This document shows positions 1 through 64,000 of a stretch of 64,000 bases of DNA, piece by piece. Every line of letters starts with the position of its first letter. Positions within the stretch are counted from its first letter, which is position 1. The translations under genes and the position numbers were made by a program. The stretch is from Bacteroidales bacterium. GTDB taxonomy: Bacteria; Bacteroidota; Bacteroidia; Bacteroidales; UBA12077. The notes under the pieces are model-generated. The model saw nothing but the letters and a program-made list of their open reading frames with translations, made no database searches and had not been told where the DNA came from. The DNA is taken from NCBI GenBank assembly GCA_028282585.1, contig JANQHR010000028.1, forward strand, positions 13,957 through 77,956. Reading direction: 5' to 3'.

Positions 1-1
1 T

Positions 2-2107
2 TCAACGGAAGAATTTCCTTACATAACTGATTTAATTATTAGAGATGAAGATGGACAAAGTGTAATATATGCCGGTGTGGTTTCAGGAACTTATCAGGGA
101 CAAGATCATACACCGGTTCCTTCCGACGGACTGTTCAGATCAACCGATGGAGGAAATTCATGGACCCAGGTTTTACCGAACATTCCAGGTGAAAACATTA
201 CTTATTCTCCTTCTGATATTGAATTAGCCTCTTCGGATAGAATTTTTGTAGGTACTTATCGAAATATTGATGGTAAAGGAGGTGCGACCATATTATACTC
301 TGATAATGGAACAGATTGGACCATATTCGAAGATTATGCAAATTTAATTAAAGAAAGTAGTGACCCAACAGTTGTTATACCCGGGAGAACAATTATAGCT
401 TCTTCAGCATCTTCTCCTAATGCGATATATGCAGTTATAGCTGCAGGAGGATATACCGCACAAAATTGGATTTATTATCGCGGAAGATTTTTATTAAAAA
501 GTGATGATAATGGCGAAACCTGGCAAACCAAAAATCTTCCATATGGAGATGATGGAAGTTGGGCCACTCTTGCCTGGCATGCAATTACCTTAGAAGTTGA
601 TCCCAACGATGAAAATACAATTTTTGCAGGAGGATTAAACCTACATAGATCTACAAATGGAGGAACTTCATGGGAAGAAATCTCTTCATGGTTTAATTTT
701 GGATCTTATTATGATCCAAATTTAGAACCGTATGTACATGCAGATCAACATAGTATTATTTTTAAACCGGGGAGCTCAGATACAATCTGCTTTACAAATG
801 ATGGAGGTGTATTTCTAACTAAAAACGGAACTGAAACTGATATCACTTTTATAGAAAGAAATAAAGAATTTAACACATTGCAATTTTATACATGTAATTT
901 ACATCCGGATTCTGCTACAAATATATTTGTTGGAGGTTTACAAGATAACGGAACTGTAACATATATGGGGAATCCGATAGATAATGAAGAAAGTTTTGTA
1001 TCCTATGGTGACGGTGCATATTGTTTTTTTACTCGTAATAATAAGCTAATTACAACTGTTTATTATAATAGAGTATATATAAGTAGTAGTACGGGATTAA
1101 ATAATTATGTAGTTTATACAAGCAATGATTACAGCAGTGGAACATTTATTTCTCCGTCTGATTACGACTATGAAAATGATACCTACTATGCAAATGCAGT
1201 AGGCTTTACCGGAAATAATGCAGACAATCTCCTGAGAATTAACAATGTAGTTTCTAGCGAATTAAATAACTATTCATTTGTTGATGTCAATACCGGAAGT
1301 AATGTATATTTTTCTCATGTCCGATTAAGCAAATATTCGGATGTAGAAGAAAGAATTTTATTTTTAGGAACTCAGGCAGGTGAACTATTTAAGGTGAAGA
1401 ATATACAGACTAATCCGGCATCTACTAATATTGGCTCTGACAATTTTCCTTTGGGAAATATCTCATGTGTCACTGAGGGTAAAAATATAAACGAATTACT
1501 TGTTACGTTCTCAAATTATGGGGTATCTTCTGTTTGGTATACTTCTGATGGAGGAAACAGTTGGGAAGAAAAAGAAGGAAATTTACCGGATATGCCAATT
1601 CGATGGGCAATTTTTGATCCGGAAGATACCTCTAAAGTTGTATTGGCGACTGAAGTTGGAATATGGGCCACTAATAATATTCATAATGAGTCCGTATTAT
1701 GGGAGCCTATTAACAATGGACTGCCGAATGTAAGAGTCGATATGTTACGTTTAAGAGAATTTGATAATACAATTCTTGCCGCAACACATGGACGGGGTTT
1801 ATATTATTGTGATTTGGAAGGAGGGTATTCCACCAATTCAAGAACAGTTATAGATACTGAATTAAAAGCCAATATCTATCCTAATCCAACAAGTGGAATT
1901 GTTAATATTAATTTTGAAGAAAATAACCTTAAATCTGTTAATATATCCATTTTTAATACGGGTGGCATATTAGTTGAATCATTTGAAAAATACAATAACT
2001 CTGGTGAGTTAAGGCTTAATCTTGATTATTTACAAAATGGTACATATATTCTTAAAATAAGTGCCAATAATAAATTAACCACAAAAAAAATACTGTTATA
2101 TAAATAA
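2..2107 (+). CDS. BNR/sortilin (VPS10)-type repeat secreted protein with T9SS type A C-terminal sorting domain; 5' end cut by window edge
   Basis: The frame is open from nt 2, with no stop before the listed GTG at 77. Four SxDxGxSW BNR motifs are present (STDGGNSW, SDDNGETW, STNGGTSW, TSDGGNSW). The last ~80 aa (IYPNPTSGIVNINF...GTYILKISANN) resemble a Por/T9SS sorting tail. Confidence 0.75.
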   Translation, partial: STEEFPYITDLIIRDEDGQSVIYAGVVSGTYQGQDHTPVPSDGLFRSTDGGNSWTQVLPNIPGENITYSPSDIELASSDRIFVGTYRNIDGKGGATILYSDNGTDWTIFEDYANLIKESSDPTVVIPGRTIIASSASSPNAIYAVIAAGGYTAQNWIYYRGRFLLKSDDNGETWQTKNLPYGDDGSWATLAWHAITLEVDPNDENTIFAGGLNLHRSTNGGTSWEEISSWFNFGSYYDPNLEPYVHADQHSIIFKPGSSDTICFTNDGGVFLTKNGTETDITFIERNKEFNTLQFYTCNLHPDSATNIFVGGLQDNGTVTYMGNPIDNEESFVSYGDGAYCFFTRNNKLITTVYYNRVYISSSTGLNNYVVYTSNDYSSGTFISPSDYDYENDTYYANAVGFTGNNADNLLRINNVVSSELNNYSFVDVNTGSNVYFSHVRLSKYSDVEERILFLGTQAGELFKVKNIQTNPASTNIGSDNFPLGNISCVTEGKNINELLVTFSNYGVSSVWYTSDGGNSWEEKEGNLPDMPIRWAIFDPEDTSKVVLATEVGIWATNNIHNESVLWEPINNGLPNVRVDMLRLREFDNTILAATHGRGLYYCDLEGGYSTNSRTVIDTELKANIYPNPTSGIVNINFEENNLKSVNISIFNTGGILVESFEKYNNSGELRLNLDYLQNGTYILKISANNKLTTKKILLYK

Positions 2108-2236
2108 TTTTAATTCAAGATATAGCTCCTGACAATTTTAGTCAGAAGTTTTTATGTTTTAGAAACAGCATATAAATAAAACTGATTTTTCTCCTTTTTT
2201 TTTGAAAAAAATATTCCTAATTATGCGATGGTATTT

Positions 2237-2388
2237 AACCTGATTCATTCATGAAGTTTATGAATGAACCTTTTAATGAAGAAATTACAGATGGTTTATT
2301 GATTTAAATATTTATAATTTCTTGGTAAGGTTAACCTGTACAATTCATAAAAATTGATAGATTATAATATTTATGAATTCATCAGGCT
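2237..2388. promoter_or_regulatory. Three copies of a 16-mer (AACCTG-N4-ATTCAT type; two direct, one inverted) plus a perfect 9-bp inverted repeat, upstream of the proline dehydrogenase gene
   Basis: 2237-2252 is aacctgattcattcat and 2333-2348 is aacctgtacaattcat. 2373-2388 is atgaattcatcaggct, whose reverse complement is agcctgatgaattcat. The inverted repeat ttcattcat/atgaatgaa lies at 2244-2268. Confidence 0.3.
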
Positions 2389-2413
2389 AAATATCCAGAT
2401 ACTTGAATAAAAA

Positions 2414-2455
2414 TCTGCCTGCCCTTTCGGCAGAAAGGCTAGCGATAGGCAGATA
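2414..2455. repeat. GC-rich nested hairpin (TCTGCCT...AGGCAGA with inner TGCC/GGCA) in an AT-rich spacer; REP-like
   Basis: The sequence is tctgcctgccctttcggcagaaaggctagcgataggcaga. Related CTGCC/GGCAG-type hairpins occur at 3431-3452 and 15983-15993. Confidence 0.4.
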
Positions 2456-2484
2456 ATTAATAAATAACTAAATAATCAAAAGAT

Positions 2485-3396
2485 ATGTTTAATAAATTAA
2501 TTGCCGCATTATTACCATACTTCCCTAAGAAATTTGTATGGTTATTTTCAAAACCCTATATAGCTGGTGAAACAGTTGAAGATGCTATAAAAGCTTCAAA
2601 AGATTTAAATGCAAAAGGTTGCATGGTAACCATTGACATTTTAGGAGAATTCATTAAAACTTTAGAAGAAGCTGAAGCTAATAAAAATGAGTACATCGAG
2701 TTAATTGATCGTGTTGAGAAAGAAGATATTGATGGTAACTACTCTGTAAAACCAACCATGTTTGGTTTATTAATTGATAAGGAAGTTTGTTACAAACACA
2801 TTCGCGATATAGTTGCAAAAGCTGCAGAATATAATAACTTTATCCGTGTTGACATGGAAGATTCTCCATGTACTGATATGACCATTGAAATTTTTAGAAG
2901 GTTAAAAGCTGAATTCCCTAAAAATGTTGGTCTTGTGTTACAAGCATATTTAAAACGTACTCATAGTGATTTGGACAAACTAATGGATATCCATACAGAT
3001 GAAGTCCCTTTAAATTATCGATTATGTAAAGGTATTTATGTTGAACCTAAAGAAATTGCCTTTAAGAAATATGAAGAAATCAATGAGCATTTCTTAAAAG
3101 ATATCGATTTCTGTTTAAAAAATGGTGTTTATCCGGGCATTGCAACACACGATAAACCAATCGTTGAAGGATCGTATGAATTAATTGAAAAATATAATGT
3201 ACCTAAAGAAAAATACGAATTTCAGATGTTGTATGGTGTTACTCCTAAATTACGTCAATCAATTCTAGATAAAGGACACCGTATGAGAGTTTATGTACCT
3301 TATGGAAAGCAATGGTTTGGATATTCAACAAGAAGATTAAAAGAAAATCCAAAAATGGCTAATCATATCATGAAAGCTCTTTTCTTTAAAGGATAG
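2485..3396 (+). CDS. Proline dehydrogenase family protein (stand-alone, ~300 aa type)
   Basis: 303 aa. The overall pattern is typical of monofunctional proline dehydrogenases (N-terminal ...KPYIAGET.EDA..., LQAYLK, YRLCKGIY, C-terminal YVPYG..W..Y..RRL.ENP). There is a clean ATG and a terminator follows. Confidence 0.8.
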   Translation: MFNKLIAALLPYFPKKFVWLFSKPYIAGETVEDAIKASKDLNAKGCMVTIDILGEFIKTLEEAEANKNEYIELIDRVEKEDIDGNYSVKPTMFGLLIDKEVCYKHIRDIVAKAAEYNNFIRVDMEDSPCTDMTIEIFRRLKAEFPKNVGLVLQAYLKRTHSDLDKLMDIHTDEVPLNYRLCKGIYVEPKEIAFKKYEEINEHFLKDIDFCLKNGVYPGIATHDKPIVEGSYELIEKYNVPKEKYEFQMLYGVTPKLRQSILDKGHRMRVYVPYGKQWFGYSTRRLKENPKMANHIMKALFFKG

Positions 3397-3454
3397 TAAC
3401 CGATATAAAAGAACAAAATTAAAAGATAAAGCCTGCCTACCGGACGAGTAGGTA

Positions 3455-3484
3455 ATCCCGAATCAATGATTCGGGATTTTATTT
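3455..3484 (+). terminator. Rho-independent terminator after the proline dehydrogenase gene
   Basis: A 10-bp perfect stem atcccgaatc/gattcgggat with a 3-nt loop is followed by a T-rich tract. Confidence 0.75.
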
Positions 3485-3532
3485 ATTCTTCAAGTTCTTT
3501 AAGTAAGTTCTTCAGAAATATGTCAAGTTAAA

Positions 3533-3570
3533 AATAAAAAAAGCAGAAAAATTATTTTTCTGCTTTTTTC
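3533..3570 (-). terminator. Bidirectional-looking intrinsic terminator downstream of the DNRLRE lipoprotein gene
   Basis: The stem is agcagaaaaa/tttttctgct. An A-run lies on one side and a T-run on the other. Confidence 0.7.
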
Positions 3571-3587
3571 GTTTATATCCAATATCC

Positions 3588-4943
3588 CTATTCATAGGTA
3601 ATGACCAATTTAGGATGTAAAGAATCATTAGAATGATCACTAGATGCAAAAAGCATTCTTCGATAATAAGATTCTTCATTCAAGCGCAACATAAAACCAA
3701 AACCGGATGTAGGATTATCAATTATATCTATAATAAGGTTGGAAACATCGACAACATAATCTTGCATATCATATTCACTAGCTGGTAACACGACTTGATT
3801 CTCTTCAGTTGTTGAAGGCTGTGTATTCCATGTTACCGTATTTTCGTCCCAACTAGATGTTATTCTTTGTAAGATACATTCATTCGAGCCTGAAAGTTGT
3901 GAATGCCCTGGACCATGCGTTGTATTCTCACTTACATAAAGGTAAAGTTGAGCATCAACAATTATTGCATCATCTGGTAACAATGATAGATCAAATTCAA
4001 TTAAACTACGCAATGTTGTTTCATTTCCTCCGGTGGTCCATGCGTTAGCAGTAAACTCTTCATATGTACCAAAATTTCTATCTACATAATCGTAATAATT
4101 TCCAATTGTAGCATCTTTTCCGTCTTCGGCATTTGGCCTTAATACTAAAATATTCCCTTCGGATAAAATAATGGTCAATGGTTTTGAAAAATGTTTTTCA
4201 AGCGAATCCTTTGAGAATGTTTCAGAATAATCTTCATATCCTGATTTTGTTATTTTAATTGTATACGCGTCATAATTAGCATTTACAGTAATTAAATTAG
4301 TAACTGCCTCGAGATTATTATTAAATAAAGTATCTGAACCACTGATTATTAATGCATCTGCCTCGGTTAAATCAAAATTCTGATTAATATCATCATAAAT
4401 AAATATAGCAGTTAGAAAATTGAATGTCTCAATCTGGTTAAAGCTAAAAGTATTATAACCGAAATCCTCTGGAGTAATATTTTCTGTTGATATTACTTCA
4501 GGAGAGATTTTTGTAACATCGTCTTCGAAAACAATAAAATCAATTATCAGCGGATCACTTACCAAATATTCTTTTGATGAGCCTTCTTTAGGAGTTGCAT
4601 ATAAAACATTATTGCTTTCATCAAGTACCATGAAATCAGTTATCTGGTATTCACCAACCAAGAATGAAATTGGAGAACTAATATACTCGTTATTAAACTT
4701 ATATAATTCAATTTTTTCATTGTAAAATTCATAATCGCCAGAATTGTTTTTGACTGAAAGTAAAAGACTTACTGGTCCTGTTTTAAAAGAATTTTTAAGG
4801 TTTAAAAGGTTTTCATTAGATGTAAATCCTAAAACCAGTTCTCCCTTTGCATTAGGATCAAAAGAATCATCTTTATCACAGGAAATAAAAAAGAATAGAA
4901 TGGTTATACTAACCAAAATTAATTTAGTAATTCTCATAATCAA
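3588..4943 (-). CDS. Lipoprotein with C-terminal DNRLRE-like domain
   Basis: The signal peptide ends in a lipobox-like FFFISC. The C-terminal ~170 aa (TLRSLIEFDLSLLPDDAIIVDAQLYLYV...WNTQP...) match my recollection of the DNRLRE domain. The N-terminal two thirds were not recognised. Confidence 0.55.
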   Translation of the reverse strand: MIMRITKLILVSITILFFFISCDKDDSFDPNAKGELVLGFTSNENLLNLKNSFKTGPVSLLLSVKNNSGDYEFYNEKIELYKFNNEYISSPISFLVGEYQITDFMVLDESNNVLYATPKEGSSKEYLVSDPLIIDFIVFEDDVTKISPEVISTENITPEDFGYNTFSFNQIETFNFLTAIFIYDDINQNFDLTEADALIISGSDTLFNNNLEAVTNLITVNANYDAYTIKITKSGYEDYSETFSKDSLEKHFSKPLTIILSEGNILVLRPNAEDGKDATIGNYYDYVDRNFGTYEEFTANAWTTGGNETTLRSLIEFDLSLLPDDAIIVDAQLYLYVSENTTHGPGHSQLSGSNECILQRITSSWDENTVTWNTQPSTTEENQVVLPASEYDMQDYVVDVSNLIIDIIDNPTSGFGFMLRLNEESYYRRMLFASSDHSNDSLHPKLVITYE

Positions 4944-5027
4944 ATATTTAATAGGTTTATAATAGATTACAATTCTAATAAAAAAACCTAAATATCACTA
5001 ATTAAATTACACTTTTTTAAAAATAAC

Positions 5028-7757
5028 TTAACTAACAAATTTTTCAACCCGGCATGCTGTCAATTTAAAAGCTGCAATTTTTGAGAACGGATCCAGGTCA
5101 CCTCTTGTTAGCCTGTTTACAGGCGCCTCTGAATAGTGCCAGGGCATAAATAATTCTCCCTCCGCAACCTGATCGCTGGCTTGCAAGGCTGTCACTAGTT
5201 CTCCTTGTTTAGAAGTTAACTTAACTTTATCACCATCAGTTAAATCAAATTTTATAACATCACCGGGATTCATTAAAACATACGATTCATTTGCAAAATC
5301 AGTTAACGATTTATTCCTTCTGGACATTGTTGAAGTATGGTAATGATACAAAATACGTCCACTATTTAATATAAATGGAAACTCTTTTGAAGTTTGTTCA
5401 GATTGAGGAATATACTCAACCGGATTTAAAATTCCCTTTCCATTTGGAGTATTAAACTTTTCCAGGAACAAAGTGCTTGTTCCAGAATGATTCTTGTCAG
5501 GGCATGGCCATTGAATTCCTTGATGTTCAATTCTATCATAAGAAATCCCTGCCATTATAGGTGCAGCTTGTGCAATCTCATCGAATATTTCTGACTCAGT
5601 ATTATAATCTCCCAAACTATACCCCATCTTTTCAGCAATATCAACAATAATTTTCCAGTCATCACGTGCTTCTCCCGGAGATTCGACAGCTTTACGAACC
5701 CGGATAACCCGCCTGTCACTATTTACAAAAGTTCCTTCTTTCTCTGCAAACGAAGCTGCCGGTAAAATTACATCAGCAAAAGGAGTAGTTTCTGTATGGA
5801 AAATATCCTGTATTACCAGAAAATCAAGTTTGTTTAAAGCTTTTTCGGTATGATTCAAATCCGGATCTGTAAGCATGGGATTCTCTCCCATAATATACAT
5901 TCCTTTTATTTTTTCGTCATATGCTGCATTCATTATTTCTACGGTCGTTAATCCTGGTTTACCGGAAAGAGCTTCAAAATCAACACTCCATAACTTAGCT
6001 ATACGTTTCCTGTTTTTTTCATTGGTAATTGGAATATAACCCGGGTAGATTATTGGAGAACAGCCAACATCTGTTGCTCCCTGAACATTGTTTTGCCCTC
6101 GAGGTGGGTCAATTCCGGCTCTCTCCTTACCTATCTGCCCTGTAATCATCATCATATTAATTAACGAGAAGACATTATTTGTTCCGGTTACTTGCTGACT
6201 CAATCCCATACCTGTTGCAATCATTGCAGTTTTTGCCCTAGCATACATTCGTGCAGCTTCTATGATTTTTTCTTTTGGAACAGAAGTAATTTCCTCGGTC
6301 TTTTCAGGTGTATACTTTTCAACCAGTTGCTTTAACTCTTCGTATGCTTCCATTCCCCGATCAACACGTTTTTCAATAAAATCAGGATCGATTAAATCTT
6401 CCTTAATTATTGCATGAATCATTCCATTTAATAAAGCAACATCTGTTCCTAAACGAGGTTGTAACCATATATCTGCATATTTCACCAAAGGTGTCCATTT
6501 AGGGTCGCACACAATTATTTTCTTACCGGCATATTTCCCATTTTTAACATAAGTTGCTGTCACAGGATGTGTTTCAATTATGTTGTTTCCTGTTACGAAT
6601 AAACAATCTGTTGTTGCAAAATCTTCTATTGAATTACTTCCGGCTCCATCTCCAATTGATTTCAGCATAGCTGTTACCGTTGAAGCATGGCAAAGGCGAG
6701 TACAATAATCAATGTTATTGGTTCCAAATACCACACGAATGAATTTTTGGAATAAATAATTATCTTCATTCGTACATTTAGCTGAAGAATATCCCGCTAA
6801 TGCATCATGACCATATTTCTCTTTTATTTCTGTAAATTTAGTAGCTATTAAATCTAAAGCCTCATCCCAGCTTGCCTCAACAAATTTTCCATCCCTCTTG
6901 ATAAGGGGAGTTGTTAGCCTTTCTTTGCTATGAACATAATCGTATCCAAAACGCCCTTTTACACATAACCTTCCATCATTTGGCAATACTCCTTCAACTC
7001 CATCGGAACGTACTATCTTACCATCTTGCACTGTTAACTCAAGTTGGCAACCGACACCACAATAAGGGCAGGTTGTTACAACTTTCTTCTCCAAATTCTC
7101 TAATTGAATTTCATCTCTATGAGGCTTTTCAACCAGAGCTCCTGTAGGGCACAACTGAATACATTCACCACAACCGTCGCATTCTGATTCGTTCCATTGA
7201 TCAAATCCAGCTATGATATAAGATGTTATCCCACGTTCCGAAAAAGATAATACATTCTTTCCTTGTACCTCATCACAACCTTTAATACAACGAAAACACT
7301 TAATACATTTTGATGCATCGTACGTTAAAACCGGTGAGCTGTCGTCAATTTTATAATTCAAAGTTTTGCTTATATTGGGATATTTTCTGTTTTCATGTTT
7401 ATCCAAACCATAATGAATTAACCATTCTCTGAACTCATCATGATATGTTCCATCATAATGATCGTTATGTTCGGCCAGTAAATAATCCAAAATATGTTTA
7501 CGAGTTTCTTCTATTTCCTCATCAAACGCAATTATTTCCATTCCCTCTTTTACACTTACCGTACAAGACATTACTAATCCGTTTGTTCCCTTTATTTTGG
7601 TGACACATAACCTACATGCACCTGTTGGAGTTAACTTTTTATGATAACACAGACTCGGAATTTTAATCCCACTGTCATGAGCCACCTGTAATAAATTTGC
7701 TCCTTCATTGGCCTGGATATTTTTTCCGTCGATTTTAATATTTATTAATCTACTCAT
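5028..7757 (-). CDS. fdhA: Formate dehydrogenase alpha-like molybdo/tungstopterin subunit with NuoG-type N-terminus (module 1, Cys type, lacks the His-ligated 4Fe-4S motif)
   Basis: 909 aa. It has an N-terminal 2Fe-2S motif (C..x..C..C), two CxxCxxCxxxCP ferredoxin motifs and a CPYCGVGC MopB cluster. The active-site sequence is RLCHASTV (Cys-His) and PPRGQNNVQGATD is present. No in-frame TGA was seen. Confidence 0.85.
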   Translation of the reverse strand: MSRLINIKIDGKNIQANEGANLLQVAHDSGIKIPSLCYHKKLTPTGACRLCVTKIKGTNGLVMSCTVSVKEGMEIIAFDEEIEETRKHILDYLLAEHNDHYDGTYHDEFREWLIHYGLDKHENRKYPNISKTLNYKIDDSSPVLTYDASKCIKCFRCIKGCDEVQGKNVLSFSERGITSYIIAGFDQWNESECDGCGECIQLCPTGALVEKPHRDEIQLENLEKKVVTTCPYCGVGCQLELTVQDGKIVRSDGVEGVLPNDGRLCVKGRFGYDYVHSKERLTTPLIKRDGKFVEASWDEALDLIATKFTEIKEKYGHDALAGYSSAKCTNEDNYLFQKFIRVVFGTNNIDYCTRLCHASTVTAMLKSIGDGAGSNSIEDFATTDCLFVTGNNIIETHPVTATYVKNGKYAGKKIIVCDPKWTPLVKYADIWLQPRLGTDVALLNGMIHAIIKEDLIDPDFIEKRVDRGMEAYEELKQLVEKYTPEKTEEITSVPKEKIIEAARMYARAKTAMIATGMGLSQQVTGTNNVFSLINMMMITGQIGKERAGIDPPRGQNNVQGATDVGCSPIIYPGYIPITNEKNRKRIAKLWSVDFEALSGKPGLTTVEIMNAAYDEKIKGMYIMGENPMLTDPDLNHTEKALNKLDFLVIQDIFHTETTPFADVILPAASFAEKEGTFVNSDRRVIRVRKAVESPGEARDDWKIIVDIAEKMGYSLGDYNTESEIFDEIAQAAPIMAGISYDRIEHQGIQWPCPDKNHSGTSTLFLEKFNTPNGKGILNPVEYIPQSEQTSKEFPFILNSGRILYHYHTSTMSRRNKSLTDFANESYVLMNPGDVIKFDLTDGDKVKLTSKQGELVTALQASDQVAEGELFMPWHYSEAPVNRLTRGDLDPFSKIAAFKLTACRVEKFVS

Positions 7758-7762
7758 AACTT

Positions 7763-9004
7763 CTAAAACTCGTTTTCGAAATATTGTTTTAAACTTTTAA
7801 TTGGAAGAATTGGGGATTGCCCTAATGGACATAAAGAGCTTTTTGCCATGAACTCTGATTCATACAAAAGTAAATCCAATGCTTCAACTCTTCCTATTTT
7901 GTTATTCTTTAAATTTTCCATTATATGCAATAATTGGGGCATTCCTATTCTACAAGGCACGCATTTACCGCAGGATTCATGCTTAAAGAATTCCAATATA
8001 GAATTTGTAATATCGAATAGTGATCTGCCTTCGGACATAACCATAATAGCTCCTGAACCCAAAACAGCTCCTTTTTCCTTCAAGGTATCAAATCCCATTG
8101 GGGTATCTAAAACAGATTCATTTACAAAGGTTCCTGCTGCTCCTCCAAGAATAGCCGCATAAAACTTTTTACCATCTTTAATTCCTCCACCTAATTCATA
8201 AATAAGTTGTCTTAGAGTAACTCCCATTTCAACCTCAAAATAACCTGGGTTATTAATATCTCCGCTAATTGTAAATATTTTAGTACCGGGAGAATCTTCA
8301 GTACCCAAGCTCGTATACCATTCAGGTCCGTTATAAATTATCGCAGGTATTGTAGCCAAAGTTTCCACATTATTTATCAAAGTAGGTTTACCATTTAATC
8401 CCTTTTCTGCCGGAAAAGGTGGTTTAATTCTAGGATAACCACGTTTACCTTCAAGTGATTCAAGCAAAGTAAGTTCTTCGCCACAAAGATAGGAGCCAGC
8501 TCCTAATTTTATCTCTACATCAACCGAAAAGGCAGACCCAAAAACATTTTTTCCAATAATTCCTTTTTCCTTGGCTGCAGAAATAGCTTTATTTATACGG
8601 TCGATGGACTTGTAATATTCGCCTCTGATATAAACATAAGCTTTTGATGCACCAATAGCATAAGCTGCGATAAGCATACCTTCAAGCATCAGGTGTGGAT
8701 CGTTTTCCATTATTATCCTGTCTTTAAAAGTACCTGGTTCACCTTCATCAGCATTACAGATTAAGTACTTTTGTTCACAACGAAGACATGCTTCACTAGT
8801 AAACTTTTCTTTTAAACCTGCAGAAAAACCGGCCCCACCTCGGCCACGAAGGCTCGATTTTACCATTTCATCAATAATTTCAATATGATGCAGTCCAACA
8901 GCTTTTTCAAATGCTTTATATCCTCCCTCATTAATGTAATCATCAATGCTTTCAGGATTTATCTTTCCCAGATTTTTAAGGGTTATTCTTTTTTCTTGTA
9001 TCAC
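7763..9004 (-). CDS. NuoF-like NAD(H)/FMN-binding flavoprotein subunit, short form (module 1)
   Basis: 413 aa. Motifs present are RGRGGAGFSAGLK, GEPGTFKDR and a C-terminal ESCGKCVPCR 4Fe-4S motif. There are no extra N- or C-terminal Fe-S domains. Confidence 0.85.
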   Translation of the reverse strand: MIQEKRITLKNLGKINPESIDDYINEGGYKAFEKAVGLHHIEIIDEMVKSSLRGRGGAGFSAGLKEKFTSEACLRCEQKYLICNADEGEPGTFKDRIIMENDPHLMLEGMLIAAYAIGASKAYVYIRGEYYKSIDRINKAISAAKEKGIIGKNVFGSAFSVDVEIKLGAGSYLCGEELTLLESLEGKRGYPRIKPPFPAEKGLNGKPTLINNVETLATIPAIIYNGPEWYTSLGTEDSPGTKIFTISGDINNPGYFEVEMGVTLRQLIYELGGGIKDGKKFYAAILGGAAGTFVNESVLDTPMGFDTLKEKGAVLGSGAIMVMSEGRSLFDITNSILEFFKHESCGKCVPCRIGMPQLLHIMENLKNNKIGRVEALDLLLYESEFMAKSSLCPLGQSPILPIKSLKQYFENEF

Positions 9005-9013
9005 TTTATATAG

Positions 9014-9463
9014 TTAATTATAATTATCGAAAATTGATTTAAAATCTACATTATCCAAATTCCCAACAACATCTTCATTTATCATCATGCCCGGAGCCTC
9101 CTCACATTTTCCAAGACATTCCGATAATTCTAACGTAAATCGCATATCGTCTGTTGTTTCTCCTACTTCAATTGATAAGTTTTTTTTAATTTCTTCAATA
9201 ACCTTAGTAGAATTTTCCATATTACAAACCGGCGAATTACATACTCTAATTATATACTTACCTCTGGGTTTTAAACTAAACATAGTGTAATAAGTTGCTA
9301 CTCCATATATATGACTGTATGTGGTATTCAAGTAACTTGCAGCTATTTTCAAATCTTCTTCGCTTAAATAGTTTTGAGAATTATTGTTCTGCAAAGCATG
9401 TAAAATATTAAGCATATTTTCATGGTCAGGTTTAAATTGTTTTAGAACTTCCGATCTTTCCAT
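9014..9463 (-). CDS. NuoE-like thioredoxin-fold 2Fe-2S subunit (module 1)
   Basis: 149 aa with the Cys pattern CNSPVC ... CLGKCEEAP. It is tightly packed between fdhA2 and the nuoF-like gene. Confidence 0.8.
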   Translation of the reverse strand: MERSEVLKQFKPDHENMLNILHALQNNNSQNYLSEEDLKIAASYLNTTYSHIYGVATYYTMFSLKPRGKYIIRVCNSPVCNMENSTKVIEEIKKNLSIEVGETTDDMRFTLELSECLGKCEEAPGMMINEDVVGNLDNVDFKSIFDNYN

Positions 9464-9471
9464 TATTTCTT

Positions 9472-12162
9472 TTACTTTATGTTATGGTCTGTCTTTTCAA
9501 TCTTTATTGCACATACTTTTGTCTCAGGTATTTTAGATACCGGATCAATTGCACATATGGTTAATTCATTTGTTGGTGTCTCATGAAAATGAAAGGTTAA
9601 TGATACTACACCTTTAGGACAAATTTCAGTAATATTTGTTTTTACTCTTACTGCTCCCCTTCGCGATTTTACAGTTACTAGTTCCTCATTTTTTAGATTC
9701 AGTTTGTCAGCATCTCTAGGATTAATTAAAAGAAGTTCCTCTTCATTCAATAATTCAAGTCCTTTTACTCGTCTTGACATGGTAGACGTATGAAAATGAT
9801 AAAGGCTTCTATCTGTAGTTAGAATTAGAGGATATTCTTTGTCTGGCAGCTCTGCGGAAGCCTTATATGAAATAGGGAAAAATCGTCCTTTCCCACCGGG
9901 TCTTGAGAATTTGTCCTTATGAAGGAACTTTGTTCCCGGGTGATTTTTATCTAAGCAAGGCCACTGTAATCCCAATTCTTCAATTCTATTATACTTTATT
10001 CCTCCATAAATTGGAGCTACTTCATTAATCTCATCCATTATTTCCTCTGCAGAATTAAATTCAAAACCGGTTGCTCCTAATTTTTTAGCAATCCCACAAG
10101 TTATCTGCCAATCGTCTCGCGCTTCTCCCGGTGGATCAACTAATTTTCTTACTCTCTGAACTCTTCTTTCGGTATTGGTAAAAGTACCTTCTTTTTCCGC
10201 AAAAGATGTAGCCGGTAGAATAACATCGGCATATTTAGCGGTTTCCGTAAAAAAGATATCCTGAACTACAAAAAAATCAAGTTTATCAAGTACTTTCTTC
10301 ACATGATTAGCATCTGCTTCGCTTAACACCGGATTTTCACCCACCTGGTATAACGATTTTATTTGTCCTTTTTCTATCTGATCAAATATTTCGGTATGAG
10401 TTAATCCAATATCGGCATTTAACTCAACATCCCAATATTTTTCAAATTTCTCTTGTATTTCCGGAACAGTTACTTTTTGATATCCAGGATATACATTTGG
10501 TAAGGCTCCCATGTCACATGCTCCCTGGACATTATTTTGTCCTCTTAAAGGATTTACTCCTGATGATTCTTTTCCCACACTACCGGTAAGTTGAGCCAGA
10601 TTACTTATTGCTAAAACATTATCGGTACCATGTGAATGTTGTGTGATTCCCATAGCGAATATTAATGACGATGGTTTGTTAGTTGCATACAATCTGGCAG
10701 CTTCGACAATCTTTTCTTTAGGAACTCTGGTTATTTTTTCGCATGTATCAAGGTCAAATTTATTCAGCGACTCAATAAAATCATCATAATCTTCACATCT
10801 GTTTTTTATAAACCCGGAATCTTCAAGTTTTTCATCTACAATAACTTTCATCATTCCCATAAGCAATACTACATCTGTACCTGGTAACTGTTGTAAATGA
10901 ATATCAGCAAATCGGCAAAGGTCAATTTCTTTAGGATTAGCAACAATGATTTTCGCACCACGCCTCTTAGCTTCTTTGATATGTAATCCGATTATTGGAT
11001 GAGCAGCAGTGGTATTTGAACCAATCGAAAAAATAGTAGCTGCATTTGTAAATTCATCAATTGAATTGGTCATAGCTCCGCTGCCAAAACTTTGCACTAG
11101 TCCTGCAACAGTAGGTGCATGACATAAACGAGCACAATGGTCAACCGTATTTGTACCCATTACCGCTCTGGTAAATTTCTGAATTACATAATTATCTTCG
11201 TTTGGTACTTTAGCTGATGATAAAGTAGCAAATTTATCTCCTTTCGAACTTGCAAACTTTTTAGCAACTAAATCCAATGCTTCTTCCCAATCTGCTTCTG
11301 TAAACTCTCCGTTTTTCTTTATAAGTGGTTTGGTGAGCCGTTCCGGATGGTTAACAAAGTTGAACCCAAAGCGTCCTTTTACACAAAGCCTTCCCTTATT
11401 AACAATGCTATCTCTATCGCCTCTTGCACTTACTAATTTATTATCCCGAATACCGAAGTATATATTACAGCCTACACCACAATATACGCAAACTGATTTA
11501 ACTTCGCGTGTTGGTAATTTTTCATCTTTGGGATATAAAGCACCAACCGGACACCTAACAACGCATTCTCCGCATGATTCACAAACCGATTCTTTAATTG
11601 ATCGATTTCCAAAAGTACTTACCACTGTCTCAAATCCCCTGTAACCATAGTCCAATGCATTTGTTCCTTGAACTTCATTACATGTTCGTATACAGATACC
11701 GCACGTAATGCATTTATTATGGTCAAGCGTAAAAAAAGGATTGGATTCATCTTTTTCAATAAGAGGTTTTGTACGCCGCAAACTATTCAATCTTTTTTCA
11801 TTAACGCCTACATATGCCGTTACCTCCTGTAATTTACATTGATTATTATTATGACAATTTGTACAATCTTGTATATGGTTTGAGTGAATTAATTCAAGAG
11901 TTGTTTGTCTGATCAATGATATATCCTGGCTTTCTGTCCTTATAATCATATTATCCTCAACGGGAGTTTTGCAAGCAATAATTTGCCCCCGCCTACCCTC
12001 AACTTCAACCATACACATTCTGCAATTACCTGTTGGAATAAGGTCCGGATGATGGCAAAGGTTTGGAATATAAATACCATTCTCTGTTGCAACATCAAGA
12101 ATAGTTTTTCCGCTTTTTGCAATTAAATTTAAGCCATCGATTATTACGTTAACCTTTTCCAC
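9472..12162 (-). CDS. fdhA: Formate dehydrogenase alpha-like subunit with a complete NuoG-type N-terminus (module 2, Cys type)
   Basis: 896 aa. It has a 2Fe-2S motif and an intact H-x3-C-x2-C-x5-C motif (HIQDCTNCHNNNQC). It also has two ferredoxin motifs, CVYCGVGC, the active site RLCHAPTV and PLRGQNNVQGACD. Confidence 0.85.
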   Translation of the reverse strand: MEKVNVIIDGLNLIAKSGKTILDVATENGIYIPNLCHHPDLIPTGNCRMCMVEVEGRRGQIIACKTPVEDNMIIRTESQDISLIRQTTLELIHSNHIQDCTNCHNNNQCKLQEVTAYVGVNEKRLNSLRRTKPLIEKDESNPFFTLDHNKCITCGICIRTCNEVQGTNALDYGYRGFETVVSTFGNRSIKESVCESCGECVVRCPVGALYPKDEKLPTREVKSVCVYCGVGCNIYFGIRDNKLVSARGDRDSIVNKGRLCVKGRFGFNFVNHPERLTKPLIKKNGEFTEADWEEALDLVAKKFASSKGDKFATLSSAKVPNEDNYVIQKFTRAVMGTNTVDHCARLCHAPTVAGLVQSFGSGAMTNSIDEFTNAATIFSIGSNTTAAHPIIGLHIKEAKRRGAKIIVANPKEIDLCRFADIHLQQLPGTDVVLLMGMMKVIVDEKLEDSGFIKNRCEDYDDFIESLNKFDLDTCEKITRVPKEKIVEAARLYATNKPSSLIFAMGITQHSHGTDNVLAISNLAQLTGSVGKESSGVNPLRGQNNVQGACDMGALPNVYPGYQKVTVPEIQEKFEKYWDVELNADIGLTHTEIFDQIEKGQIKSLYQVGENPVLSEADANHVKKVLDKLDFFVVQDIFFTETAKYADVILPATSFAEKEGTFTNTERRVQRVRKLVDPPGEARDDWQITCGIAKKLGATGFEFNSAEEIMDEINEVAPIYGGIKYNRIEELGLQWPCLDKNHPGTKFLHKDKFSRPGGKGRFFPISYKASAELPDKEYPLILTTDRSLYHFHTSTMSRRVKGLELLNEEELLLINPRDADKLNLKNEELVTVKSRRGAVRVKTNITEICPKGVVSLTFHFHETPTNELTICAIDPVSKIPETKVCAIKIEKTDHNIK

Positions 12163-12164
12163 AA

Positions 12165-14048
12165 TTAATCCTCCGCAATTTTATTTCCGGGATAAACCTC
12201 AATTGCACTAAATTTATCAGGGCATTTATCCATACACATTCCACATTTTATACATAGCGATTGGTCTATTTTATGCAGCTTTTTTGGATAACCGCTGATT
12301 GCAGAAACCGGGCATACCTTAAAACAAATATGGCAACCCGTACACTTATCAGGTAAAATATCGTAATAAATAAGATCCTTGCAAACTTTAGACGGGCATC
12401 TCTTATTTTGAATATGTTCTATATATTCATCCTTAAAATATTGAATCGTTGTTAACAGAGGATTAGGAGCAGTTTGCCCTAAACCACACAAAGATCCATT
12501 TTTGATACCTTTTCCTAAATCCTCCAACAAGTCCAAATCTTCCATTGTTCCTTTACCTGAAACAATGTCTTCCAATATATCAAGCATTTGTTTGGTTCCT
12601 AACCTACATGGAGTGCATTCCCCACAAGATTCTTTATGCGCAAAATCAATAAAATATTTTGCCACATCCACCATACAATTTTCTTCATCCATCACAACCA
12701 AACCTCCGGATCCCATAATGGTTCCAGCCTCTGTCAGAGATTCATAGTCAACTTTTAAATCTATCATGCTAGCTGGCACACAACCTCCCGAAGGACCACC
12801 TGTTTGTATAGCTTTCAGTTTTTTATCTGCACTTACACCTCCGCCAATTTCATAAATAATTTCCTTTAATGAAATTCCCAAAGGCACCTCAATCAAACCT
12901 GTATTTTTTACTTTTCCGACCAATGCAAATGTTTTGGTTCCCTTACTTTTTTCTGTACCAAATTTTGAGAACCAACCAGGTTCATTTTGCAAAATTCTGG
13001 CAACAGATGCTAAAGTCTCAACATTATTAATAATAGTGGGTTTACCCCATAAGCCTGATACTGCAGGAAATGGCGGCCTGGGGCGTGGCATTCCTCTTTT
13101 CCCCTCAATTGAAGCAATAAGAGCCGTTTCTTCACCACAAACAAAAGCTCCCGCTCCTTCTTTTATTTCAATTTTAAAGTCAAATCCCGAACTAAGTATA
13201 TTTTCACCTAATAAATTATTTTGCTCTGCTTGAGAAATTGCCTGTCTTAATCTTTCAAGTGCTAAAGGATATTCTGCCCTGCAATATATATATCCGGTAT
13301 TTGCTCCAATTGCATATGCTGCGATAATCATACCTTCAATTAACGAATGAGGATCTCCTTCAATCAACGACCTATTCATAAAAGCACCAGGATCTCCTTC
13401 ATCGGCATTACAAATTAAATATTTAGCATCGTTTTGCTGATCCTTACAAAACTGCCATTTCTTCCAGGTTGGAAAGCCAGCGCCACCTCTTCCTCTTAAC
13501 CCGGATTCTTTAATCCTTTCAATTACCTCTTGTGAAGAAAGTTGAAAGGCTTCTTGTAAACCACTATATCCTTTTTTGGCCAGATAATGGTTTAAATTAG
13601 TTGGGTCAATTATTCCGCAGTTTTTGAGCACTAATCTTTCTTGTGGCTTTAAAACAGAGGTTTCCCATATGCCATTCAAATTATCTAATTTAGTATCACC
13701 AAGCGTTCCAATAATATTTTCATTTACAATTTCATTATTAATTAAATATGCATCAATTAGTTTTTCAGCATCATTTTCACTCACTTTACCATAAACAAAG
13801 TGTGGGTTACCAGGATTATAGATACTTACAATCGGTTCCAGATAACACATACCAATGCACCCAACTTCAATAACTTTGCACTCAATATTTTTTGATGAAA
13901 TCTTTGAGCTCAGCTTTTCTATTAAGGATGAAGCGCCAGCCGACCTTCCACAAGTGGCATTACCAACCAAAATTGCCGGCACAGAACCATTTACTAAATC
14001 GTTCCATTCTGCTATCGCTTCTTTTTTTAATGAAATAAAATCCATCAT
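12165..14048 (-). CDS. NuoF/HydB-like flavoprotein subunit, long form with N-terminal 2Fe-2S thioredoxin-like domain and C-terminal 2x[4Fe-4S] ferredoxin domain (module 2)
   Basis: 627 aa. The N-terminus carries TCGRSAGA...GCIGMCYLEP. The core carries RGRGGAGFPTWKK, GDPGAFMNR and ESCGECTPCR. The C-terminus carries CTGCHICFKVCP and CIKCGMCMDKCP. Confidence 0.85.
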   Translation of the reverse strand: MMDFISLKKEAIAEWNDLVNGSVPAILVGNATCGRSAGASSLIEKLSSKISSKNIECKVIEVGCIGMCYLEPIVSIYNPGNPHFVYGKVSENDAEKLIDAYLINNEIVNENIIGTLGDTKLDNLNGIWETSVLKPQERLVLKNCGIIDPTNLNHYLAKKGYSGLQEAFQLSSQEVIERIKESGLRGRGGAGFPTWKKWQFCKDQQNDAKYLICNADEGDPGAFMNRSLIEGDPHSLIEGMIIAAYAIGANTGYIYCRAEYPLALERLRQAISQAEQNNLLGENILSSGFDFKIEIKEGAGAFVCGEETALIASIEGKRGMPRPRPPFPAVSGLWGKPTIINNVETLASVARILQNEPGWFSKFGTEKSKGTKTFALVGKVKNTGLIEVPLGISLKEIIYEIGGGVSADKKLKAIQTGGPSGGCVPASMIDLKVDYESLTEAGTIMGSGGLVVMDEENCMVDVAKYFIDFAHKESCGECTPCRLGTKQMLDILEDIVSGKGTMEDLDLLEDLGKGIKNGSLCGLGQTAPNPLLTTIQYFKDEYIEHIQNKRCPSKVCKDLIYYDILPDKCTGCHICFKVCPVSAISGYPKKLHKIDQSLCIKCGMCMDKCPDKFSAIEVYPGNKIAED

Positions 14049-14506
14049 TATTTTTTATCCTTTGATATAGAAAATATTTTCTCCACCTTCTTTGGTGTTA
14101 GATTTGCTTCTACAGTATCATTAACCATTGCACATGGAGCAAGGCTGCATGCGCCAATGCAGGCGACATTTTCAAGTGAATATTTTAAATCTTCAGATGT
14201 TTCTCCTACCTTAATTCCAATTTGATTTTCAACCTCTTCCTGGATACGTGTAGCACCTTTAACATGACAAGCTGTTCCCCTGCACAACATAATATGTCTT
14301 TCTCCTTTTGGTGTAAACCTGAATTGAGTATAAAAAGTTGCTACTCCATAAACCATACTAGCAGGAATCCGAATAAACCGGGATATTTCTTCCATAGATT
14401 CATCGGATAAAAATCCCAAATTTTCCTGTACTTTTTGAAGTAACGGTATTAGTTCCTCTTCCTTACCCTCGAATGAAGAAAATGTTTCTTTCAACTTTTC
14501 ATTCAT
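14048..14506 (-). CDS. NuoE-like 2Fe-2S subunit (module 2)
   Basis: 152 aa with the Cys pattern CRGTAC ... CIGACSLAP. Its stop overlaps the next start as TAATG at 14046-14050, which suggests translational coupling. Confidence 0.8.
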   Translation of the reverse strand: MNEKLKETFSSFEGKEEELIPLLQKVQENLGFLSDESMEEISRFIRIPASMVYGVATFYTQFRFTPKGERHIMLCRGTACHVKGATRIQEEVENQIGIKVGETSEDLKYSLENVACIGACSLAPCAMVNDTVEANLTPKKVEKIFSISKDKK

Positions 14507-14663
14507 AAAAAAGTATTTAGGTATTTATATCTGATAAATTTAAACTAAGTATCGAAATATATCAATATATGAGATTAATATAGACTGATTTTAATTTATA
14601 TTAAACTAATTGAACACTTAGTTATATTTAGTGTTATAGCACTATATTCTAAATAATAAAATT

Positions 14664-14852
14664 ATGCCTATTATAGAATTACTTATTTTATCAATCGTTT
14701 TATTATTCATTGCTGTGTTAGCTTTATCGGTACGGTTAATTTTTACAAAAAAAGGAGAATTTAGAGGCGGTTCTTGTAAAAGCCGTCCAAATGAATTAAA
14801 AACGGAAGGAGTCGGTTGTGGTTGCGGTAGTGGTTGTGAAACAGTAAATTAA
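14664..14852 (+). CDS. Small single-TM protein with four C-terminal cysteines (NqrM/DUF539-like or FeoB-associated Cys-rich type)
   Basis: 62 aa. A hydrophobic helix is followed by KKGEFRGGSC-x13-CGCGSGC, i.e. a GSC...CxCxxxC pattern. The two small-protein families cannot be told apart by eye. Confidence 0.45.
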   Translation: MPIIELLILSIVLLFIAVLALSVRLIFTKKGEFRGGSCKSRPNELKTEGVGCGCGSGCETVN

Positions 14853-14927
14853 TTCCAATTTACTTATTTAGCGCTAGAAATCAAGAAGATATTTTGTATC
14901 TTGGAGTCAAACTATCAGTTATATTGT

Positions 14928-15692
14928 ATGGCTCGTATCATTTCTGTTATTAATAATAAAGGTGGAACCGGTAAAACAACAACCGCTTTAAATCTAGGAA
15001 CTGCTTTATCAAAATTAAAGTTTAAAGTTTTACTTATCGATTTTGACAGCCAAAGTAATTTGACATCAGCACTTGGTGTTAGCAGAGTCGAAAACCATAT
15101 AGGCAAATTATTATTAAAAGATTCTGCAGTAGATAATACTATCCTTAAATTGAATCATTTATCATTAATTCCATCAACTAACTACTTATTGGATTATGAA
15201 TACAGAATAAATAACGAACCGGGACGTGAGTTTCTTTTAAAAGAAACCCTGGATCCGATACAATCAAAATATGATTATATATTAGTTGATTGTGCGCCTA
15301 GTTTAGGAACATTTGCTATAAGTTCATTGGTAGCTGCAGATTATTATATTGTTCCAATGCAAGCCGAAAACTTCGCATTTATTGGTCTAGATAAAATAAT
15401 ACAGATTACCGATAAAGTGAAAAAAAGAATGAATCCCAAAATAGAAATGGGAGGAATATTATTCGTGAAATTTTCAACCAGAACTAAATTCGGAAAAGCT
15501 GTTATTAAAAGCTTATCCGAAAATGAAAGATTCAAACATAAGGTTTTTGATACAAGAATTAGAACAGATATTTCTCTTATGGAATCAACAGCATTCGGAC
15601 AAAATATTTATGATTATGCACCAAGATCAAGAGGTGCTGAAGATTATTTAGATTTAGCAAAAGAATTATTACAGAAATATGGCAAAAACTAA
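14928..15692 (+). CDS. ParA/Soj-family Walker ATPase (start moved to the ATG at 14928)
   Basis: MARIISVINNKGGTGKTTTALNLG is a deviant Walker A motif and DCAPSLG is also present. The listed TTG at 14901 adds nine unlikely residues. Confidence 0.8.
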   Translation: MARIISVINNKGGTGKTTTALNLGTALSKLKFKVLLIDFDSQSNLTSALGVSRVENHIGKLLLKDSAVDNTILKLNHLSLIPSTNYLLDYEYRINNEPGREFLLKETLDPIQSKYDYILVDCAPSLGTFAISSLVAADYYIVPMQAENFAFIGLDKIIQITDKVKKRMNPKIEMGGILFVKFSTRTKFGKAVIKSLSENERFKHKVFDTRIRTDISLMESTAFGQNIYDYAPRSRGAEDYLDLAKELLQKYGKN

Positions 15693-15966
15693 AAAGGATA
15701 TATCCAAATTTCAGGAAGCTCTTTCTTCAAACACTGAATTTCTTAATGAAGATAATTTAGAAAATGAAGTTTTATTTGGAGATGAGATAAAGGGTAACCA
15801 AGTGGTTTCGATAGATGGCCTGATTTTTAAAAAATTGAAAATTCTGGCTATGTACAATAAAAGGGAAATGTGTGAGGTAATTCGTGAGGCTTTAAATCAT
15901 TATTTACGACTTAAAAAGTTAGATATTGAAGCTGCGATGTTTGAGTTAACTAAAGAAAAAGAATGA
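15679..15966 (+). CDS. Small ribbon-helix-helix-like partner of ParA (ParG / DUF3408-like)
   Basis: 95 aa and overlaps parA by 14 nt. The C-terminal VVSIDGLIFKKLKILAMYNKREMCEVIREALNHYL fits a beta-strand plus two helices, as in RHH proteins. Confidence 0.5.
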   Translation: MAKTKKDISKFQEALSSNTEFLNEDNLENEVLFGDEIKGNQVVSIDGLIFKKLKILAMYNKREMCEVIREALNHYLRLKKLDIEAAMFELTKEKE

Positions 15967-15970
15967 CAAT

Positions 15971-16062
15971 TGTCATTGCGAACCTGCCGCAGGCAAAAAG
16001 TGAAGCAATCTAATTTGTTATATAAAAATAGATTGCTTTGTTCGTTCCTTACTTGCACTGAT
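15971..16062. repeat. REP-like imperfect palindrome with a strong central hairpin; likely bidirectional terminator between convergent genes
   Basis: The sequence tgtcattgcgaacctgccgcaggc...gaagcaatcta-N16-tagattgcttt... has a 10-bp perfect stem at 16003-16012/16029-16038. The text resembles the widespread Bacteroidota '...cattgcgag..gaagcaatc' intergenic element (from memory). Confidence 0.5.
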
Positions 16063-16073
16063 CTTCAATGGTT

Positions 16074-17246
16074 TTATAAGCGGTATTTATATAATTCGCT
16101 TAGAGCCTGATAATAATCTCTCTCAACCATTAAATATTCATCGTATATCTCGTAGTAATAAAACATCTCGATAAAGAATTCTATCACAGAAATTTCACCA
16201 TTTTTTAATGATACATTTAATAATTCCTGGCTATTAACAGAACCTAAAACCGATTGATAATTTTCAAGATTTTCTTTTAAAGTTAAAATTTGATCATACC
16301 TTATCCTTGTTTCAGCAACTTTAGATTCATTCAAGGAAATGGCACTTAAATCAAAATATTCTGATTCAATTTTAGCTTTTTGAATTGTCCTTTTGCTACT
16401 CCACAGTGGAATTGACACCCCAACTATCACACCTTTAAATCTTTCATTAACAATTGTCTCACTACTATAGCCCAAACTAAACTTAGGTAACTGCAAATTC
16501 TTAGTAATTTTAAGTTGCCTATTTGAGGCTTCGGCTGCTTTTTGTTGAGAAAGTAATTCAGGATCTGAAGAAAGTCTTTCAAAAAGAAGAGAATCTAATT
16601 CAATTAATGGTTGTTCCTGATAATCATCAACTGAAATATCAAGATCATTTCCTCCATTGAGTTTTTTTATATTTTCTTTAATAATTAATAATTCAGACTT
16701 TAATAATTTTTCTTCTTTTTTAACTTGCATCAAATGAAGTTTCGTTTTATTCACTTCCAAAGCATTTGCATCGCCCACTTCCAATCGAATCAAATATGCA
16801 TTATGAATATCATCAGCAAATTTCAATCGTTTATCATTTATTGCTGTTTTTTTCATTAAATATACATATTCATTCAAAAGTATTTTAACTTCATTTAAGA
16901 CATCTTGTTTTAGAATCAAATGGTTATATTCCTCCTGGTTAATCATTAAATTAGCATAAGCCTTATGATTTATATAATAATAAGGCATTTGAAATGATTG
17001 ACTCACCTCAAAAACTTCCCTGGTTCCAGGAACAGAAGAATTATCAGGAAAATATCCATACGTTAACTTAGGACCTTCAGGTAGATTATCTTTCTTGTAT
17101 TCATATGATTTACTTTCAATATATTTTTTCCCTGCTTGTATATCTTTATTATTTTCTTCAATAGTATTTAAAATCTCATCAAATGATTGAGAAAAAACGC
17201 TTGCTGATAGAAATAATAATGAAATAAATATTGTCTTAGTTTTCAT
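16074..17246 (-). CDS. TolC-family outer membrane efflux protein (CzcC/CusC-like)
   Basis: 390 aa with a signal peptide and repetitive coiled helical content. It overlaps the RND pump gene by 11 nt and is the last gene of the efflux operon. Confidence 0.7.
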   Translation of the reverse strand: MKTKTIFISLLFLSASVFSQSFDEILNTIEENNKDIQAGKKYIESKSYEYKKDNLPEGPKLTYGYFPDNSSVPGTREVFEVSQSFQMPYYYINHKAYANLMINQEEYNHLILKQDVLNEVKILLNEYVYLMKKTAINDKRLKFADDIHNAYLIRLEVGDANALEVNKTKLHLMQVKKEEKLLKSELLIIKENIKKLNGGNDLDISVDDYQEQPLIELDSLLFERLSSDPELLSQQKAAEASNRQLKITKNLQLPKFSLGYSSETIVNERFKGVIVGVSIPLWSSKRTIQKAKIESEYFDLSAISLNESKVAETRIRYDQILTLKENLENYQSVLGSVNSQELLNVSLKNGEISVIEFFIEMFYYYEIYDEYLMVERDYYQALSELYKYRL

Positions 17247-20200
17247 CTTTTATCTCCTTTTTGTGAATTAAATAATAAATTACCGGAACAAGATAAATAT
17301 TTAACAATGTTGACGTTAATAGTCCTCCAAGAATAACCTTGGCCATTGGACTTTGAATTTCATTCCCGGATACGTCTCCTTTAATTGCCAAAGGTATTAA
17401 AGCCAGTGCTGCTGTTAAAGCAGTCATCAAAATAGGATGCAAACGATTTGCCGAACCTGAAGTAATATAAGTTTTCAAAGGTACGCCTTGCAACTCTAAT
17501 TGTTGATAATGTGACATAAGTAATATTCCGTTTCGGGTAGCAATACCAAACAAAGTAATAAAACCAATAATTGAAGGAATACTTATAATTCCCGATGTAA
17601 AAAATATTGTGAATACGCCACCAATTAATGCAAGAGGTAAATTCACCATAATTATAGCTGCAAGTTTCAGGTCTTTCAACTCTTGATACAACAGTAAGAA
17701 GATTATAAGAATTGCAATAGCCGAAACCAACATTAACGTTTGGGATGCTCTTGCTTCGCTTTCGAATTGCCCACCATACTGAATCATATAATTTTCCGGT
17801 AAGGTAATGCTTTCATTAATTTCCTTCTGAATATCAGTTACAACACTTCGCAAATCTCGTTCAGCTACATTCGCAGAAATAACAACTTTTCGTTGCACAT
17901 TTTCCCGGCTTATTGAACTTGGGCCGGCAACGGAAACTATATTCGCAACTTGCTCCAATGGTACTTTCTTGCCATCTTCAGTATCGATTAACGCACTTCT
18001 AATTCCTTTAATAGATTCTGTATAATCTTTATTTAAGCGAATTATTAAATCAAACTTTCGTTGGCCTTCGTAGATATCACCTAGCTTTTCTCCGGCAAAT
18101 GCCAGCTCAACAAACTCGTTAAATGTATTCATTGAGATTCCATAACGAGCTAGCATTTCACGATTTGCTTTTATCTGAATCTGTGGGATTTCAACTTGCT
18201 GCTCAACGTTTACATCAACCAATCCAGGAACACTTGCTATGGTATTCTGAATTTGATTACCAATAGTAAACATTTTGTTAAGATCAGTTCCAAAAAGCTT
18301 TATGGCTATATTTGCGCGTGTCCCGGAAAGCATGTGATCAATTCTGTGTCCTAATGGCTGACCTACGGTAGCTGCAATTCCCGGAACACCCGCAAGCTTA
18401 TCGCGAACATCTGCCATAAATTCATCACGGCTTCTTTCATCCAGTTCAAAATTCACATCAATCTCTGCACTGTTAGTGGTTAGAGAATGTTCATCCAATT
18501 CACCGCGTCCCGTGCGTCGTGCCGTACTTGATACCTCAGGTATTGCTAAAAGTTCTGTTTCAATAAGATTACCTAAACGATTGCTTTCTTCCAATGAAAT
18601 TCCAGGTTTACTAATTACAGAAATCGTTAAAGCACCTTCGTTAAATTCCGGCAAGAAACTACGTCCCATAGTAGAAAGTGCTACTAACGAAATTATAAAC
18701 AAGCCAATTGCTCCAAATAAAACAACTTTTTTATAGCGCAGAACCCATTCTAAAGTTTTAATATACCCTCTATTTAACTTTGTAATAAACCAACTGTCTT
18801 TCTCTTTACGTATTAAATATCTTTCGTTAGATAGCATCAGCTTGCAAAGAAGTGGTGTTAGTGTCATTGCTACAATAGTTGATATACATAATGAAACAAT
18901 ATAAGCAATACCTAAAGGTTTTAACATTCTGCCTTCCATTCCTGTGAGGAAGAATAAGGGCACAAATGCTGCAATAATTATAAATGTTGCATATATAATT
19001 GAAGCTCGAATCTCTTTTGAAGCCTCATAAACCACGTGGAATGGAGATTCTCTTTCTTTTTTAGGTAGTTTATGATTTTGCCGCAATCGTTTATATACAT
19101 TTTCTACATCGATAATTGCATCATCAACCAGAGATCCAATAGCAATGGCCATTCCACCCAAACTCATTGTATTAATATTTAATCCGAGTAGTTTTAATAC
19201 GATAATGGTTCCTAACAAAGAAATTGGAATTGCAATAACAGAAATAATTGTAGTTCGGAAACTACCTAAAAAGATGAATAGAATTAAAATTACAAATATG
19301 GCACCTTCAATTAATGCTCTTTGTACATTGTATACCGATTTTTCAATAAAATCCGCCTGACGAAAAATTTCACTGTCTAATGTAACATCTGCTGGAAGTG
19401 TTTTTCTCAACTCTTCCAGATTTTTTTCGATATTTTCAGTGAGCTTTAATGTATTTGTATTAGGTTGTTTCGATATAGAAAGTATAACAGATGGTTTTGC
19501 ATTTTGAGATGCATAACCCATTTTAACAGCTGAACCTATTTTAACTTCTGCCACATCGTTAACCAATACAGGCCTTCCGTTCAATGTTTTTACATAGGAG
19601 TTTCTCAACTGCTCAAGATCGAATGTTTTACCAATTCCACGAACTACGTATTCGTTACCATATTCGCGTACAACGCTACCCGCTGAATTATTACTAATTC
19701 CTTCGCAAACTGTAGCTAATTCTTCCAAAGAAACACCATAATATTTCATTTTTATAGGATCTGCTAAAACCTGATATTGTTTATAATCACCACCAATTAT
19801 GGTTACCTGCGAAACTCCACCAGTTGCCAATAGCACGGGTTTTACATTCCAGTCTGCAATAGTTCTTAAGTCCATTAATGAGGTAGAATCAGATTGTAAT
19901 CCTATAAATAAAATCTCACCCATTACAGACGATTGCGGAGCTAACATAGGCTGTCCGATATTTAAAGGCATTTGACCTGCAAGCGTTACCATTTTTTCGC
20001 TTACGACCTGTCTTGCTTTATATATATCTGTTCCCCAATCGAACTCAACCCAGACAAAAGAAAACCCCTGGCTCGATACGGAACGCACACGACGCACATC
20101 CGTTGCACCATTAACAGCCGTTTCTATAGGGAAAGTTACCATTCTTTCTACTTCTTCTGCTGCCATTCCATGCGCATCTGTCATAACAACAACCGTAGGT

Positions 20201-20331
20201 GCTGTTAAATCCGGAAACACATCCACATCCATTCTTTGAGCCGTATAAAAACCCGTAAACATAAGAGCCGCAGCACTAAGAAGTATAAAGAACTTATTGT
20301 TCAAGGAAAATTTTATAATATTATTTAACAT
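17236..20331 (-). CDS. CusA/CzcA-family heavy-metal efflux RND transporter
   Basis: 1031 aa with 12-TM RND architecture. The length and motifs (e.g. GAIDFGIIVD-like LVDDAIIDVEN) are typical of the HME-RND family. Confidence 0.85.
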   Translation of the reverse strand: MLNNIIKFSLNNKFFILLSAAALMFTGFYTAQRMDVDVFPDLTAPTVVVMTDAHGMAAEEVERMVTFPIETAVNGATDVRRVRSVSSQGFSFVWVEFDWGTDIYKARQVVSEKMVTLAGQMPLNIGQPMLAPQSSVMGEILFIGLQSDSTSLMDLRTIADWNVKPVLLATGGVSQVTIIGGDYKQYQVLADPIKMKYYGVSLEELATVCEGISNNSAGSVVREYGNEYVVRGIGKTFDLEQLRNSYVKTLNGRPVLVNDVAEVKIGSAVKMGYASQNAKPSVILSISKQPNTNTLKLTENIEKNLEELRKTLPADVTLDSEIFRQADFIEKSVYNVQRALIEGAIFVILILFIFLGSFRTTIISVIAIPISLLGTIIVLKLLGLNINTMSLGGMAIAIGSLVDDAIIDVENVYKRLRQNHKLPKKERESPFHVVYEASKEIRASIIYATFIIIAAFVPLFFLTGMEGRMLKPLGIAYIVSLCISTIVAMTLTPLLCKLMLSNERYLIRKEKDSWFITKLNRGYIKTLEWVLRYKKVVLFGAIGLFIISLVALSTMGRSFLPEFNEGALTISVISKPGISLEESNRLGNLIETELLAIPEVSSTARRTGRGELDEHSLTTNSAEIDVNFELDERSRDEFMADVRDKLAGVPGIAATVGQPLGHRIDHMLSGTRANIAIKLFGTDLNKMFTIGNQIQNTIASVPGLVDVNVEQQVEIPQIQIKANREMLARYGISMNTFNEFVELAFAGEKLGDIYEGQRKFDLIIRLNKDYTESIKGIRSALIDTEDGKKVPLEQVANIVSVAGPSSISRENVQRKVVISANVAERDLRSVVTDIQKEINESITLPENYMIQYGGQFESEARASQTLMLVSAIAILIIFLLLYQELKDLKLAAIIMVNLPLALIGGVFTIFFTSGIISIPSIIGFITLFGIATRNGILLMSHYQQLELQGVPLKTYITSGSANRLHPILMTALTAALALIPLAIKGDVSGNEIQSPMAKVILGGLLTSTLLNIYLVPVIYYLIHKKEIKDEN

Positions 20332-20343
20332 AGTATTTCAATT

Positions 20344-21864
20344 TTAGTGAACATGTCCTGCATGAGGGTCTAAACTATTTGAAACTGCAGCCAGTTTTAC
20401 AATAATCGCACCTTTTGTAACTATCCTGTCCGTTTCTTTAATTCCGGTAATGATTTGCGTTTTTATTCCATCGGATAACCCGATTTTCACCTCTCGTTTT
20501 TCAAACATCTCAGGTGTAATCTGTACAAATACAAAATAGTTAGCTTGCTCTTCCACCAATGCAGAATTCGGCACTAATAAGGCTTTTTCTTTTGAGTTAG
20601 TTTTAATAAATATTTCTACAAAACTTCCGGCTAAAAAGTTCTCATTGTCATCAATCTGAAAATTTACAGGTATTAAAAATCCTTCATCTCCATCAATATG
20701 TTTACCATAAGAAAGTAACTTGCCATTTAATTCCCTTTCTGAATAGTATTTATTATTTGTAGTTGATTTTATATTGAATGATGTAATTGAGCTTAAGTAA
20801 GGGAAATAACTTTGCTGAACTTCAGCTTTTACAATAAGCTTATGTTCTTCTTTGCAAACAGAAAATAAAGCTTCACCAGCTTCTACATATTGCCCATTTT
20901 CCACATATACATGGTTAATTGTACCTTTCTCAGAAGAAAAAACAACCTGTCCACTCTCATTAAAATTACTTTCTAAATTCTCGAACACAGCTTTTGCATT
21001 TTCATAAATAACCTTGGCTTCTTCTACTTCTTTTTCTGAAACAATTTGATTTTGCGATAAAGCCAGTTTTCTTTCATAATCTGCTTTTGCAGCTTCGAAA
21101 TTGTTTTTTGCTTCCAGAAATCGAACTTCTGCGTTATCGTTTGCTAAACCATTGCCGGAAATAGTTAAAAATGACTCGCCGCTTTTTAACTCCTGCCCCT
21201 CAAGAATATTCTTATGAAATTTAACTACTCCATTGGTTTTAGCCGTAATTAGTGTTTCGCTGTTTTGATCTGGTAAAAGTTGAGCTGATGTTTTAATGAC
21301 TTTTCCAAAGTAGTCAAAAGATGGATATTCGGTTCTAAAATCAATTTTCCAGGACTGCTCCTTCGTAAAATTAATAGCATTTACATGCTCAGATTGTTTT
21401 TTATTAGCTATATGAATTGCTGAATGTTCATCGTCATAAACAACTATTTCTGTTTCAATTATATGCTTTTTATCAGAATTAATTTCAAAAGTTAATCTTC
21501 CGGAACCACTCATTTCGGGTTTTAGGGAAAATTTAAAAATCCCTGGAGTTTCGCTCGTTTCAACTGTCTGTTTATTTTCACCACTTCCAACTTTTAATAT
21601 TGCAGTTACCGAAGCATTAGTTAGAGGTTTAAAGCCTGGTATTGAAGTAAAATGAGCAACTATTTCAGAGTCATTACCTTTTGAAAATGGATCTGCTTCT
21701 GCAAATAACTCATAATAATTTGAATATTCAATTAGTTGAAGTTTTACGTCACCATGATCGTAACTGCTATGATCATGATCGTGTTCATGATTATCTGATT
21801 CTTTAATACTACAACTTACTGTAAATATGGTCAGAATCAGAATAAATATTGAAACTTGTTTCAT
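20344..21864 (-). CDS. Efflux RND periplasmic adaptor (CzcB/CusB-like) lipoprotein with His/Asp-rich N-terminal tract and extra N-terminal beta domain
   Basis: Lipobox FTVSC is followed by SIKESDNHEHDHDHSSYDHGD. The C-terminus ends ...DPHAGHVH. The central coiled hairpin and beta-barrel regions are typical of membrane fusion proteins. Confidence 0.8.
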   Translation of the reverse strand: MKQVSIFILILTIFTVSCSIKESDNHEHDHDHSSYDHGDVKLQLIEYSNYYELFAEADPFSKGNDSEIVAHFTSIPGFKPLTNASVTAILKVGSGENKQTVETSETPGIFKFSLKPEMSGSGRLTFEINSDKKHIIETEIVVYDDEHSAIHIANKKQSEHVNAINFTKEQSWKIDFRTEYPSFDYFGKVIKTSAQLLPDQNSETLITAKTNGVVKFHKNILEGQELKSGESFLTISGNGLANDNAEVRFLEAKNNFEAAKADYERKLALSQNQIVSEKEVEEAKVIYENAKAVFENLESNFNESGQVVFSSEKGTINHVYVENGQYVEAGEALFSVCKEEHKLIVKAEVQQSYFPYLSSITSFNIKSTTNNKYYSERELNGKLLSYGKHIDGDEGFLIPVNFQIDDNENFLAGSFVEIFIKTNSKEKALLVPNSALVEEQANYFVFVQITPEMFEKREVKIGLSDGIKTQIITGIKETDRIVTKGAIIVKLAAVSNSLDPHAGHVH

Positions 21865-21952
21865 TTTATCTAAAATTTATTATGTATTTAATATGAATTC
21901 AAGTTAGAAGTTAATATTAACCTCTAAGCTTCTATCTATGTATATAGTTGTA

Positions 21953-22360
21953 TTAACCTATAGATGGTGGTCCTCTGAGGTGATTTGTTTTCGGTAATTG
22001 TTCAAAAACAATTTTAGTATGGAAAGTAAAATTATCCGATTTTTCTGTAATTGGGTATGAAAAAAAGGTACTTTCATTATTTGCTATAAAAGTTTTATCT
22101 ATTGAAATTCCCGTTAAAACGTCTACATGGAAATGGCACACATGCTCATGGCGATCATGATTACATTTATGAACCTGTTCATTGTTCAGATCATCATCGT
22201 GATTGTGAGAATGGTGGCAATCGTTATGGTGGTCATGTGAATGGCTCCTATCCGAATAAAACTTCTCGACATGATGGTGATGCGGAATAACGCTATGGGC
22301 AAAGATAATTGCCCACGCTAAAAATAAAATAGATAATATTATTTTTTTGTTCCTTATCAC
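21953..22360 (-). CDS. Small N-terminally anchored His-rich protein with C-terminal RGPPS motif (DUF2946/HYC_CC_PP-like?)
   Basis: 135 aa. A TM helix is followed by HSVIPHHHHVEKFYSDRSHSHDHHNDCHHSHNHDDD...HKCNHDRHEHVCHFH. The protein ends ...NHLRGPPSIG. It is the first gene of the czc-like operon. Confidence 0.6.
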   Translation of the reverse strand: MIRNKKIILSILFLAWAIIFAHSVIPHHHHVEKFYSDRSHSHDHHNDCHHSHNHDDDLNNEQVHKCNHDRHEHVCHFHVDVLTGISIDKTFIANNESTFFSYPITEKSDNFTFHTKIVFEQLPKTNHLRGPPSIG

Positions 22361-22400
22361 AGGTCAAATATAATGAATAATTCCATTTTTACTATGATAT

Positions 22401-22428
22401 GAAAAAGGGCACCTGGTTAAAAGTGCCC
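22401..22428 (-). terminator. Rho-independent terminator after FtsX-type permease 1
   Basis: On the minus strand, GGGCAC-N10-GTGCCC is followed by TTTTTC. Confidence 0.7.
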
Positions 22429-22449
22429 ATAAAATACATTTAATTTTAT

Positions 22450-24819
22450 TTATTCATATTTAAGAATGGTTGCAGGATTAGCTCTAGATGCTTTTAAAGA
22501 TTGATATAATACTGATATCTGGGCAATAAACATAACAAGGATTCCTGCTAATAAAAAAACGTAGTAATCAAGTCCTGTTCTGTAAGAAAAATTCTGCAGC
22601 CATTTATCCAAATAAAAATATGCAAATGGCCAGGCTATTATCATCGAAACTATTACCCATTTTGTAAATTCCCATGTTAGCATTCTTGTAATTGTTTGAC
22701 TGGAAGCTCCGTGGGCTTTTCTTATTCCTATTTCTTTTGTTCTTCTTTCTGTCATATATGATGCTAACCCAAACAACCCTAAACAGGATAGAAATATGGC
22801 TATTGCGGCAAAAATTCCAAAAAGGCTACCTAACTTTTGTTCAGACTTATAAAGTTTATCATATTCTTCATTCAAAAACTTAAAATCCATAGGAAATTCA
22901 CCATTAAACTGATTCCATACTTCATTAATTTCCTTAATTGTCTTTTGTATTTCTGTACCATCAATTTTTATGAATATATAACCATATACATTTTTATTTA
23001 ATGCAAGTACTAATGGTTCAACAGGTCTGTGTAAGGATTTAAAATTAAAATCTTTCATAATTCCAATTATGTATCCCTTTGTATCCCAGAATTCAAACCA
23101 TTTACCAATTGGCTCTTTAAGTTTCATTTGTTTTATTGCAGTTTCATTTAAAATAAAATTAGAAGAATCGGCAGGCCTGCTAAGATCGAAGTTTCTGCCT
23201 TCGATAAGATTTATATCAAAAGTTTGAACATATTCATGATCTGCAAAATACCAGTGAATTAGAACATGATCTTCTTCAGATTGTGTAGTATCCCTATCTT
23301 CCCAATCAATTCCTGTTGTAGAATTAACTGTATAAGTTGGAATATTATTTGAATAAGTAACATTACTTACACCGCTTAGATTTTTTAATTCGGTTTTTAA
23401 TGAAAAATAGTTATCATATAAATCACCTCTTATAGATGTATAAAGAATCTGTTCTTTATTAATTCCCAAATTTCTTTTTTGTATATAATTAAGTTGTTTG
23501 TAAACGAAAAAAGTTCCAATAATTAAGGCAATAGATAAAGTAAATTGAAATATAACAAGTACTTTTCTAAAAATCGATGATCCTGATTGAACATCTCCTT
23601 TTAGCACATTAACAGGGATAAAAGAAGATAAATAAAATGCCGGGTAACTGCCTGCCAATAATCCCGTGAATAATAGAATTAATAATAAGCCGTATAAAAA
23701 TTGACCGTTTGAATAATTAACTTCTAAAGCTTTACCGGTAAACTGATTTATATAAGGTAATAGTAACTCAACACTTATTATTGCTAAAAAATAGGAAATA
23801 ATGGTCAATATTAATGATTCTCCAATAAATTGAAATATTAACTGTCGCCGTGAAGCACCTGAAACTTTTCTAATTCCTACTTCGCGAGCCCTTCTGGTTG
23901 CCCGGGCTGTTGAAAGATTCATGTAGTTAATAACGACAATCAGTATAATTATTAAACCAACAACAGAAAAAAGATAAACATATTGATATTGTATTTCGGT
24001 ATGTGAATATACATCAATATTAAAATCAGATTTTAAATGTATCTCACTTAATGGCTGTAAATAGTAAGTTTGATTAATCTCATAATCGTAAACCTCTTGT
24101 GCACTTTCCGTAAACTTACTATTCATACTTTTATAATCTGTATTATTATCAAATAGTACATATGCATAATAATAGTTATTGTTCCAACTAATATTCCATC
24201 CAATTTCTTCCAATCTTTTAAATGGAACTAAAGCATTGAATTGTAAATGAGAATTTGACGGCACATCTTCAACAACACCAACTACAGTATAAATGCTTGA
24301 TTGGTTTATCATTATATCTTTTCCTATTGGATTTTCCTGCCCAAAGCATTTTCTCGCAAATGATTCTGTAATAAGCATACTGGTGGTTAACTCCTTAAAT
24401 TGTTCAAGAGATCCTTCTTTAATCCTAAAACTGAAAATATCAAAAAACTCCGGATCGACATAACCGTATCCGTCATCATAAAACTTTTTATCACCGCACG
24501 TAAACAATAGCTTACTTGTATATGGCCTAAATCTTGCCGATTTTAAAATTTCCGGAAACTCTTCATCAAACTTTTTTACCATTGGTGCCGGAGTTGCAGC
24601 AACTTTAAACTCACCATCGGTATGTTGTTGAGCTTGTACTAACCTATATATGGATTCATAATTTTCATGGAATTTATCATAATTAAGTTCATCTAAAATC
24701 CATAAATAGATAATCACCGAACATGCTAAGCCCGTTGCTAAGCCTAAAATATTTATTACCGTGTATCCCTTATACCGAATTAAAAACCGATATGCTATAA
24801 GTAAATAATTCCTTAACAT
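22450..24819 (-). CDS. MacB/FtsX-type ABC transporter permease, double-module (paralog 1); no ATPase gene adjacent
   Basis: 789 aa. It starts MLRNYLLIAYRFLIRYKGYTVINILGLA. It contains two units of 4 TM plus a large extracytoplasmic domain, and the C-terminus is ANPA..LKYE. Confidence 0.8.
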   Translation of the reverse strand: MLRNYLLIAYRFLIRYKGYTVINILGLATGLACSVIIYLWILDELNYDKFHENYESIYRLVQAQQHTDGEFKVAATPAPMVKKFDEEFPEILKSARFRPYTSKLLFTCGDKKFYDDGYGYVDPEFFDIFSFRIKEGSLEQFKELTTSMLITESFARKCFGQENPIGKDIMINQSSIYTVVGVVEDVPSNSHLQFNALVPFKRLEEIGWNISWNNNYYYAYVLFDNNTDYKSMNSKFTESAQEVYDYEINQTYYLQPLSEIHLKSDFNIDVYSHTEIQYQYVYLFSVVGLIIILIVVINYMNLSTARATRRAREVGIRKVSGASRRQLIFQFIGESLILTIISYFLAIISVELLLPYINQFTGKALEVNYSNGQFLYGLLLILLFTGLLAGSYPAFYLSSFIPVNVLKGDVQSGSSIFRKVLVIFQFTLSIALIIGTFFVYKQLNYIQKRNLGINKEQILYTSIRGDLYDNYFSLKTELKNLSGVSNVTYSNNIPTYTVNSTTGIDWEDRDTTQSEEDHVLIHWYFADHEYVQTFDINLIEGRNFDLSRPADSSNFILNETAIKQMKLKEPIGKWFEFWDTKGYIIGIMKDFNFKSLHRPVEPLVLALNKNVYGYIFIKIDGTEIQKTIKEINEVWNQFNGEFPMDFKFLNEEYDKLYKSEQKLGSLFGIFAAIAIFLSCLGLFGLASYMTERRTKEIGIRKAHGASSQTITRMLTWEFTKWVIVSMIIAWPFAYFYLDKWLQNFSYRTGLDYYVFLLAGILVMFIAQISVLYQSLKASRANPATILKYE

Positions 24820-24852
24820 AATTTATCAAATTTAATATTTACTACTAATAGT

Positions 24853-24866
24853 CCAAAAAGATGCCA
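24853..24866 (-). promoter_or_regulatory. Candidate promoter element TGGCATCTTTTTGG, starting exactly 47 nt upstream of the permease-1 ATG
   Basis: It has the same TGGCATC heptamer and the same 47-nt offset as the element upstream of permease 2. It could be a degenerate sigma-54 -24/-12 element, or it may overlap a -33 TTTG of a sigmaA-type promoter whose -7 box is TAAATTTG. Confidence 0.35.
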
Positions 24867-24919
24867 AATAAAAAAAAGTCTCATATTCAATATTTTATAA
24901 AAATTATACTTTGTACATT

Positions 24920-24959
24920 TGTAACATAATGTTACATTAAAGTGTAACAATACATTACA
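24920..24959. promoter_or_regulatory. Two tandem 17-bp palindromes TGTAAC-N5-GTTACA / TGTAAC-N5-ATTACA; candidate response-regulator (EBP) operators
   Basis: Site 1 is at 24920-24936 and is perfect. Site 2 is at 24943-24959 with one mismatch. Their centres are 23 bp apart, in the divergent spacer between permease 1 and RR1. Confidence 0.55.
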
Positions 24960-24962
24960 TTT

Positions 24963-26321
24963 ATGGTAGAAAATAAACTATTGATAATTGATGATGATCA
25001 ACAATTACTTGATACACTTTCATTAGTACTAAAATATGAGTTTGAAAAAATCAATACTATTAAAAATCCAAATCTGGTTCCGGAAATAATTAAAAAAGAA
25101 CGATTTGATGTTGTTTTATTAGATATGAATTTTTCGGCTGGTAAAACAACTGGAAATGAAGGGTTATTTTGGTTAAGAAAGATTAAAGAATTTGATCCCG
25201 AAGCTACGGTTGTTATGATTTCTGCTTATGCAACCATTGATTTAGCAATAGAAATAATGAAAGAAGGTGCTGTGGATTTCATTTTGAAACCCTGGGAAAA
25301 TCAAAAGTTAATTGCCACCCTTAAGTCTGCATGTAAGCTAAGTAAAACTAGGGATGAATTAGCGAAAAGTGAAGCTCTAAATACCTCAATTAATAATGAC
25401 CTGGAAAGCGAACTCTCTTTAATGGACAGCAGTTCTCCGAAAATGCAAAAAGTACTTGATACAATTAAAATTGTTGCGCCAACAGAAGCGAATGTATTAA
25501 TATTAGGAGAAAACGGAACCGGAAAAGAAGTCATTGCACGAGAAATCCATCGTAACTCATTGCGCAAAAACAAATATTTAGTGCAAGTTGATCTTGGTTC
25601 AATATCCGAAAGTTTATTTGAAAGTGAATTGTTCGGACACGTAAAAGGAGCTTTTACAGGTGCAATAGCAAATAAATTAGGCAGGTTTGAAATTGCCAGT
25701 GAAAGTACATTATTTTTAGATGAAATAGGAAACATTTCCATTACGCATCAAGGTAAGCTATTATCGGCAATACAAAATAAAGAATTTTACCCGGTAGGAA
25801 GTGAAAGAATTGTAGAATCTAATGTGCGTATAATCTGTGCAACAAATAAAAACCTGGAGTTATTGGTTGAAGAAAATAATTTTCGTGAAGATTTACTTTA
25901 TAGAATAAATACAATTCAATTAGAAATACCACCATTAAGAGATCGAAAAGAAGATATTAGAAAACTTGCAGAATTTTTCCTTAATCGATTCAACGATAAA
26001 TACAACAAACATTGCCGGCTGCAGAAAAGTACAATCAAATATATTGAATCTTATGATTGGCCGGGAAATATCAGAGAATTAAAACATACAATTGAAAGAG
26101 CTGTGATTCTGGCAAACAAAGATCAACTTATAATAGATCAGATTGGTTCTGTAAAGCATGGAACTGAGATGAAAGCTGAACGTAAAACCTGGAATGAAAT
26201 CGAGAAATTTTATTTAAGGAAAACTTTTAATAAATATCATGGAAATATATCTGAAATTGCACGTGAATTAAATCTTTCGCGTCCATCCATATATCGTAAA
26301 ATCAAAAAACATGGTTTATAA
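24963..26321 (+). CDS. Sigma-54-dependent response regulator (NtrC family: REC + AAA+ + HTH), paralog 1
   Basis: 452 aa. It has a REC domain (DD..D..LDMNF), a Walker A motif GENGTGKE, a GAFTGA loop, ESELFGH and a C-terminal HTH. Confidence 0.9.
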   Translation: MVENKLLIIDDDQQLLDTLSLVLKYEFEKINTIKNPNLVPEIIKKERFDVVLLDMNFSAGKTTGNEGLFWLRKIKEFDPEATVVMISAYATIDLAIEIMKEGAVDFILKPWENQKLIATLKSACKLSKTRDELAKSEALNTSINNDLESELSLMDSSSPKMQKVLDTIKIVAPTEANVLILGENGTGKEVIAREIHRNSLRKNKYLVQVDLGSISESLFESELFGHVKGAFTGAIANKLGRFEIASESTLFLDEIGNISITHQGKLLSAIQNKEFYPVGSERIVESNVRIICATNKNLELLVEENNFREDLLYRINTIQLEIPPLRDRKEDIRKLAEFFLNRFNDKYNKHCRLQKSTIKYIESYDWPGNIRELKHTIERAVILANKDQLIIDQIGSVKHGTEMKAERKTWNEIEKFYLRKTFNKYHGNISEIARELNLSRPSIYRKIKKHGL

Positions 26322-27645
26322 AAATTTCTACATAGGAATCCTGATTATCGCAGTTTCAATTATTGGAACAGCTTACGCAATTAGTTGGATTGGTTTTAAT
26401 GAGGAATATATTCATACTTTAATATTTTTACATATATTATTTGGCCTGGAGTTTGTATGGCTCATCACTTTTGTAAATAAAACCAATAGAATGCTGGATA
26501 GGTTTTTCTCTTCGATTAAAGAAGATGGCACATCTATTAAATTTGAGAGCACTATGGAAGAAAGCACCTTTAAATTACTTTCAAAAAGATTAAACAATGT
26601 TGTTGAAACCATTCAAAAAACGAGGATTGAAAAAGAAAATGAACATTACTTCTTAAAATATTTGGTTGAGCATATTAATACCGGAATAATTTCTATACTT
26701 AATAATGAAAGAATAGATTTATTAAATAAGACGGGAGTAAATATTTTAGGCACTCATGAGTTATATAAAATTACAGACTTGAAAAAATTCGGCAAACAAT
26801 TCTATAACAACATTATACGAATCCGAGCTGGAGAATATTTTCTAACCAAAATCATAATTCAAAACGAAATTAAAGACATATCATTACGAGCATCTGAATT
26901 TAAGCTTTTTAAAAATCAAGTGAAATTAATATCATTTCATGATGTCCACCAAGAGATAGAACAAAAAGAAATAGATGCATGGCAAAAAATTATAAGAATA
27001 CTTGCGCACGAAATTTCAAGTTCTGTCTCGCCAATTCGTTCGTTAAGCGATCATTTAATTACATTAATTAATAAAGATGATCCAAAATATTTAAATGATG
27101 TTAAAGATGGTGTAAATATTATTCATCAAAGAAGTGACGGGTTAATGAACTTTGTTTCGAAATACCGACAAGTAACAGATATTCCAGAACCTATATTAAA
27201 ACCAATATCATTAAATGAAATTATTAGTGATTTAGAGCTTATATCCAGCGCAGAATTTAATTTAAAATCGTCGTTAAAAATCCATAGACCCGAAGAAGAA
27301 ATCTTAATTAATGCCGATAAGAATTTAATTATGCAAGCTGCTTTAAATATTATAAGAAATGCATCAGAAGCCGTTAAATCAATTTCCAATCCGATGATTA
27401 AAATTACAGGAAATGTGAATTACAATAAGGCCGTTCTGGAAATTACTGATAACGGTATAGGAATTGACTTCGAAGATCTTGAAAATGTCTTTATACCTTT
27501 TTTCAGCACAAAAGAAAATGGTTCGGGTATTGGTTTAGCAATTGCAAAGCAGTTAATTAATAAACAGGGAGGCCGAATTGATATTCAATCAAAACCGGAT
27601 AAAGGTACATCCGTTAAAATTTATTTCGAATACTATAAAAATTAA
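26311..27645 (+). CDS. Sensor histidine kinase (2 TM with ~6-aa outer loop, PAS-like, HisKA, HATPase), paralog 1
   Basis: 444 aa. It has the H-box LAHEISSSVSP and N/G boxes (DNGIGI, GSGIGLAI). It overlaps the RR gene by 11 nt. Confidence 0.85.
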   Translation: MVYKNFYIGILIIAVSIIGTAYAISWIGFNEEYIHTLIFLHILFGLEFVWLITFVNKTNRMLDRFFSSIKEDGTSIKFESTMEESTFKLLSKRLNNVVETIQKTRIEKENEHYFLKYLVEHINTGIISILNNERIDLLNKTGVNILGTHELYKITDLKKFGKQFYNNIIRIRAGEYFLTKIIIQNEIKDISLRASEFKLFKNQVKLISFHDVHQEIEQKEIDAWQKIIRILAHEISSSVSPIRSLSDHLITLINKDDPKYLNDVKDGVNIIHQRSDGLMNFVSKYRQVTDIPEPILKPISLNEIISDLELISSAEFNLKSSLKIHRPEEEILINADKNLIMQAALNIIRNASEAVKSISNPMIKITGNVNYNKAVLEITDNGIGIDFEDLENVFIPFFSTKENGSGIGLAIAKQLINKQGGRIDIQSKPDKGTSVKIYFEYYKN

Positions 27646-27699
27646 TATTTCTTTCACTTTAATGTTGTAATTATAGTATAATTTTGAGTCAAAAATCAC

Positions 27700-28038
27700 A
27701 TGCGTATTAAAACCGTATATTTCATTTTGTTTATAATAGGTAGTATTGTTCCTTATTATTTCTTTCTTCCATTTATTATAAAACATGGTTTAGATTTCAA
27801 ATTATTAATTTCTGAATTATCTGCTAATAATATTAGCCTGTTCTTTGGTTTCGATGTAATAATATCCGCTCTGGCCCTGATCATTTATATATTATATGAT
27901 CAAAACAAAATTAAAGTCCGGTTTTATGGATTAGCTATTATAGCAACGCTTACTATTGGTGTTTCTAGTGGATTACCTTTGTATTTGTTACTGAAAGAGA
28001 GAACAAAAGATTTCCTGAGAAAGCTTAATGGTAATTAA
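27700..28038 (+). CDS. Small multi-TM membrane protein, DUF2834-like
   Basis: 112 aa with 3-4 hydrophobic helices. The pattern ..PYYFFLPFI..HGLD...L...L.AN.IS.FFG.DV..SAL matches my recollection of DUF2834. Confidence 0.5.
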   Translation: MRIKTVYFILFIIGSIVPYYFFLPFIIKHGLDFKLLISELSANNISLFFGFDVIISALALIIYILYDQNKIKVRFYGLAIIATLTIGVSSGLPLYLLLKERTKDFLRKLNGN

Positions 28039-28104
28039 TACCTCTAATTTTAATATTTCTAATAAAAAAATTGGTATTTTAGAAGTGACTAAAAATGTAT
28101 TATT

Positions 28105-29436
28105 ATGAGCGATTTTCTTTTACTTCTATTGGTGATGATACTTGGAGTATTACCACTTTCTATTCTTGTTTACTGGTATAAATACCGGGGAACAATAATA
28201 TACAAAACAGCAATTGCAATTCTTTCCACCAATTTATTGGTAACATTTGCCGGGTTCGTTGTAGGTGAATATGGCATTAAGTTCATATTTTTCTATATTC
28301 CGTTTGGCTATTTGACATTGCTATTGGGGAACATGATTTTCAAGAAATATGTACAAAGGCCATTAAGGGGATCAATTGAAGTATTAAAAAAGATTTCGGA
28401 AGGTGATTTAAATGTAAAGATTAATGAAGAGCTCATAAATATTAATGATGAAACCGGACAAATGAATAAGGTTTTGGATAAAATGGTTCATAATTTAAAT
28501 GACACTGCAGAATTTGCCCGTCAGGTAGGAGAAGGGAATTTAGATCATGAAATTCAATTGTTAGGAGATTCTGATCATTTAAGAAGTGCTCTTCTGGAAA
28601 TGAGGGAAAAGCTTAAGGAAGCCGCAGAATTGCAAGAAGAAAAACGTATTGATGAAGAAAAAAGATCTTGGGCAAATCAGGGATTAGCTAAACTAAATGA
28701 GATTTTAAGAAAGCAAGAGGATGCTAATGAATTATCGTACCAGATTTTAAGCTTTCTAATCAATTACATGGATGCTAACCAGGGAGGTATATTTATCCGC
28801 ACAGCAGAAGACCCGAAAAATATTTTACTTGAACTTAAATCATTTTATGCGTTTGACAGGCGTAAATTTATCAAGAAGACATTTGAATGGGGAGAAGGTT
28901 TGGTAGGAAACTGTGCATTAGAAAAACAAACAATTCATTTAACCGAAATTCCCGATAACTATATTGAAATTACAAGCGGATTAGGTGGAGCTAATCCGCA
29001 TAGTCTTCTACTAGTGCCAATGAAAATGGAAGAGGAAGTGCTCGGTATTGTAGAAATTGCTTCTTTTAACGAGTTTGAAAAATATCAGATAGAATTTTTA
29101 GAGCAAGCATCTTTAAGTATAGCAAGCTCTTTAAATATGGCTGAAACAAACCAACGTACCTCAGAATTACTTAAAAAAACTCAGCAACAAGCTGAAGAAG
29201 TGGCTGCCCAAGAAGAAGAAATGCGTCAAAATATGGAGGAATTACAAGCTACGCAAGAAGAATCTACAAGGCGAAATGAAGAAGTTGAGAGGCTATTGGA
29301 ACAATCGCAACAACAAGCAGAAATAATTGAATCTAAAATTACTGAATATGAAGAACGCGAAGTTACGTGGCAGGTTAAATTAGATTCTGCAAATAAAAAG
29401 ATAAAAGAACTCGAAGAAAAATTAAAAAAGAAATAA
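28105..29436 (+). CDS. Membrane-anchored HAMP-GAF protein with C-terminal coiled coil and no recognisable output domain
   Basis: 443 aa. It has N-terminal TM helices and a HAMP-like segment (LKKISEGDLNV). It has a GAF-like core (..GEGLVGNCALEKQTIHLTEIP..). It ends in a Q/E-rich coil (QQQAEEVAAQEEEMRQNMEELQATQEE). Confidence 0.65.
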   Translation: MSDFLLLLLVMILGVLPLSILVYWYKYRGTIIYKTAIAILSTNLLVTFAGFVVGEYGIKFIFFYIPFGYLTLLLGNMIFKKYVQRPLRGSIEVLKKISEGDLNVKINEELININDETGQMNKVLDKMVHNLNDTAEFARQVGEGNLDHEIQLLGDSDHLRSALLEMREKLKEAAELQEEKRIDEEKRSWANQGLAKLNEILRKQEDANELSYQILSFLINYMDANQGGIFIRTAEDPKNILLELKSFYAFDRRKFIKKTFEWGEGLVGNCALEKQTIHLTEIPDNYIEITSGLGGANPHSLLLVPMKMEEEVLGIVEIASFNEFEKYQIEFLEQASLSIASSLNMAETNQRTSELLKKTQQQAEEVAAQEEEMRQNMEELQATQEESTRRNEEVERLLEQSQQQAEIIESKITEYEEREVTWQVKLDSANKKIKELEEKLKKK

Positions 29437-29490
29437 AACTATCTGAATTATATAAGTTTTAAAGAAGCTGTCCAAAAAGTAGAAATGTTG

Positions 29491-29569
29491 TTCATATTTC
29501 GACAAGCTCAATATGACAACTTTCTGATAATCTGACTGTCACACTGTCTCGATAACCATCGGGAGTCAA
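29491..29569 (-). repeat. Interspersed ~80-90 bp intergenic repeat, copy A (inverted relative to copy B at 45683-45772)
   Basis: Its reverse complement shares the blocks gactcccgatg(g)tta..cg.g.cagtgtgaca and tcatattgagc...ttgt(c/t)gaaatatga with copy B. Confidence 0.6.
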
Positions 29570-29587
29570 AGTATAGACATGAAATAA

Positions 29588-29627
29588 GAGGCTTCTTTTG
29601 CTTTACAACATAGAAGCTTCTTTTTTA
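29588..29627 (+). terminator. Probable intrinsic terminator downstream of the HAMP-GAF gene
   Basis: The stem gaggcttct/agaagcttc has one mismatch and a 15-nt loop. A T-run follows. Confidence 0.45.
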
Positions 29628-29640
29628 TGTAAACCAAAAG

Positions 29641-30666
29641 ATGAAAATAAAAATCATATTAAATCTGGTCATTATCTTCATATCTTCTCTATCATTTCCG
29701 GTTGGTGCCCAAAATGAATTAGAAGTAACAGAATTATCTTATAAACTTTATGCTATAATAAATCCTCAAGGAGGAAATATTGCATTTCTGGTTACTCGTA
29801 AAGGTGTTGTAGTTGTTGATGCCGGATCAACGCCGCAAAATGGAAGAGATATTGTCGAAGCAATTAGGTCGGTCACTAAAAAACCAATAAAGTACTTAAT
29901 TCTTACCCATCTGCATGGGGATCACGTAAATGGAGTTGCGGGGTTTCCTGAAGGCATAACTATCATTGCTCATAAGGACCTGGAAGAAAATAATATAAAA
30001 TTCAATAAAGAGAATTTAGAAAACTACATGGAAAATGTTCTTCCTGAACACCTCACTAATCTGCGTAAGCAGCTTGATTCTATAAGTGATAAAGAAAGTG
30101 AAGCGTATTTAGAATTAATGCAAACCTATAATTCGCATGTAGACTATTTTGAAAATATTAAACAAATTGAATTTAGAAAACCGGACATTACTTTTGAAGA
30201 TTATTATAGGTTTAAAATTACTGATCAGCGCATAATGCTTGAATATCCGGGACCTGGACATACCAACGATAATATCGTTGTTAAATTTTCCAATCATAAT
30301 GTAATTCATACTGGTGATTTAGTTTTTAATGGTTCGTTTCCTTACACAATTGTTGAACATGGAGTGGATATATACAACTGGATAAGAATATTAGATGATC
30401 TTTATAAGGAAAATATTACAACTGTTGTTCCCGGCCATGGTGAAACTGGTAGAAAAATTGCATTAAAAGATCAATCTGATTATTTTAAAGATCTATCTCA
30501 CCAGATTGAAGCACTTAAAAATGCAGGTTATGATTTGGGAGAAATAAAAAGGAAAATAAAACATTCTGATTTTAGATTAAAAGGAAATGAAAATCAGCTT
30601 TCAGTGAATATTGAGGTAATTTATTCGGAGCTTACAAGTAAAGGAAGAGAATGGTGGAAATTTTAG
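29641..30666 (+). CDS. Secreted MBL-fold metallo-hydrolase
   Basis: 341 aa with a signal peptide. It has the THLHGDH motif and downstream His/Asp ligands (HTGD, PGHG). Confidence 0.8.
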   Translation: MKIKIILNLVIIFISSLSFPVGAQNELEVTELSYKLYAIINPQGGNIAFLVTRKGVVVVDAGSTPQNGRDIVEAIRSVTKKPIKYLILTHLHGDHVNGVAGFPEGITIIAHKDLEENNIKFNKENLENYMENVLPEHLTNLRKQLDSISDKESEAYLELMQTYNSHVDYFENIKQIEFRKPDITFEDYYRFKITDQRIMLEYPGPGHTNDNIVVKFSNHNVIHTGDLVFNGSFPYTIVEHGVDIYNWIRILDDLYKENITTVVPGHGETGRKIALKDQSDYFKDLSHQIEALKNAGYDLGEIKRKIKHSDFRLKGNENQLSVNIEVIYSELTSKGREWWKF

Positions 30667-30674
30667 ACAAAAAA

Positions 30675-30708
30675 AGAAGAAGCTATTCTAATTAGAATAA
30701 CTTCTTCT
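30675..30708 (-). terminator. Long hairpin between the convergent MBL and TonB-receptor genes
   Basis: A 16-bp stem with one mismatch (agaagaagctattcta/tagaataacttcttct). The T-run is on the minus-strand side. Confidence 0.65.
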
Positions 30709-30732
30709 ATACATTCTTGTAATATAACTAAC

Positions 30733-33108
30733 CTATAACATGTTTCCTATTTTAAATCCAAAATATACAGTTCTTGGCAACGATGGTCCGTATAAATATC
30801 CCGGATCTCTGTTTATTGTTACATCAAAATCGTCTTGGTAAGAATTAAAAATATTCTTCATACCAGCAAATACTTGCATGCTTGCCCCATTTAATTTAAA
30901 CTGGTAACTTAGCTTAGCTCCAAGGTCATAAAATGGATCAGATTCTCTTAACTCTCCAATTGGTTCGCCTTCACTATCTACTGGGCTTTCTGTTCCAAAA
31001 TAAGGAACTAACATACTTCCCGTATACGTTCCTGATACTAATAAGCTAAATTCTTTATAGAAATCCCAATCAATTGTAAGATAACCATAATTGTTAGGTG
31101 TTCTGAAGAAATCTTTCTCATCAAATTCCTGAGCTTCTTCATATGCACTCTGTTGAATTGTAAATCCACTGCTAAAAGCAAAATCTCCTTCAGGAACAAT
31201 ATTAAGTTCCATGTTAACACCGCTTACCGTAGCACCTCCTTCGGCATTAACACGCGTATATGTTACAACTCCATCTACCGGATCTCCATATTCATTGGCA
31301 AAGGCGTCAACTAAATCAGTGTAGAAACCTTCAACTAAGAAACCTGTGTAAACCTTACCCAATTGTTTATTGAAATCAAATGATAACATATAACTGTGAC
31401 TGGTTTCTTGTTTTAAGTTTGGATCATTATCATGCAATACCCGTCTTGAACCCGAAGTTTCAATATGCAGATCCTCGTCAAATATTTGCGGAGCGCGATA
31501 ACCTTGTGAATAACTTGCACGTGCCTGAATTATATCTAAAATATCATATTTTAAAGTAAACCTGGGACTTAAAACATCTCCAGTTACACTATGCCCATCT
31601 ACTTCATCTTCAATTTCATAATGATCATACCTAACACCTGCAGAAACACTTAAATCATTAAACTTATGTTCGTATTGTGCAAATCCACCATAAATATTTG
31701 AAACCTGATCGGCTACCAAAGTATTTTCTGTATGAGTAGTTACTATTTCACCACTCACAATCTCATTTACAGGATATCCAAGTTTCTTGTCATTTAAAGT
31801 TTCGCCTCTATATTCAAATCCTCCTGTTAAATTTGAGTTCTTAAAATACGCTGTATACTGGGCTCCAATATTATAAGTTAATCCTTCTGTCTTTCCATAG
31901 TCTTGCAATGATTGTTCAGCTCCATAATATGAATCACGGTCAACTTTTTGAGCGGAGATAAACATCGAAAGTTTATCACGTTCTCTGAAAAATTGATCGA
32001 ACGTTACGGCTCCGGTCGTAATATTATGATCAAGAGCTTCAGCAATATCAGCTTGGTGTTTTGGTAAATCAAAATCATTTCCACCTCTTCTGTCTTCTTT
32101 TATATTAAAGAAATCAATAGCTATTTTGTTTCGATGCGTAAAACGGTGAAATACTCTTGTTCCTACCGTTTGATTGTTTAATTGAGTAATCTCGGAGAAC
32201 CCATCATCATTTGCGTCAAAAAACTCATGATCTCTGTAGTAACCATATAAAGCCATACCAGTTCTGCTATCTGAAGATACCAGGGAAGTATTAAAATTTA
32301 AATTATAATCAAAAGCAGGATCTCCACTGCCATCAACACCTAATCCCATAAAACCGGAAGAAGCTCCTACTTCATAAGAATTGTTTATAGGGTCCTTTAA
32401 AATTAGATTAATTGTTCCTGCAATAGCATTACTTCCATAAAGTGCAGAACCACCACCTCTAATAATTTCCATTCTTTCAATCATATTAGATGGTATAAGT
32501 TCTAAACCATAAACTCCCGCTAAACCACTAAAAATAGGTCGGCTGTTAATTAAAATTTGAGAATAAGGACCTTCCATACCATTCATTCTTACCTGAGAGA
32601 AGCCACAATTCTGGCAATTGTTTTCCATCCTTAAACCAGGAGAAAAATTTAAACCGTCGCTAATTGTAGCAGTTTGTGCTACTTCAAAAAGACGCGGAGT
32701 TAGTGTGTTTACAATTACAGATGCTTCCGTTCTGTTTTTTTCATTTCTATCGGCTGTAACCACAACTTCTTCTAATCCTAAAACATCATTTTCTAAATGA
32801 ATTTTCAATTCGATTGTATTTTTCTCTTTTAATTCTACTTCCTGGCTAAATGGTTTATACCCTATAGCTGATGCCACTAGAGTAAAATTACCAACTGGCA
32901 TATGAATAAGGTTAAAATGGCCTGTTTCATCTGTCGCTGTTCCAATGGTTGTTCCTTTAAGCACCACAGTAGCGAATGGTAAATGTTTTCCTTCAGAATC
33001 GACAACATGCCCAACAATATTTGCATCCGTTCTATTTCTTTGTGCCGAAGCATTTATTGATAAAAAAAGAATTAAAATTAGTTGTGATATATATATAGTT
33101 TTTTTCAT
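30733..33108 (-). CDS. TonB-dependent receptor with N-terminal carboxypeptidase-regulatory-like domain
   Basis: 791 aa with a signal peptide. It has a CarbopepD_reg-like segment (GHVVDSEGKHLPFATVVLKGT), a plug and a beta-barrel that ends ...YFGFKIGNML. Confidence 0.85.
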   Translation of the reverse strand: MKKTIYISQLILILFLSINASAQRNRTDANIVGHVVDSEGKHLPFATVVLKGTTIGTATDETGHFNLIHMPVGNFTLVASAIGYKPFSQEVELKEKNTIELKIHLENDVLGLEEVVVTADRNEKNRTEASVIVNTLTPRLFEVAQTATISDGLNFSPGLRMENNCQNCGFSQVRMNGMEGPYSQILINSRPIFSGLAGVYGLELIPSNMIERMEIIRGGGSALYGSNAIAGTINLILKDPINNSYEVGASSGFMGLGVDGSGDPAFDYNLNFNTSLVSSDSRTGMALYGYYRDHEFFDANDDGFSEITQLNNQTVGTRVFHRFTHRNKIAIDFFNIKEDRRGGNDFDLPKHQADIAEALDHNITTGAVTFDQFFRERDKLSMFISAQKVDRDSYYGAEQSLQDYGKTEGLTYNIGAQYTAYFKNSNLTGGFEYRGETLNDKKLGYPVNEIVSGEIVTTHTENTLVADQVSNIYGGFAQYEHKFNDLSVSAGVRYDHYEIEDEVDGHSVTGDVLSPRFTLKYDILDIIQARASYSQGYRAPQIFDEDLHIETSGSRRVLHDNDPNLKQETSHSYMLSFDFNKQLGKVYTGFLVEGFYTDLVDAFANEYGDPVDGVVTYTRVNAEGGATVSGVNMELNIVPEGDFAFSSGFTIQQSAYEEAQEFDEKDFFRTPNNYGYLTIDWDFYKEFSLLVSGTYTGSMLVPYFGTESPVDSEGEPIGELRESDPFYDLGAKLSYQFKLNGASMQVFAGMKNIFNSYQDDFDVTINRDPGYLYGPSLPRTVYFGFKIGNML

Positions 33109-33254
33109 CGTATTTTTTTTACAGTTAACTAGATTAACCTTTGATTAATGCAAAATATACTTTCGCATATAAAATATTTTATTTTGAAATTAAGTGCCTG
33201 AATTATTATTTAATCCTAAACAATTAAATAATTGAATAAATAATTAAACTTGAA

Positions 33255-33632
33255 CTAAACTTGTAATGATTGTGACGGCGGTCCACGAGTTTTACGTAAA
33301 CCCAGGTTAATTGAATTAGAAAAGATACATGGCTTACTTAACAATTCTAATTCAACATCTGCATTGAAGCGAAGATTTATAAAATTCTCAAAAGTTGTAT
33401 ATTGCTCAAATGAACTTAAGTAATCTAAGTCTATTCTATTGTGTCTATGCTTTGCAAGCGGATCATCTTTTTCCGCTCCTTTATCAAAAGGGTGTGCGTG
33501 AAAAATTATTTTTTCTGATTCAGTTTTGTGAGCATGAAGAAAGAATGTGGAATTAACAATAATTCCTCCCATTATTAATAGGAATAATGAAGTAATAATT
33601 CCCTTTCTAATATGCTTATCTCTTCCTTTCAT
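33255..33632 (-). CDS. Small N-terminally anchored protein with His motifs and C-terminal RGPPS motif; paralog-like to 21953-22360
   Basis: 125 aa. A TM helix is followed by FFLHAHK..IIFHAHPF..HRHNR. The protein ends ...LRKTRGPPSQSLQV. It sits directly upstream of the TonB-dependent receptor on the same strand. Confidence 0.55.
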   Translation of the reverse strand: MKGRDKHIRKGIITSLFLLIMGGIIVNSTFFLHAHKTESEKIIFHAHPFDKGAEKDDPLAKHRHNRIDLDYLSSFEQYTTFENFINLRFNADVELELLSKPCIFSNSINLGLRKTRGPPSQSLQV

Positions 33633-33808
33633 TCTGTTGTCAAAAGTAAATCAAGCCTTTTAAACCCGCAATACCATATGTTAGGTATTTTGATATTTTA
33701 ATAACACTGTTAATTTTATAACATGAAGAAACCATAATTACCTACTAAGACTTTCCATGTTAGCATACGTTTAATCGAAAAATAGTTCTATGTTTTAAAA
33801 CACAAAAT

Positions 33809-35158
33809 CTAGAATGTTAATCGAATATTTGTTCCGGCTTCCGAAGAACTAACATCTATTGAACCTTTATGTAATCGCATTATTTGGCGAGATAAACTTA
33901 AACCTATACCAGAACCTTGATCTTTTGTTGTGAAGAACGGTATAAAAATCTTATCTATAATATCTTGATGAATACCGGGTCCATTATCATTTATACATAT
34001 TATTACTACATTTCTTTTATCCTTATACGAAACTATTCTTATCTCACGACTTTCTTTATTACCAAATCCTTCAATCGAGTTTTTAATCAAGTTGATTATT
34101 ACATGTGAAAGTAATTTCTCATCTGCAATTAAAGCTAAATCATTAGGGGTAACATTAATATATGTATTGATATTACCTTTTAATAATTCTTCGCTAAATA
34201 GTTTTATAATTCTTTCTATAAATTCCTTTAACTTGATTTCATTAAAGCTTGGATTAGGCAGATTAGTAAGTTGTCTATAATTTGCAACAAAATCTTTTAA
34301 TCCTATACTTCTATCCTCAATTATTTCTAATCCTTCCAACGTATTATTAATAGTGAAATCGCTTATACTTTCTTTATCTATAGCTTTTCCTTTTTTATCT
34401 CTGAAATATTTTGAGATTGCGGTTATAGTGGTTGTTATTGGGCCAATAGAATTCATAATTTCATGAGCTAAAACCCGTATCAATTTTTGCCATGATTCAA
34501 GCTCTGTTTCATCTAACTCACTTTTTATATTCTGTATTGAAACTAATTTTATACGTTTTCCTTGTTGTATTAATTCTGTAGCATTTATTGAAAGTTGTTT
34601 AAACTCGTTATCAACATTTAACTTTAATAACCTATTTTCTGATGGTTTAATTTCTTTCAAAACTCTGGCAAACCCAGTAATTAATCCATCCAACTCGTTA
34701 ATGTTTTGAATTGATTTTAGATTTAACAGTTGCCTGGTTGCTTTGTTAATTAAAATAACGTTTCCGTTTTCATCGAACCAGATTAGGCCTGTTGCCACAT
34801 TCTCAATTGCAGCAGATAAATATTGCGATTTAAGAATATTCTCAATTTCCGATTTTTTAATAACTTCTTCAATTTTATATAATGAATCATATAATTTATC
34901 AAAAGATTTTCCTTTGTTCCGTGGAAACTTTAAAAAATTATAATCTCTATTTATTATGCTTTCGAAAAAATCTGCTAATTCATAATTAATTTTATTCAGA
35001 TATCTTATCAATAATATGATCTGAATAACCAACAACAGAGAATGGTTAAGTATTAAAAAAGTTTTTTTTGTTGGTACGGAAAATGCAATTAACAAGCAGG
35101 TTGCAACCAAAAGAATTATTCTTACTATTATATTGATATAAAATTTCTTATAAACCAT
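33809..35158 (-). CDS. Sensor histidine kinase (2 TM with ~6-aa outer loop, PAS-like, HisKA, HATPase), paralog 2
   Basis: 449 aa. It starts MVYKKFYIN, like paralog 1 (MVYKNFYIG). It has the H-box LAHEIMNSIGP and the boxes DNGPGI and GSGIGLSL. Confidence 0.85.
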   Translation of the reverse strand: MVYKKFYINIIVRIILLVATCLLIAFSVPTKKTFLILNHSLLLVIQIILLIRYLNKINYELADFFESIINRDYNFLKFPRNKGKSFDKLYDSLYKIEEVIKKSEIENILKSQYLSAAIENVATGLIWFDENGNVILINKATRQLLNLKSIQNINELDGLITGFARVLKEIKPSENRLLKLNVDNEFKQLSINATELIQQGKRIKLVSIQNIKSELDETELESWQKLIRVLAHEIMNSIGPITTTITAISKYFRDKKGKAIDKESISDFTINNTLEGLEIIEDRSIGLKDFVANYRQLTNLPNPSFNEIKLKEFIERIIKLFSEELLKGNINTYINVTPNDLALIADEKLLSHVIINLIKNSIEGFGNKESREIRIVSYKDKRNVVIICINDNGPGIHQDIIDKIFIPFFTTKDQGSGIGLSLSRQIMRLHKGSIDVSSSEAGTNIRLTF

Positions 35159-35165
35159 TTTCTAA

Positions 35166-36536
35166 TTAATTATGCAATCCATATTTTTTGAGTTTTCTTA
35201 TTAAAGTAGTTCTGGCAATTTTTAATTCATTTGCTGTATGACTATGATTCCATTTATGTTTTTTAAGTACTTTCAAAATGGCATGCTTCTCAATTTCATC
35301 AAGAGATAGCTTGTCTGTTGGGCTTATAAACTCATTATCAACTCGCAAATCTGAAATGGTTATTGTATTAAAGTCTGATAGAATTACCGCCTTTTCAATA
35401 GTATGCCTTAATTCTCTGACATTTCCCGGCCAGTGATATTTTTGCAGGTTCCCGATTGCACTATTATCAAATTTCATATTTGTTTTACCATATCGTGATG
35501 CGTATAAATTAAGATAATGATTTGCAATTTCAATAATATCTTGTTGTCTTTCTCTTAATGGCGGCACTTCTATTTCTATTGTGTTGATTCTATAAAGCAA
35601 ATCTTCTCGAAATAAGTTGTTAGCGACAAGTTTTTTTAGGTCCTGATTTGTTGCTGAAATTAATCTCACATTTATTGGCACTTCTCTATCTGCGCCAACC
35701 TTCGTAATAGCTCTTTTTTCCAACACTGATAGCAATTTAACCTGCATTCCAATCGACAAATTTCCAATTTCATCCAAGAATATTGTTCCTCCTGAAGCAG
35801 ATTCAAATTTCCCTGCCCTTTCTTCCTTTGCATCTGTAAATGCTCCTTTTAGGTGTCCGAACAATTCACTTTCAAAAAGTGTTTCACTAATTGCTCCAAG
35901 ATCAACTCCAAGAAAAATCTCATCTTTTCTTAAGGATCTTCTGTGAATTTCCCTGGCAATCAACTCCTTTCCAGTCCCATTCTCACCCAATAATAAAATA
36001 TTAGCATCTGTTTCTGCAACTTTATCAATTTTTGAAAAGATATTTTGCATAACATCCGATTTACCAATAATTTTTGAATAGTTTTTATTAATATTCTCAG
36101 TCAAATGCTTTTGCTTTTGTTTTAAGCTACCAACCTCTCTTATTGATTCTCTTAGTTTTAAAGCATTTTTTAAAGTTGCAATAAGTTTATTATCCTCCCA
36201 GGGTTTTAAAATGAAATCTGTTGCCCCCTCTTTCATGGCATTCACCGCAAGGCTTATATCTCCAAATGCGGTAATCATTATGACCATAATATCCTCGTTA
36301 TATTTCTTAACTTCCTTTAGCCAGAATAGTCCCTCGGTACCAGAATTGATGCCCGTTTGAAAATTCATATCAAGCAATACAATGTCATAATCATCTTTTC
36401 TAAGTGACTCTAAAGTTAGGTTAGGATTGCTTATTGTTTTAATACATTCAAATTCACCAGACAATAAAAGTTCTAATGCTTTCAATAAACTTTTGTTATC
36501 ATCAACAATTAAGATTTTACCTTTTACGTTTTTCAA
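35166..36536 (-). CDS. Sigma-54-dependent response regulator (NtrC family), paralog 2
   Basis: 456 aa with REC, GENGTGKE, GAFTDA, ESELFGH and a C-terminal HTH. By eye it is roughly half identical to paralog 1. Confidence 0.9.
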   Translation of the reverse strand: MKNVKGKILIVDDNKSLLKALELLLSGEFECIKTISNPNLTLESLRKDDYDIVLLDMNFQTGINSGTEGLFWLKEVKKYNEDIMVIMITAFGDISLAVNAMKEGATDFILKPWEDNKLIATLKNALKLRESIREVGSLKQKQKHLTENINKNYSKIIGKSDVMQNIFSKIDKVAETDANILLLGENGTGKELIAREIHRRSLRKDEIFLGVDLGAISETLFESELFGHLKGAFTDAKEERAGKFESASGGTIFLDEIGNLSIGMQVKLLSVLEKRAITKVGADREVPINVRLISATNQDLKKLVANNLFREDLLYRINTIEIEVPPLRERQQDIIEIANHYLNLYASRYGKTNMKFDNSAIGNLQKYHWPGNVRELRHTIEKAVILSDFNTITISDLRVDNEFISPTDKLSLDEIEKHAILKVLKKHKWNHSHTANELKIARTTLIRKLKKYGLHN

Positions 36537-36593
36537 TTCTTTTTGTATTAGTACATCAAAAATATTGTAGTTTAGTAATAGTTCAAAATTTGC

Positions 36594-36610
36594 TGTAGCA
36601 AAATGCTACA
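36594..36610. promoter_or_regulatory. Perfect 17-bp palindrome TGTAGC-N5-GCTACA (plus an extra GCTACA half-site at 36627-36632); candidate operator of RR2
   Basis: The geometry matches the TGTAAC-N5-GTTACA sites of module 1, with one base changed per half-site. It lies in the divergent RR2/permease-2 spacer. Confidence 0.55.
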
Positions 36611-36696
36611 CTTAGATAATCGAATTGCTACATTTAACTCTTAAATGAAAACACTTAATTCTCATAAAATTCTATTATTCAATTTATTATACTTTA

Positions 36697-36711
36697 TGGC
36701 ATCACTATTGG
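36697..36711 (+). promoter_or_regulatory. Candidate promoter element TGGCATCACTATTGG, starting exactly 47 nt upstream of the permease-2 ATG
   Basis: The spacing is canonical for sigma-54 (GG-N10-G), but the -12 reads TTGG rather than TTGC. Alternatively it overlaps the -33 region of a sigmaA-type promoter with a -7-like TAAATTTT. Confidence 0.35.
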
Positions 36712-36743
36712 TTAATAGTTTCAAAACCATTAAATTTTAATTT

Positions 36744-39155
36744 ATGTTTTGGAATCATTTTAAAATAAGCTTTAGAAAAATAATTAATGACAAAATTTTT
36801 TCTATTATAAAGATACTTGGCCTGGCAATTAGTATTGCGTGCAGTATACTTATATTCCAATGGGTAAGCAATGAACTTAGTTATGATAAATTTCATCCCG
36901 GTTATGAAAGAATTTACAGAGTGGTTGAAAGTATAGGCAGGGGGTCAAAAACAACCATGTATGCTCCTATTTGCGGACCGGCTGGTGCTGCAATAAAAGA
37001 AAAGTATCCTCAAGTAAAATACTCTGCCAGAACTTATGTAAGGGGAAATTGGTTATTTAAATACCAGGACAAATCATTTTATGAAAATAAAATGATAATA
37101 TCCGAACCTGATTTACTGAAAATATTTAAAATACCTTTAATTAAAGGCAATCCTGATGACGCTTTGGTAAAACCTAATACATTATTAATTACTGAAAGTA
37201 CTGTAAAGAAATACTTCGGGAATGAGGATCCTATAGGGAAAGTAATGAAAATTAATACAAATGAATATGAAATAACAGGAATCATTAAAGATAGTTACGA
37301 TAATTCCATTTTAGAATATGATTTTATTGCTTCATTGTCTACATGGAAAGATTGGGACCAACTCAATAATTGGTACAATACAATGTTTTTTACTTATATC
37401 AAACTTCTGCCCGATATAGATTTTGCAGCATTCGAAAAAGATATTGATACATTAGCATATCACTATATTGCTGATGATTTGAAAGAAAACGGTTATAATA
37501 TTAATTTTAAATTAGAACCAATTGCAGACGTACATTTAAATGAACCTTTACGATTAGATAAAAATACTCACGGTAATAAAATTTATATATACATATTCTC
37601 TATTATTGGAATATTTATTTTGATAATTGGAAGTGTAAACTTCATGAACCTTTCCACTTCTAAGAACATTAATAACTTTAAAGAAATAGCTATAAGAAAA
37701 ATAGTCGGCGGAACCAGAAAGTTTATTATTTCTCAGTTTCTCATCGAATCTGTAATATTAAGTTTCATTGCGCTTAATATTGCACTATATACTGTCGAGT
37801 TAATTCAAACCGCATTTAATAATCTTGTAGGAAAGGATTTAAATATAGAGTATTTTAGTAATTGGTGGATATTACCAGGCTTAATTATTTTCGGAATATT
37901 ATTAGGGATTTTATCAGGACTTTATCCCTCGATATATTTATCTATTGTGAAACCAGTTGACATTTTTAGAAATGAAAAAAGTAGAAATTCGATTAACTCG
38001 TATGTTCGAAAAGGACTAGTAATTATACAATTCGCAATATCAATTACATTAATTATTGCTTCATTCATTATTTATTTACAGGTAGATTATATGAAAAATC
38101 GTAATCTTGGTTTTAATAAATCAAATAAAGTTGTTTTACCGGTAAGAGGCGGAATTGATATAGAGCAAAATTATGAAGAGGTTAAAAGCGAATTTCTTTC
38201 TAACTCAAACATTACTAACGCCTCTGTATCTTCAAGTTCAATTGGGAATGATGTTAATAATTATGCGGCATCTTTGGACAATGAAAATGACAACAAATCT
38301 CAATCCATGTATTACATGCATATTGATGATAATTTTATTAAACAATTCGATATAGAGTTAATTGCCGGAAGAAACTTTAATAAAAATATAGTATCTGATA
38401 TTTCTTCATGGGATAACAGGGAAAATGGGTCCTTTATTTTAAACGAAGCTTCAGTTGAATCGTTTGGATGGTCTTCACCCGAAGAAGCAATTGGACAAGA
38501 GATTATTACAGGATTAGGTGGTCGTAAATTAAAGGTGGTAGGCGTGGTTAAGAACTTCCACTTTATGGGACTACAGAATAAAATTGAGCCTCTCATACTA
38601 GAGTTTTTTCCTGACCAGTTTAGAACTATAAATTTGAGTATTAATGAAGTCGATATTAAATCTTCTTTAAAGTTTATTGAAAATAAATGGAATGAACTTT
38701 ATCCTGAAAATCCTTTTGTATATTACTTTATTGATGAAGACTTTAACAGACATTATATTGAAGAAGTAAAAGCTGGTAAGCTTGTTAGCCTATTTACAGC
38801 TTTTGGAATATTTGTAGCTTGTTTAGGGTTATATGGACTAACTTTATATTCTGCAGAACAAAGAACCAAAGAAATTGGAATAAAAAAGGCATTGGGAGCT
38901 TCGGTGTATACTATTGTAATGAATATGTCAACTGGGTTTATATGGCTTGTAGTTTTATCAAATATTATAGCATGGCCATTAGTTTATTATTTCATGAATA
39001 AATGGCTGTCAAATTTCTCTTATAAAATTGATATGCCATATTGGATTTACGTTATATCTGGTTTATTAACTTTAATAATAGCCCAATTAACGATTAGTTT
39101 ACATGCAGTTATTGCTGCCAATAAAAATCCAGTTGAAGCTCTAAGGTATGAGTAA
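36744..39155 (+). CDS. MacB/FtsX-type ABC transporter permease, double-module (paralog 2); no ATPase gene adjacent
   Basis: 803 aa with the same architecture as 22450-24819. The C-terminus is ANKNPVEALRYE. Confidence 0.8.
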   Translation: MFWNHFKISFRKIINDKIFSIIKILGLAISIACSILIFQWVSNELSYDKFHPGYERIYRVVESIGRGSKTTMYAPICGPAGAAIKEKYPQVKYSARTYVRGNWLFKYQDKSFYENKMIISEPDLLKIFKIPLIKGNPDDALVKPNTLLITESTVKKYFGNEDPIGKVMKINTNEYEITGIIKDSYDNSILEYDFIASLSTWKDWDQLNNWYNTMFFTYIKLLPDIDFAAFEKDIDTLAYHYIADDLKENGYNINFKLEPIADVHLNEPLRLDKNTHGNKIYIYIFSIIGIFILIIGSVNFMNLSTSKNINNFKEIAIRKIVGGTRKFIISQFLIESVILSFIALNIALYTVELIQTAFNNLVGKDLNIEYFSNWWILPGLIIFGILLGILSGLYPSIYLSIVKPVDIFRNEKSRNSINSYVRKGLVIIQFAISITLIIASFIIYLQVDYMKNRNLGFNKSNKVVLPVRGGIDIEQNYEEVKSEFLSNSNITNASVSSSSIGNDVNNYAASLDNENDNKSQSMYYMHIDDNFIKQFDIELIAGRNFNKNIVSDISSWDNRENGSFILNEASVESFGWSSPEEAIGQEIITGLGGRKLKVVGVVKNFHFMGLQNKIEPLILEFFPDQFRTINLSINEVDIKSSLKFIENKWNELYPENPFVYYFIDEDFNRHYIEEVKAGKLVSLFTAFGIFVACLGLYGLTLYSAEQRTKEIGIKKALGASVYTIVMNMSTGFIWLVVLSNIIAWPLVYYFMNKWLSNFSYKIDMPYWIYVISGLLTLIIAQLTISLHAVIAANKNPVEALRYE

Positions 39156-39156
39156 T

Positions 39157-39188
39157 AAAAAAGGGTTGATTAATTTCAACCCTTTTCA
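39157..39188. terminator. Bidirectional intrinsic terminator between the convergent permease-2 and AOR-1 genes
   Basis: The stem is aagggttga/tcaaccctt with a 6-nt loop. An A-run lies before it and a T-run after it. Confidence 0.75.
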
Positions 39189-39206
39189 AATTTCATTTAT
39201 ATGATC

Positions 39207-41360
39207 TTATTGAAGATCTTTTACAGTTTCAACCAATTCAGGAAGATCCATTCCTAAATCTTTTAAGTGCTCAACTTTTGGAACACCATTTGAAGTCCAA
39301 CCACGACGCTTGTAAACTGCATCTAATAGTTTTTCGTATTGATCTTCTCTGTGTTTTCTTGTGGCATCCATTTTTTCTTCGATAGACATATTCACAGGAT
39401 CAACCCCGATGATCTCTTTTAATTGTTTATCGTAATGTTCTGCTTTTGATTCGTATTCAGCAGTTGTAACAGGACCTGCTGCACGATACGGTTGAGCATC
39501 GTCTTTACGTAAACCGTAACCACGACGGATATTGAATATACGTTGGAAGTTATAAACTCTTTCCGATTGACGAATCATTTCGTGCTTATCAAAATCTAAG
39601 CCCGTAACAGCTTTGAAAACAGTCACATAATTATCAACATGCTCAGGTACTTTAGCCGGCTCATCAGTTTCTGCATTGTTTTCCGGCTCAACATCGTTCC
39701 AAGGAAGTTTACATAACCCAACTAAACCAAACCAGGTACGGAACATTGGGAAATAATGTAATGCTTCAGCCTTATCCTCGAATGTCGGAATTTGGTTATT
39801 TACCATATCCATGAAAATTAACCAGGCCTCATCATGTTGTGGTCCTTTGTTTGTCATTGCATAACCACCTTGCTGAGCTAATGATTCTTTAGAAACGTAC
39901 TGAGAATATTCTAAACCCTTATTCTCCATACCTATATCTTTCATAAAATTAGCATCTCCCCAGCCTTTTTCAGCAAACATTTCTTTCATTTTACGAACAC
40001 CTTGACCAGCTGTTAAGCCAAAACCTTCGCCACGGCCCATTTGGTGTAAAACTTCCATTGCAGCATCCGCATTACCAAAGTTTAATTTTAAACCACCGGT
40101 TCTTTCCTCGTTCAAGATACCATTTTCATAACATTCCATTACAAAACCCATGATTGTACCATAAGTAATGGTACAAATACCATAAGTATCGCAGTAGAAG
40201 TTAGATTCGATAGTAAAATCAGGATTAAATATACCCATGATCGAACCATTCGATGAAGTTGTTTCATACTCAGGCCCATCCACGATAACTTTATCCCCTG
40301 CATAAGGTCCGGTCCTTAATTCATAATTATCTACACCCTTAGCACATGACATATTACAGCCAATCCAACAACCATCAGGTACACCTTGGGTAAAATATGA
40401 TTTCCACACATCTCCATGAATCTTGTCAGCATCTTTATGATGTCCGTACTGAAAGTTATTTACCGGTAATAAGTCATAGTCATTCATGATGTTAGTAAGG
40501 TGAGCAGTACCTTTACTTTTCATTTCACATTGTTGGTCATCAAGCTCACGCATTTCTTTGTTGAATCTCTTACCACGTTCCATGATAGAGCTCATATCAA
40601 CAACATTGTTTAAGTTGCCTTTTACTCCAGGAATCTTACAAACCAATGCTTTGATTTTTTTGTCTCTGAAAACAGATCCGATACCACCACGACCTGCTTG
40701 CTTTAAGCGAACAAGTTTACGTTTGTTATCCCAGAAAGTGAAGTTTAACATACCGATTAAGGTATGGTCAGCAGCTGTACCAGCCGAAACAACAGAAACA
40801 TTTTTTCTGTCTTTTTCATCATCTGAGTACATTTCATGTAATACTTCACCTAAAACATGACTATCAATTGGCTCCTCCGGAGCTTCTAATATTTCAACTT
40901 TACCGTTTACACCATCAAGAAAAACAATAACTTCTTTATCAGCCTTACCTTGAATTTCAACAGCATCAAATCCGGCAAACTTTGAGAATGGGCCGAAGAA
41001 ACCGCCTACATTTGAATCCATTACAGAATCAGTTTGCGGAGATATAGATACTACTAAGGCTTTACCAGTCCCTGAATATTGAGTAATACCACAAATTGGC
41101 CCACCTGCAATTATAATTTCGTTTTCAGGATCATTCCATTTTGTTTCTTTAGTTGTTGCATCCCATAAAAGTCTTAAACCATATCCTTTACCCCCAATGA
41201 ATTTTTCTTTCATTTGTTGAGATACAGCTTTTTCTTTAATTTCATTTGATCCAACGTTTACATATAACGTACGGTCATTATAACCCTTCTCAATAGGGCG
41301 AAGCTCATATTTCCACTCTGTAATAAGCTTATGAGCCGCTTTCATTTTTTGAATATCCAT
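39207..41360 (-). CDS. aor: Aldehyde:ferredoxin oxidoreductase family (tungsto-/molybdo-pyranopterin, 4Fe-4S) enzyme, long ~717-aa form, paralog 1
   Basis: The N-terminal AOR domain carries ...GGKGYGLRLLWD.... Other motifs are the cluster motif CWIGCNMSCAKG, the pterin motifs DGPEYET and CDTYGIC, FGLVGLCK, and the C-terminal ...RRGWTSNGVP.... Confidence 0.85.
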   Translation of the reverse strand: MDIQKMKAAHKLITEWKYELRPIEKGYNDRTLYVNVGSNEIKEKAVSQQMKEKFIGGKGYGLRLLWDATTKETKWNDPENEIIIAGGPICGITQYSGTGKALVVSISPQTDSVMDSNVGGFFGPFSKFAGFDAVEIQGKADKEVIVFLDGVNGKVEILEAPEEPIDSHVLGEVLHEMYSDDEKDRKNVSVVSAGTAADHTLIGMLNFTFWDNKRKLVRLKQAGRGGIGSVFRDKKIKALVCKIPGVKGNLNNVVDMSSIMERGKRFNKEMRELDDQQCEMKSKGTAHLTNIMNDYDLLPVNNFQYGHHKDADKIHGDVWKSYFTQGVPDGCWIGCNMSCAKGVDNYELRTGPYAGDKVIVDGPEYETTSSNGSIMGIFNPDFTIESNFYCDTYGICTITYGTIMGFVMECYENGILNEERTGGLKLNFGNADAAMEVLHQMGRGEGFGLTAGQGVRKMKEMFAEKGWGDANFMKDIGMENKGLEYSQYVSKESLAQQGGYAMTNKGPQHDEAWLIFMDMVNNQIPTFEDKAEALHYFPMFRTWFGLVGLCKLPWNDVEPENNAETDEPAKVPEHVDNYVTVFKAVTGLDFDKHEMIRQSERVYNFQRIFNIRRGYGLRKDDAQPYRAAGPVTTAEYESKAEHYDKQLKEIIGVDPVNMSIEEKMDATRKHREDQYEKLLDAVYKRRGWTSNGVPKVEHLKDLGMDLPELVETVKDLQ

Positions 41361-41430
41361 ATCTAATTTTCCTTTTAGTTTATTTCTTCAATTGCTTTTC
41401 AAAATTATAAAATTACATTCTGCGTTGAAA

Positions 41431-41472
41431 GTATAATATGACTTAAATCAATATGTTATATTGTGCATATCG
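41431..41472 (-). promoter_or_regulatory. Conserved 42-nt upstream element of AOR-1 (38/42 identical to 44813-44854); candidate activator/operator site adjoining the core promoter
   Basis: The sense strand reads CGATATGCACAATATAACATATTGATTTAAGTCATATTATAC and contains the inverted repeat CAATAT-N3-ATATTG. It ends 70 nt upstream of the ATG. A -7-type box TAATTTTG lies at 41400-41407. Confidence 0.6.
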
Positions 41473-41482
41473 CTTATTTTGT

Positions 41483-41513
41483 AAAAAAGCGCTCTTTTAT
41501 TACAATAAGAGCC
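41483..41513 (-). terminator. Rho-independent terminator ending the thiF-thiS-like transcription unit, upstream of the AOR-1 promoter
   Basis: On the minus strand, GCTCTT-N10-AAGAGC is followed by GCTTTTTT. Confidence 0.7.
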
Positions 41514-41751
41514 TAAAATTGTCCAGATTTCAAAGGAATGACAAGTGATGAAGATTTAATAGTATAAATGCAATATTATTATAAAAGAAGAAGTTAAAGC
41601 TCAAGGAAATATCTGAACTACCAACCTCCTACTTTTAGTTTTTTATGATTGATATAATAATCAATGTATTATTTTTCCCTGTATTTTCTGGTAACAACAA
41701 CTTTTTCCTTAATTGATCTGCATACCCTATCGATACTCCTTCTCATGAAGA

Positions 41752-41955
41752 TTACCCACCTGCAAGAAGGTGTAAAACAACAACAATATCGTTTTCATTT
41801 AAGATTGTGGAATCATATTCGTGTGGCTCCACAATTTTATTATTAACCTTAACGATAATCTTTTTGTATGTAAAATTCTTGATTTTCATTAACTCCCCCA
41901 TTGTCATGCTTGTGCATTCAAATGATTCAGGTCTATTATTTAAAGTAATCTTCAT
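41752..41955 (-). CDS. ThiS/MoaD-like beta-grasp sulfur-carrier/Ubl protein ending in GG (copy A)
   Basis: 67 aa, MKITLNNRPE...VVVLHLLAGG. It starts 10 nt after the ThiF-like gene. No thiamine genes are nearby. Confidence 0.75.
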   Translation of the reverse strand: MKITLNNRPESFECTSMTMGELMKIKNFTYKKIIVKVNNKIVEPHEYDSTILNENDIVVVLHLLAGG

Positions 41956-41964
41956 TTTACAAAT

Positions 41965-42543
41965 TTATTTTAACAAGATTTCTAAAGCAACATTTGCCTG
42001 CATATTTGAAACAATTCCAATACGTGGAGCCAATGGTGGATTTTCATCCGAAACTTCTGATACTTGATCTCCACAAATTATTAAATTATCGTACCTGGTT
42101 TCTTTGAGAGAATTATTTTGCCCCCAACCCGACATTCCTATACCCATAATGAGCGTTTTATCAGGAAAGAACTTGCTCATTGCACGAACAATCATTTCTT
42201 TTGATTCCGGTCTATCAAATGCTTCAATTACTAAATCACATTCCTTGAATAATTCTTCAAAATTTGATTCGTTAATAAAAACATTATGACTAATTACTTC
42301 AATATCTTTATTTATTCTTCCAATATTCTCTTTTAAAGTATCTGATTTTACTTTACCAATCTGATCCCAAAAATAATATTGTCTGTTCAAATTAGATTCT
42401 TCGATTTTATCAAAGTCGGCAATTATTAATTTACCGGTTCCTACCCTTGCTAATGCAACTGCACAATTAGAACCCAAACCTCCACAGCCTGCAATTCCTA
42501 CAGTTTTTGTTTTTAGTTTCTCTTTAATTTCCTGAAAATTCAT
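41965..42543 (-). CDS. Short ThiF/MoeB/HesA-family E1-like adenylyltransferase (adenylation domain only, 'ThiF family 2' type), copy A
   Basis: 192 aa with VGIAGCGGLGSNCAVALARVG, the FD..E.SNLNRQ motif and ..PPLAPRIG. It has no CxxC zinc motifs and no rhodanese domain. Confidence 0.8.
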   Translation of the reverse strand: MNFQEIKEKLKTKTVGIAGCGGLGSNCAVALARVGTGKLIIADFDKIEESNLNRQYYFWDQIGKVKSDTLKENIGRINKDIEVISHNVFINESNFEELFKECDLVIEAFDRPESKEMIVRAMSKFFPDKTLIMGIGMSGWGQNNSLKETRYDNLIICGDQVSEVSDENPPLAPRIGIVSNMQANVALEILLK

Positions 42544-42552
42544 AACGAGAAG

Positions 42553-42580
42553 TAAAAAAAGCCCTTTTTACAGGGCTTTT
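42553..42580 (-). terminator. Intrinsic terminator between AOR-2 and the ThiF-like gene
   Basis: On the minus strand, the 9-bp stem AAAAGCCCT/AGGGCTTTT with a 6-nt loop is followed by a run of 7 T. It ends only ~10 nt before the thiF-like ATG. Confidence 0.7.
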
Positions 42581-42586
42581 GAGTTG

Positions 42587-44743
42587 TTATTGTAAAGGCT
42601 TAATTATTTCAATTAGTTCCGGAAGATCCATTCCAATTTCTTTTAGGTGTTCTATTTTTGGAACTCCATTGTTGGTCCAGCCTCTTCTTTCATAAACGGC
42701 ATCAAGCAATTTTTCATACTGTTCTTCTCTGTATTTTCTTGTAATTGCAACTTTTTCCTCAGTTGATTTACCTTTTGGATCAACTCCAATGATATCTTTC
42801 ATTTGACCATCGTAACGTTCTGCTCTCGATTCGTACTCTTCATTAGTTACAGGTCCTGCAGCACGATACGGTTGAGCATCATGTTTACGTAAACCATAAC
42901 CACGACGGATATTAAAAATACGTTGGAAGTTATAAACTCGTTCAGACTGACGGATTAAACCAGCTTCGTTAAGTGGATTACCAGTAACACCTTCGTAAAC
43001 TGCCAGGTAGTTTCTTAAGTGCTTAGGTATTTTATGAGGTTCTTCTTCAAACTTATTGTCTTCAGGAGTAACATCATTCCATACGATTTTACATAATCCT
43101 TGCAACCCAAACCATGTTCTGAACATTGGGAACCAGTGAAGCGCATCGGCTTTATTTTCAAATGTAGGAATTTGATTATTTACCATATCCATAAAGATAA
43201 GCCATGCTTCATCATGCTGTGGCCCTTTGTTTGTCATTGCATAACCACCCTGTTGAGCAAGCGATTCTTTAGAAACATATTGAGAGTACTCAAGTCCTTT
43301 ATTTTCCATACCAATATCATTTAAGAAATCAGCATCTGCACCATACTCTTCAATGAAAAGTTTCTTCATTTGACGAACACCTGTTCCGGCTACTTTACCA
43401 AACCCTTCCCCTCTTGCAAGTTGATGTAATAATTCTAATGAAGCTTCAACATTACCAAAGTTAAGTTCTAGTCCGCCAGTAATTTCTTTATTGATAATTC
43501 CGTTTTCGTAACATTCCATTATAAAGGCAACAATAGTTCCCCATGTAATTGTACAAATACCATAAGTATCACAATAGAAATTAGCTTCTATAATAGGATG
43601 GTAATCAAAAATACCAATGTTAGAGCCTAAACCGGCAGCTGTTTCGTATTCTGGTCCGTCAACAATCACTTTAGTTCCTTTATAAGGTCCTGTTCTTAGT
43701 TCAAATTCATCAGCTCCTTTTGCACATTGCATAGCACATCCAATCCAACATGCATCGTTAACACCTAGTGTAAACCATTTATCTCTTAGAAAATCAGAGT
43801 GGATTTTAGGAGCATCATCATGAGTTCCATATTTGAAGTTATGCGTAGGAAGCAAATCATAATCGGCCATTACGTTTACGATATTTGCTGTTCCTTTTTT
43901 CTTCATTTGATTTTGCTTATCGTCAAGATCACGCATCTCGCCAGCATAGTCACGGCCCACTTTCGTGATCATATCCATATTAGCAACATTGTTAAGATTT
44001 CCTTTTACTCCGGAAGTTCTTGCAACAATGGCTTTAATATTTTTATTACGGAAAACTGTTCCAATACCACCTCTACCTGCTTGCTTTAAACGTACCATCT
44101 TACGTTTGTTATCCCAGAATGTAAAATTAAGCATTCCGATAAGCGAGTTTTCTGCAGCAGCACCAGCAGAAACGATACCAATGTTTTTAGCGTCTTTTTC
44201 ATCTTCCGCAAATAATTCAGTAAGTTCTTCACCTAAAATGTGAGAATCAACTGCAAAACCTGGGTCATCATAAATTTCTACTTTATGATTTACACCATCA
44301 AGATATATGATGACATCTTTATCAGCTTTACCTTGTAGCTCAAGAGCATCAAAACCAGCAAACTTCATAAATGGACCGAAGAATCCACCTACATTTGAAT
44401 CCATTATAGAATCCGTTTGAGGAGAAATAGAAACTAGTAATGATTTTCCGGCACCTGAATATTGCGTAATCCCTCCAATTGGGCCGGGAGAAATGATAAT
44501 TTCATTTTCAGGATCATCCCACTTTGTATCTGGTGTTGTTGCGTCCCAAAGTAATCTTAATCCAAAACCTTTTCCTCCAACAAATTTATCTTTCATTTCC
44601 TGAGAAACCGGTTTTTCACTTACTTCTTTGCTTCCAACATTAATGTATAACGTACGATTATTATATCCTTTCTCAATCGGATGCCAATCGTAACTCCACT
44701 CTTTTAGCAGTTTTTGTTCTGCTTTAAGCTTTTGAATATCCAT
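42587..44743 (-). CDS. aor: Aldehyde:ferredoxin oxidoreductase family enzyme, long ~718-aa form, paralog 2
   Basis: It has the same motif set as paralog 1 (CWIGCAMQCAKG, DGPEYET, CDTYGIC, FGLQGLCK). By eye it is roughly three quarters identical to paralog 1. Confidence 0.85.
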   Translation of the reverse strand: MDIQKLKAEQKLLKEWSYDWHPIEKGYNNRTLYINVGSKEVSEKPVSQEMKDKFVGGKGFGLRLLWDATTPDTKWDDPENEIIISPGPIGGITQYSGAGKSLLVSISPQTDSIMDSNVGGFFGPFMKFAGFDALELQGKADKDVIIYLDGVNHKVEIYDDPGFAVDSHILGEELTELFAEDEKDAKNIGIVSAGAAAENSLIGMLNFTFWDNKRKMVRLKQAGRGGIGTVFRNKNIKAIVARTSGVKGNLNNVANMDMITKVGRDYAGEMRDLDDKQNQMKKKGTANIVNVMADYDLLPTHNFKYGTHDDAPKIHSDFLRDKWFTLGVNDACWIGCAMQCAKGADEFELRTGPYKGTKVIVDGPEYETAAGLGSNIGIFDYHPIIEANFYCDTYGICTITWGTIVAFIMECYENGIINKEITGGLELNFGNVEASLELLHQLARGEGFGKVAGTGVRQMKKLFIEEYGADADFLNDIGMENKGLEYSQYVSKESLAQQGGYAMTNKGPQHDEAWLIFMDMVNNQIPTFENKADALHWFPMFRTWFGLQGLCKIVWNDVTPEDNKFEEEPHKIPKHLRNYLAVYEGVTGNPLNEAGLIRQSERVYNFQRIFNIRRGYGLRKHDAQPYRAAGPVTNEEYESRAERYDGQMKDIIGVDPKGKSTEEKVAITRKYREEQYEKLLDAVYERRGWTNNGVPKIEHLKEIGMDLPELIEIIKPLQ

Positions 44744-44812
44744 GTTTATCTTTCTTAAAATTTATTTCGAGTTTATCATTTCAAAAATATAAAAATATAG
44801 CGCGCAAGTAAG

Positions 44813-44854
44813 GTATAAAATGACTAATATCAATATGTTATATTATGCATATCG
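44813..44854 (-). promoter_or_regulatory. Conserved 42-nt upstream element of AOR-2 (38/42 identical to 41431-41472), in the divergent spacer shared with the DUF364 operon
   Basis: The sense strand reads CGATATGCATAATATAACATATTGATATTAGTCATTTTATAC. It ends 69 nt upstream of the ATG. A -7-type box TATTTTTG lies at 44782-44789, and the opposite-strand -7 box TAAATTTG lies at 44931-44938. Confidence 0.6.
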
Positions 44855-44961
44855 AGGTAGACTAACAAACTTTATTAAACGTATTTGAATATGAGCATTT
44901 TAATATACATACTGATTTCATTTTTAATAGTAAATTTGCACTTGAATAAATACGAAAAAAC

Positions 44962-45663
44962 GTGCAAGAACCATTAGAATATTTTTTCAAAAAATATGGA
45001 ATTGATTTTAAAAGTATTGCTAGAATTGTTTGTGGTGAAACGTATGTCGCAGTAGTTCTAAAAAATGGTAAAATTGGTGTCTGTGCTACATTGAATCATT
45101 ACGTTAACATTAACATTCAAGATTTAAGGATTCCTGATTTACAAAACATTCAACATCGTATTGCTTTGAATGCTTATTATAACGCGGCATTTAATTATCA
45201 AAATCAATATGATACTACGATTGACATATTTGACAAAATTGATTTTAAAAAATATACTAAAATAGTAATGATCGGTTTTTTTCGATCGTTAGTTGAAAAA
45301 TTCGAAAAAGACAAGATAGATCTAACGATTTTTGATAAGGCTGCTGAGGATGAAAAATTAACTGATATGGATAATCAACTTAAAGAGGTAACTAAAGCTG
45401 ATGCTTTAATTTTATCATCAACCACAGTATTTAACAACACTTTCCTGGATTTGGTTGATGCAACAAAAGACGGATGCGATATATACACACTTGGCCCTTC
45501 GACCATATTACAAACAGAAATGTTTCAATATCGAAATATTAAATTATTATTTGGTGCTATCTTTGGTCCTAATGATGTAAATACATTAAAGATTGTCCGA
45601 CAGGGTGGCGGAACTAAACAGTTCTTACCATTTATGGATAAAGTTTTTCTGAATAACAAATAA
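44962..45663 (+). CDS. DUF4213/DUF364-like protein (putative heavy-metal/cofactor chelation Rossmann-like fold); GTG start
   Basis: 233 aa. The N-terminus reads ..CGETYVAVVLKNGKIGVCATL.. and the Rossmann-like segment reads KIVMIGFFRSLV...LTIFD. No in-frame ATG lies nearby, so the start is uncertain. Confidence 0.6.
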   Translation: MQEPLEYFFKKYGIDFKSIARIVCGETYVAVVLKNGKIGVCATLNHYVNINIQDLRIPDLQNIQHRIALNAYYNAAFNYQNQYDTTIDIFDKIDFKKYTKIVMIGFFRSLVEKFEKDKIDLTIFDKAAEDEKLTDMDNQLKEVTKADALILSSTTVFNNTFLDLVDATKDGCDIYTLGPSTILQTEMFQYRNIKLLFGAIFGPNDVNTLKIVRQGGGTKQFLPFMDKVFLNNK

Positions 45664-45682
45664 AATCTAAAAACTGTCGCTC

Positions 45683-45772
45683 TTCGACTCCCGATGTTAC
45701 GGGCAGTGTGACAATTTATAATAAATTTCATATTGAGCCTGACCGCTATCTGGTAGGCTTGTTGAAATATGA
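45683..45772 (+). repeat. Interspersed intergenic repeat, copy B (between the DUF364 and thiF-like genes)
   Basis: It shares the blocks gactcccgatgttacgggcagtgtgaca and tcatattgagc..(hairpin agcct/aggct insert)..ttgttgaaatatga with the reverse complement of copy A at 29491-29569. Confidence 0.6.
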
Positions 45773-45784
45773 TACATTTAAAAT

Positions 45785-46372
45785 ATGATCATGACTTTTG
45801 ACGAAATAAAATCAAAACTTAAAAACTATACCGTGGGAATTGCCGGCGCTGGCGGACTAGGTTCAAATTGTGCCGTAGCACTTACCAGGGTTGGAATTGG
45901 AAAACTAGTTATTTCAGATTTTGATGTTGTTAACGAGTCGAACCTGAATCGCCAATATTTTTTTAGAGATCAGTTAGGGCAAAAAAAGGTTGAAGCACTT
46001 AAAGAAAATATTATCAGAATAAACCGTGAAGTCGAAATTATTACCCGGGATGTTAAACTAAATGAAAATAATATTGTTGCAATTTATAAAGATTGTGATA
46101 TACTAGTTGAAGCTTTTGACCTAGCTGAGATGAAAAAAATGCTAATTGAAACATTTCTTTCTGAGTTACCAGAAAAAAAGATCGTGTTAGGTTTAGGTAT
46201 GGCTGGCTGGGGCAATAGCAATTTGATAAAATTCAGGCAATCTGAAAATTTATATATTTGCGGCGACGAAAAATCGGAAATTGCTGATGATAATCCACCA
46301 TTAGCACCAAGAGTTGGAATGGTAGCAAATATGCAAGCAAATACGGTTTTAGAATTATTATTAAGAAGGTAA
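45785..46372 (+). CDS. Short ThiF/MoeB/HesA-family E1-like adenylyltransferase, copy B
   Basis: 195 aa with VGIAGAGGLGSNCAVALTRVG, FD..NESNLNRQ and PPLAPRVG. By eye it is a bit over half identical to copy A. Confidence 0.8.
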   Translation: MIMTFDEIKSKLKNYTVGIAGAGGLGSNCAVALTRVGIGKLVISDFDVVNESNLNRQYFFRDQLGQKKVEALKENIIRINREVEIITRDVKLNENNIVAIYKDCDILVEAFDLAEMKKMLIETFLSELPEKKIVLGLGMAGWGNSNLIKFRQSENLYICGDEKSEIADDNPPLAPRVGMVANMQANTVLELLLRR

Positions 46373-46374
46373 AA

Positions 46375-46578
46375 ATGAAAATAACATTAAATAACAGACC
46401 TGAACTATTTGACTTTAAAAAAATAACCGTTACAAAACTGTTAGAACATAAGAATTATACTTTTAAAATGTTGGTAATAAAAGTTAATGGTAAGCTTGTA
46501 AAAAAAGATGCTTATGATAGCTTTGAATTAAATGATGGTGATGATGTTACAGTACTTCATTTAGTAAGTGGCGGATAA
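46375..46578 (+). CDS. ThiS/MoaD-like GG-terminated beta-grasp protein (copy B)
   Basis: 67 aa, MKITLNNRPE...VTVLHLVSGG. It starts 3 nt after the ThiF-like stop. Confidence 0.75.
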   Translation: MKITLNNRPELFDFKKITVTKLLEHKNYTFKMLVIKVNGKLVKKDAYDSFELNDGDDVTVLHLVSGG

Positions 46579-46580
46579 AA

Positions 46581-46681
46581 TGATTTCAGATTACAGATTA
46601 CAAATTTCAGGTTTTAGGTTACAAATTTAAAATGCACTTATCAACAAAGATCTGAAACCTCAAACCTGAAACCTTAAATCA
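46581..46681. repeat. ~100-nt imperfect hairpin whose arms are built from 7-nt periodic units
   Basis: The left arm reads cagatta cagatta caaattt caggttt taggtta. The right arm reads tgaaacc tcaaacc tgaaacc ttaaatc. The core pairing tttcaggttttaggtt (46605-46620) with aacctcaaacctgaaa (46656-46671) matches at 15/16. Confidence 0.5.
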
Positions 46682-46750
46682 ACAGATAATTGTTAATACT
46701 TTCCTGTTTTATTTTTTTGTTACACTTTCAATTTCTTTTAATATTGTAGC

Positions 46751-47062
46751 ATGAGCTCAGCCGTTAAAATATGGAAAAAAATTTTGCCATTTGTTAAAAA
46801 CAAATTCATTCTTACTTTTATCATTTTTATGACCTGGCTTTTATTTTTTGATAGAAATAATCTAATTGACAGGGCAAAAGAATTACGGTATCTTAAACAA
46901 CTAGAAAAAGATAAAAAATACTACATAGAGCGAATTGATAAAGACTCCAAGCGATTGGAACAACTCAAAACAGACAACAAGAATCTTGAAAAATTTGCCA
47001 GAGAGCAATATTTAATGAAAAAAGATGATGAGGAGATTTTTGTTATTGTTGAGGAAGATTAA
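46751..47062 (+). CDS. FtsB/DivIC-type septum formation initiator family protein
   Basis: 103 aa. It has a single TM helix, then a coiled coil (LKQLEKDKKYYIERI...), then ..FAREQYLMKKDDEEIFVI. Confidence 0.7.
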   Translation: MSSAVKIWKKILPFVKNKFILTFIIFMTWLLFFDRNNLIDRAKELRYLKQLEKDKKYYIERIDKDSKRLEQLKTDNKNLEKFAREQYLMKKDDEEIFVIVEED

Positions 47063-48324
47063 AACTTACGTTCTAAACTTCTATATAATTCTAAATATCT
47101 TTTATAATTTTTCTCATCGGGTTTAATATTCTCTATTCTTTCCAATAGTTTTTCTGCTTCCCCGAGCAAAGGTCTTTTTACATAGATATTCTCATGGGCA
47201 AAATTTAAAAACTTAAGAACTTTAAAAGCATCAAACCAATTGTAAAAACGTTTAATAAAAGTTTTAATATTTGAGCTATTCTTATTTATTTCATTTAAGG
47301 CTTCACTTATCTTATTCTCAACAAGAAACTTCGAAATACAATTTGGTAATTCTTTGATAATTTCTTCTGATTCAGATGTCTCTGCTTTAAAAAGATATTT
47401 AACTCTTGAAAATAAATCTCGTAATTCAAGAAAGGCATCAAAGTCATATGTAAGAAACTCCTTGGTTTTTGATTCAATGATTAATTTTATCATTGGTCCT
47501 GTTCCAAACGGAACTCGGTCCGATATTCGAGAAGAAGGAATAACACGTGTGGTATTTATTTCATAAGAGTTTCCCAGAGGAAAAACTTTATGTAAAAAAT
47601 AAAAATCCTCACCAGCTTGTTTTCTGTTCATTCCCCCCTGTTTTACGTAAGCATTAGCTCTAACCGCAAAACAAGAACCAACCGTATAATATGAATATGG
47701 GAAACATGTATGTGCTAAAGAAAGCTTATAGTAACGCATATACAACTCATAAATCGCCGCTGCATTATAAATATTCTCATTAAATTCATTTCCTTCAACA
47801 GGATGCTCAAAATAAGTTGTAACCACATTTGTTTTTGGATACTTGGCAAAATGTTTTTCCAGTTCTGTAAAGTAATTTGATTTAACCTCCGAATCTGCAT
47901 CCAACGAAATAATAATACCATTGTCTTTATTGAGCTCACTAAATCGGGCAATTGCCTGATCCATTCCAATTTTACGAGCCAATCCGGCGCCTGCAAATTT
48001 CCTTGGTAAATCTTTTTCATGGATTATAAAAAAACGTAATGAAGAATCTTCATTTTCGTGAATCCAATTCTTCGTCTTATTTAATGTTTTTATATTTTGA
48101 TCCAATATCTCTTTTCCTGAATCTTCAGATGAATTTATTATTATTAAAATCTCTATCGAAGATTTAATTTTATTACAGTTCCTTAAAGAATAAAGTGTTT
48201 TGATAAGATTGAACTCGTTAAAACAGGGAATTACAACAATATATTTAAGGTCAGGAAATGGTTTTGCTTGAATTTTTATTTTAAAATTCTTTTGTTTATC
48301 CAAATAAACATCTGCAAAACTCAT
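47059..48324 (-). CDS. Family 2 glycosyltransferase with C-terminal extension
   Basis: 421 aa. It has VVIPCFNE near the N-terminus and a DxD-like LDADS motif. Its stop overlaps the ftsB-like stop within TTAA. Confidence 0.7.
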   Translation of the reverse strand: MSFADVYLDKQKNFKIKIQAKPFPDLKYIVVIPCFNEFNLIKTLYSLRNCNKIKSSIEILIIINSSEDSGKEILDQNIKTLNKTKNWIHENEDSSLRFFIIHEKDLPRKFAGAGLARKIGMDQAIARFSELNKDNGIIISLDADSEVKSNYFTELEKHFAKYPKTNVVTTYFEHPVEGNEFNENIYNAAAIYELYMRYYKLSLAHTCFPYSYYTVGSCFAVRANAYVKQGGMNRKQAGEDFYFLHKVFPLGNSYEINTTRVIPSSRISDRVPFGTGPMIKLIIESKTKEFLTYDFDAFLELRDLFSRVKYLFKAETSESEEIIKELPNCISKFLVENKISEALNEINKNSSNIKTFIKRFYNWFDAFKVLKFLNFAHENIYVKRPLLGEAEKLLERIENIKPDEKNYKRYLELYRSLERKF

Positions 48325-48416
48325 AATTATTTATTCAATTGGGAGATTTGTTAATGACAAAAATGTTACTATTATTATTTATTCAATTGTCATTCGCTTT
48401 ACAATTCAATTGATAT

Positions 48417-48448
48417 AAAAAAATGCCTAAAATCAAATTTAAGGCATT
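48417..48448 (-). terminator. Rho-independent terminator after the OmpH gene
   Basis: On the minus strand, AATGCCT-N13-AGGCATT is followed by a T-run. Confidence 0.7.
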
Positions 48449-48471
48449 TATAAGTATAAAGTATTAAAATA

Positions 48472-49077
48472 TTATTCCCCAGACTTATCGTACTTTTGAT
48501 TCAATCCTTCAAGTACATCCATAGTAATATTTAAACTTTTATCTGTATAAAGTAACTGTCCACCGAATGAATTGCTAAATATATATCTGTAATTATATTC
48601 AGTGTTATATTCTTCTAAATAGTCCATAACCTCATTTAGTACCTGACGATACATCACTTGCTCTTCTTCAGCTAATTGCATTGCCAGATTATCTCTTGTT
48701 GCATATAACTGTTGTTCTTTCTGAGCAAGCTCTTGTTGTAGCATCTGTGCCTTTGTTCGTGTAACTAACCCTTTGTTAACTTTATCCTGAAAATCACGAA
48801 CTTCATTCTCAAAATTTCTTGATTGAATTTGTAATTCAGCTTCGGATTCATTTCTTTTTTGGGTTAACTCATCACTTTTATCAATGAATAAGTTATAATT
48901 ACGCACTAATGTATCAATGTTTACATAAGCAATAGCATAATCTCTGTCGATAATTTGTTCCGTTCCATCCGCACTAACTTCCTTTTTAGTTGTTTTACTT
49001 CCTGAAAAATGTAAATAATAAATCCCTGCCACAGCTAAAATTAAAACAACATTTAACACAAGAGATACTTTCTTCAT
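48472..49077 (-). CDS. OmpH/Skp-family periplasmic chaperone
   Basis: 201 aa with a signal/anchor helix and a long Q/E/K-rich coiled region (LQQELAQKEQQL...). Confidence 0.75.
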   Translation of the reverse strand: MKKVSLVLNVVLILAVAGIYYLHFSGSKTTKKEVSADGTEQIIDRDYAIAYVNIDTLVRNYNLFIDKSDELTQKRNESEAELQIQSRNFENEVRDFQDKVNKGLVTRTKAQMLQQELAQKEQQLYATRDNLAMQLAEEEQVMYRQVLNEVMDYLEEYNTEYNYRYIFSNSFGGQLLYTDKSLNITMDVLEGLNQKYDKSGE

Positions 49078-49225
49078 AGTTTAAAAATTTAATTTTTATT
49101 AATCATATTTTAAAAAAGCAAATATAAACGAATATCAAACATCTTAAAAGAATTTTAATTTTTTTTATGATTTAAGGCTAACAAATTGATCTTATGGAAG
49201 AAGACTTTATTGGAAATATCTTTGC

Positions 49226-50230
49226 CTATAAAGTTGGACAAGGAATAATTTTTCTCTTTTCTCGTTTAGTTACGCCCTGATTAAATAAATATGTTATTGA
49301 AATTTCATGGGCTCCACCTGTAAAACCAACTAACTTTGAAATGGTCAAATCATAACTATATCCAATACTAAACTGATCTACTTTAAATCCCAGTAAAAAT
49401 GCTAATGCATCATTACTTGCAAGTTCCTTAAATACAGGAATTCCCCGATACCATAAGCCTATAACTAATGGCATCTGGTACCAGTATACGCCTAAATCTA
49501 ACTGTGTATATTTATCCTGTATTTTAAATAAAAATGAGGGTGAAAGACTCTGTCCGCTGGCCCAATTATATCTGTCAAAAATATTGAGCCTAGTTCCTCC
49601 GTAAAATGAAAATTTCCATGGATCCTGCATTACTTCACCAGTTAATGATCTATTTGGTTTAAGAATTCTATCCCAGGTAAATCCAAACCATAGGTTCTTA
49701 TTAAATGCCAACGTAGAAAATGAAGCATCAATATCGGCTTTTTTTCCTAATATATCCTGTTCGATCGTAGGCGTACCGGAATCAAGTTCGTCATAAAATT
49801 CTAACGATGTAAAATCGATATTTCTTTGAGTATAGTAAAAACTTAATCCGGGACTTATACGCCATCCACTTCTAAATCTAAACTTATAAGAATATGCAAT
49901 GCCAATATTAGTTGTTGCCAAAACACTCGCTCCTGCTTGCTCTCTGAATAAAATTAAACCAACTCCGCTTTTTAAATGAGGGAAATAGTGGTCATATCCG
50001 AGTGAGTATGTTTGAAAAGACTTAGAAATTGATGGCCATTGATTTCGATAATTTATATTTATACGATCTCCATCTGTTGAACCGGCAAAAGATGGAGCCA
50101 AGAATAAAGGACTAGCATAAAATTGTGAAAACTGAGTATCTTGCGAATAACCAGCTTCTACTATAATAAAAAATAGTATAAGGAATATAAAATATATTCT
50201 TTTCACGATTGTTAGCTTTCTTTCTTTCAA
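49226..50230 (-). CDS. PorP/SprF-family type IX secretion system membrane protein
   Basis: 334 aa. After the signal peptide it has the family-typical QDTQFSQFYASPLFLAPSFAG. It is beta-barrel-like and lies immediately downstream of a type-B-CTD giant protein. Confidence 0.85.
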   Translation of the reverse strand: MKERKLTIVKRIYFIFLILFFIIVEAGYSQDTQFSQFYASPLFLAPSFAGSTDGDRININYRNQWPSISKSFQTYSLGYDHYFPHLKSGVGLILFREQAGASVLATTNIGIAYSYKFRFRSGWRISPGLSFYYTQRNIDFTSLEFYDELDSGTPTIEQDILGKKADIDASFSTLAFNKNLWFGFTWDRILKPNRSLTGEVMQDPWKFSFYGGTRLNIFDRYNWASGQSLSPSFLFKIQDKYTQLDLGVYWYQMPLVIGLWYRGIPVFKELASNDALAFLLGFKVDQFSIGYSYDLTISKLVGFTGGAHEISITYLFNQGVTKREKRKIIPCPTL

Positions 50231-50357
50231 CCGATAATATTACGTTAAAACGAGATTTTATCAGTCGAAATTGTAAATTTAGTAATATTTCCAAATCTCA
50301 CAAGATATAAGTTATAAACAAAATCTTTACAACTTGCTTTAGCCCATGAAGTTGATT

Positions 50358-53300
50358 TTAACGTATTAAAGTAACATCACCTGCTAATTCAAACGACCTT
50401 CCATTTGTAAACTTACCTTGCGCTTTCCACACATAAACATCTGGTTTAGCCATTTCACCACCAATAGTTCCATCCCAACCAACACTTAAATCTTTGGTTG
50501 TAAAAATCAATTCTCCCCATCGATTATATACAAACAATTCATACTCAATTACTCCTTCTGCTAGCGGTCTGAATGTTTCGTTCATTTCCGGGCCGCTATT
50601 ATTAGGAGTAAATGCATTAGGGAATCTAATTTCACCAGCTCCGATAATTTCAACTTCTTCATACAATGTTAATGAATCCCTGCATCCATTTGCTGTTACT
50701 GCTAATAATGTTACATCGTATTTACCGAGTTCCGTGTAACCATGGGTAACATCCTTTGAAATTGCGGTGTTTCCATCCCCAAAATCCCATGTATATGCAC
50801 ACCCCGAGGTATCGTTACACAATGAAGTGTTGAAGAATTTAACACGAGCTTCAAGAGTAGATGCATCAAGCATAGCCAGCGTTGGAGAAACTTCAAAACT
50901 TACTTCCGGATTATCATAAACGTAGATCTTCTTATATGCAAAGTCTTCACCGGCACCTTCCGTGCTCTTTGCCGTTAGCTGAACGTTATAAGTACCAGTA
51001 CTTTCAAATATATGACTGGTTACTTGTCCTGTGCCTGTACCACCATCTCCAAAATCCCATTCATATTCATATTCTTCCGCATATGCAGAGCTGGCTGCCG
51101 TAAACTGAACCTCCAATCCTCCATCCCAGCATCCACCATCTTTATCTGTAATAAAATCTGCATTTACTAATGGTGGTTGTATTAAGATCGTGTCAGAAAA
51201 AGTACTTGTACATTCTGTATTTGTTTGGCTGGTTGCACTTAATTGGATTACTTTTTCTCCCCAGTGTCCATATTCAAATGATCCTGGCTCTTCTTCTTCT
51301 GAAGTAGAGTTATCCAAGTTACCAAACTCCCACAAATATGTAAAAGGTCCTGTATTTGTTTTATTATCAAATGCAACTACGTTATCAGGGAATGTTAATA
51401 AAACAGGATCTACATAAAATTCAGCTTCCGGTTGAACATAAACAGTAACCGGTTTGGTAATAGTATCCCAGCAATTTTGTGCAGAAGAAGCCTGTAGAAA
51501 TATATTATAAATTCTATCACTAATTCCAATATTTGTGAAATTATGTTGTGGGTTCTCAATATTTGTTGTTGTACCATCTCCAAAACTCCAGAAAAATCTT
51601 GTTGCAGGTGAAGTGGACGTATTAGTAAACTGCACATTTTCCAATGGACTACAACCTGCATCATTGTCAATTGTAAAATCCGCATCAACTTTTGGAAATA
51701 CTGTTAAATCTAAATTGGAAGTATCAATACAATTATTATTTGTACTAACCCAAAGTTGTAATTTATATGTTTGTTCAAAGTTGATATCCGTATTATCCCA
51801 TTCATATAACAGATTATTATCTATTGAATTTGTATTACCATCATCAAAACGCCACTCAAAGAAATCAGCTCCCTCGGATAAGTTGCTTAAAGTAGCCTGT
51901 AGTGGAGGACATGAAGTTGTTTTACTAATATAGAATTTTGCTAATGGTTGGTTAAAAATCTCTACCGTTTGTGTTGTTTCATCTTTACATCCATTTAACG
52001 ATTCAACTTTTAATTCGATTGTCCTGATCAAAGATTCTTCACGGCTGGGATTGTAATATGTATGATCCGGGTCGGTTGATCCCGACGATGCGCCATCACC
52101 ATAATCCCAGGTATATTTAGTATTTACAGGCACGGAAGACAAATCTGTAAAATCAACATTTAGGGGTGTACATCCTTCATCTACATCCATGCTAAATGAA
52201 GCTTCAACATATTCATAAACCGTTATTGTATCAATATATTCAGATGTACATCCATGAGGATTAGTTGCCAATAAGCGAATACTATAATCTCTTTCTGATA
52301 AATGATCCGTATTATCATAAGTTCTTACAAATGGAGACTCCCCAGTAGATGTAAAGTCAGGCGTTACGCTGCCATCTACAAACCACTGGTAAGTATTTAA
52401 ATTGTTACCAACCGAAGTGTTCTCTATTAAGGCATTGGTAAATGGCGGGCAGCTTGCACCTTGAGGTATTGAAAAGTCTGCAACTAATCTTGAATAAACC
52501 GTAACCAGATCAGAATAAGTATCTGTACACCCATAATCCGTTTCGGCCGTTAACCGAACAAGAAAGTCTTTATTATCTGTTTCTAAATTCTCCAATGGTC
52601 TGTTTACTACGGTTGGTGAAGTAGTTGTTAAATAAGTATCATCACCAAAATCCCACTTGTAAGCACTTGCAGCGGGTGAAGTTCCACTTGCATCAAAAGT
52701 AACCAATGAAATTGTACAAGAATCCGGTTGGCTAAATACAAAACTAGCATCAATGGAAGAATGAATTCTAATTGGGCGCTTTAGAGTATCGTAACAGCCT
52801 TCTCCATTTCCCACAATTAAAGTTAAATAATCAGTTCTAAAACCTCCATTTGTATAAGTATATTCGTGCAAAATAGGATTTGGAGAGTTGCTGTCTGCAT
52901 TTCCAAGCGTTAAGTCATCATCATCCCAGAACCAAAAATATTCTGTTGCTATAGAATTATTAGTTATATTAACGGTTAAGGGTGAACATCCCTCTGAAAC
53001 ATCGACATCAAAATCAGCTTCAACATATGGAAACACAGTTACGTTATAACTTATGCTATCTGTACATCCTCTATCAGATGTAACTGACAACTGTACACCA
53101 TAAATTTCATCACCGGAACCTAAGTTTTCAAATTCATTGCTTGGAATTGAATCAGAAGATGATGTACCATCTGCGAAATCCCATTTCCATGTATCAACAT
53201 TGGCTGCCGATTGATCGGTAAAATTTACTAAGAACGGATTACAATCTTCTGCGTTCTGCGGTATGAAATCTGCAAATGTTTCGGAATATATTGTTATCTC

Positions 53301-56300
53301 AACAGAGTCTCTATCCAAACATTCATTGTATTGATCCTCAACTTCCAGCAACAACCAATATTTTGCATCTCCTGCTGGTTCACGTAAATAGGATTGGTTT
53401 GCAGGATACGAAGAATAGGCCGGAGGATTTTGAAAAGTGCTTGTCCCAGATCCATCACCATAGTCCCAATTATAACTATCATTTCCCGGATAACTTTGTG
53501 CACTTACATCAACGATTAAAGGTGAACAACCAACGTTTTGATCAATAGAAATATTAGCCCTTACCATTGGGTAAACGGTAATAAATGAACTGGTATCATA
53601 AGAACATCCCATATCCGTTTCTACACGTAACTTAACTTCTCTTTGAACAGATGATGAACTTAACAAATTCCTGTAAACACGAACCGTATCTGCGGCTGCC
53701 GAAGAACCACCATCACCAAAATCCCATTCATATATAATATTCGTTAAAGAAGGATGAAATAAATCAGAATCAAATTCTGCTACTAACGAGTCACAACTCT
53801 CAACAGATGTTAATGTGGTCGTATATGTTGCTCTAACGCCCGGAAAAACAACTATTTCAATGGAATCTTTTGTGCTACATCCGCCAAGTGCTTCGGATAC
53901 TTCTAACACCAGGTAATTAGTATCATTTTCAAATCCGGGATTACTATAAATATACTGAAAAGGATTCTCAACAGAATCAATTCCTATTCCATCACCATAA
54001 TCCCAGTCCCAGATATCGATTTCATCTCCAACAGAAATATTTGTTACTCTAACAGGTAATTCTGAGCATCCTTCATTATTATCAACTGTAAAATTGGCTG
54101 CTGCCCTATACATGGTTATAGTTCCTGTTGTGTCATCGGTACATCCATATACAGATCGTGCTGTCAATCTAAAATCATAATCCTTTTTCCTTGTTGTAGT
54201 ATTATTATAGAATTTCTCAATGGTTGTATATGTGGTATCCATACCCGTACCATCAGCGAAGTCCCATAGATACCTTGAAGCCTTATGAACTCCATTATTT
54301 GAATTATTATGAAAAATAACTGTATCCGAATTACAATTGTTATAAGGATCAAAAGAAAAATTTGCTTGTATTTCCGGATAGACTAAAATCGTATCTCTGC
54401 TTATGAATTCACATCCTTCATTATTTTTAACACGCATCACGATAATGTTTGTATCCACTTTATCAACTCCATCATTATTATAATAAGCGTGATTAATAGA
54501 CGTAAACGATAATAAGGTATCTATCTCGCCATCACCGTAATCAAGGAAAATACTATCCGCACCGGAAGATACATTCTCTATTCTAACGTTGTAACCTGAG
54601 CAGCCTTCATCTTTGTCAATTGTAAATCCTCCTTCTAAATAAGGAAATACTGATACAACTTCTTGCGCCGTATCTTTGCAAAAATAAGGAGATGTTACAA
54701 CCAACTCAACCTCATAATCAATGGTATCATTTGTATAAACGTGCTGGTAAGTATGATCGGGACTTGCCTCCGTTGATTGCGCTCCATCCCCAAAAGACCA
54801 TTTATATTGATCCAAATTTCCTGAAGAAGTATCCGTAAAATCAACAAATAAAGGATTACAGCCAATTAAATTATTCTGGTCAAATCCAGCATATATTTCA
54901 GGTTTTACATGTATTTCGTTAAAAAAAGTATCAACGCAAGGGTTAATTGGTGATGTTTGTCTGACCAGTAATCGTATATTAAAAGTGGTATCATGGTTTG
55001 TATTATTATAAAACCAATGAGTTATTGTATCAACCGGATCGGTCGTAACAGTATCAAAAACATATGGATTATTATCGTAATCAAAGTTCCAGTTCTGTTG
55101 ATTGCTAGTTGGATCACTATTATTATAAATCTTAAGTTCAAAGGGCGCACAAACCGAATAATCAGATAAGGTAAATGAAGCTTCAGGTGTAGGAATTGAA
55201 TTTATAAATACATCAATTGTAGTATCTGGCAAACAAGGTCTGTCAATTGTTACTTCATAGGAATGGGGGCCGGATGGAAGAGTAACATATGGTGTTGCAC
55301 TAGTCGGATCATCCATATAGTCACTCGGTGACCATAAATAATTTAATCCTCCGCTTGCAAAGAGTTGTAGTGGATTGTTTTCACACACCTCTCCAATAGC
55401 GCTCGCACTTTGAACAACTCTACCTGAGACTATTCCTTCTTTAAAATCTGAAAAATATCCATATTTACAAGTTGTACTATTTCCTCCATTTACCACTCCC
55501 ATATGAAAAACATCCTCTGTATTCACTATTTTAGTAGCTTCATCTTCAGGAATACCTCCACCTGGAGAATGGTCAAAAAAATCCCTATTGTTTGCATGGT
55601 CCAGAACCATCCACCCTGTGGTTCCTACTTCTACAAACCAAGTGTCAGGCAGATTAAAAATAGAACCGTCTGCATAGTGGAATTGAAATGAATCTTCATA
55701 TCCTTTTTTAGTCATTAAGAATAAATAAAAAGGATCGGTATTTGATCTATAATATGTTACTTGCAGAGATCCAGTACAACCGTCAATCGTTGGTAAAATT
55801 GAACCTCCAAGCTCACATGAAAAGCCCGTTACATGATAAACCAGTATGGGATTGTCACCTGCAATATGAGTTGCATCAGTTATAACAACAGTAGCAGGAT
55901 TATCTATATCGTATATACCTATTGAGACTCCATCTATAAAGATTTCAGTACCATCAACAGTGGGAAAAATAAATGCCCTTTCTACATTTGCTGCAGTAAT
56001 TGGCCCCTTCATAACAATATATTCATAGCCAGCTAATTCTGTTGGTATTATCTGATCACCATTAACATCTCTACACCCCCCCTGTATAATAGAATCGTCC
56101 CCGACAGTTACAGCAATTTCTCCATCATTTGTAACGGTCAAAGTAGAACCTCCCATATGTTCTGCCCCCAAATTACCTGCAGCTTCAATTTTATATGTCA
56201 TGCCTTTTCTGGGCAAAGTAATCGTAAATGGAACTCCAGCTGCATTGCCGTCTGTATCAGGTTGAGTTAAAACCACTTCCACTTCTGTGTTATCCTTAGT

Positions 56301-56858
56301 TGCAACAATATAAATTGCCGAGTAAGGATCAGGATTATATCCTAAATCGTTATCCCAATGCGATTGAAAAGGTACTATAAAATCTTTACCAACTGCATTT
56401 TCTGCCTTCAAAGCCCATATATCTCTATTATAGTATTCTTCTACTTCATAATAAACAGAAATATTGTCTGTAGATTCAATATGTATTCCTGTTTCATATG
56501 GAGGAGGATTTATAGGGTGAGTCGTTTCAATAAGCGATTTAATACTAGACAAATCAATTGAGTAATATTCCTGAGCACCCATAGTAAATTCTTCGATAAC
56601 ATAACCTGCACCACCATTGTAAGCAGGTATCTCAACTTTTATATCAGCACCCACGTCTGTTGTAGCAAACCTTAAATAAATTGGCTCATCTCCAGGGCAA
56701 CCACCACCTGAACAATGCCCCGAAGTTAAATCAGGTGCAGCAAACCAAAATTCTGTACCAGTTTGTGCAAATGATTCATTTGATAATATAAAAATAGTTA
56801 TCAAAAAAAATGCGTATTTTAGTAATATATTTTTTTCTATATTAATTTTCGTCAACAT
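50358..56858 (-). CDS. Giant PKD-repeat cell-surface protein with T9SS type B (gliding-motility-associated) C-terminal domain, SprB-like class; start probably Met-14 of the listed ORF (ORF extends to 56897)
   Basis: MLTKINIEKNILLKYAFFLITIFILSNESFAQ looks like a signal peptide. The N-terminal ~480 aa begin GTEFWFAAP (IgGFc-binding-like). More than 15 PKD-like units follow (W.FGDG....P.H.Y). The C-terminus reads FPNAFTPNN..ETF.P......YELFVYNRWGELIF...GWDG......PDVYVW......G....GDVTLIR. Confidence 0.85.
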   Translation of the reverse strand: MLTKINIEKNILLKYAFFLITIFILSNESFAQTGTEFWFAAPDLTSGHCSGGGCPGDEPIYLRFATTDVGADIKVEIPAYNGGAGYVIEEFTMGAQEYYSIDLSSIKSLIETTHPINPPPYETGIHIESTDNISVYYEVEEYYNRDIWALKAENAVGKDFIVPFQSHWDNDLGYNPDPYSAIYIVATKDNTEVEVVLTQPDTDGNAAGVPFTITLPRKGMTYKIEAAGNLGAEHMGGSTLTVTNDGEIAVTVGDDSIIQGGCRDVNGDQIIPTELAGYEYIVMKGPITAANVERAFIFPTVDGTEIFIDGVSIGIYDIDNPATVVITDATHIAGDNPILVYHVTGFSCELGGSILPTIDGCTGSLQVTYYRSNTDPFYLFLMTKKGYEDSFQFHYADGSIFNLPDTWFVEVGTTGWMVLDHANNRDFFDHSPGGGIPEDEATKIVNTEDVFHMGVVNGGNSTTCKYGYFSDFKEGIVSGRVVQSASAIGEVCENNPLQLFASGGLNYLWSPSDYMDDPTSATPYVTLPSGPHSYEVTIDRPCLPDTTIDVFINSIPTPEASFTLSDYSVCAPFELKIYNNSDPTSNQQNWNFDYDNNPYVFDTVTTDPVDTITHWFYNNTNHDTTFNIRLLVRQTSPINPCVDTFFNEIHVKPEIYAGFDQNNLIGCNPLFVDFTDTSSGNLDQYKWSFGDGAQSTEASPDHTYQHVYTNDTIDYEVELVVTSPYFCKDTAQEVVSVFPYLEGGFTIDKDEGCSGYNVRIENVSSGADSIFLDYGDGEIDTLLSFTSINHAYYNNDGVDKVDTNIIVMRVKNNEGCEFISRDTILVYPEIQANFSFDPYNNCNSDTVIFHNNSNNGVHKASRYLWDFADGTGMDTTYTTIEKFYNNTTTRKKDYDFRLTARSVYGCTDDTTGTITMYRAAANFTVDNNEGCSELPVRVTNISVGDEIDIWDWDYGDGIGIDSVENPFQYIYSNPGFENDTNYLVLEVSEALGGCSTKDSIEIVVFPGVRATYTTTLTSVESCDSLVAEFDSDLFHPSLTNIIYEWDFGDGGSSAAADTVRVYRNLLSSSSVQREVKLRVETDMGCSYDTSSFITVYPMVRANISIDQNVGCSPLIVDVSAQSYPGNDSYNWDYGDGSGTSTFQNPPAYSSYPANQSYLREPAGDAKYWLLLEVEDQYNECLDRDSVEITIYSETFADFIPQNAEDCNPFLVNFTDQSAANVDTWKWDFADGTSSSDSIPSNEFENLGSGDEIYGVQLSVTSDRGCTDSISYNVTVFPYVEADFDVDVSEGCSPLTVNITNNSIATEYFWFWDDDDLTLGNADSNSPNPILHEYTYTNGGFRTDYLTLIVGNGEGCYDTLKRPIRIHSSIDASFVFSQPDSCTISLVTFDASGTSPAASAYKWDFGDDTYLTTTSPTVVNRPLENLETDNKDFLVRLTAETDYGCTDTYSDLVTVYSRLVADFSIPQGASCPPFTNALIENTSVGNNLNTYQWFVDGSVTPDFTSTGESPFVRTYDNTDHLSERDYSIRLLATNPHGCTSEYIDTITVYEYVEASFSMDVDEGCTPLNVDFTDLSSVPVNTKYTWDYGDGASSGSTDPDHTYYNPSREESLIRTIELKVESLNGCKDETTQTVEIFNQPLAKFYISKTTSCPPLQATLSNLSEGADFFEWRFDDGNTNSIDNNLLYEWDNTDINFEQTYKLQLWVSTNNNCIDTSNLDLTVFPKVDADFTIDNDAGCSPLENVQFTNTSTSPATRFFWSFGDGTTTNIENPQHNFTNIGISDRIYNIFLQASSAQNCWDTITKPVTVYVQPEAEFYVDPVLLTFPDNVVAFDNKTNTGPFTYLWEFGNLDNSTSEEEEPGSFEYGHWGEKVIQLSATSQTNTECTSTFSDTILIQPPLVNADFITDKDGGCWDGGLEVQFTAASSAYAEEYEYEWDFGDGGTGTGQVTSHIFESTGTYNVQLTAKSTEGAGEDFAYKKIYVYDNPEVSFEVSPTLAMLDASTLEARVKFFNTSLCNDTSGCAYTWDFGDGNTAISKDVTHGYTELGKYDVTLLAVTANGCRDSLTLYEEVEIIGAGEIRFPNAFTPNNSGPEMNETFRPLAEGVIEYELFVYNRWGELIFTTKDLSVGWDGTIGGEMAKPDVYVWKAQGKFTNGRSFELAGDVTLIR

Positions 56859-56951
56859 TTTTTTGCTTTTTACGTATAAAATTTTACCGGTTATCAAATT
56901 AAACGAAAAAAACTAGATTAGGTTATTATTTTTTAACTAAAAAATCACAAC

Positions 56952-59900
56952 ATGAAAATCAAATATACGTTTTTTTTCTTGATTTTTATTGCATTAAATG
57001 CTGTAGGACAAGGAGATATTTTCTTTAGTGAGAATTTTGATTCTACATTTAAACCTATTGATTGGACTTACGAATACGTAGAAGGAGCTATAGACTGGAA
57101 GTTCCAAAATGGAGGTTACAATTTGTCAGGAGTACCTGGTGGAGGGGTTCCTCCTTTTGCATATCAGGGAGAAAATAATGCAGTTTTTAATTATGTGAGT
57201 TTATCAGATGAAACTACTAAACTAATTACACCATCAATCAATATGGAATTTGGTATAAAGCCAGAACTAAGATTCTGGCATGCGCAAGCAACCAAATTTG
57301 GAGGAGGAACTGATAATTTAAAAATATATTATAAAAACGATACCAGTACCAATTGGAATTTAATACAAGAATATGTATCTGAAGCTACGGATTGGGTAGA
57401 AAGAATAATTCAGTTACCAGACTCAACTTTAACTGATAATTATTACATTGCTTTTGAAGGCATTACCAATAACGGTTTTGGAACCTGTATCGACAGTATG
57501 ATTATAATAGAAACTGGAATTATTGGCAAAACTATTGAATCTGTAATTGTCAGTCAATCAAGTACTAATGAAGTGCCGACATCGTCAAATCTCAATAAAA
57601 TATTGAGGATTGATTTTAAAGTACAAGGTAATGACGGTGCTATGATATTAGATTCAATAGCTTTTAGCTCATTAAACACGGATGATAATGACATAAGTTC
57701 TAATGGTGTCAGACTATATTATTCGGAAGACACTTTATTCCTTAATAGTGAGGAAAAAACAACAGGTAATTTTATTAATGGAAAAATATCTTTTGACGAA
57801 TTAAATATCATATTACCAACAGGATTTTCCTCCGTATGGTTGCTTTACGATATCAAGGATGATACACAACATAATATGCAAGGCCATATCTTAGATGCAT
57901 ATGTTCCTGAAAATGGAATTAAGATCAACAACTATTATTATCCATTTATCGATAAATCGCCTGAAGGAGAACGAAAAATAGTTGAGTCTATTTTTAATGA
58001 TGATTTTGAAACAGATAAAAGTTGGACAAGAACGCCGGAATTTGAAAGAGAGACTCCACTTGGTTATGGTGGAAGTCAAAATATTGGTAGTGTAGGAAAA
58101 GCCGACCCTTTTTATGCAACCTCTGGATCATATATAATCGGTACGGATATAACTGATGATGGAGACTATGAAAATAATTTAACTAATAGAAAATATCAAG
58201 CTTCAACTCCTAGTATTAATACCAAACATTATATAGATACTAAGGTATTTTTTAACCGTTGGATCAATGTACAAGTAACAGATAGTGCCTATGTGGACTT
58301 AAGTGATGATAACGGCAATACTTGGATCAACATTTGGCAAAATGAAAAGAATTATACCGAAGATAGTTGGAGTCAAATAGAATATAACATTAATAGTTAC
58401 GCTGATAGAGTTGATGAATTAAAAATTCGATTTGCACTCGGAGGTACTGACGATGCCTTCCCAATGAGTGGATGGAACATTGATGATTTTTTTGTTACAG
58501 GAAATTATTTATCCAAAGATGTAGGAGTAACCAAGTGGATAGCGCCATTAAGTGGGTGTGGCCATACAGATGAAGAATATGTTGAAGTTACTATACAGAA
58601 CTATTCAGGAGAAATTCTAATTGATCCACTGATTGTAAGTTATTCATTTGATGGTGGCACCACTATAAAACATGATACCATTCAAAATCCTAATATTGGA
58701 GTAGACGGTACATTAAATTATACAATTGACAAACCTGTTGATTTAACAAGTCCAGGTTGGTATAATGTATATGCCACAACAAATCTTGAAGGAGATGAAG
58801 ATAGCAGAAATGATAAACTAGACACTGTTTTATTTATAGCACCAACTTACAACTTACCGTATTCTGAAAACTTTGAAAGTAATTACGGTTATTTCTTTGA
58901 TGGGGGAATAAATTCAAGTTGGGAATACGGTATACCTAACGGAACAATCATTGATACAGCGGCATCAGGAACAAAAGCTTGGGTAACCAATTTAAACGGT
59001 AGTTACCAAAATAACGATTCTTCATATATTGAAACACCGTGTTTCAGTTTTGCAGGTTTGGATTCAATAATTCTTGAATTTAAATGTATTGGTATATCTG
59101 AGAATCAAACAGATGGACTTAATGTTATGTATACGGTTGATCATGGCACAACCTGGCATTTGGTACCAAATGATCATGATTTCTATTGGAACTGGTATAA
59201 CGAAACACATGTTAGTGCATTAAATGCTGCAGGTTTCGACGAAACTGGAAGTGAATGGATGCTTATGCGTCAGTTACTTCCATCAGAATTTAGCAATCAA
59301 AATTCTGTTAAATTCAGATTCTTATTCGAAAGTAGCGAATCAGCTATTTATGAAGGTTTTGGGATAGACGATGTAAAAGTTTATGAAGCTCCAGCCGATG
59401 TCGGTGTTAGTTCTTTTGTAGAGCCATACACAGCTTGCGAATGGAGTGACTCAACACAAGTAAAAGTTAATATTGAAAATTATGGTATAACAACTATGGC
59501 AGTAGGAAGTAAAATTCCGGTAGGGCTTGATTTCCAGGGAAGTCAATATATTATTGATACCTTGACTTTAGTCTCTTCGCTTGCTCCAGGTGCAACCGTA
59601 GAATTTACATTTACTGAAACTGTTGATATGTCAAATAATGGAGATTATGATTTCGTTGCCTATACATTATTAGAATCTAATCCTTATTTCTATAATGAGA
59701 CTATCAGTAATGATACAACTTCTGCAACAGTGAGAGTAGATGGTATGCCTAATTATGATTTAGGATGGATTGTAGGATCTGAGGATGTAGATACGCTTTT
59801 GGATGCAGGTGCAGGTTATGATGATTATTCATGGTTTTACGGAGGGGGAGAAGTAGCAACAACTCAAACCTATAGAGCTCAGGCTGAAGGTGTATATTAT

Positions 59901-62900
59901 GTTACGGTAACAAGAACAAACGTACTTACCTGTAATGCTAACGATTCGTTAAAAGTAGTTCAATCCTTGATTGATGTTAAAATGGATAGCATTAGGACTA
60001 CCTTGAAAGATTCTTGCTTGAGATTTGATTCTACAGAAATTTGGGCCGCTATATCAAATAAAAGTGTTCATTTCATAGATGGAGTAAATGATACAATTCC
60101 TTTTGGTTATAAAATAAATAATTTACCCGAAGTATATGATACTCTGTTTCTTGAAGGACGAGATCTAACCACCACGACACCATACGACACCATTTCATTT
60201 AAGTTTGAAACAAAATTTGACTTAACAGAAATTGGAGAATATACCATTAGCGTATTTACCAACTTCCTTGATGATCTAGATCGGACTGATGATACGGTTA
60301 AAACAACCATAAATACCTGGGGACTGCCAGATGTTGAATTGGCTTTCGACACTATTTATTCATCTCAAGCTGACACTTTGACCTTAGATGCGGGAGCAGG
60401 CTTCGCAACATATAATTGGAATTCGGGAAGTTCAGTTCAAACCGAAACTCCAACCAATAGTTCTTATTATTACAAAGTTACGGTTACAGATGTTAACGGG
60501 TGTGGTAGTGATAAGGATTCAACCTATATTGAAACTCATGATCTAGGAATAAGTGCAGTAACTTCACCTGTAAATATTTGCGAGAATTTAGCTTCAACCT
60601 CAGCACCACTAAATGTTGAAGTAGCAAATTATAGCAATAATGTTTATAGTAGCCCAACGACCGTTAAGATTTTCTACAATTTTGACAATCAGGGGTGGAA
60701 TGAAGTTAATCCGGAATTAAATTTAGGTGCCACTGATTCTACAATTTTAAATAATATTGCTACAATTGATGTTACTAATGTAGGTACCCATACTTTGAAG
60801 ATTTATACTTCATCAGATATTGATGCCAATCATTTTAACGATACCTTGGAATATGCATTTGAAACATGGGCCCTTCCAGATGTAAATCTTGCTTATGATA
60901 CTATTTTTACCAGAAAACCTGATACGGTAATTTTGGTAGCTCAGGAAGGTTTTGCAACATATGAATGGAGTGATGGAATTACATCAAACGACACTCTTGA
61001 ATTAAGTAACTTAACTTCTGAAAATTATATTGTAACCGTTACAGACATAAATGGTTGCGGAGAAGATAAAGATTCAACTCAAATTATTTCTTATAATTTA
61101 GGTATTACTTCGCTTTTCGCTCCTGAAAATGAATGTTCACATACAAATAGTGAGGTTGTAAAAATAACTGTTAAAAATCATGGAGCAGATACAATCCCAA
61201 GCGGTACAATCATCCCAATTAATTATGAATTAAATAATGAAAGTGCTGTAAGTGAATACCATACTCTAACTGAAGATCTAAATAGTCTTGAATCAGTTAC
61301 AATTTCATTTGATACAAAAGTTGATCTTTCTTCGGTAGATCTATATAAATTTAAAGCCTATATTGGTTATGAATTAGATGCTTATCGAAAAAACGATACG
61401 TTAATTGATGCAATCAGAACATATGGTTACCCAACTATTGATCTTGGTAATGATATTTATACAACGCAACCAGAAACTCTTATAATTACTGCTGATCCAG
61501 GATATAACAATTATTTATGGGATAACGGTAGCACCAATGATTCATTACAAGTTACGTATTTAGCTTCTCGTTCTTACTATGTTACGGTATATGATATTAA
61601 TGGTTGTACTGCAAATGATAGTGTTAATGTTTACACATACGATATTGCTCCAGTAAGCCTAACTTCTCCTGTTAGTCAGTGTGAATTAACAAGTACGGAG
61701 ACTTTAAACATTGATATAATCAATAATAGCCAGGATACTTTAGTAAATGGAGACCAAATCAATGTAAGTTATGTTCTTAACTCAGGACCTCCTGTTAATG
61801 AATCGTTTAACTTAACGGACACATTAAAACCAAATGAAACAATCAGTTATACTTTTACTCAAACAGCTGATTTATCGAATAATCAATTGCACGAATTCAA
61901 TATCTCTGCTCAATTTGCCGATTATGATGCGAAAACAAATGATGGTATTACTGCAAATGTTGATTACCAGAAACCGATATTTGATTTAGGAGATCCCGTA
62001 GTTACAGGAAGTTCGGAATATACAATTGATGCAGGCTCAGAATACACTGGTTATCTATGGTTTGATAATTCGAATAATCAAACATATACTGTAAATATTA
62101 ACGATCAGAATCCGAATCATTATTATGCTGTAACTGTTACTAACGCTGATGGTTGTGAAGCAAATGATTCAATTGAGGTAACATTTACTACTACCGCTGA
62201 TTTATCTGTTACGCATATGAGTTCACCTGATGATGACTGTTGGCAACAATCTCAAACCTATCCTGTAACCATTGAAATAAGAAATTCCGGAATAGTTAAT
62301 CTAAATCCGGGAACAAGTTTCACGGTTGGGTATACAATTGATGAGGGCACTCCTGTTACGGAAACATTTAATCTGTCAACAGCAATGGGTGCAAATGATA
62401 CGCGTACACATACATTTGAAGATGAAATATCATTTGATGCGCCTGAAATTTATAAATTTAAACCATTTGTAAAACTTACTGATGACGGAAATATTTCTAA
62501 CGATACATTAACATCCGGTACTTCTATTAACATTTCTGGTCCGGAAGTAGTATTAGGTCCAAGTGATACCTTATTTTTCACTACTCAACTTCAACTTTCT
62601 ACAAGTGTATCCTATTCTTCATATTTGTGGAGTACAGGAGAAACTACCGAAAGCATTATTATAACAGAGACAGGACGGTATAGTGTAACTGTTACTGATA
62701 TTTTTGAATGTCAAGGTGAAGGAGATATATTCTGTGAGAAAACTACAGGCATTGATAATATTATTTCAGGGAATGGATATGAGGTAATGTATTATCCTAA
62801 TCCGGCTTCTGATAAATTACTGATTGATTTCAAACTTAAAATACCAACGGATATAATTGTTGAAATAGTAAGTTCAAATGGTCAAGTAATTTATAATACT

Positions 62901-63023
62901 AAATTAAGTAATGTTGAAGATAGATTAGAAAGAATCGATGTTAATCAATTTGCGCATGGAGTTTATTACCTGCGATTAAATATTAATCAGGATATTTACA
63001 TTAGAAAAATAATTATCCAATAA
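56952..63023 (+). CDS. Giant multi-domain surface protein (MAM/choice-of-anchor-J-like modules, six ~185-aa CARDB-like + beta-sandwich repeat units) with T9SS type A C-terminal sorting domain
   Basis: It has the signal peptide MKIKYTFFFLIFIALNAVGQ. Three units start like 'F.ENFES/DF..W'. The periodic motif ...A/D(A)G..Y..Y.W..G......V...G.Y.VTVTD.NGC...D recurs every ~550 nt. The tail reads YYPNPASDKLLIDF...GVYYLRLNI. Confidence 0.8.
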   Translation: MKIKYTFFFLIFIALNAVGQGDIFFSENFDSTFKPIDWTYEYVEGAIDWKFQNGGYNLSGVPGGGVPPFAYQGENNAVFNYVSLSDETTKLITPSINMEFGIKPELRFWHAQATKFGGGTDNLKIYYKNDTSTNWNLIQEYVSEATDWVERIIQLPDSTLTDNYYIAFEGITNNGFGTCIDSMIIIETGIIGKTIESVIVSQSSTNEVPTSSNLNKILRIDFKVQGNDGAMILDSIAFSSLNTDDNDISSNGVRLYYSEDTLFLNSEEKTTGNFINGKISFDELNIILPTGFSSVWLLYDIKDDTQHNMQGHILDAYVPENGIKINNYYYPFIDKSPEGERKIVESIFNDDFETDKSWTRTPEFERETPLGYGGSQNIGSVGKADPFYATSGSYIIGTDITDDGDYENNLTNRKYQASTPSINTKHYIDTKVFFNRWINVQVTDSAYVDLSDDNGNTWINIWQNEKNYTEDSWSQIEYNINSYADRVDELKIRFALGGTDDAFPMSGWNIDDFFVTGNYLSKDVGVTKWIAPLSGCGHTDEEYVEVTIQNYSGEILIDPLIVSYSFDGGTTIKHDTIQNPNIGVDGTLNYTIDKPVDLTSPGWYNVYATTNLEGDEDSRNDKLDTVLFIAPTYNLPYSENFESNYGYFFDGGINSSWEYGIPNGTIIDTAASGTKAWVTNLNGSYQNNDSSYIETPCFSFAGLDSIILEFKCIGISENQTDGLNVMYTVDHGTTWHLVPNDHDFYWNWYNETHVSALNAAGFDETGSEWMLMRQLLPSEFSNQNSVKFRFLFESSESAIYEGFGIDDVKVYEAPADVGVSSFVEPYTACEWSDSTQVKVNIENYGITTMAVGSKIPVGLDFQGSQYIIDTLTLVSSLAPGATVEFTFTETVDMSNNGDYDFVAYTLLESNPYFYNETISNDTTSATVRVDGMPNYDLGWIVGSEDVDTLLDAGAGYDDYSWFYGGGEVATTQTYRAQAEGVYYVTVTRTNVLTCNANDSLKVVQSLIDVKMDSIRTTLKDSCLRFDSTEIWAAISNKSVHFIDGVNDTIPFGYKINNLPEVYDTLFLEGRDLTTTTPYDTISFKFETKFDLTEIGEYTISVFTNFLDDLDRTDDTVKTTINTWGLPDVELAFDTIYSSQADTLTLDAGAGFATYNWNSGSSVQTETPTNSSYYYKVTVTDVNGCGSDKDSTYIETHDLGISAVTSPVNICENLASTSAPLNVEVANYSNNVYSSPTTVKIFYNFDNQGWNEVNPELNLGATDSTILNNIATIDVTNVGTHTLKIYTSSDIDANHFNDTLEYAFETWALPDVNLAYDTIFTRKPDTVILVAQEGFATYEWSDGITSNDTLELSNLTSENYIVTVTDINGCGEDKDSTQIISYNLGITSLFAPENECSHTNSEVVKITVKNHGADTIPSGTIIPINYELNNESAVSEYHTLTEDLNSLESVTISFDTKVDLSSVDLYKFKAYIGYELDAYRKNDTLIDAIRTYGYPTIDLGNDIYTTQPETLIITADPGYNNYLWDNGSTNDSLQVTYLASRSYYVTVYDINGCTANDSVNVYTYDIAPVSLTSPVSQCELTSTETLNIDIINNSQDTLVNGDQINVSYVLNSGPPVNESFNLTDTLKPNETISYTFTQTADLSNNQLHEFNISAQFADYDAKTNDGITANVDYQKPIFDLGDPVVTGSSEYTIDAGSEYTGYLWFDNSNNQTYTVNINDQNPNHYYAVTVTNADGCEANDSIEVTFTTTADLSVTHMSSPDDDCWQQSQTYPVTIEIRNSGIVNLNPGTSFTVGYTIDEGTPVTETFNLSTAMGANDTRTHTFEDEISFDAPEIYKFKPFVKLTDDGNISNDTLTSGTSINISGPEVVLGPSDTLFFTTQLQLSTSVSYSSYLWSTGETTESIIITETGRYSVTVTDIFECQGEGDIFCEKTTGIDNIISGNGYEVMYYPNPASDKLLIDFKLKIPTDIIVEIVSSNGQVIYNTKLSNVEDRLERIDVNQFAHGVYYLRLNINQDIYIRKIIIQ

Positions 63024-63060
63024 TAAAAACGAAAATTTTCAAAGGCCTGTTTTGAGAGTG

Positions 63061-63098
63061 CACCCCAAAAGTCAGACACAACATTTGGGGTGTTTTTT
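63061..63098 (+). terminator. Rho-independent terminator after the 2023-aa gene
   Basis: CACCCCAAA-N14-TTTGGGGTG is followed by TTTTTT. Confidence 0.8.
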
Positions 63099-63663
63099 AT
63101 GAAACTATAATTTCTTCTAAACTTCTTTTTGGTACATGATGAACCTGACCAGAATCTCTGTAATATTTTATATTACCTATTTTAACACCCTCAATAACCA
63201 CTACTTCTTTTGGTTTGCCTATTGCTAATACCAGCAATATTTCAAAACGTTCATCAATACTTAAAAGTTTCGTAAGTTTTTCTCTTTGAACAGATGCAAA
63301 TATACAACCTCCTAATCCTTTTTCAACTGCTCCCAGCAGAATGCTCTGAGAAGCGATCCCATGGTCGCAATAATAATTTTTTGTAAGTTGAGTATCACCT
63401 AAAATTACAATATAACCGGATGGCCTTTCGCCTTCCTCTGGTCCGTTCCAGTCTTTTAGGTAACCTGCCCAAGCTAATGTGGAAAAAACTTTATCGTTGG
63501 TTTCTTTATCAGCCGATAAATAATATTTAAGAGGCTGCAGATTTCGTCCTGATGCAGATAAGCGCGCTAAGTCAACTAGTTCTTTTAATTCCTCAATTGA
63601 AATCTTATAATCTTCATAAAATCTTCTATAACTACGATTTTTATAAATTAATTCTTTTAACAT
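63097..63663 (-). CDS. Nitroreductase family protein
   Basis: 188 aa. The N-terminal ..RRSYRRF....I..E.L..L.....LSASG.N.QP pattern is typical of the family. Confidence 0.75.
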   Translation of the reverse strand: MLKELIYKNRSYRRFYEDYKISIEELKELVDLARLSASGRNLQPLKYYLSADKETNDKVFSTLAWAGYLKDWNGPEEGERPSGYIVILGDTQLTKNYYCDHGIASQSILLGAVEKGLGGCIFASVQREKLTKLLSIDERFEILLVLAIGKPKEVVVIEGVKIGNIKYYRDSGQVHHVPKRSLEEIIVS

Positions 63664-63674
63664 GATTTAGATAT

Positions 63675-63698
63675 AAAAAAACGGGCATGATGCCCGTT
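63675..63698 (-). terminator. Rho-independent terminator after the rubrerythrin gene
   Basis: On the minus strand, ACGGGC-atcat-GCCCGT is followed by TTTTTT. Confidence 0.75.
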
Positions 63699-63703
63699 CC
63701 GTA

Positions 63704-64000
63704 TTAATAATTTGTTTTTTCAATTTCAAAGTAAGCTTCCGGATGTGCGCAAACAGGACAATTTTTAAGAGCTTTCTTACTTTCATGAATATGACCACAT
63801 TTACGGCATACCCAACGCACCTTTTCTTCTCTTTCAAATACCTTACCTTCCTCTAAATTTGAAAGAAGCTTACGATATCTTGCCTCGTGTTCAGCTTCAA
63901 TTTTTGCAATAAGCTTATAAGCAGTTGCAATTTTTTTAAACCCTTCTTCCTCAGCAACCTTTGCAAATTCCGGATATAAGTCTGTCCATTCTTCATTTTC
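63704..64000 (-). CDS. rbr: Rubrerythrin, C-terminal part (5' end lies beyond the window)
   Basis: My own translation of the minus strand gives ENEEWTDLYPEFAKVAEEEGFKKIATAYKLIAKIEAEHEARYRKLLSNLEEGKVFEREEKVRWVCRKCGHIHESKKALKNCPVCAHPEAYFEIEKTNY*. This is a diiron helix followed by a CxxC...CxxC rubredoxin-like tail. It is absent from the ORF track because no start codon lies in the window. Confidence 0.8.
   Translation of the reverse strand, partial: ENEEWTDLYPEFAKVAEEEGFKKIATAYKLIAKIEAEHEARYRKLLSNLEEGKVFEREEKVRWVCRKCGHIHESKKALKNCPVCAHPEAYFEIEKTNY

Follow-up and report, generated by a model that had tools for sequence, protein, structure and literature searches.

Formate dehydrogenases (FDHs) built on the NuoE/NuoF/NuoG-FdhH plan have been described in several forms. 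FdsGBA(D), the NAD+-dependent Mo-FDH of Rhodobacter capsulatus and Cupriavidus necator (6TG9, 6VW7), connects bis-MGD to FMN, and in RcFDH a His-ligated cluster lies off the electron pathway at the dimer interface. FDH1 of Methylorubrum (Methylobacterium) extorquens AM1 (MeFDH1/FoDH1; 7VW6, 7E5Z) is a tungsten-containing, NAD+-dependent alpha-beta heterodimer in which, according to the structure reports, the His-ligated cluster is absent. Other formate-linked enzymes use the BfuBC core known from the NfnABC structures (9BOV, 9N5U/9N5V). HylABC-FdhF2 of Gottschalkia acidurici and Hyt-Fdh of Clostridium autoethanogenum, which are W/Se enzymes and one of which also has a hydrogenase, couple formate/CO2 to NAD(P) plus ferredoxin via BfuBC, with the pterin site on an additional subunit (Type 2/3). 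A Type 1 Fdh-Bfu, predicted for Carboxydothermus hydrogenoformans, has the pterin domain fused to BfuA and the gene order C-B-A (Schut et al. 2022); its layout is a prediction, and we found no assayed or solved Type 1 enzyme in the literature searched. Fdh-Bfu genes were reported in Firmicutes, Proteobacteria and Chloroflexi and not in Bacteroidetes (Schut et al. 2022).

We describe here the directly observed gene structure, domains, ligands, signatures, closest relatives, distribution and co-divergence of an operon from an uncultured marine Bacteroidales bacterium. Six minus-strand ORFs are arranged back to back in the order E2-F2-A2-E1-F1-A1 within the window (the whole stretch of 64,000 nucleotides analysed; Table 1). 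Module 2 (E2-F2-A2) and module 1 (E1-F1-A1) each encode a NuoE-like subunit (PF01257), a NuoF-like flavoprotein (PF01512 and PF10589) and a catalytic subunit with a NuoG N-terminus and molybdopterin domains (PF13510, PF22117, PF04879, PF00384 and PF01568). The ORF coordinates place gaps of -1, 2, 8, 9 and 5 nt along the operon, the modules being separated by the 8 nt between A2 and E1, and the ORF listing reproduces the order, lengths and gaps given in the original prediction. Co-transcription of all six genes is plausible, judging from this tight spacing. There is a sole sizeable non-coding stretch 5′ of the operon, presumably the promoter region; a scan with the sigma-70 consensus, which does not cover Bacteroidota promoter types, returned only chance-level matches. 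In pairwise alignments the paralogs of the two modules are 44% (A), 45% (F) and 32% (E) identical, and the pairs are old. Our favored reading is that the operon probably specifies two distinct complexes with different redox partners, each a soluble, cytoplasmic FDH or CO2 reductase of the Cys type with Mo/W-bis-MGD.

Table 1. Coordinates of the genes and sequence features of the tandem operon within the window.
Feature	Coordinates	Strand	Remarks
5′ non-coding region upstream of E2, presumed operon promoter region	14507..14663	-	inferred
E2, BfuC/NuoE-like subunit of module 2	14048..14506	-	152 aa; PF01257 E=6.5e-49
F2, BfuB-type flavoprotein of module 2	12165..14048	-	627 aa; Pfam and end-to-end BfuB alignments
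Site B5 of F2, the thioredoxin-like domain at its N-terminus (residues 1-135)	13644..14048	-	weak PF01257 match
F2 full B2 hinge motif, H545-x5-C551-x4-C556	12381-12416	-	His545 just beyond 12168..12413
C-terminal part of F2 (residues 546-627), with B3, B4 and the greater part of the B2 (Zn) hinge	12168..12413	-	
A2, catalytic subunit of module 2	9472..12162	-	896 aa; Pfam including PF10588, FdhH residues
A2 His-ligated cluster motif, H96-x3-C-x2-C-x5-C	11836-11877	-	
E1, NuoE-like subunit of module 1	9014..9463	-	149 aa; PF01257 E=1.3e-44
F1, core-only NuoF-type flavoprotein of module 1	7763..9004	-	413 aa; Pfam
A1, catalytic subunit of module 1	5028..7757	-	909 aa; Pfam, top PDB match MeFDH1 alpha
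A1 degenerate segment replacing the His-ligated cluster, EHNDHYDGTYHDEFRE	7425-7472	-	

Both A1 and A2 have the sequence characteristics of metal-dependent FDHs. They match PF00384, PF01568 and PF04879 with E-values from 1e-17 to 1e-86, and each is 40–42% identical to E. coli FdhH. Alignment with FdhH shows that the four Cys of the proximal cluster (C225/228/232/260 in A2, C230/233/237/265 in A1), Lys44 (K262, K267), His141 (H348, H357) and Arg333 (R540, R553) are all kept, with Cys at the position of Sec140 (C347, C356). Both also have the RGQNNVQG context that marks FDHs, and the conserved FdhH residues and the top PDB matches, which are FDH catalytic subunits, support their original designation as true formate dehydrogenases. 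Their description as Cys-type likewise holds, as the Cys of RLCHA is specified by TGT and TGC codons and there is no in-frame stop in either gene. Members of the molybdopterin family readily switch substrate, and with A1 and A2 only 44% identical the two could be paralogs that use different substrates, one of them not being a formate dehydrogenase. This is very improbable, however, given that both retain the Cys-His dyad, the equivalents of Arg333 and Lys44 and the RGQNNVQG context, that both show the same level of identity to FdhH with top PDB matches that are all FDHs, and that the neighbors of the operon in relatives are a formate-THF ligase gene and a MobA-like gene.

The catalytic subunits differ in their N-terminal regions. 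In A2, a NuoG-like N-terminus with predicted [2Fe-2S], His-ligated [4Fe-4S] and 2x[4Fe-4S] clusters is followed by the FdhH-like Mo/W-bis-MGD domain, whereas the predicted cofactors of A1 are a [2Fe-2S], 2x[4Fe-4S], the proximal [4Fe-4S] and Mo/W-bis-MGD. A1 has no PF10588 match, and in alignment with A2 a degenerate segment is present in place of the H-x3-C-x2-C-x5-C motif. The motif is missing from A1 and from 10/10 aligned orthologs, with the other ligands kept. The absence of this cluster from A1 had been overlooked in the initial reading of the sequence. The modules had been characterized there as 'rich' and 'stripped' in Fe-S domains, which is correct for the flavoproteins, F1 having none of the extra domains, but is incomplete in that the Fe-S loss extends to A1.

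The F2 flavoprotein consists of an N-terminal B5 domain, an FMN/NADH core, the B1 cluster, the B2 hinge and a B3/B4 ferredoxin domain, and its whole length aligns with Csac NfnB (9BOV, 761 bits), Tsi NfnB (9N5U, 760 bits), NiFe-HydB (7T2R, 748 bits) and StnB (8OH5, 744 bits). Scores against solved bifurcating B subunits span 713–761 bits, compared with 375–436 for FdsB and Nqo1. The two CX2CX2CX3CP motifs of B3/B4 (residues 569-580 and 599-610) align to five solved BfuB chains, and ferredoxin has been seen bound beside B3/B4 in structure 9N5V; this ferredoxin-facing domain (residues 546-627) is absent from F1. The B2 ligands, EENC458 together with H-x5-C-x4-C, have the same spacing as C438 and H525/C531/C536 of NiFe-HydB, and Schut et al. 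(2022) reported only 8 of 1558 BfuB sequences to lack the B2 His. The B5 domain, which matches PF01257 weakly, has a three-Cys pattern (C33, C64, C68) with a single Cys in the first motif as in NfnB and StnB, where HydB and NiFe-HydB have C-x4-C; the occupant of B5 is Zn in Csac NfnB and a [2Fe-2S] in others. The B1-FMN-C1 site, with PF01512, PF10589 and an SCGECTPC motif in F2 and four Cys in E2, is non-discriminating, being common to non-bifurcating homologs. Losey et al. identified A/E-x-M, Phe and GGPSG as signatures of bifurcating beta subunits, and by these criteria F2 is of the bifurcating type (PGAFM / GAGAF / GGPSG). The four Cys for the [2Fe-2S] cluster C1 are present in E2 (C75, C80, C116, C120), whose best PDB matches are Bfu C subunits (NfnC 157 bits, NiFe-HydC 154), compared with ~101 bits for the complex I 24 kDa subunit and 85–99 for FdsG.

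Apart from site B5, where only three Cys are present, every sequence test run places module 2 in the BfuABC family, and it would be of the Type 1 Fdh-Bfu kind. It has the C-B-A gene order, the pterin domain fused to BfuA beside the proximal cluster, and a BfuB with FMN, B1, the B2 hinge, B3/B4 and the N-terminal domain. The reaction proposed for it is that of HylABC-FdhF2 and Hyt-Fdh, from which it differs in having three subunits and a Cys where those enzymes have Sec; L014, a relative at 64% identity, is Sec-type. Electrons from formate would enter at the pterin and travel within A2 along the proximal [4Fe-4S], the two ferredoxin-type [4Fe-4S] clusters and the [2Fe-2S]. At the B1-FMN-C1 site of F2/E2 one branch would then lead to NAD+, at the FMN, and the other through C1 to B3/B4 and ferredoxin. 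Run backwards, the enzyme would reduce CO2 with NADH and reduced ferredoxin together. Bifurcation is thus a prediction from family membership.

Conceivably, neither complex couples to ferredoxin. They would then be two ordinary NAD(P)-linked isoenzymes of FDH, distinguished by metal (W or Mo), kinetics, direction or oxygen tolerance, and the additional domains of F2 would be structural or regulatory remnants. Some trimeric hydrogenases first annotated as bifurcating proved to be NADH-only, vestigial cluster branches are known in the Bfu family (e.g. A4/A5 of Csac NfnA), and the literature searched yielded no characterized Type 1 Fdh-Bfu. We nonetheless consider this improbable, as the NADH-only hydrogenases lack precisely those domains and signatures that F2 has, and the B2, B3 and B4 ligands are all intact. 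The F2 orthologs retain ferredoxin-domain Pfam matches and keep the bifurcating signatures with two single-position deviations, GGISG in L003 and AFQ in L009, which argues for function rather than decay.

Module 1 tests negative by all of these Bfu comparisons and appears to be of the plain NAD-linked type. F1 contains the FMN/NADH core and one [4Fe-4S], beginning at the NuoF core and stopping where PF10589 ends; sites B2, B3, B4 and B5 were not found in it, and Ser occupies the first B2 ligand position. The two C-terminal Fer4 motifs and the weak N-terminal thioredoxin-like match are confined to the 627-aa protein in Pfam searches, in agreement with the flavoprotein contrast drawn originally. 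The F1 signatures (PGTFK / GAGSY / GGAAG) correspond to the non-bifurcating pattern of Losey et al., and the best 120 F1 family clusters listed are 410–422 aa long with the same signatures, apart from one truncated entry, and like F1 they have no B2–B5 sites. Among 150 representatives, none of the 36 sequences bearing the F1-type signature also has a ferredoxin domain. In a crude neighbor-joining tree of these 150 sequences, built without bootstrap, F1 falls in a ferredoxin-domain-free clade alongside NuoE-NuoF fusions, and its nearest relatives in the representative library are two uncharacterized fusions of that kind (P0121 and P0122, 54% identity). We also considered F1 as a truncated copy of F2 and rejected this, as the tree puts F1 in a separate lineage without the ferredoxin domain. 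The best PDB matches of F1 are still Bfu B subunits (446 bits, versus 376 for Nqo1). E1 has four Cys for a [2Fe-2S] cluster (C75, C80, C116, C120), and its PDB matches are weaker and less discriminating than those of E2 (Bfu C subunits 93–111 bits, complex I 24 kDa subunit 89). The contrast between F2 and F1 in extra Fe-S domains and in the three residue signatures repeats the dichotomy between HydABC and Hyd1ABC of S. wolfei or HydAB of S. aciditrophicus, with a pterin here in place of the H-cluster of the [FeFe]-hydrogenase catalytic module.

MeFDH1 is the closest described counterpart of module 1. Its alpha subunit (7VW6) is the top PDB match of A1 (686 bits) and similarly lacks the H-x3-C-x2-C-x5-C motif, and the two share the same predicted cofactors (bis-MGD, three [4Fe-4S], one [2Fe-2S] and no His-ligated dimer-interface cluster) as well as a diaphorase of NuoE-like and core NuoF-like parts with no FdsB N-terminal domain, ferredoxin domain or FdsD. 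They differ in gene structure: 9 nt separate the ORFs of E1 and F1, but in MeFDH1 both parts are fused in the beta subunit, which F1 matches only weakly (264 bits). They also differ in their hosts, an anaerobic Bacteroidales bacterium and an aerobic methylotroph. The earlier assignment of module 1 to the FdsGBA type does not hold, although the overall subunit logic and the bis-MGD-to-FMN path are the same. F1 has no FdsB N-terminal domain, and FdsB is farther than the Bfu B subunits from both F1 and F2. The operon contains no FdsD gene, and the gaps of ≤9 nt between its genes leave no room for an extra ORF. The dimer-interface His-ligated cluster of FdsA is kept in A2 and not in A1.

Module 1 can thus be viewed as a putative MeFDH1-type enzyme with unfused diaphorase subunits and the same predicted pterin-to-FMN wire as module 2. 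With no ferredoxin exit and no dimer-bridging cluster, it would simply interconvert formate/CO2 and NAD+/NADH. The T-x-K/Tyr pattern of F1, common to non-bifurcating NADH-dependent enzymes, provides an indirect hint that NAD+ is the sole acceptor, presumably in preference to NADP+. Module 2 would add ferredoxin coupling, such that formate could be made from, or oxidized to, variable NADH:ferredoxin ratios, whichever direction prevails physiologically. The cluster ligands, Losey signatures, closest structures and tree placement are all in accord with the original pairing of a potentially bifurcating NAD+/ferredoxin FDH with a plain NAD-linked one. Each module is of a known enzyme kind, and the tandem arrangement is previously undescribed; no report of bifurcating and NADH-only types in tandem in one operon was found in the literature searched.

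Of the 13 loci examined, 8 have module 2 directly upstream of module 1, and these fall into two different genomic contexts. The full six-gene order is present in the independent assemblies L003, L009, L015 and L020, which rules out an assembly artefact or a chance arrangement, and L001, L004 and L007 show it as far as their contigs reach. Module 1 occurs alone in L005, L010, L011, L012 and L019, and module 2 alone in L013 and L014. The identities of A1 and A2 orthologs correlate (r = 0.82), and the tandem is old and conserved in relatives, with module 2 apparently inherited vertically. On a bootstrapped tree the pattern of presence and absence needs at least three state changes, suggesting three or more losses of module 2 from loci that retained module 1. 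Across a large Bacteroidota clade, module 1 is apparently the resident FDH and module 2 its dispensable partner.

The modules have remained neighbors through deep divergence, with their order and tight spacing preserved, which counts against fully independent enzymes and raises the alternative that they form one coupled system, either a physical supercomplex or a formate/CO2 loop. In the loop, module 2 would act as a confurcating CO2 reductase and module 1 would re-oxidize the formate, with the net conversion of reduced ferredoxin and NAD+ to oxidized ferredoxin and NADH; the pair would then serve as a soluble redox valve connecting the pools of ferredoxin and NAD. The stoichiometry balances on paper by our own reasoning, the order of the genes is conserved, as is their close spacing (8 nt between the modules), and the modules co-diverge and are kept in tandem in two unrelated contexts. 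We regard coupling as unlikely, however. An obligate joint function is hard to reconcile with the loci that have one module only, and module 2 appears to have been repeatedly lost with module 1 retained. A1 is conserved to a similar level with or without module 2, and a 162-nt spacer separates the modules in L020. The protomer-bridging cluster of RcFDH has no counterpart in A1, which closes that route for electron exchange with A2, and a loop would also waste the low potential of ferredoxin. Modules 1 and 2 are therefore most likely two autonomous enzymes, to judge from these comparisons.

The pair had also been proposed to act as a switch or short-circuit supplying the AORs 25 kb away, and nothing in these comparisons supports this. 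The AOR genes are real, but no linkage between AOR genes and the operon is present in any relative examined. Their occurrence within the window, as members of a tungstoenzyme family, is an indirect hint that tungsten occupies the active site of module 1.

Six open reading frames on the minus strand lie exactly where the original prediction had placed them and form two modules, each consisting of a NuoE-like protein (E), a NuoF-like flavoprotein (F) and a catalytic formate dehydrogenase (FDH) subunit (A), with module 2 (E2-F2-A2) at the 5′ end and module 1 (E1-F1-A1) at the 3′ end (see table). ORF coordinates and junction sequences give gaps of -1, 2, 8, 9 and 5 nt, and this spacing alone suggests that the six genes are co-transcribed. 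Fer4 motifs and the thioredoxin-like match are exclusive to F2 among the six proteins. In pairwise alignments the paralogs are 32% (E1/E2), 45% (F1/F2) and 44% (A1/A2) identical, indicating that the module duplication is ancient.

Features of the window, with coordinates and strand
Feature	Coordinates	Strand	Description
A1	5028-7757	-	909 aa, NuoG-N-terminus + molybdopterin (Pfam); PF10588 absent
F1	7763-9004	-	413 aa, NuoF-like (Pfam)
E1	9014-9463	-	149 aa, NuoE-like (Pfam)
A2	9472-12162	-	896 aa, NuoG-N-terminus + molybdopterin (Pfam)
F2	12165-14048	-	627 aa, NuoF-like; C-terminal Fer4 motifs + weak N-terminal thioredoxin-like match (Pfam)
E2	14048-14506	-	152 aa, NuoE-like (Pfam)
62-aa ORF	14664-14852	+	N-terminal transmembrane helix, Cys-rich tail (CGCGSGC), no Pfam match
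Mirror-image set	22450-27645		MacB/FtsX-type permease, sigma-54-dependent response regulator, histidine kinase
Mirror-image set	33809-39155		MacB/FtsX-type permease, sigma-54-dependent response regulator, histidine kinase
AOR-family gene	39207-41360	-	one of two paralogs (717 and 718 aa), AFOR_N + AFOR_C
Further AOR-cassette gene	41965-42543	-	ThiF-family / DUF364 set
AOR-family gene	42587-44743	-	one of two paralogs (717 and 718 aa), AFOR_N + AFOR_C
Further AOR-cassette gene	44962-45663	+	ThiF-family / DUF364 set
Further AOR-cassette gene	45785-46372	+	ThiF-family / DUF364 set
PorP/SprF gene	49226-50230		adjoins giant ORFs
Giant ORF	50358-56897	-	2179 aa; type IX secretion sorting domain (CHU_C, Por_Secre_tail); many PKD repeats
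Giant ORF	56952-63023	+	2023 aa; type IX secretion sorting domain (CHU_C, Por_Secre_tail)

Scans for promoters and terminators returned counts at chance level (42 against 42.2 expected, and 6 against 6.1 expected), and because the promoter tool has no model of Bacteroidota promoters these scans are silent on transcript structure. Two RNA queries made gene by gene gave no match, and the only sequencing runs containing the sequence are of DNA, from a coral metagenome study. The window comes from an uncultured Bacteroidales lineage: its best genome match is a Bacteroidales MAG (94% identity in F1), and it carries T9SS genes. Some tandem loci in other assemblies have spacers much longer than in the window, the A2-E1 spacer being 162 nt in L020 (8390-8553) and the F1-A1 spacer 158 nt in L015 (15283-15441); these leave room for internal promoters, such that transcript structure may differ between lineages.

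By sequence, both catalytic subunits are FDHs, as had been proposed. When aligned to Escherichia coli FdhH taken from the K-12 genome (40-42% identity), A1 and A2 keep the four proximal [4Fe-4S] cysteines, Lys44, His141 and Arg333, the position of Sec140 is occupied by Cys347 in A2 (TGT) and Cys356 in A1 (TGC), and the top PDB matches of both are all FDH catalytic subunits. That one of the paralogs acts on a substrate other than formate is unlikely, as the active site is conserved in both. In L014, a module 2 relative with 64% identity, an in-frame TGA stands exactly at the Cys347 position (HCARL*HSPTV), so that the catalytic gene (10897-13572) is called as two ORFs and this lineage uses selenocysteine. 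A2 contains the His-ligated cluster motif H96-x3-C-x2-C-x5-C, kept in 4/4 A2 orthologs covering that region, and by alignment and Pfam its counterpart in A1 is the Cys-free EHNDHYDGTYHDEFRE, the motif being missing in 10/10 aligned A1 orthologs. The absence of a PF10588 match in A1 had escaped the original prediction.

Module 2 is a member of the electron-bifurcating BfuABC (Bfu) family by every sequence test available. F2 matches end to end the NfnB proteins of C. saccharolyticus (9BOV, 761 bits) and T. sibiricus (9N5U, 760 bits), NiFe-HydB (748 bits), StnB (744) and HydB (714), whereas FdsB and Nqo1 score just 375-436 bits, and among PDB matches E2 is clearly nearest to Bfu C subunits. Structural work on Bfu enzymes places the bifurcation site at B1-FMN-C1 (B1-B5 and C1 being metal sites of BfuB and BfuC), with B3/B4 at the C-terminus forming a low-potential exit next to which ferredoxin has been seen bound, a Zn hinge at B2, and either [2Fe-2S] or Zn at the N-terminal B5. 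F2 contains both CX2CX2CX3CP motifs, a B2 pattern (EENC...H-x5-C-x4-C) with spacing identical to H525/C531/C536 of NiFe-HydB, and three cysteines at B5, as in NfnB and StnB. Of the three residue signatures that tell bifurcating from NADH-only beta subunits (Losey et al.), F2 has A-F-M, Phe and GGPSG. Module 2 shares the C-B-A order and the pterin domain fused to BfuA with the Type 1 Fdh-Bfu enzymes, a class predicted from genomes such as that of Carboxydothermus hydrogenoformans (Schut et al.). We found no reported assay or purification of any Type 1 Fdh-Bfu in the open-access literature, and module 2 could possibly be NAD-only despite its domains, against which stands the conservation of its ligands and signatures across orthologs, apart from one deviating signature position each in L003 and L009.

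Module 1 is not of the Bfu type and by sequence matches the Methylorubrum extorquens FDH1 (MeFDH1) type. F1 spans the NuoF core to the end of the B1 domain with nothing beyond, the first B2 cysteine of F2 aligns with a serine in F1, and its signatures (T-F-K, Tyr, GGAAG) follow the non-bifurcating pattern. The best 120 clusters listed for the F1 family are all from Bacteroidota where named and 410-422 aa long in all but one truncated entry, with Tyr in 120/120, GGPSG in 0/120 and T-x-K in 119/120 (the motif expression was unmatched in the remaining one). Among 1.84 billion representatives, the closest proteins that are not orthologs of F1 are NuoE-NuoF fusions without a ferredoxin domain, at 54% identity. 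A neighbor-joining tree of the shared core, crude and without bootstrap, places F1 in a clade made only of proteins lacking the ferredoxin domain and F2 nested among proteins bearing the two-cluster domain, and the signatures agree with this placement of F1. Among 150 representatives the non-bifurcating signature and the ferredoxin domain never occur together, the domain being absent in 36/36 proteins with that signature. We therefore reject an origin of F1 by truncation of F2, given its 45% identity, its non-bifurcating signatures and its position with the NuoE-NuoF fusions in a domain-free clade, and the description of module 1 as stripped does not stand if taken as derivation from module 2.

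The top PDB match of A1 is the MeFDH1 alpha subunit (686 bits), from which the His-ligated cluster motif is also missing. The MeFDH1 structure is an alpha-beta heterodimer in which alpha carries three [4Fe-4S] clusters and one [2Fe-2S] and lacks the dimer-interface cluster of Rhodobacter capsulatus FDH (RcFDH), and beta corresponds to FdsG plus FdsB minus the FdsB N-terminal domain. In RcFDH the His/Cys3 cluster lies at the FdsA-FdsA interface, off the path from bis-MGD to FMN; the main wire of A1 should thus stay intact, and a wire broken by loss of this cluster is rejected, as the cluster is also absent from the active MeFDH1. The assignment of the minimal NuoEF pair to NAD-linked enzymes is upheld, although its type is that of MeFDH1 rather than FdsGBA, as the cluster and the FdsB N-terminal domain are both absent. 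The core of the original prediction, a potentially bifurcating FDH beside a plain NAD-linked FDH, is supported by the closest solved structures, the cluster ligands, the residue signatures and the tree placement.

These features are consistent with two autonomous soluble enzymes. In module 2, formate would be oxidised at a Cys-ligated Mo/W-bis-MGD, and electrons would pass from the proximal cluster of A2 through two ferredoxin-type clusters and [2Fe-2S] to B1-FMN-C1, where one share would go to NAD+ and the other, via B3/B4, to ferredoxin; run backwards, the enzyme would reduce CO2 to formate with NADH and reduced ferredoxin. Module 1 would use the same wire ending solely at FMN/NAD(H). A cell with both modules could make or use formate at whatever NADH:ferredoxin ratio prevails, and lineages with module 1 only would have formate tied to NAD alone, possibly feeding an Na+-NQR encoded nearby in relatives. 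Flux direction, metal, NAD versus NADP specificity and bifurcation are inferred, and no dependable sequence rule separating NAD from NADP specificity was found.

Among the window and the loci from other assemblies compared with it (L001-L020), the tandem is present in 8/13 with a readable upstream side, a biased sample (the window, L001, L003, L004, L007, L009, L015 and L020), and module 1 is alone in the other five (L005, L010, L011, L012 and L019); module 2 is alone in L013 and L014. A metagenome-contig scan with back-translated F1 patterns, which were too specific, recovered two distant loci only and gives no unbiased tandem frequency, and 12 further pairs of F1-type and F2-type matches sharing an equal-sized longest contig hint that more tandems exist. 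The operon occurs in two contexts. In the first (RND efflux genes, FDH, proline dehydrogenase, ApbE/Nqr), E1-F1-A1 is alone on three long contigs and E2-F2-A2 lies directly upstream in L009 and the window; in the second (formate-tetrahydrofolate ligase, MobA-like gene, FDH, GH2), module 1 is alone in L019 and six genes are present in L015 and L020. The MobA-like nucleotidyltransferase gene is upstream of the operon in L015, L019 and L020 and the ligase gene in L015 and L019, neither being present in the window, and the ligase gene adjoins the lone module 2 of L013; these neighbors are in keeping with synthesis of the bis-MGD cofactor and with formate metabolism.

A bootstrapped neighbor-joining tree of F1 and A1 has three places where module-1-only loci nest among tandem ones: L010 joins the window and L003 (98%), L011 and L012 pair (100%) within a 100% clade also containing tandem loci, and L019 shares a 100% clade with three loci that carry the tandem. 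The simplest history suggested by these sequences is an ancestral six-gene operon in a Bacteroidota clade followed by at least three deletions of the 5′ module, with module 1 kept throughout. Recent insertion of module 2 by transfer is not favored, as A1 and A2 pairwise identities across six tandem loci are correlated (r = 0.82, computed on non-independent pairs) with the same sister pairs, and the tandem is present in both deep subclades and two genomic contexts. Older inter-phylum transfer is likely, since MAGs labelled as Deltaproteobacteria and as Anaerolineales contain F2-type genes (64-71% identity). In comparisons of the window with L001-L012, A1 is by far the most conserved module 1 protein, with 85-92% identity to the window within the main subclade, against 70-77% for F1 and 56-72% for E1.

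The lasting adjacency of the modules would be accounted for if they acted jointly, co-expressed at a fixed ratio as a hetero-supercomplex or as a formate/CO2 loop between the ferredoxin and NAD pools, such that the order of Bfu-type first and NAD-type second would not be mere inherited adjacency; no membrane complex would be needed, and the two FDHs would make up a soluble redox valve of a kind not recognised before. We consider this improbable given that module 2 has been lost repeatedly, each module is also found alone, and A1 lacks the protomer-bridging cluster, and we favor two autonomous enzymes; the proposed switch or short-circuit is speculation.

Each module belongs to a known kind of enzyme and no new mechanism is revealed, and in the open-access literature we found no prior description of a tandem of bifurcating-type and NAD-type FDHs or of an Fdh-Bfu in Bacteroidota. 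No three-subunit FDH of Bfu layout is known to have been purified, which makes module 2 a candidate with which the predicted class could first be tested biochemically. The operon's chief interest is as a matched pair for learning what makes a NuoEF-type module bifurcate: it supplies a natural control, a predicted NAD-only FDH that shares chemistry, cell and probably transcript unit with module 2, and the modules differ at the features thought to decide bifurcation (ferredoxin domain, Zn hinge and three residue signatures), such that these rules could be tested directly by comparing the two or exchanging their B subunits. The results point to NAD as the route for formate in many marine and sediment Bacteroidota, with coupling to ferredoxin as a further option in a subset of them, which bears on models of interspecies formate transfer and fermenter redox balance.

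The aldehyde:ferredoxin oxidoreductase (AOR) genes suggested as partners of the operon are real and lie at 39-45 kb, but in none of the relatives examined does an AOR occur within ~10 kb of the operon; nothing connects these genes to the operon, and a functional link is speculation. The AOR region looks from its gene content like a duplicated tungstoenzyme cassette, each AOR gene having a short ThiF-family gene nearby, with a DUF364 (putative heavy-metal chelation) gene between them. Between the two mirror-image sets lie genes for a GAF protein, a metallo-beta-lactamase-fold protein and a TonB-dependent receptor. The two giant ORFs are divergently oriented. A 61-63-aa gene occupies a place equivalent to that of the 62-aa ORF, on the opposite strand beside the FDH operon, in L009-L012.

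Follow-up and report, generated by a model that had tools for sequence, protein, structure and literature searches.

Organization of the locus

We analyzed a 64-kb stretch of DNA from an anaerobe of the Bacteroidota, referred to here as the window, and found seven adjacent ORFs at exactly the coordinates given by a preliminary description of the sequence. Four lie on the minus strand: AORa (39207..41360), a 717-aa AOR/WOR-family large subunit from the Bacteroidota 718-aa group (clade A); ThiS1 (41752..41955), a 67-aa beta-grasp sulfur carrier with a GG end; ThiF1 (41965..42543), a 192-aa E1-like enzyme with the adenylation domain only; and AORb (42587..44743), a 718-aa AOR/WOR-family large subunit of clade B. 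On the plus strand, a 233-aa DUF364/DUF4213 protein (44962..45663) heads an operon with ThiF2 (45785..46372), the 195-aa E1-like protein of the ancestral, divergent pair, also with the adenylation domain only, and ThiS2 (46375..46578), a 67-aa GG-ended sulfur carrier separated from the ThiF2 stop by 2 nt. The Pfam matches of all seven proteins were above gathering scores, with E-values of 1e-45 to 1e-98 for AFOR_N and AFOR_C, 1e-33 for ThiF, 1e-9 to 1e-10 for ThiS, and 1e-19 and 5e-5 for DUF364 and DUF4213. The paralogs shared 71% (AOR), 57% (ThiF) and 52% (ThiS) identity.

The motifs CWIGC..C, DGPEYET, CDTYGIC and FGL.GLCK, claimed earlier for both AORs, were found in both translations. Alignment of AORb with PfAOR indicated conservation of the Cys cluster ligands and of Thr243, Glu313, Tyr427 and His448. 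The AORa translation contained the Cys cluster motif and the second-shell residues KGTA and GPEYE, recognized through the AORb-PfAOR alignment and the 71% identity to AORb. As part of the joint explanation given below, we lean towards reading each AOR as a tungsten aldehyde oxidoreductase of the ferredoxin type with a single subunit, from a clade of about 718 aa.

The window also contains two giant T9SS cargo ORFs (50358-63023). We screened the other ORFs of at least 90 aa, apart from these two, with Pfam and every ORF of at least 40 aa by phmmer with E. coli Thi/Moa/Moe proteins. Neither screen found thiG/H/C/E, moaA/C/D/E or moeA in the 64 kb, and neither found a rhodanese or desulfurase there; the earlier statements that thiamine and Moco genes and a sulfur donor are missing from the window were thereby upheld.

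Linkage of ThiF and ThiS to the AOR clade

ThiF and ThiS were the two commonest neighbor families of the ~718-aa AOR clade in 80 other genomes. Neighbor clustering placed ThiF beside the AOR in 32 of the 80 loci and ThiS in 29, and phmmer gave about 38/80. This arrangement is far beyond chance. The complete seven-gene layout was found again on an independent 1.7-Mb metagenome contig. ThiF1 homologues of 60-94% identity followed an AORb-type gene on its own strand, and homologues down to 60% identity still adjoined a 716-720-aa AOR on contigs labelled Clostridia and Chlorobi; the contig labelled Clostridia bears a T9SS Por_Secre_tail gene. ThiF2 orthologues were divergently upstream of an AOR in 33 loci. 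An AOR does not require the pair in cis, since roughly one in two related AOR genes had no ThiF/ThiS within 10 kb.

The AORa orthologue in two relatives (L056 and L074) directly adjoins DUF364-ThiF-ThiS, while in the nearest relatives of AORb outside the lineage (L002 and L087) the gene order is AOR, ThiF, ThiS. Judged from these gene orders, the locus is two anciently diverged modules in tandem, with AORb-ThiF1-ThiS1 sitting between DUF364-ThiF2-ThiS2 and AORa, and we favor AORa as the original partner of DUF364-ThiF2-ThiS2. The insertion of one module into the other would explain why there are two E1/Ubl pairs, and also why they are diverged and inverted, a question raised by the preliminary description. 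That description had spoken of a duplicated cassette; the modules diverged anciently, and a recent local duplication was rejected as the source of the two pairs.

ThiF and ThiS belong to AOR-linked subfamilies

ThiF1 scored 243 bits against PRK08644 (cut-off 159) and 188 bits against TIGR02354 (thiF_fam2; cut-off 152) in NCBIfam, and ThiF2, also above both cut-offs, scored 259 and 201 bits. ThiS1 and ThiS2 scored 44 and 49 bits against TIGR01683 (thiS; cut-off 37). The curated HMMs put the E1s and Ubls of the window with thiamine ThiF and ThiS and not with MoeB and MoaD. The E1 adenylation motifs were conserved (G21/G23/G24/G26, NLNRQ 53-57, K68 and EAFD 109-112), as was the GG end in 43/43 AOR-linked ThiS.

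Within these families, genomic context and sequence separated the AOR-linked members from the thiamine members. ThiS1 was 34-94% identical to AOR-linked ThiS vs 15-31% to thiamine-operon ThiS; ThiS subfamilies across the two contexts shared 15-33% identity, and about 20 diagnostic positions distinguished the AOR-linked from the thiamine ThiF/ThiS subclades. By context, 43 ThiF adjoined an AOR, 55 adjoined thiG/thiH and none truly adjoined both. The sole seeming overlap (L032) was a 476-aa ThiH-like match with no ThiG, ThiC or ThiE nearby, which by its size is probably HydG. Searches with phmmer gave no match to ThiG, ThiC or ThiE in the 80 AOR loci, whereas the identical queries did detect control thiamine operons. 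An NJ tree grouped 39 AOR-linked ThiF in one clade free of thiamine-linked ThiF, with short internodes, a bootstrap of 38/100 for the exact AOR clade and a few thiamine sequences branching near its base. These results support the view that the E1/Ubl pairs are AOR-linked and not thiamine genes: the window pairs fell in AOR-specific subclades.

The DUF364 protein

The DUF364 protein scored 70.6 bits against PF04016 and 24.1 bits against PF13938 (Pfam), and a profile built from 13 orthologues matched PDB 3NPG, a DUF364 protein (E = 1e-8). DUF364 was beside 11 of 41 AOR-linked ThiF vs none of 55 thiamine-linked ones (p = 3.6e-5), and was thus confined to AOR-linked pairs. DUF364, ThiF and ThiS overlap by 4 nt in relatives, implying a single operon. 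On balance, we regard DUF364 as accessory and optional within the ancestral module, and it may handle metal or pterin.

A shared operator and a tungsten-cofactor island

A palindromic operator, CGATATGCACAATATAACATATTGA, precedes the start of AORa by 88 nt (41448..41472, minus strand). Another, CGATATGCATAATATAACATATTGA, lies between the divergent AORb and DUF364 genes (44830..44854, minus strand), 87 nt from AORb and 107 nt from DUF364. The element CGWTATG-N10-CATAYYGA was found upstream of 40/79 related AOR genes and of 5/14 ModE-N-like regulator genes. One palindromic operator is thus common to both AOR promoters, the divergent DUF364-ThiF2-ThiS2 operon and the relatives' ModE-N-like regulator gene, the first gene of a WtpABC-MoeA-MoaA-MoaC-MoaB operon. 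Expression of the locus is probably tied to tungstate supply. A terminator-like hairpin with a T-run, a consensus match only, lies between AORb and ThiF1 (42557..42580, minus strand) and is a possible attenuation point.

In relatives, the AOR + ThiF/ThiS unit adjoins genes for a ModE-like regulator, the WtpABC tungstate transporter, MoeA, MoaA, MoaC and MoaB, in the order AOR, Ppnp, ModE-N-like HTH, WtpA, permease, WtpC-like ATPase, MoeA, MoaA, MoaC, MoaB(-MOSC). WtpA of these relatives scored 282 and 326 bits against TIGR03730 (cut-off 243). No MoaD or MoeB was seen in these islands, and ThiS and ThiF therefore occupy that slot. MoaE, the large subunit of MPT synthase, was found neither in the window nor in any of roughly 10 tungsten islands of relatives.

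Proposed role and alternative explanations

Our best explanation, to which we assign a probability of about 0.55, is that the locus represents the Bacteroidota form of a known type of maturation cluster, in which an AOR/WOR is combined with a ubiquitin-like sulfur carrier and an E1, here in two tandem modules that would supply a sulfur carrier for the W-pyranopterin cofactor. Each module encodes three such proteins: a ~718-aa AOR, a short E1 of the AOR-linked thiF_fam2 subclade and a 67-aa GG-ended ThiS-like protein. We infer every step of the mechanism from gene content, linkage and conserved motifs. ThiF would adenylate the C-terminal glycine of ThiS, and the adenylate would be converted to a ThiS-thiocarboxylate by a persulfide donor encoded elsewhere. 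This donor could be a cysteine desulfurase, or else the MOSC domain that relatives carry as a fusion to MoaB. The ThiS sulfur would then enter the dithiolene of the pyranopterin, giving the adjacent AOR its W-bis-pyranopterin cofactor, and the ThiF/ThiS pair would thus fill the role of MoaD/MoeB. A dedicated sulfur-carrier system had been proposed in the preliminary description; AOR linkage and the island and operator shared with WtpABC and MoeA-MoaA-MoaC-MoaB favor it, while neither a MoaE partner nor a sulfur donor was found and the role itself is predicted.

ThiF and ThiS could instead act late and on one enzyme, either by WorX-like delivery of a terminal sulfido ligand to tungsten or with ThiS binding to apo-AOR and acting there as an escort or in cofactor insertion. 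Activation by sulfide occurs in some AOR-family enzymes, every AOR module here has its own pair, and the islands lack MoaE. Physical contact is suggested by the fusion of MoaD to the AOR C-terminus in Azoarcus (PMC1779556), and the authors of the T. kodakarensis study infer an unknown mechanism that gives Ubls enzyme specificity (PMC11323500). We nevertheless consider such a late role unlikely: no known AOR structure needs a protein-delivered sulfido ligand, reviews giving oxo/hydroxo or water ligands, an escort would make the E1 needless, and half of the clade's AOR genes have no pair nearby. An ordinary or dual-use thiamine thiazole pair, parked by the AOR or serving both pathways, is less probable again, even though the equivalog cut-offs were passed, homologues are named 'ThiS adenylyltransferase ThiF' in public records, other thiF_fam2 members do occur in thiS-thiF-thiG-thiH operons and in Thermus and Thermococcus several pathways can share a single E1 (PMC11323500). 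Against it stand the separation by context (0/43 AOR-linked pairs beside thiG/H/C/E save L032, and 0/55 thiamine-linked pairs beside an AOR), the separate subclades with their diagnostic positions, the operator and island held in common with tungstate-uptake and Moco genes, and C. somerae, which has an AOR-MoaD/ThiS-ThiF cluster apart from its thiS-thiG-thiH-thiF-thiE operon.

Slightly less probable still is that DUF364, ThiF and ThiS make a small sulfur compound, for instance a thiocarboxylate or thio-metallophore as in the PDTC or quinolobactin pathways, that binds or selects tungstate for the cofactor pathway. Pseudomonas ThiS/E1 pairs do make thiocarboxylate siderophores (PMC1779556), linkage of DUF364 genes with molybdate and tungstate transporters recurs (PMC2954201), as in the M. 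maripaludis modABC operon, and one DUF364 enzyme cyclises SAM in secondary metabolism; the overlapping genes and the confinement of DUF364 to AOR-linked pairs also fit. However, DUF364 accompanies only some 25% of AOR-linked pairs and is missing from pair 1 of the window, and neither the window nor the relatives' islands contained an acid-CoA ligase, a JAB or any other gene for building a scaffold. We give very little weight to a SAMPylation-like conjugation or defense system modifying the AOR or other targets; Ubl conjugation was the alternative offered in the preliminary description. GG-ended Ubls with an E1 would suit it, archaeal SAMPs and the T. kodakarensis Ubls do both conjugation and sulfur carriage (PMC11323500 for T. 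kodakarensis), and PADLOC partially matched the E1s to Cap2-type E1-E2 profiles. These PADLOC/NCBIfam matches, however, span only the shared Rossmann adenylation part at 55-74 bits (NCBIfam Cap2 cut-off, 320 bits), neither the window nor the relatives yielded an E2, JAB/DUB or effector gene, and the neighbors are metabolic and cofactor genes.

Comparison with known clusters

A cluster of this kind is already known. AOR + MoaD + MoeB gene clusters were described by Iyer et al. in 2006 (PMC1779556), a ThiS-like 'WorX' plus thiF beside WOR genes was named in 2026 (PMC13328260), and T. kodakarensis Ubl mutants lost MPT and AOR/FOR activity (PMC11323500). A sulfur carrier and its activating enzyme next to an AOR presumably take part in assembling the tungsten cofactor. 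Unlike the AOR-MoaD-MoeB and WorX/thiF-WOR clusters, the window has thiamine-type parts of the ThiS/thiF_fam2 lineage, together with DUF364 and the operator.

Results

Gene content of the AOR cluster

The ORF list of the window reproduced all seven genes of the cluster at the positions and lengths claimed in the preliminary description. Two genes for large subunits of the AOR/WOR (tungsten oxidoreductase) family, AORa (39207-41360, 717 aa) and AORb (42587-44743, 718 aa), lie on the minus strand together with a first pair of an E1-like adenylyltransferase, ThiF1 (41965-42543, 192 aa), and a beta-grasp sulfur carrier (Ubl), ThiS1 (41752-41955, 67 aa). An operon on the plus strand, divergent from AORb, consists of a DUF364 gene (44962-45663, 233 aa) and the second pair, ThiF2 (45785-46372, 195 aa) and ThiS2 (46375-46578, 67 aa). 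Both ThiS proteins end in GG. All seven ORFs exceeded the Pfam gathering scores, for AFOR_N and AFOR_C, ThiF, ThiS, or DUF364 and DUF4213, and the window copies were 71% (AOR), 57% (ThiF) and 52% (ThiS) identical to each other. The other window ORFs of at least 90 aa, minus two giant ORFs encoding type IX secretion system (T9SS) cargo at 50358-63023, were annotated with Pfam, and all window ORFs of at least 40 aa were searched against E. coli Thi, Moa and Moe proteins and proteins of the related genomes. These searches found no thiG/H/C/E, moaA/C/D/E, moeA, transporter, rhodanese or desulfurase gene within the 64-kb window, bearing out the earlier claim that thiamine and Moco genes are absent from it.

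Both AORs carried the domains of the AOR/WOR family, PF02730 (154/159 bits) and PF01314 (329/313 bits). HMMER alignment of AORb with the structure 1AOR placed its C-x3-C-x3-C motif on Cys288/291/295, the fourth cluster Cys being placed by the FGLxGLC motif only. The second-shell residues of P. furiosus AOR (PfAOR) were also kept in AORb (KGTA for Thr243, GPEYE for Glu313, SQY for Tyr427 and PQH for His448), and reviews describe these four residues as the hallmark of aldehyde-oxidising AOR members. The context for a W cofactor comes from relatives, where a WtpA-type tungstate transporter and Moco genes adjoin the AOR orthologues. More than 8000 database proteins matched AORb, and the 718-aa form was 70-98% identical across MAGs of Bacteroidales, Marinilabiliales, Tenuifilaceae and Lentimicrobium. 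The closest solved structures were PfAOR (E = 5e-53) and A. aromaticum AorB, and classical plasmid- or chromid-borne AORs of ~600 aa had at most 28% identity to the window AOR. Both AORs failed all curated AOR equivalogs, including YdhV (PRK09849, 98 vs 868 bits) and archaeal GAPOR (NF040818, 48 vs 1300 bits).

No Fer4, polyferredoxin (WorS), FAD/flavoprotein or other subunit gene adjoins either AOR. As neither a polyferredoxin nor a flavoprotein subunit is encoded next to them, the AORs belong to the Class I WORs of the 2026 classification (PMC13328260). The accessory genes of that class, a ThiS-like gene and thiF, lie adjacent to the large-subunit gene (worL) here. The supplementary neighbourhood table of the same study lists Bacteroidetes and Lentimicrobium WorL under a group '7', with the neighbours PF02597-PF00899-PF04016/PF13938. 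We infer that this column gives the clade number; the window AORs would then probably belong to clade 7 of the 92-clade scheme, a clade without a characterised member (PMC13328260).

Classification of the ThiF and ThiS proteins

Among NCBIfam models, both E1s exceeded PRK08644 and TIGR02354 (thiF_fam2; 188-259 bits against cut-offs of 152-159) and both Ubls exceeded TIGR01683 (thiS; 44-49 bits against 37.45). MoeB models failed for the E1s (71-84 bits, cut-offs 266-449), while moaD_arch matched ThiS2 only and stayed below its cut-off (22.6 vs 49.5 bits). The adenylation motifs are intact in the E1s, and all 43 AOR-linked ThiS proteins end in GG. Both window E1s matched E. coli MoeB better than E. 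coli ThiF, and the best PDB match of ThiF2 was MoeB (1JW9); the window E1s are without the C-terminal Zn-binding part of MoeB.

About 20 positions separated AOR-linked from thiamine-linked ThiF, the adenylation motifs being common to both groups. Thiamine-operon thiF_fam2 proteins carry Cys180 (92%) and His183 (96%, ThiF2 numbering), whereas the AOR-linked clade has Val180 and Met183, along with its own conserved Cys29 and Cys104. We considered whether Cys180 of the thiamine type corresponds to Cys184 of E. coli ThiF, its loss then being a MoeB-like trait. This idea was dropped because the alignment did not support the equivalence.

Conservation of the neighbourhood and origin of the two pairs

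A scan with one genome per species yielded 80 loci, all from Bacteroidota MAGs with an AOR identity of 69-90%, whose ORFs were called and searched with the window proteins. ThiF and ThiS were found beside AOR in approximately 38 of the 80 loci. In the commonest layout, an optional DUF364, ThiF and ThiS read in this order away from a divergent AOR. Unsupervised clustering of the AOR neighbours ranked ThiF (32 loci) and ThiS (29) first, followed by a 93-aa Ppnp-like family (15), a 125-aa family (14), DivIC (13) and DUF364 (12). ThiF homologues of merely 60% identity still adjoined an AOR of 716-720 aa; their contigs are labelled Clostridia and Chlorobi, and the Clostridia-labelled one carries a T9SS gene. 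Roughly half of the AOR genes in the 80 loci had neither ThiF nor ThiS inside 10 kb, and the linkage is therefore frequent, not obligatory.

The DUF364 protein matched PF04016 (70.6 bits vs 23) and PF13938 (24.1 vs 23.5). A single-sequence search of the PDB gave no match, while a profile of 13 orthologues matched the DUF364 structure 3NPG (E = 1.2e-8). DUF364 was found beside 11 of 41 AOR-linked ThiF as compared to none of 55 thiamine-linked ThiF (p = 3.6e-5), and it overlaps ThiF by 4 nt in several relatives. It is an optional member of the AOR-linked modules. A 250-aa gene that follows thiF in the AOR cluster of Cetobacterium somerae proved not to be DUF364. DUF364 together with ThiF-ThiS beside AOR is not discussed in the literature we found, yet the supplementary neighbourhood table of PMC13328260 shows it.

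The layouts differed between the two types of pair. With few exceptions, ThiF2-type pairs lay upstream of AOR in divergent orientation (33 loci), and they accompanied every DUF364 gene but one. Most ThiF1-type pairs (6 of 8 loci) followed an AORb-type gene in the same direction. The AOR tree had two deep clades, with AORa grouping with locus L056 and AORb with L002 and L087. The gene order in L056, PorP-OmpH-GT2-DivIC-ThiS-ThiF-DUF364 divergent from AOR, has the flank seen on the right of the window cluster (46751-50230); L002 and L087 contain AOR, ThiF and ThiS alone, in this order and direction. By these clades and layouts, the window cluster is an ancestral module, DUF364-ThiF2-ThiS2 divergent from AORa, into which AORb-ThiF1-ThiS1 was inserted between DUF364 and AORa. 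Two contigs, one of them a 1.7-Mb JGI contig, kept the whole seven-gene layout, and L003 holds a derived form with DUF364 divergent from AORb-ThiS-AORa. The cassette had been described as duplicated; a recent local duplication was rejected, as the AOR paralogs belong to separate deep clades that differ in gene order. The presence of two pairs for two AORs is best accounted for by each AOR lineage having brought its own pair.

Separation from thiamine genes and the tungstate island of relatives

Searches of the 80 AOR loci with E. coli queries gave no match for ThiG, ThiC or ThiE and none for MoaD or MoaE, while MoeA was found in 10 loci, MoaB in 9, and MoaA and MoaC in 8 each. As controls we used genuine thiamine operons with thiF_fam2 from Fusobacteriota replicons, in which the same queries detected ThiG/H/E/C, and a metagenome scan seeded with a Fusobacterium thiamine ThiF supplied 80 further loci. 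Over all loci, ThiF lay beside ThiG/ThiH in 55 cases and beside AOR in 43, and none was truly in both contexts. The sole dual-context locus, L032, had a 476-aa ThiH-like match that is probably HydG by its size, with no ThiG, ThiC or ThiE there.

In a neighbor-joining tree, 39 AOR-linked ThiF and five without context formed a clade without thiamine members, and the main other clade held 47 thiamine-linked ThiF. Resolution of the tree was modest: the internodes were short, the exact clade had a bootstrap of 38/100, and two Fusobacteriota thiamine ThiF lay near the base of the AOR group along with four odd AOR-linked ThiF. ThiF1 and ThiF2 were 42-93% and 47-84% identical, respectively, to AOR-linked ThiF and 35-47% identical to thiamine-linked ThiF. 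Between the two contexts, ThiS identity was 15-33% and the consensus sequences differed. On one replicon, C. somerae has both an AOR-MoaD/ThiS-ThiF cluster and a separate thiS-thiG-thiH-thiF-thiE operon. Taken together, the contexts, the tree, the diagnostic positions, the islands of the relatives and the C. somerae operons indicate that a thiamine role is unlikely.

In loci L032, L053 and L037, where gene order was assigned by Pfam and NCBIfam, AOR is followed on its 3' side by a Ppnp-like gene, a ModE-N-terminal-like HTH gene, WtpA, a permease, a WtpC-like ATPase, MoeA, MoaA, MoaC and MoaB. The WtpA proteins of relatives scored 282/326 bits with TIGR03730 (cut-off 243). This conserved order indicates that the AOR unit is part of a tungstate-uptake and pyranopterin island. 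MoaE was absent from the window and from both sets of 80 loci, the MoeA-MoaA-MoaC-MoaB islands included. MoaE and MoaD were sought in these islands and not found; the extra ORFs encode a pyrophosphatase, an HD-domain protein, OMP beta-barrels and Ppnp. ThiS and ThiF occupy the slot expected of MoaD and MoeB in the islands.

The Ppnp-like protein is a 93-aa Ppnp/YaiE-like cupin (PF06865, 'pyrimidine/purine nucleoside phosphorylase') encoded immediately 3' of AOR in 15 of the 80 loci (8844-9125 in L032, 13743-14030 in L053, and 13 others), between AOR and the tungstate-transport/Moco operon. In some relatives, MoaB/Mog is fused within this operon to MOSC, a predicted sulfur-carrier domain, and L037 additionally has an inorganic pyrophosphatase there (features at L032 14572-15510, and at L037 19840-20799 and 19232-19858). 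The fusion and the pyrophosphatase are possible helpers of the sulfur-transfer and adenylation steps.

A predicted palindromic operator upstream of the AOR genes

The upstream regions of AORa and AORb were homologous over ~110 nt, and their alignment revealed a common palindrome, CGATATGCAyAATATAACATATTGA, at a distance of 87-88 nt from the start codon (44830-44854 for AORb, 41448-41472 for AORa). The pattern CGWTATG-N10-CATAYYGA was counted 76 times in the 80 loci (1.25 Mb in total). Of 79 AOR genes, 40 had it in their upstream region, as did 5 of the 14 genes encoding the 125-aa family, and only seven sites lay elsewhere. Members of this 125-aa family correspond to the N-terminal domain of ModE (HTH_1; TIGR00637 at 74 bits, under the cut-off of 98.5) and consist of the N-terminal HTH only, with no Mop/TOBE domain (L037 12906-13283; L053 14098-14493; L066 9102-9473; L081 12658-13029). 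In relatives its gene heads the WtpABC-MoeA-MoaA-MoaC-MoaB operon; in the window it is absent. From the distribution of this operator we infer a regulon, responsive to tungstate or molybdate, to which the AOR genes belong and which DUF364-ThiF2-ThiS2 would join through the divergent intergenic region. The predicted operator and the ModE-N-like regulator constitute a candidate tungsten regulon of Bacteroidota; we found none described for the phylum in the literature.

Other modes of control were also considered. A Moco/Tuco riboswitch was not found: no Rfam family reached threshold window-wide and nothing relevant was seen at E <= 1 in 39000-47200. Sigma-54 control by the nearby NtrC-type regulators was rejected, as no TGGCAC-N5-TTGCW-like site was found upstream of AOR or DUF364; the window-wide count of the motif was not above shuffles. 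A sigma-70 scan gave fewer matches than shuffles, the model being uninformative for Bacteroidota. Visual inspection showed a TAnnTTTG box before AORa (~40 nt upstream) and another before DUF364 (~23 nt), and between AORb and ThiF1 there is a hairpin resembling a terminator.

Other features of the window

The two giant divergent ORFs at 50358-63023 encode 2179 and 2023 aa, of PKD/CHU_C type in a matching contig; PorP/SprF and OmpH genes lie near them, and a Por_Secre_tail protein is encoded at 77-2107. This type IX secretion cargo confirms a Bacteroidota host. On the minus strand at 5028-14506 we noted two tandem paralogous trios of a NuoE-like protein (2Fe-2S thioredoxin-like), a NuoF-like protein (FMN/NADH) and a molybdopterin oxidoreductase that resembles formate dehydrogenase and bears a Fer2_4 domain at its N-terminus. 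They are NAD(/Fd)-linked enzymes of HydABC/Bfu type and would give the window a second duplicated set of Mo/W-pyranopterin enzymes; no AOR-type operator precedes them. Another duplicated module (22450-27645 and 33809-39155), one copy of which directly flanks AORa, comprises an FtsX/MacB-type permease of ~790-800 aa, a sigma-54 response regulator and a histidine kinase. Two small His-rich ORFs without a Pfam match (21953-22360 and 33255-33632, minus strand, 135 and 125 aa), both with an 'RGPPS' motif near the C-terminus, may encode metal-binding proteins; an RND efflux operon (OEP-AcrB-HlyD, 16074-21864) lies beside one of them and a TonB-dependent receptor gene beside the other.

Discussion

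We favor a role of the AOR-linked ThiF and ThiS in supplying cofactor sulfur, with a probability of about 0.55. ThiF would adenylate ThiS, a persulfide donor encoded elsewhere would turn the adenylate into ThiS-thiocarboxylate, and the sulfur would pass to the dithiolene of the pyranopterin in the neighbouring AOR's W cofactor. The gene content, the catalytic, adenylation and GG features, the linkage, the separation from thiamine genes, and the island and predicted operator shared with tungstate and Moco genes in relatives were all observed directly. The preliminary description had proposed a dedicated sulfur-carrier or Ubl-conjugation system for the AORs. Its sulfur-carrier part is supported by linkage apart from thiamine contexts and with tungstate/Moco islands, but the option of conjugation is not, with no E2 or JAB/DUB gene near the window pairs. 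Conjugation or defence is accordingly very improbable in our estimate. Ubl-conjugation and anti-phage systems (Cap2, 6A-MBL, SAMP-UbaA) matched at 55-74 bits against cut-offs of 320 for Cap2 and 450 for UbaA, and the PADLOC matches were partial, limited to the Rossmann part of the E1.

A thiamine or dual use of the pair, to which membership in the thiF_fam2 and thiS families would point, is doubtful given that no pair in the loci compared was truly in both contexts. Somewhat more plausible, though still unlikely, is that the pair serves a late, AOR-specific step. The pair could also help to make a DUF364-dependent sulfur metabolite. One DUF364 member, Streptomyces Orf5 (MeAZE synthase), is a SAM-cyclising enzyme and literature links the family with molybdate and tungstate transporter genes; DUF364 is optional in the modules, and we give this reading a slim chance. 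Equally speculative is a reading in which DUF364 with AOR-linked thiF_fam2/ThiS would form a tungsten-specific maturation branch that bypasses MoaD/MoaE/MoeB under a minimal ModE-N-type regulator, DUF364 being a pyranopterin-thiolating or a tungstate-chelating or -selecting enzyme. If true, such a branch would help explain the loading of W rather than Mo into AOR.

The locus is real, conserved and mostly explained, and its main value lies in annotation correction and in testable leads on WorX (the small ThiS/MoaD-like neighbour of WorL), DUF364 and tungsten regulation. Thousands of entries from anaerobic Bacteroidota named 'ThiS adenylyltransferase ThiF' or 'thiamine biosynthesis protein ThiF' are probably cofactor-maturation proteins, not thiamine proteins. 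The locus bears on the role of WorX and on how W over Mo is directed into these enzymes, and it provides a concrete, testable set of partners for DUF364. Bacteroidota appear to have met the same problem with parts recruited from a thiamine-type ThiF/ThiS lineage, which the predicted operator suggests are co-regulated with the WtpABC tungstate transporter and Moco genes.

Comparison with known systems

This kind of system is already known from precedents of 2006 to 2026. AOR was described in 2006 as 'strictly adjacent' to MoaD, often with MoeB, in a mobile tungsten-cofactor cluster (Iyer, Burroughs & Aravind, PMC1779556). ThiS-family genes beside AOR were noted in archaea in 2010, A. aromaticum aorD/aorE are putative maturation factors in the literature, and the ThiS-like neighbour received the name WorX in 2026, when it was assigned, with thiF, to pterin cofactor processing (PMC13328260). 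The sole experimental support for such Ubls in MPT/W-cofactor formation and AOR/FOR activity comes from Thermococcus kodakarensis, where Ubl mutants lose MPT and AOR/FOR activity (PMC11323500). There, UblC (TK1065) lies beside AOR (TK1066), as in the window, and UblB (TK2118) with the E1 (TK2117). Unlike the window system, however, it is archaeal, its AOR-linked Ubl is of MoaD type, three Ubls share one E1, and the Ubls also conjugate to proteins.

The thiS-thiF-thiG-thiH operons have the same HMM families, an adenylation-only E1 of ~190-200 aa, a GG-ended Ubl of 66-70 aa and the adenylation motifs in common with the window pairs. They differ in that window-type pairs are not beside thiG/H/C/E, with identities of only 35-47% for ThiF and 15-33% for ThiS. 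E. coli MoaD-MoeB-MoaE would share the proposed chemistry, from E1 adenylation through the thiocarboxylate to dithiolene sulfur, but the window proteins fall under the MoeB and MoaD cut-offs, the E1s have no Zn-binding C-terminal part, and no MoaE partner was found in the window or the related loci. The ModE/molybdate regulon of Proteobacteria likewise has a palindromic CG-TAT...ATA-CG-type operator before a transporter/Moco operon and a cofactor-dependent enzyme, and the regulator of the relatives has the ModE N-terminal HTH (TIGR00637, 74 bits); in contrast to ModE, the putative regulator is ~125 aa, without Mop/TOBE and under the TIGR00637 cut-off. Compared with other members of its family (Dhaf4260 3L5O, 3NPG, M. 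maripaludis MMP_RS02675, Orf5), the window DUF364 has both Pfam domains and the 3NPG profile match, and the link to Mo/W uptake is kept in that relatives carry it in the same island as WtpABC. It differs in forming one operon with ThiF-ThiS, divergent from AOR.

The closest parallels are the AOR/WOR clusters with WorX and an E1 (PMC1779556; Class I WORs such as CsWOR87 of Cetobacterium somerae, PMC13328260), which likewise combine a single-subunit AOR/WOR, a GG-ended beta-grasp protein and an E1-like adenylyltransferase with a predicted pyranopterin-cofactor role, apart from the thiamine operon. The Ubls of Cetobacterium, Peptoclostridium and Azospirillum are moaD_arch/SAMP1-like, unlike the ThiS-type Ubls of the window. 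The Cetobacterium E1 is MoeB/ThiF-family-1-like and 26% identical to ThiF2, whereas the window E1s are thiF_fam2. The AORs of these clusters have at most 28% identity to the window AOR, which is ~110 aa longer. To such clusters the window adds DUF364, a predicted ModE-type operator and two stacked modules. The locus is thus an instance of a documented cluster type, made distinct by the ThiS/thiF_fam2 lineage of its parts, by DUF364, by the operator and by the stacking of two modules.
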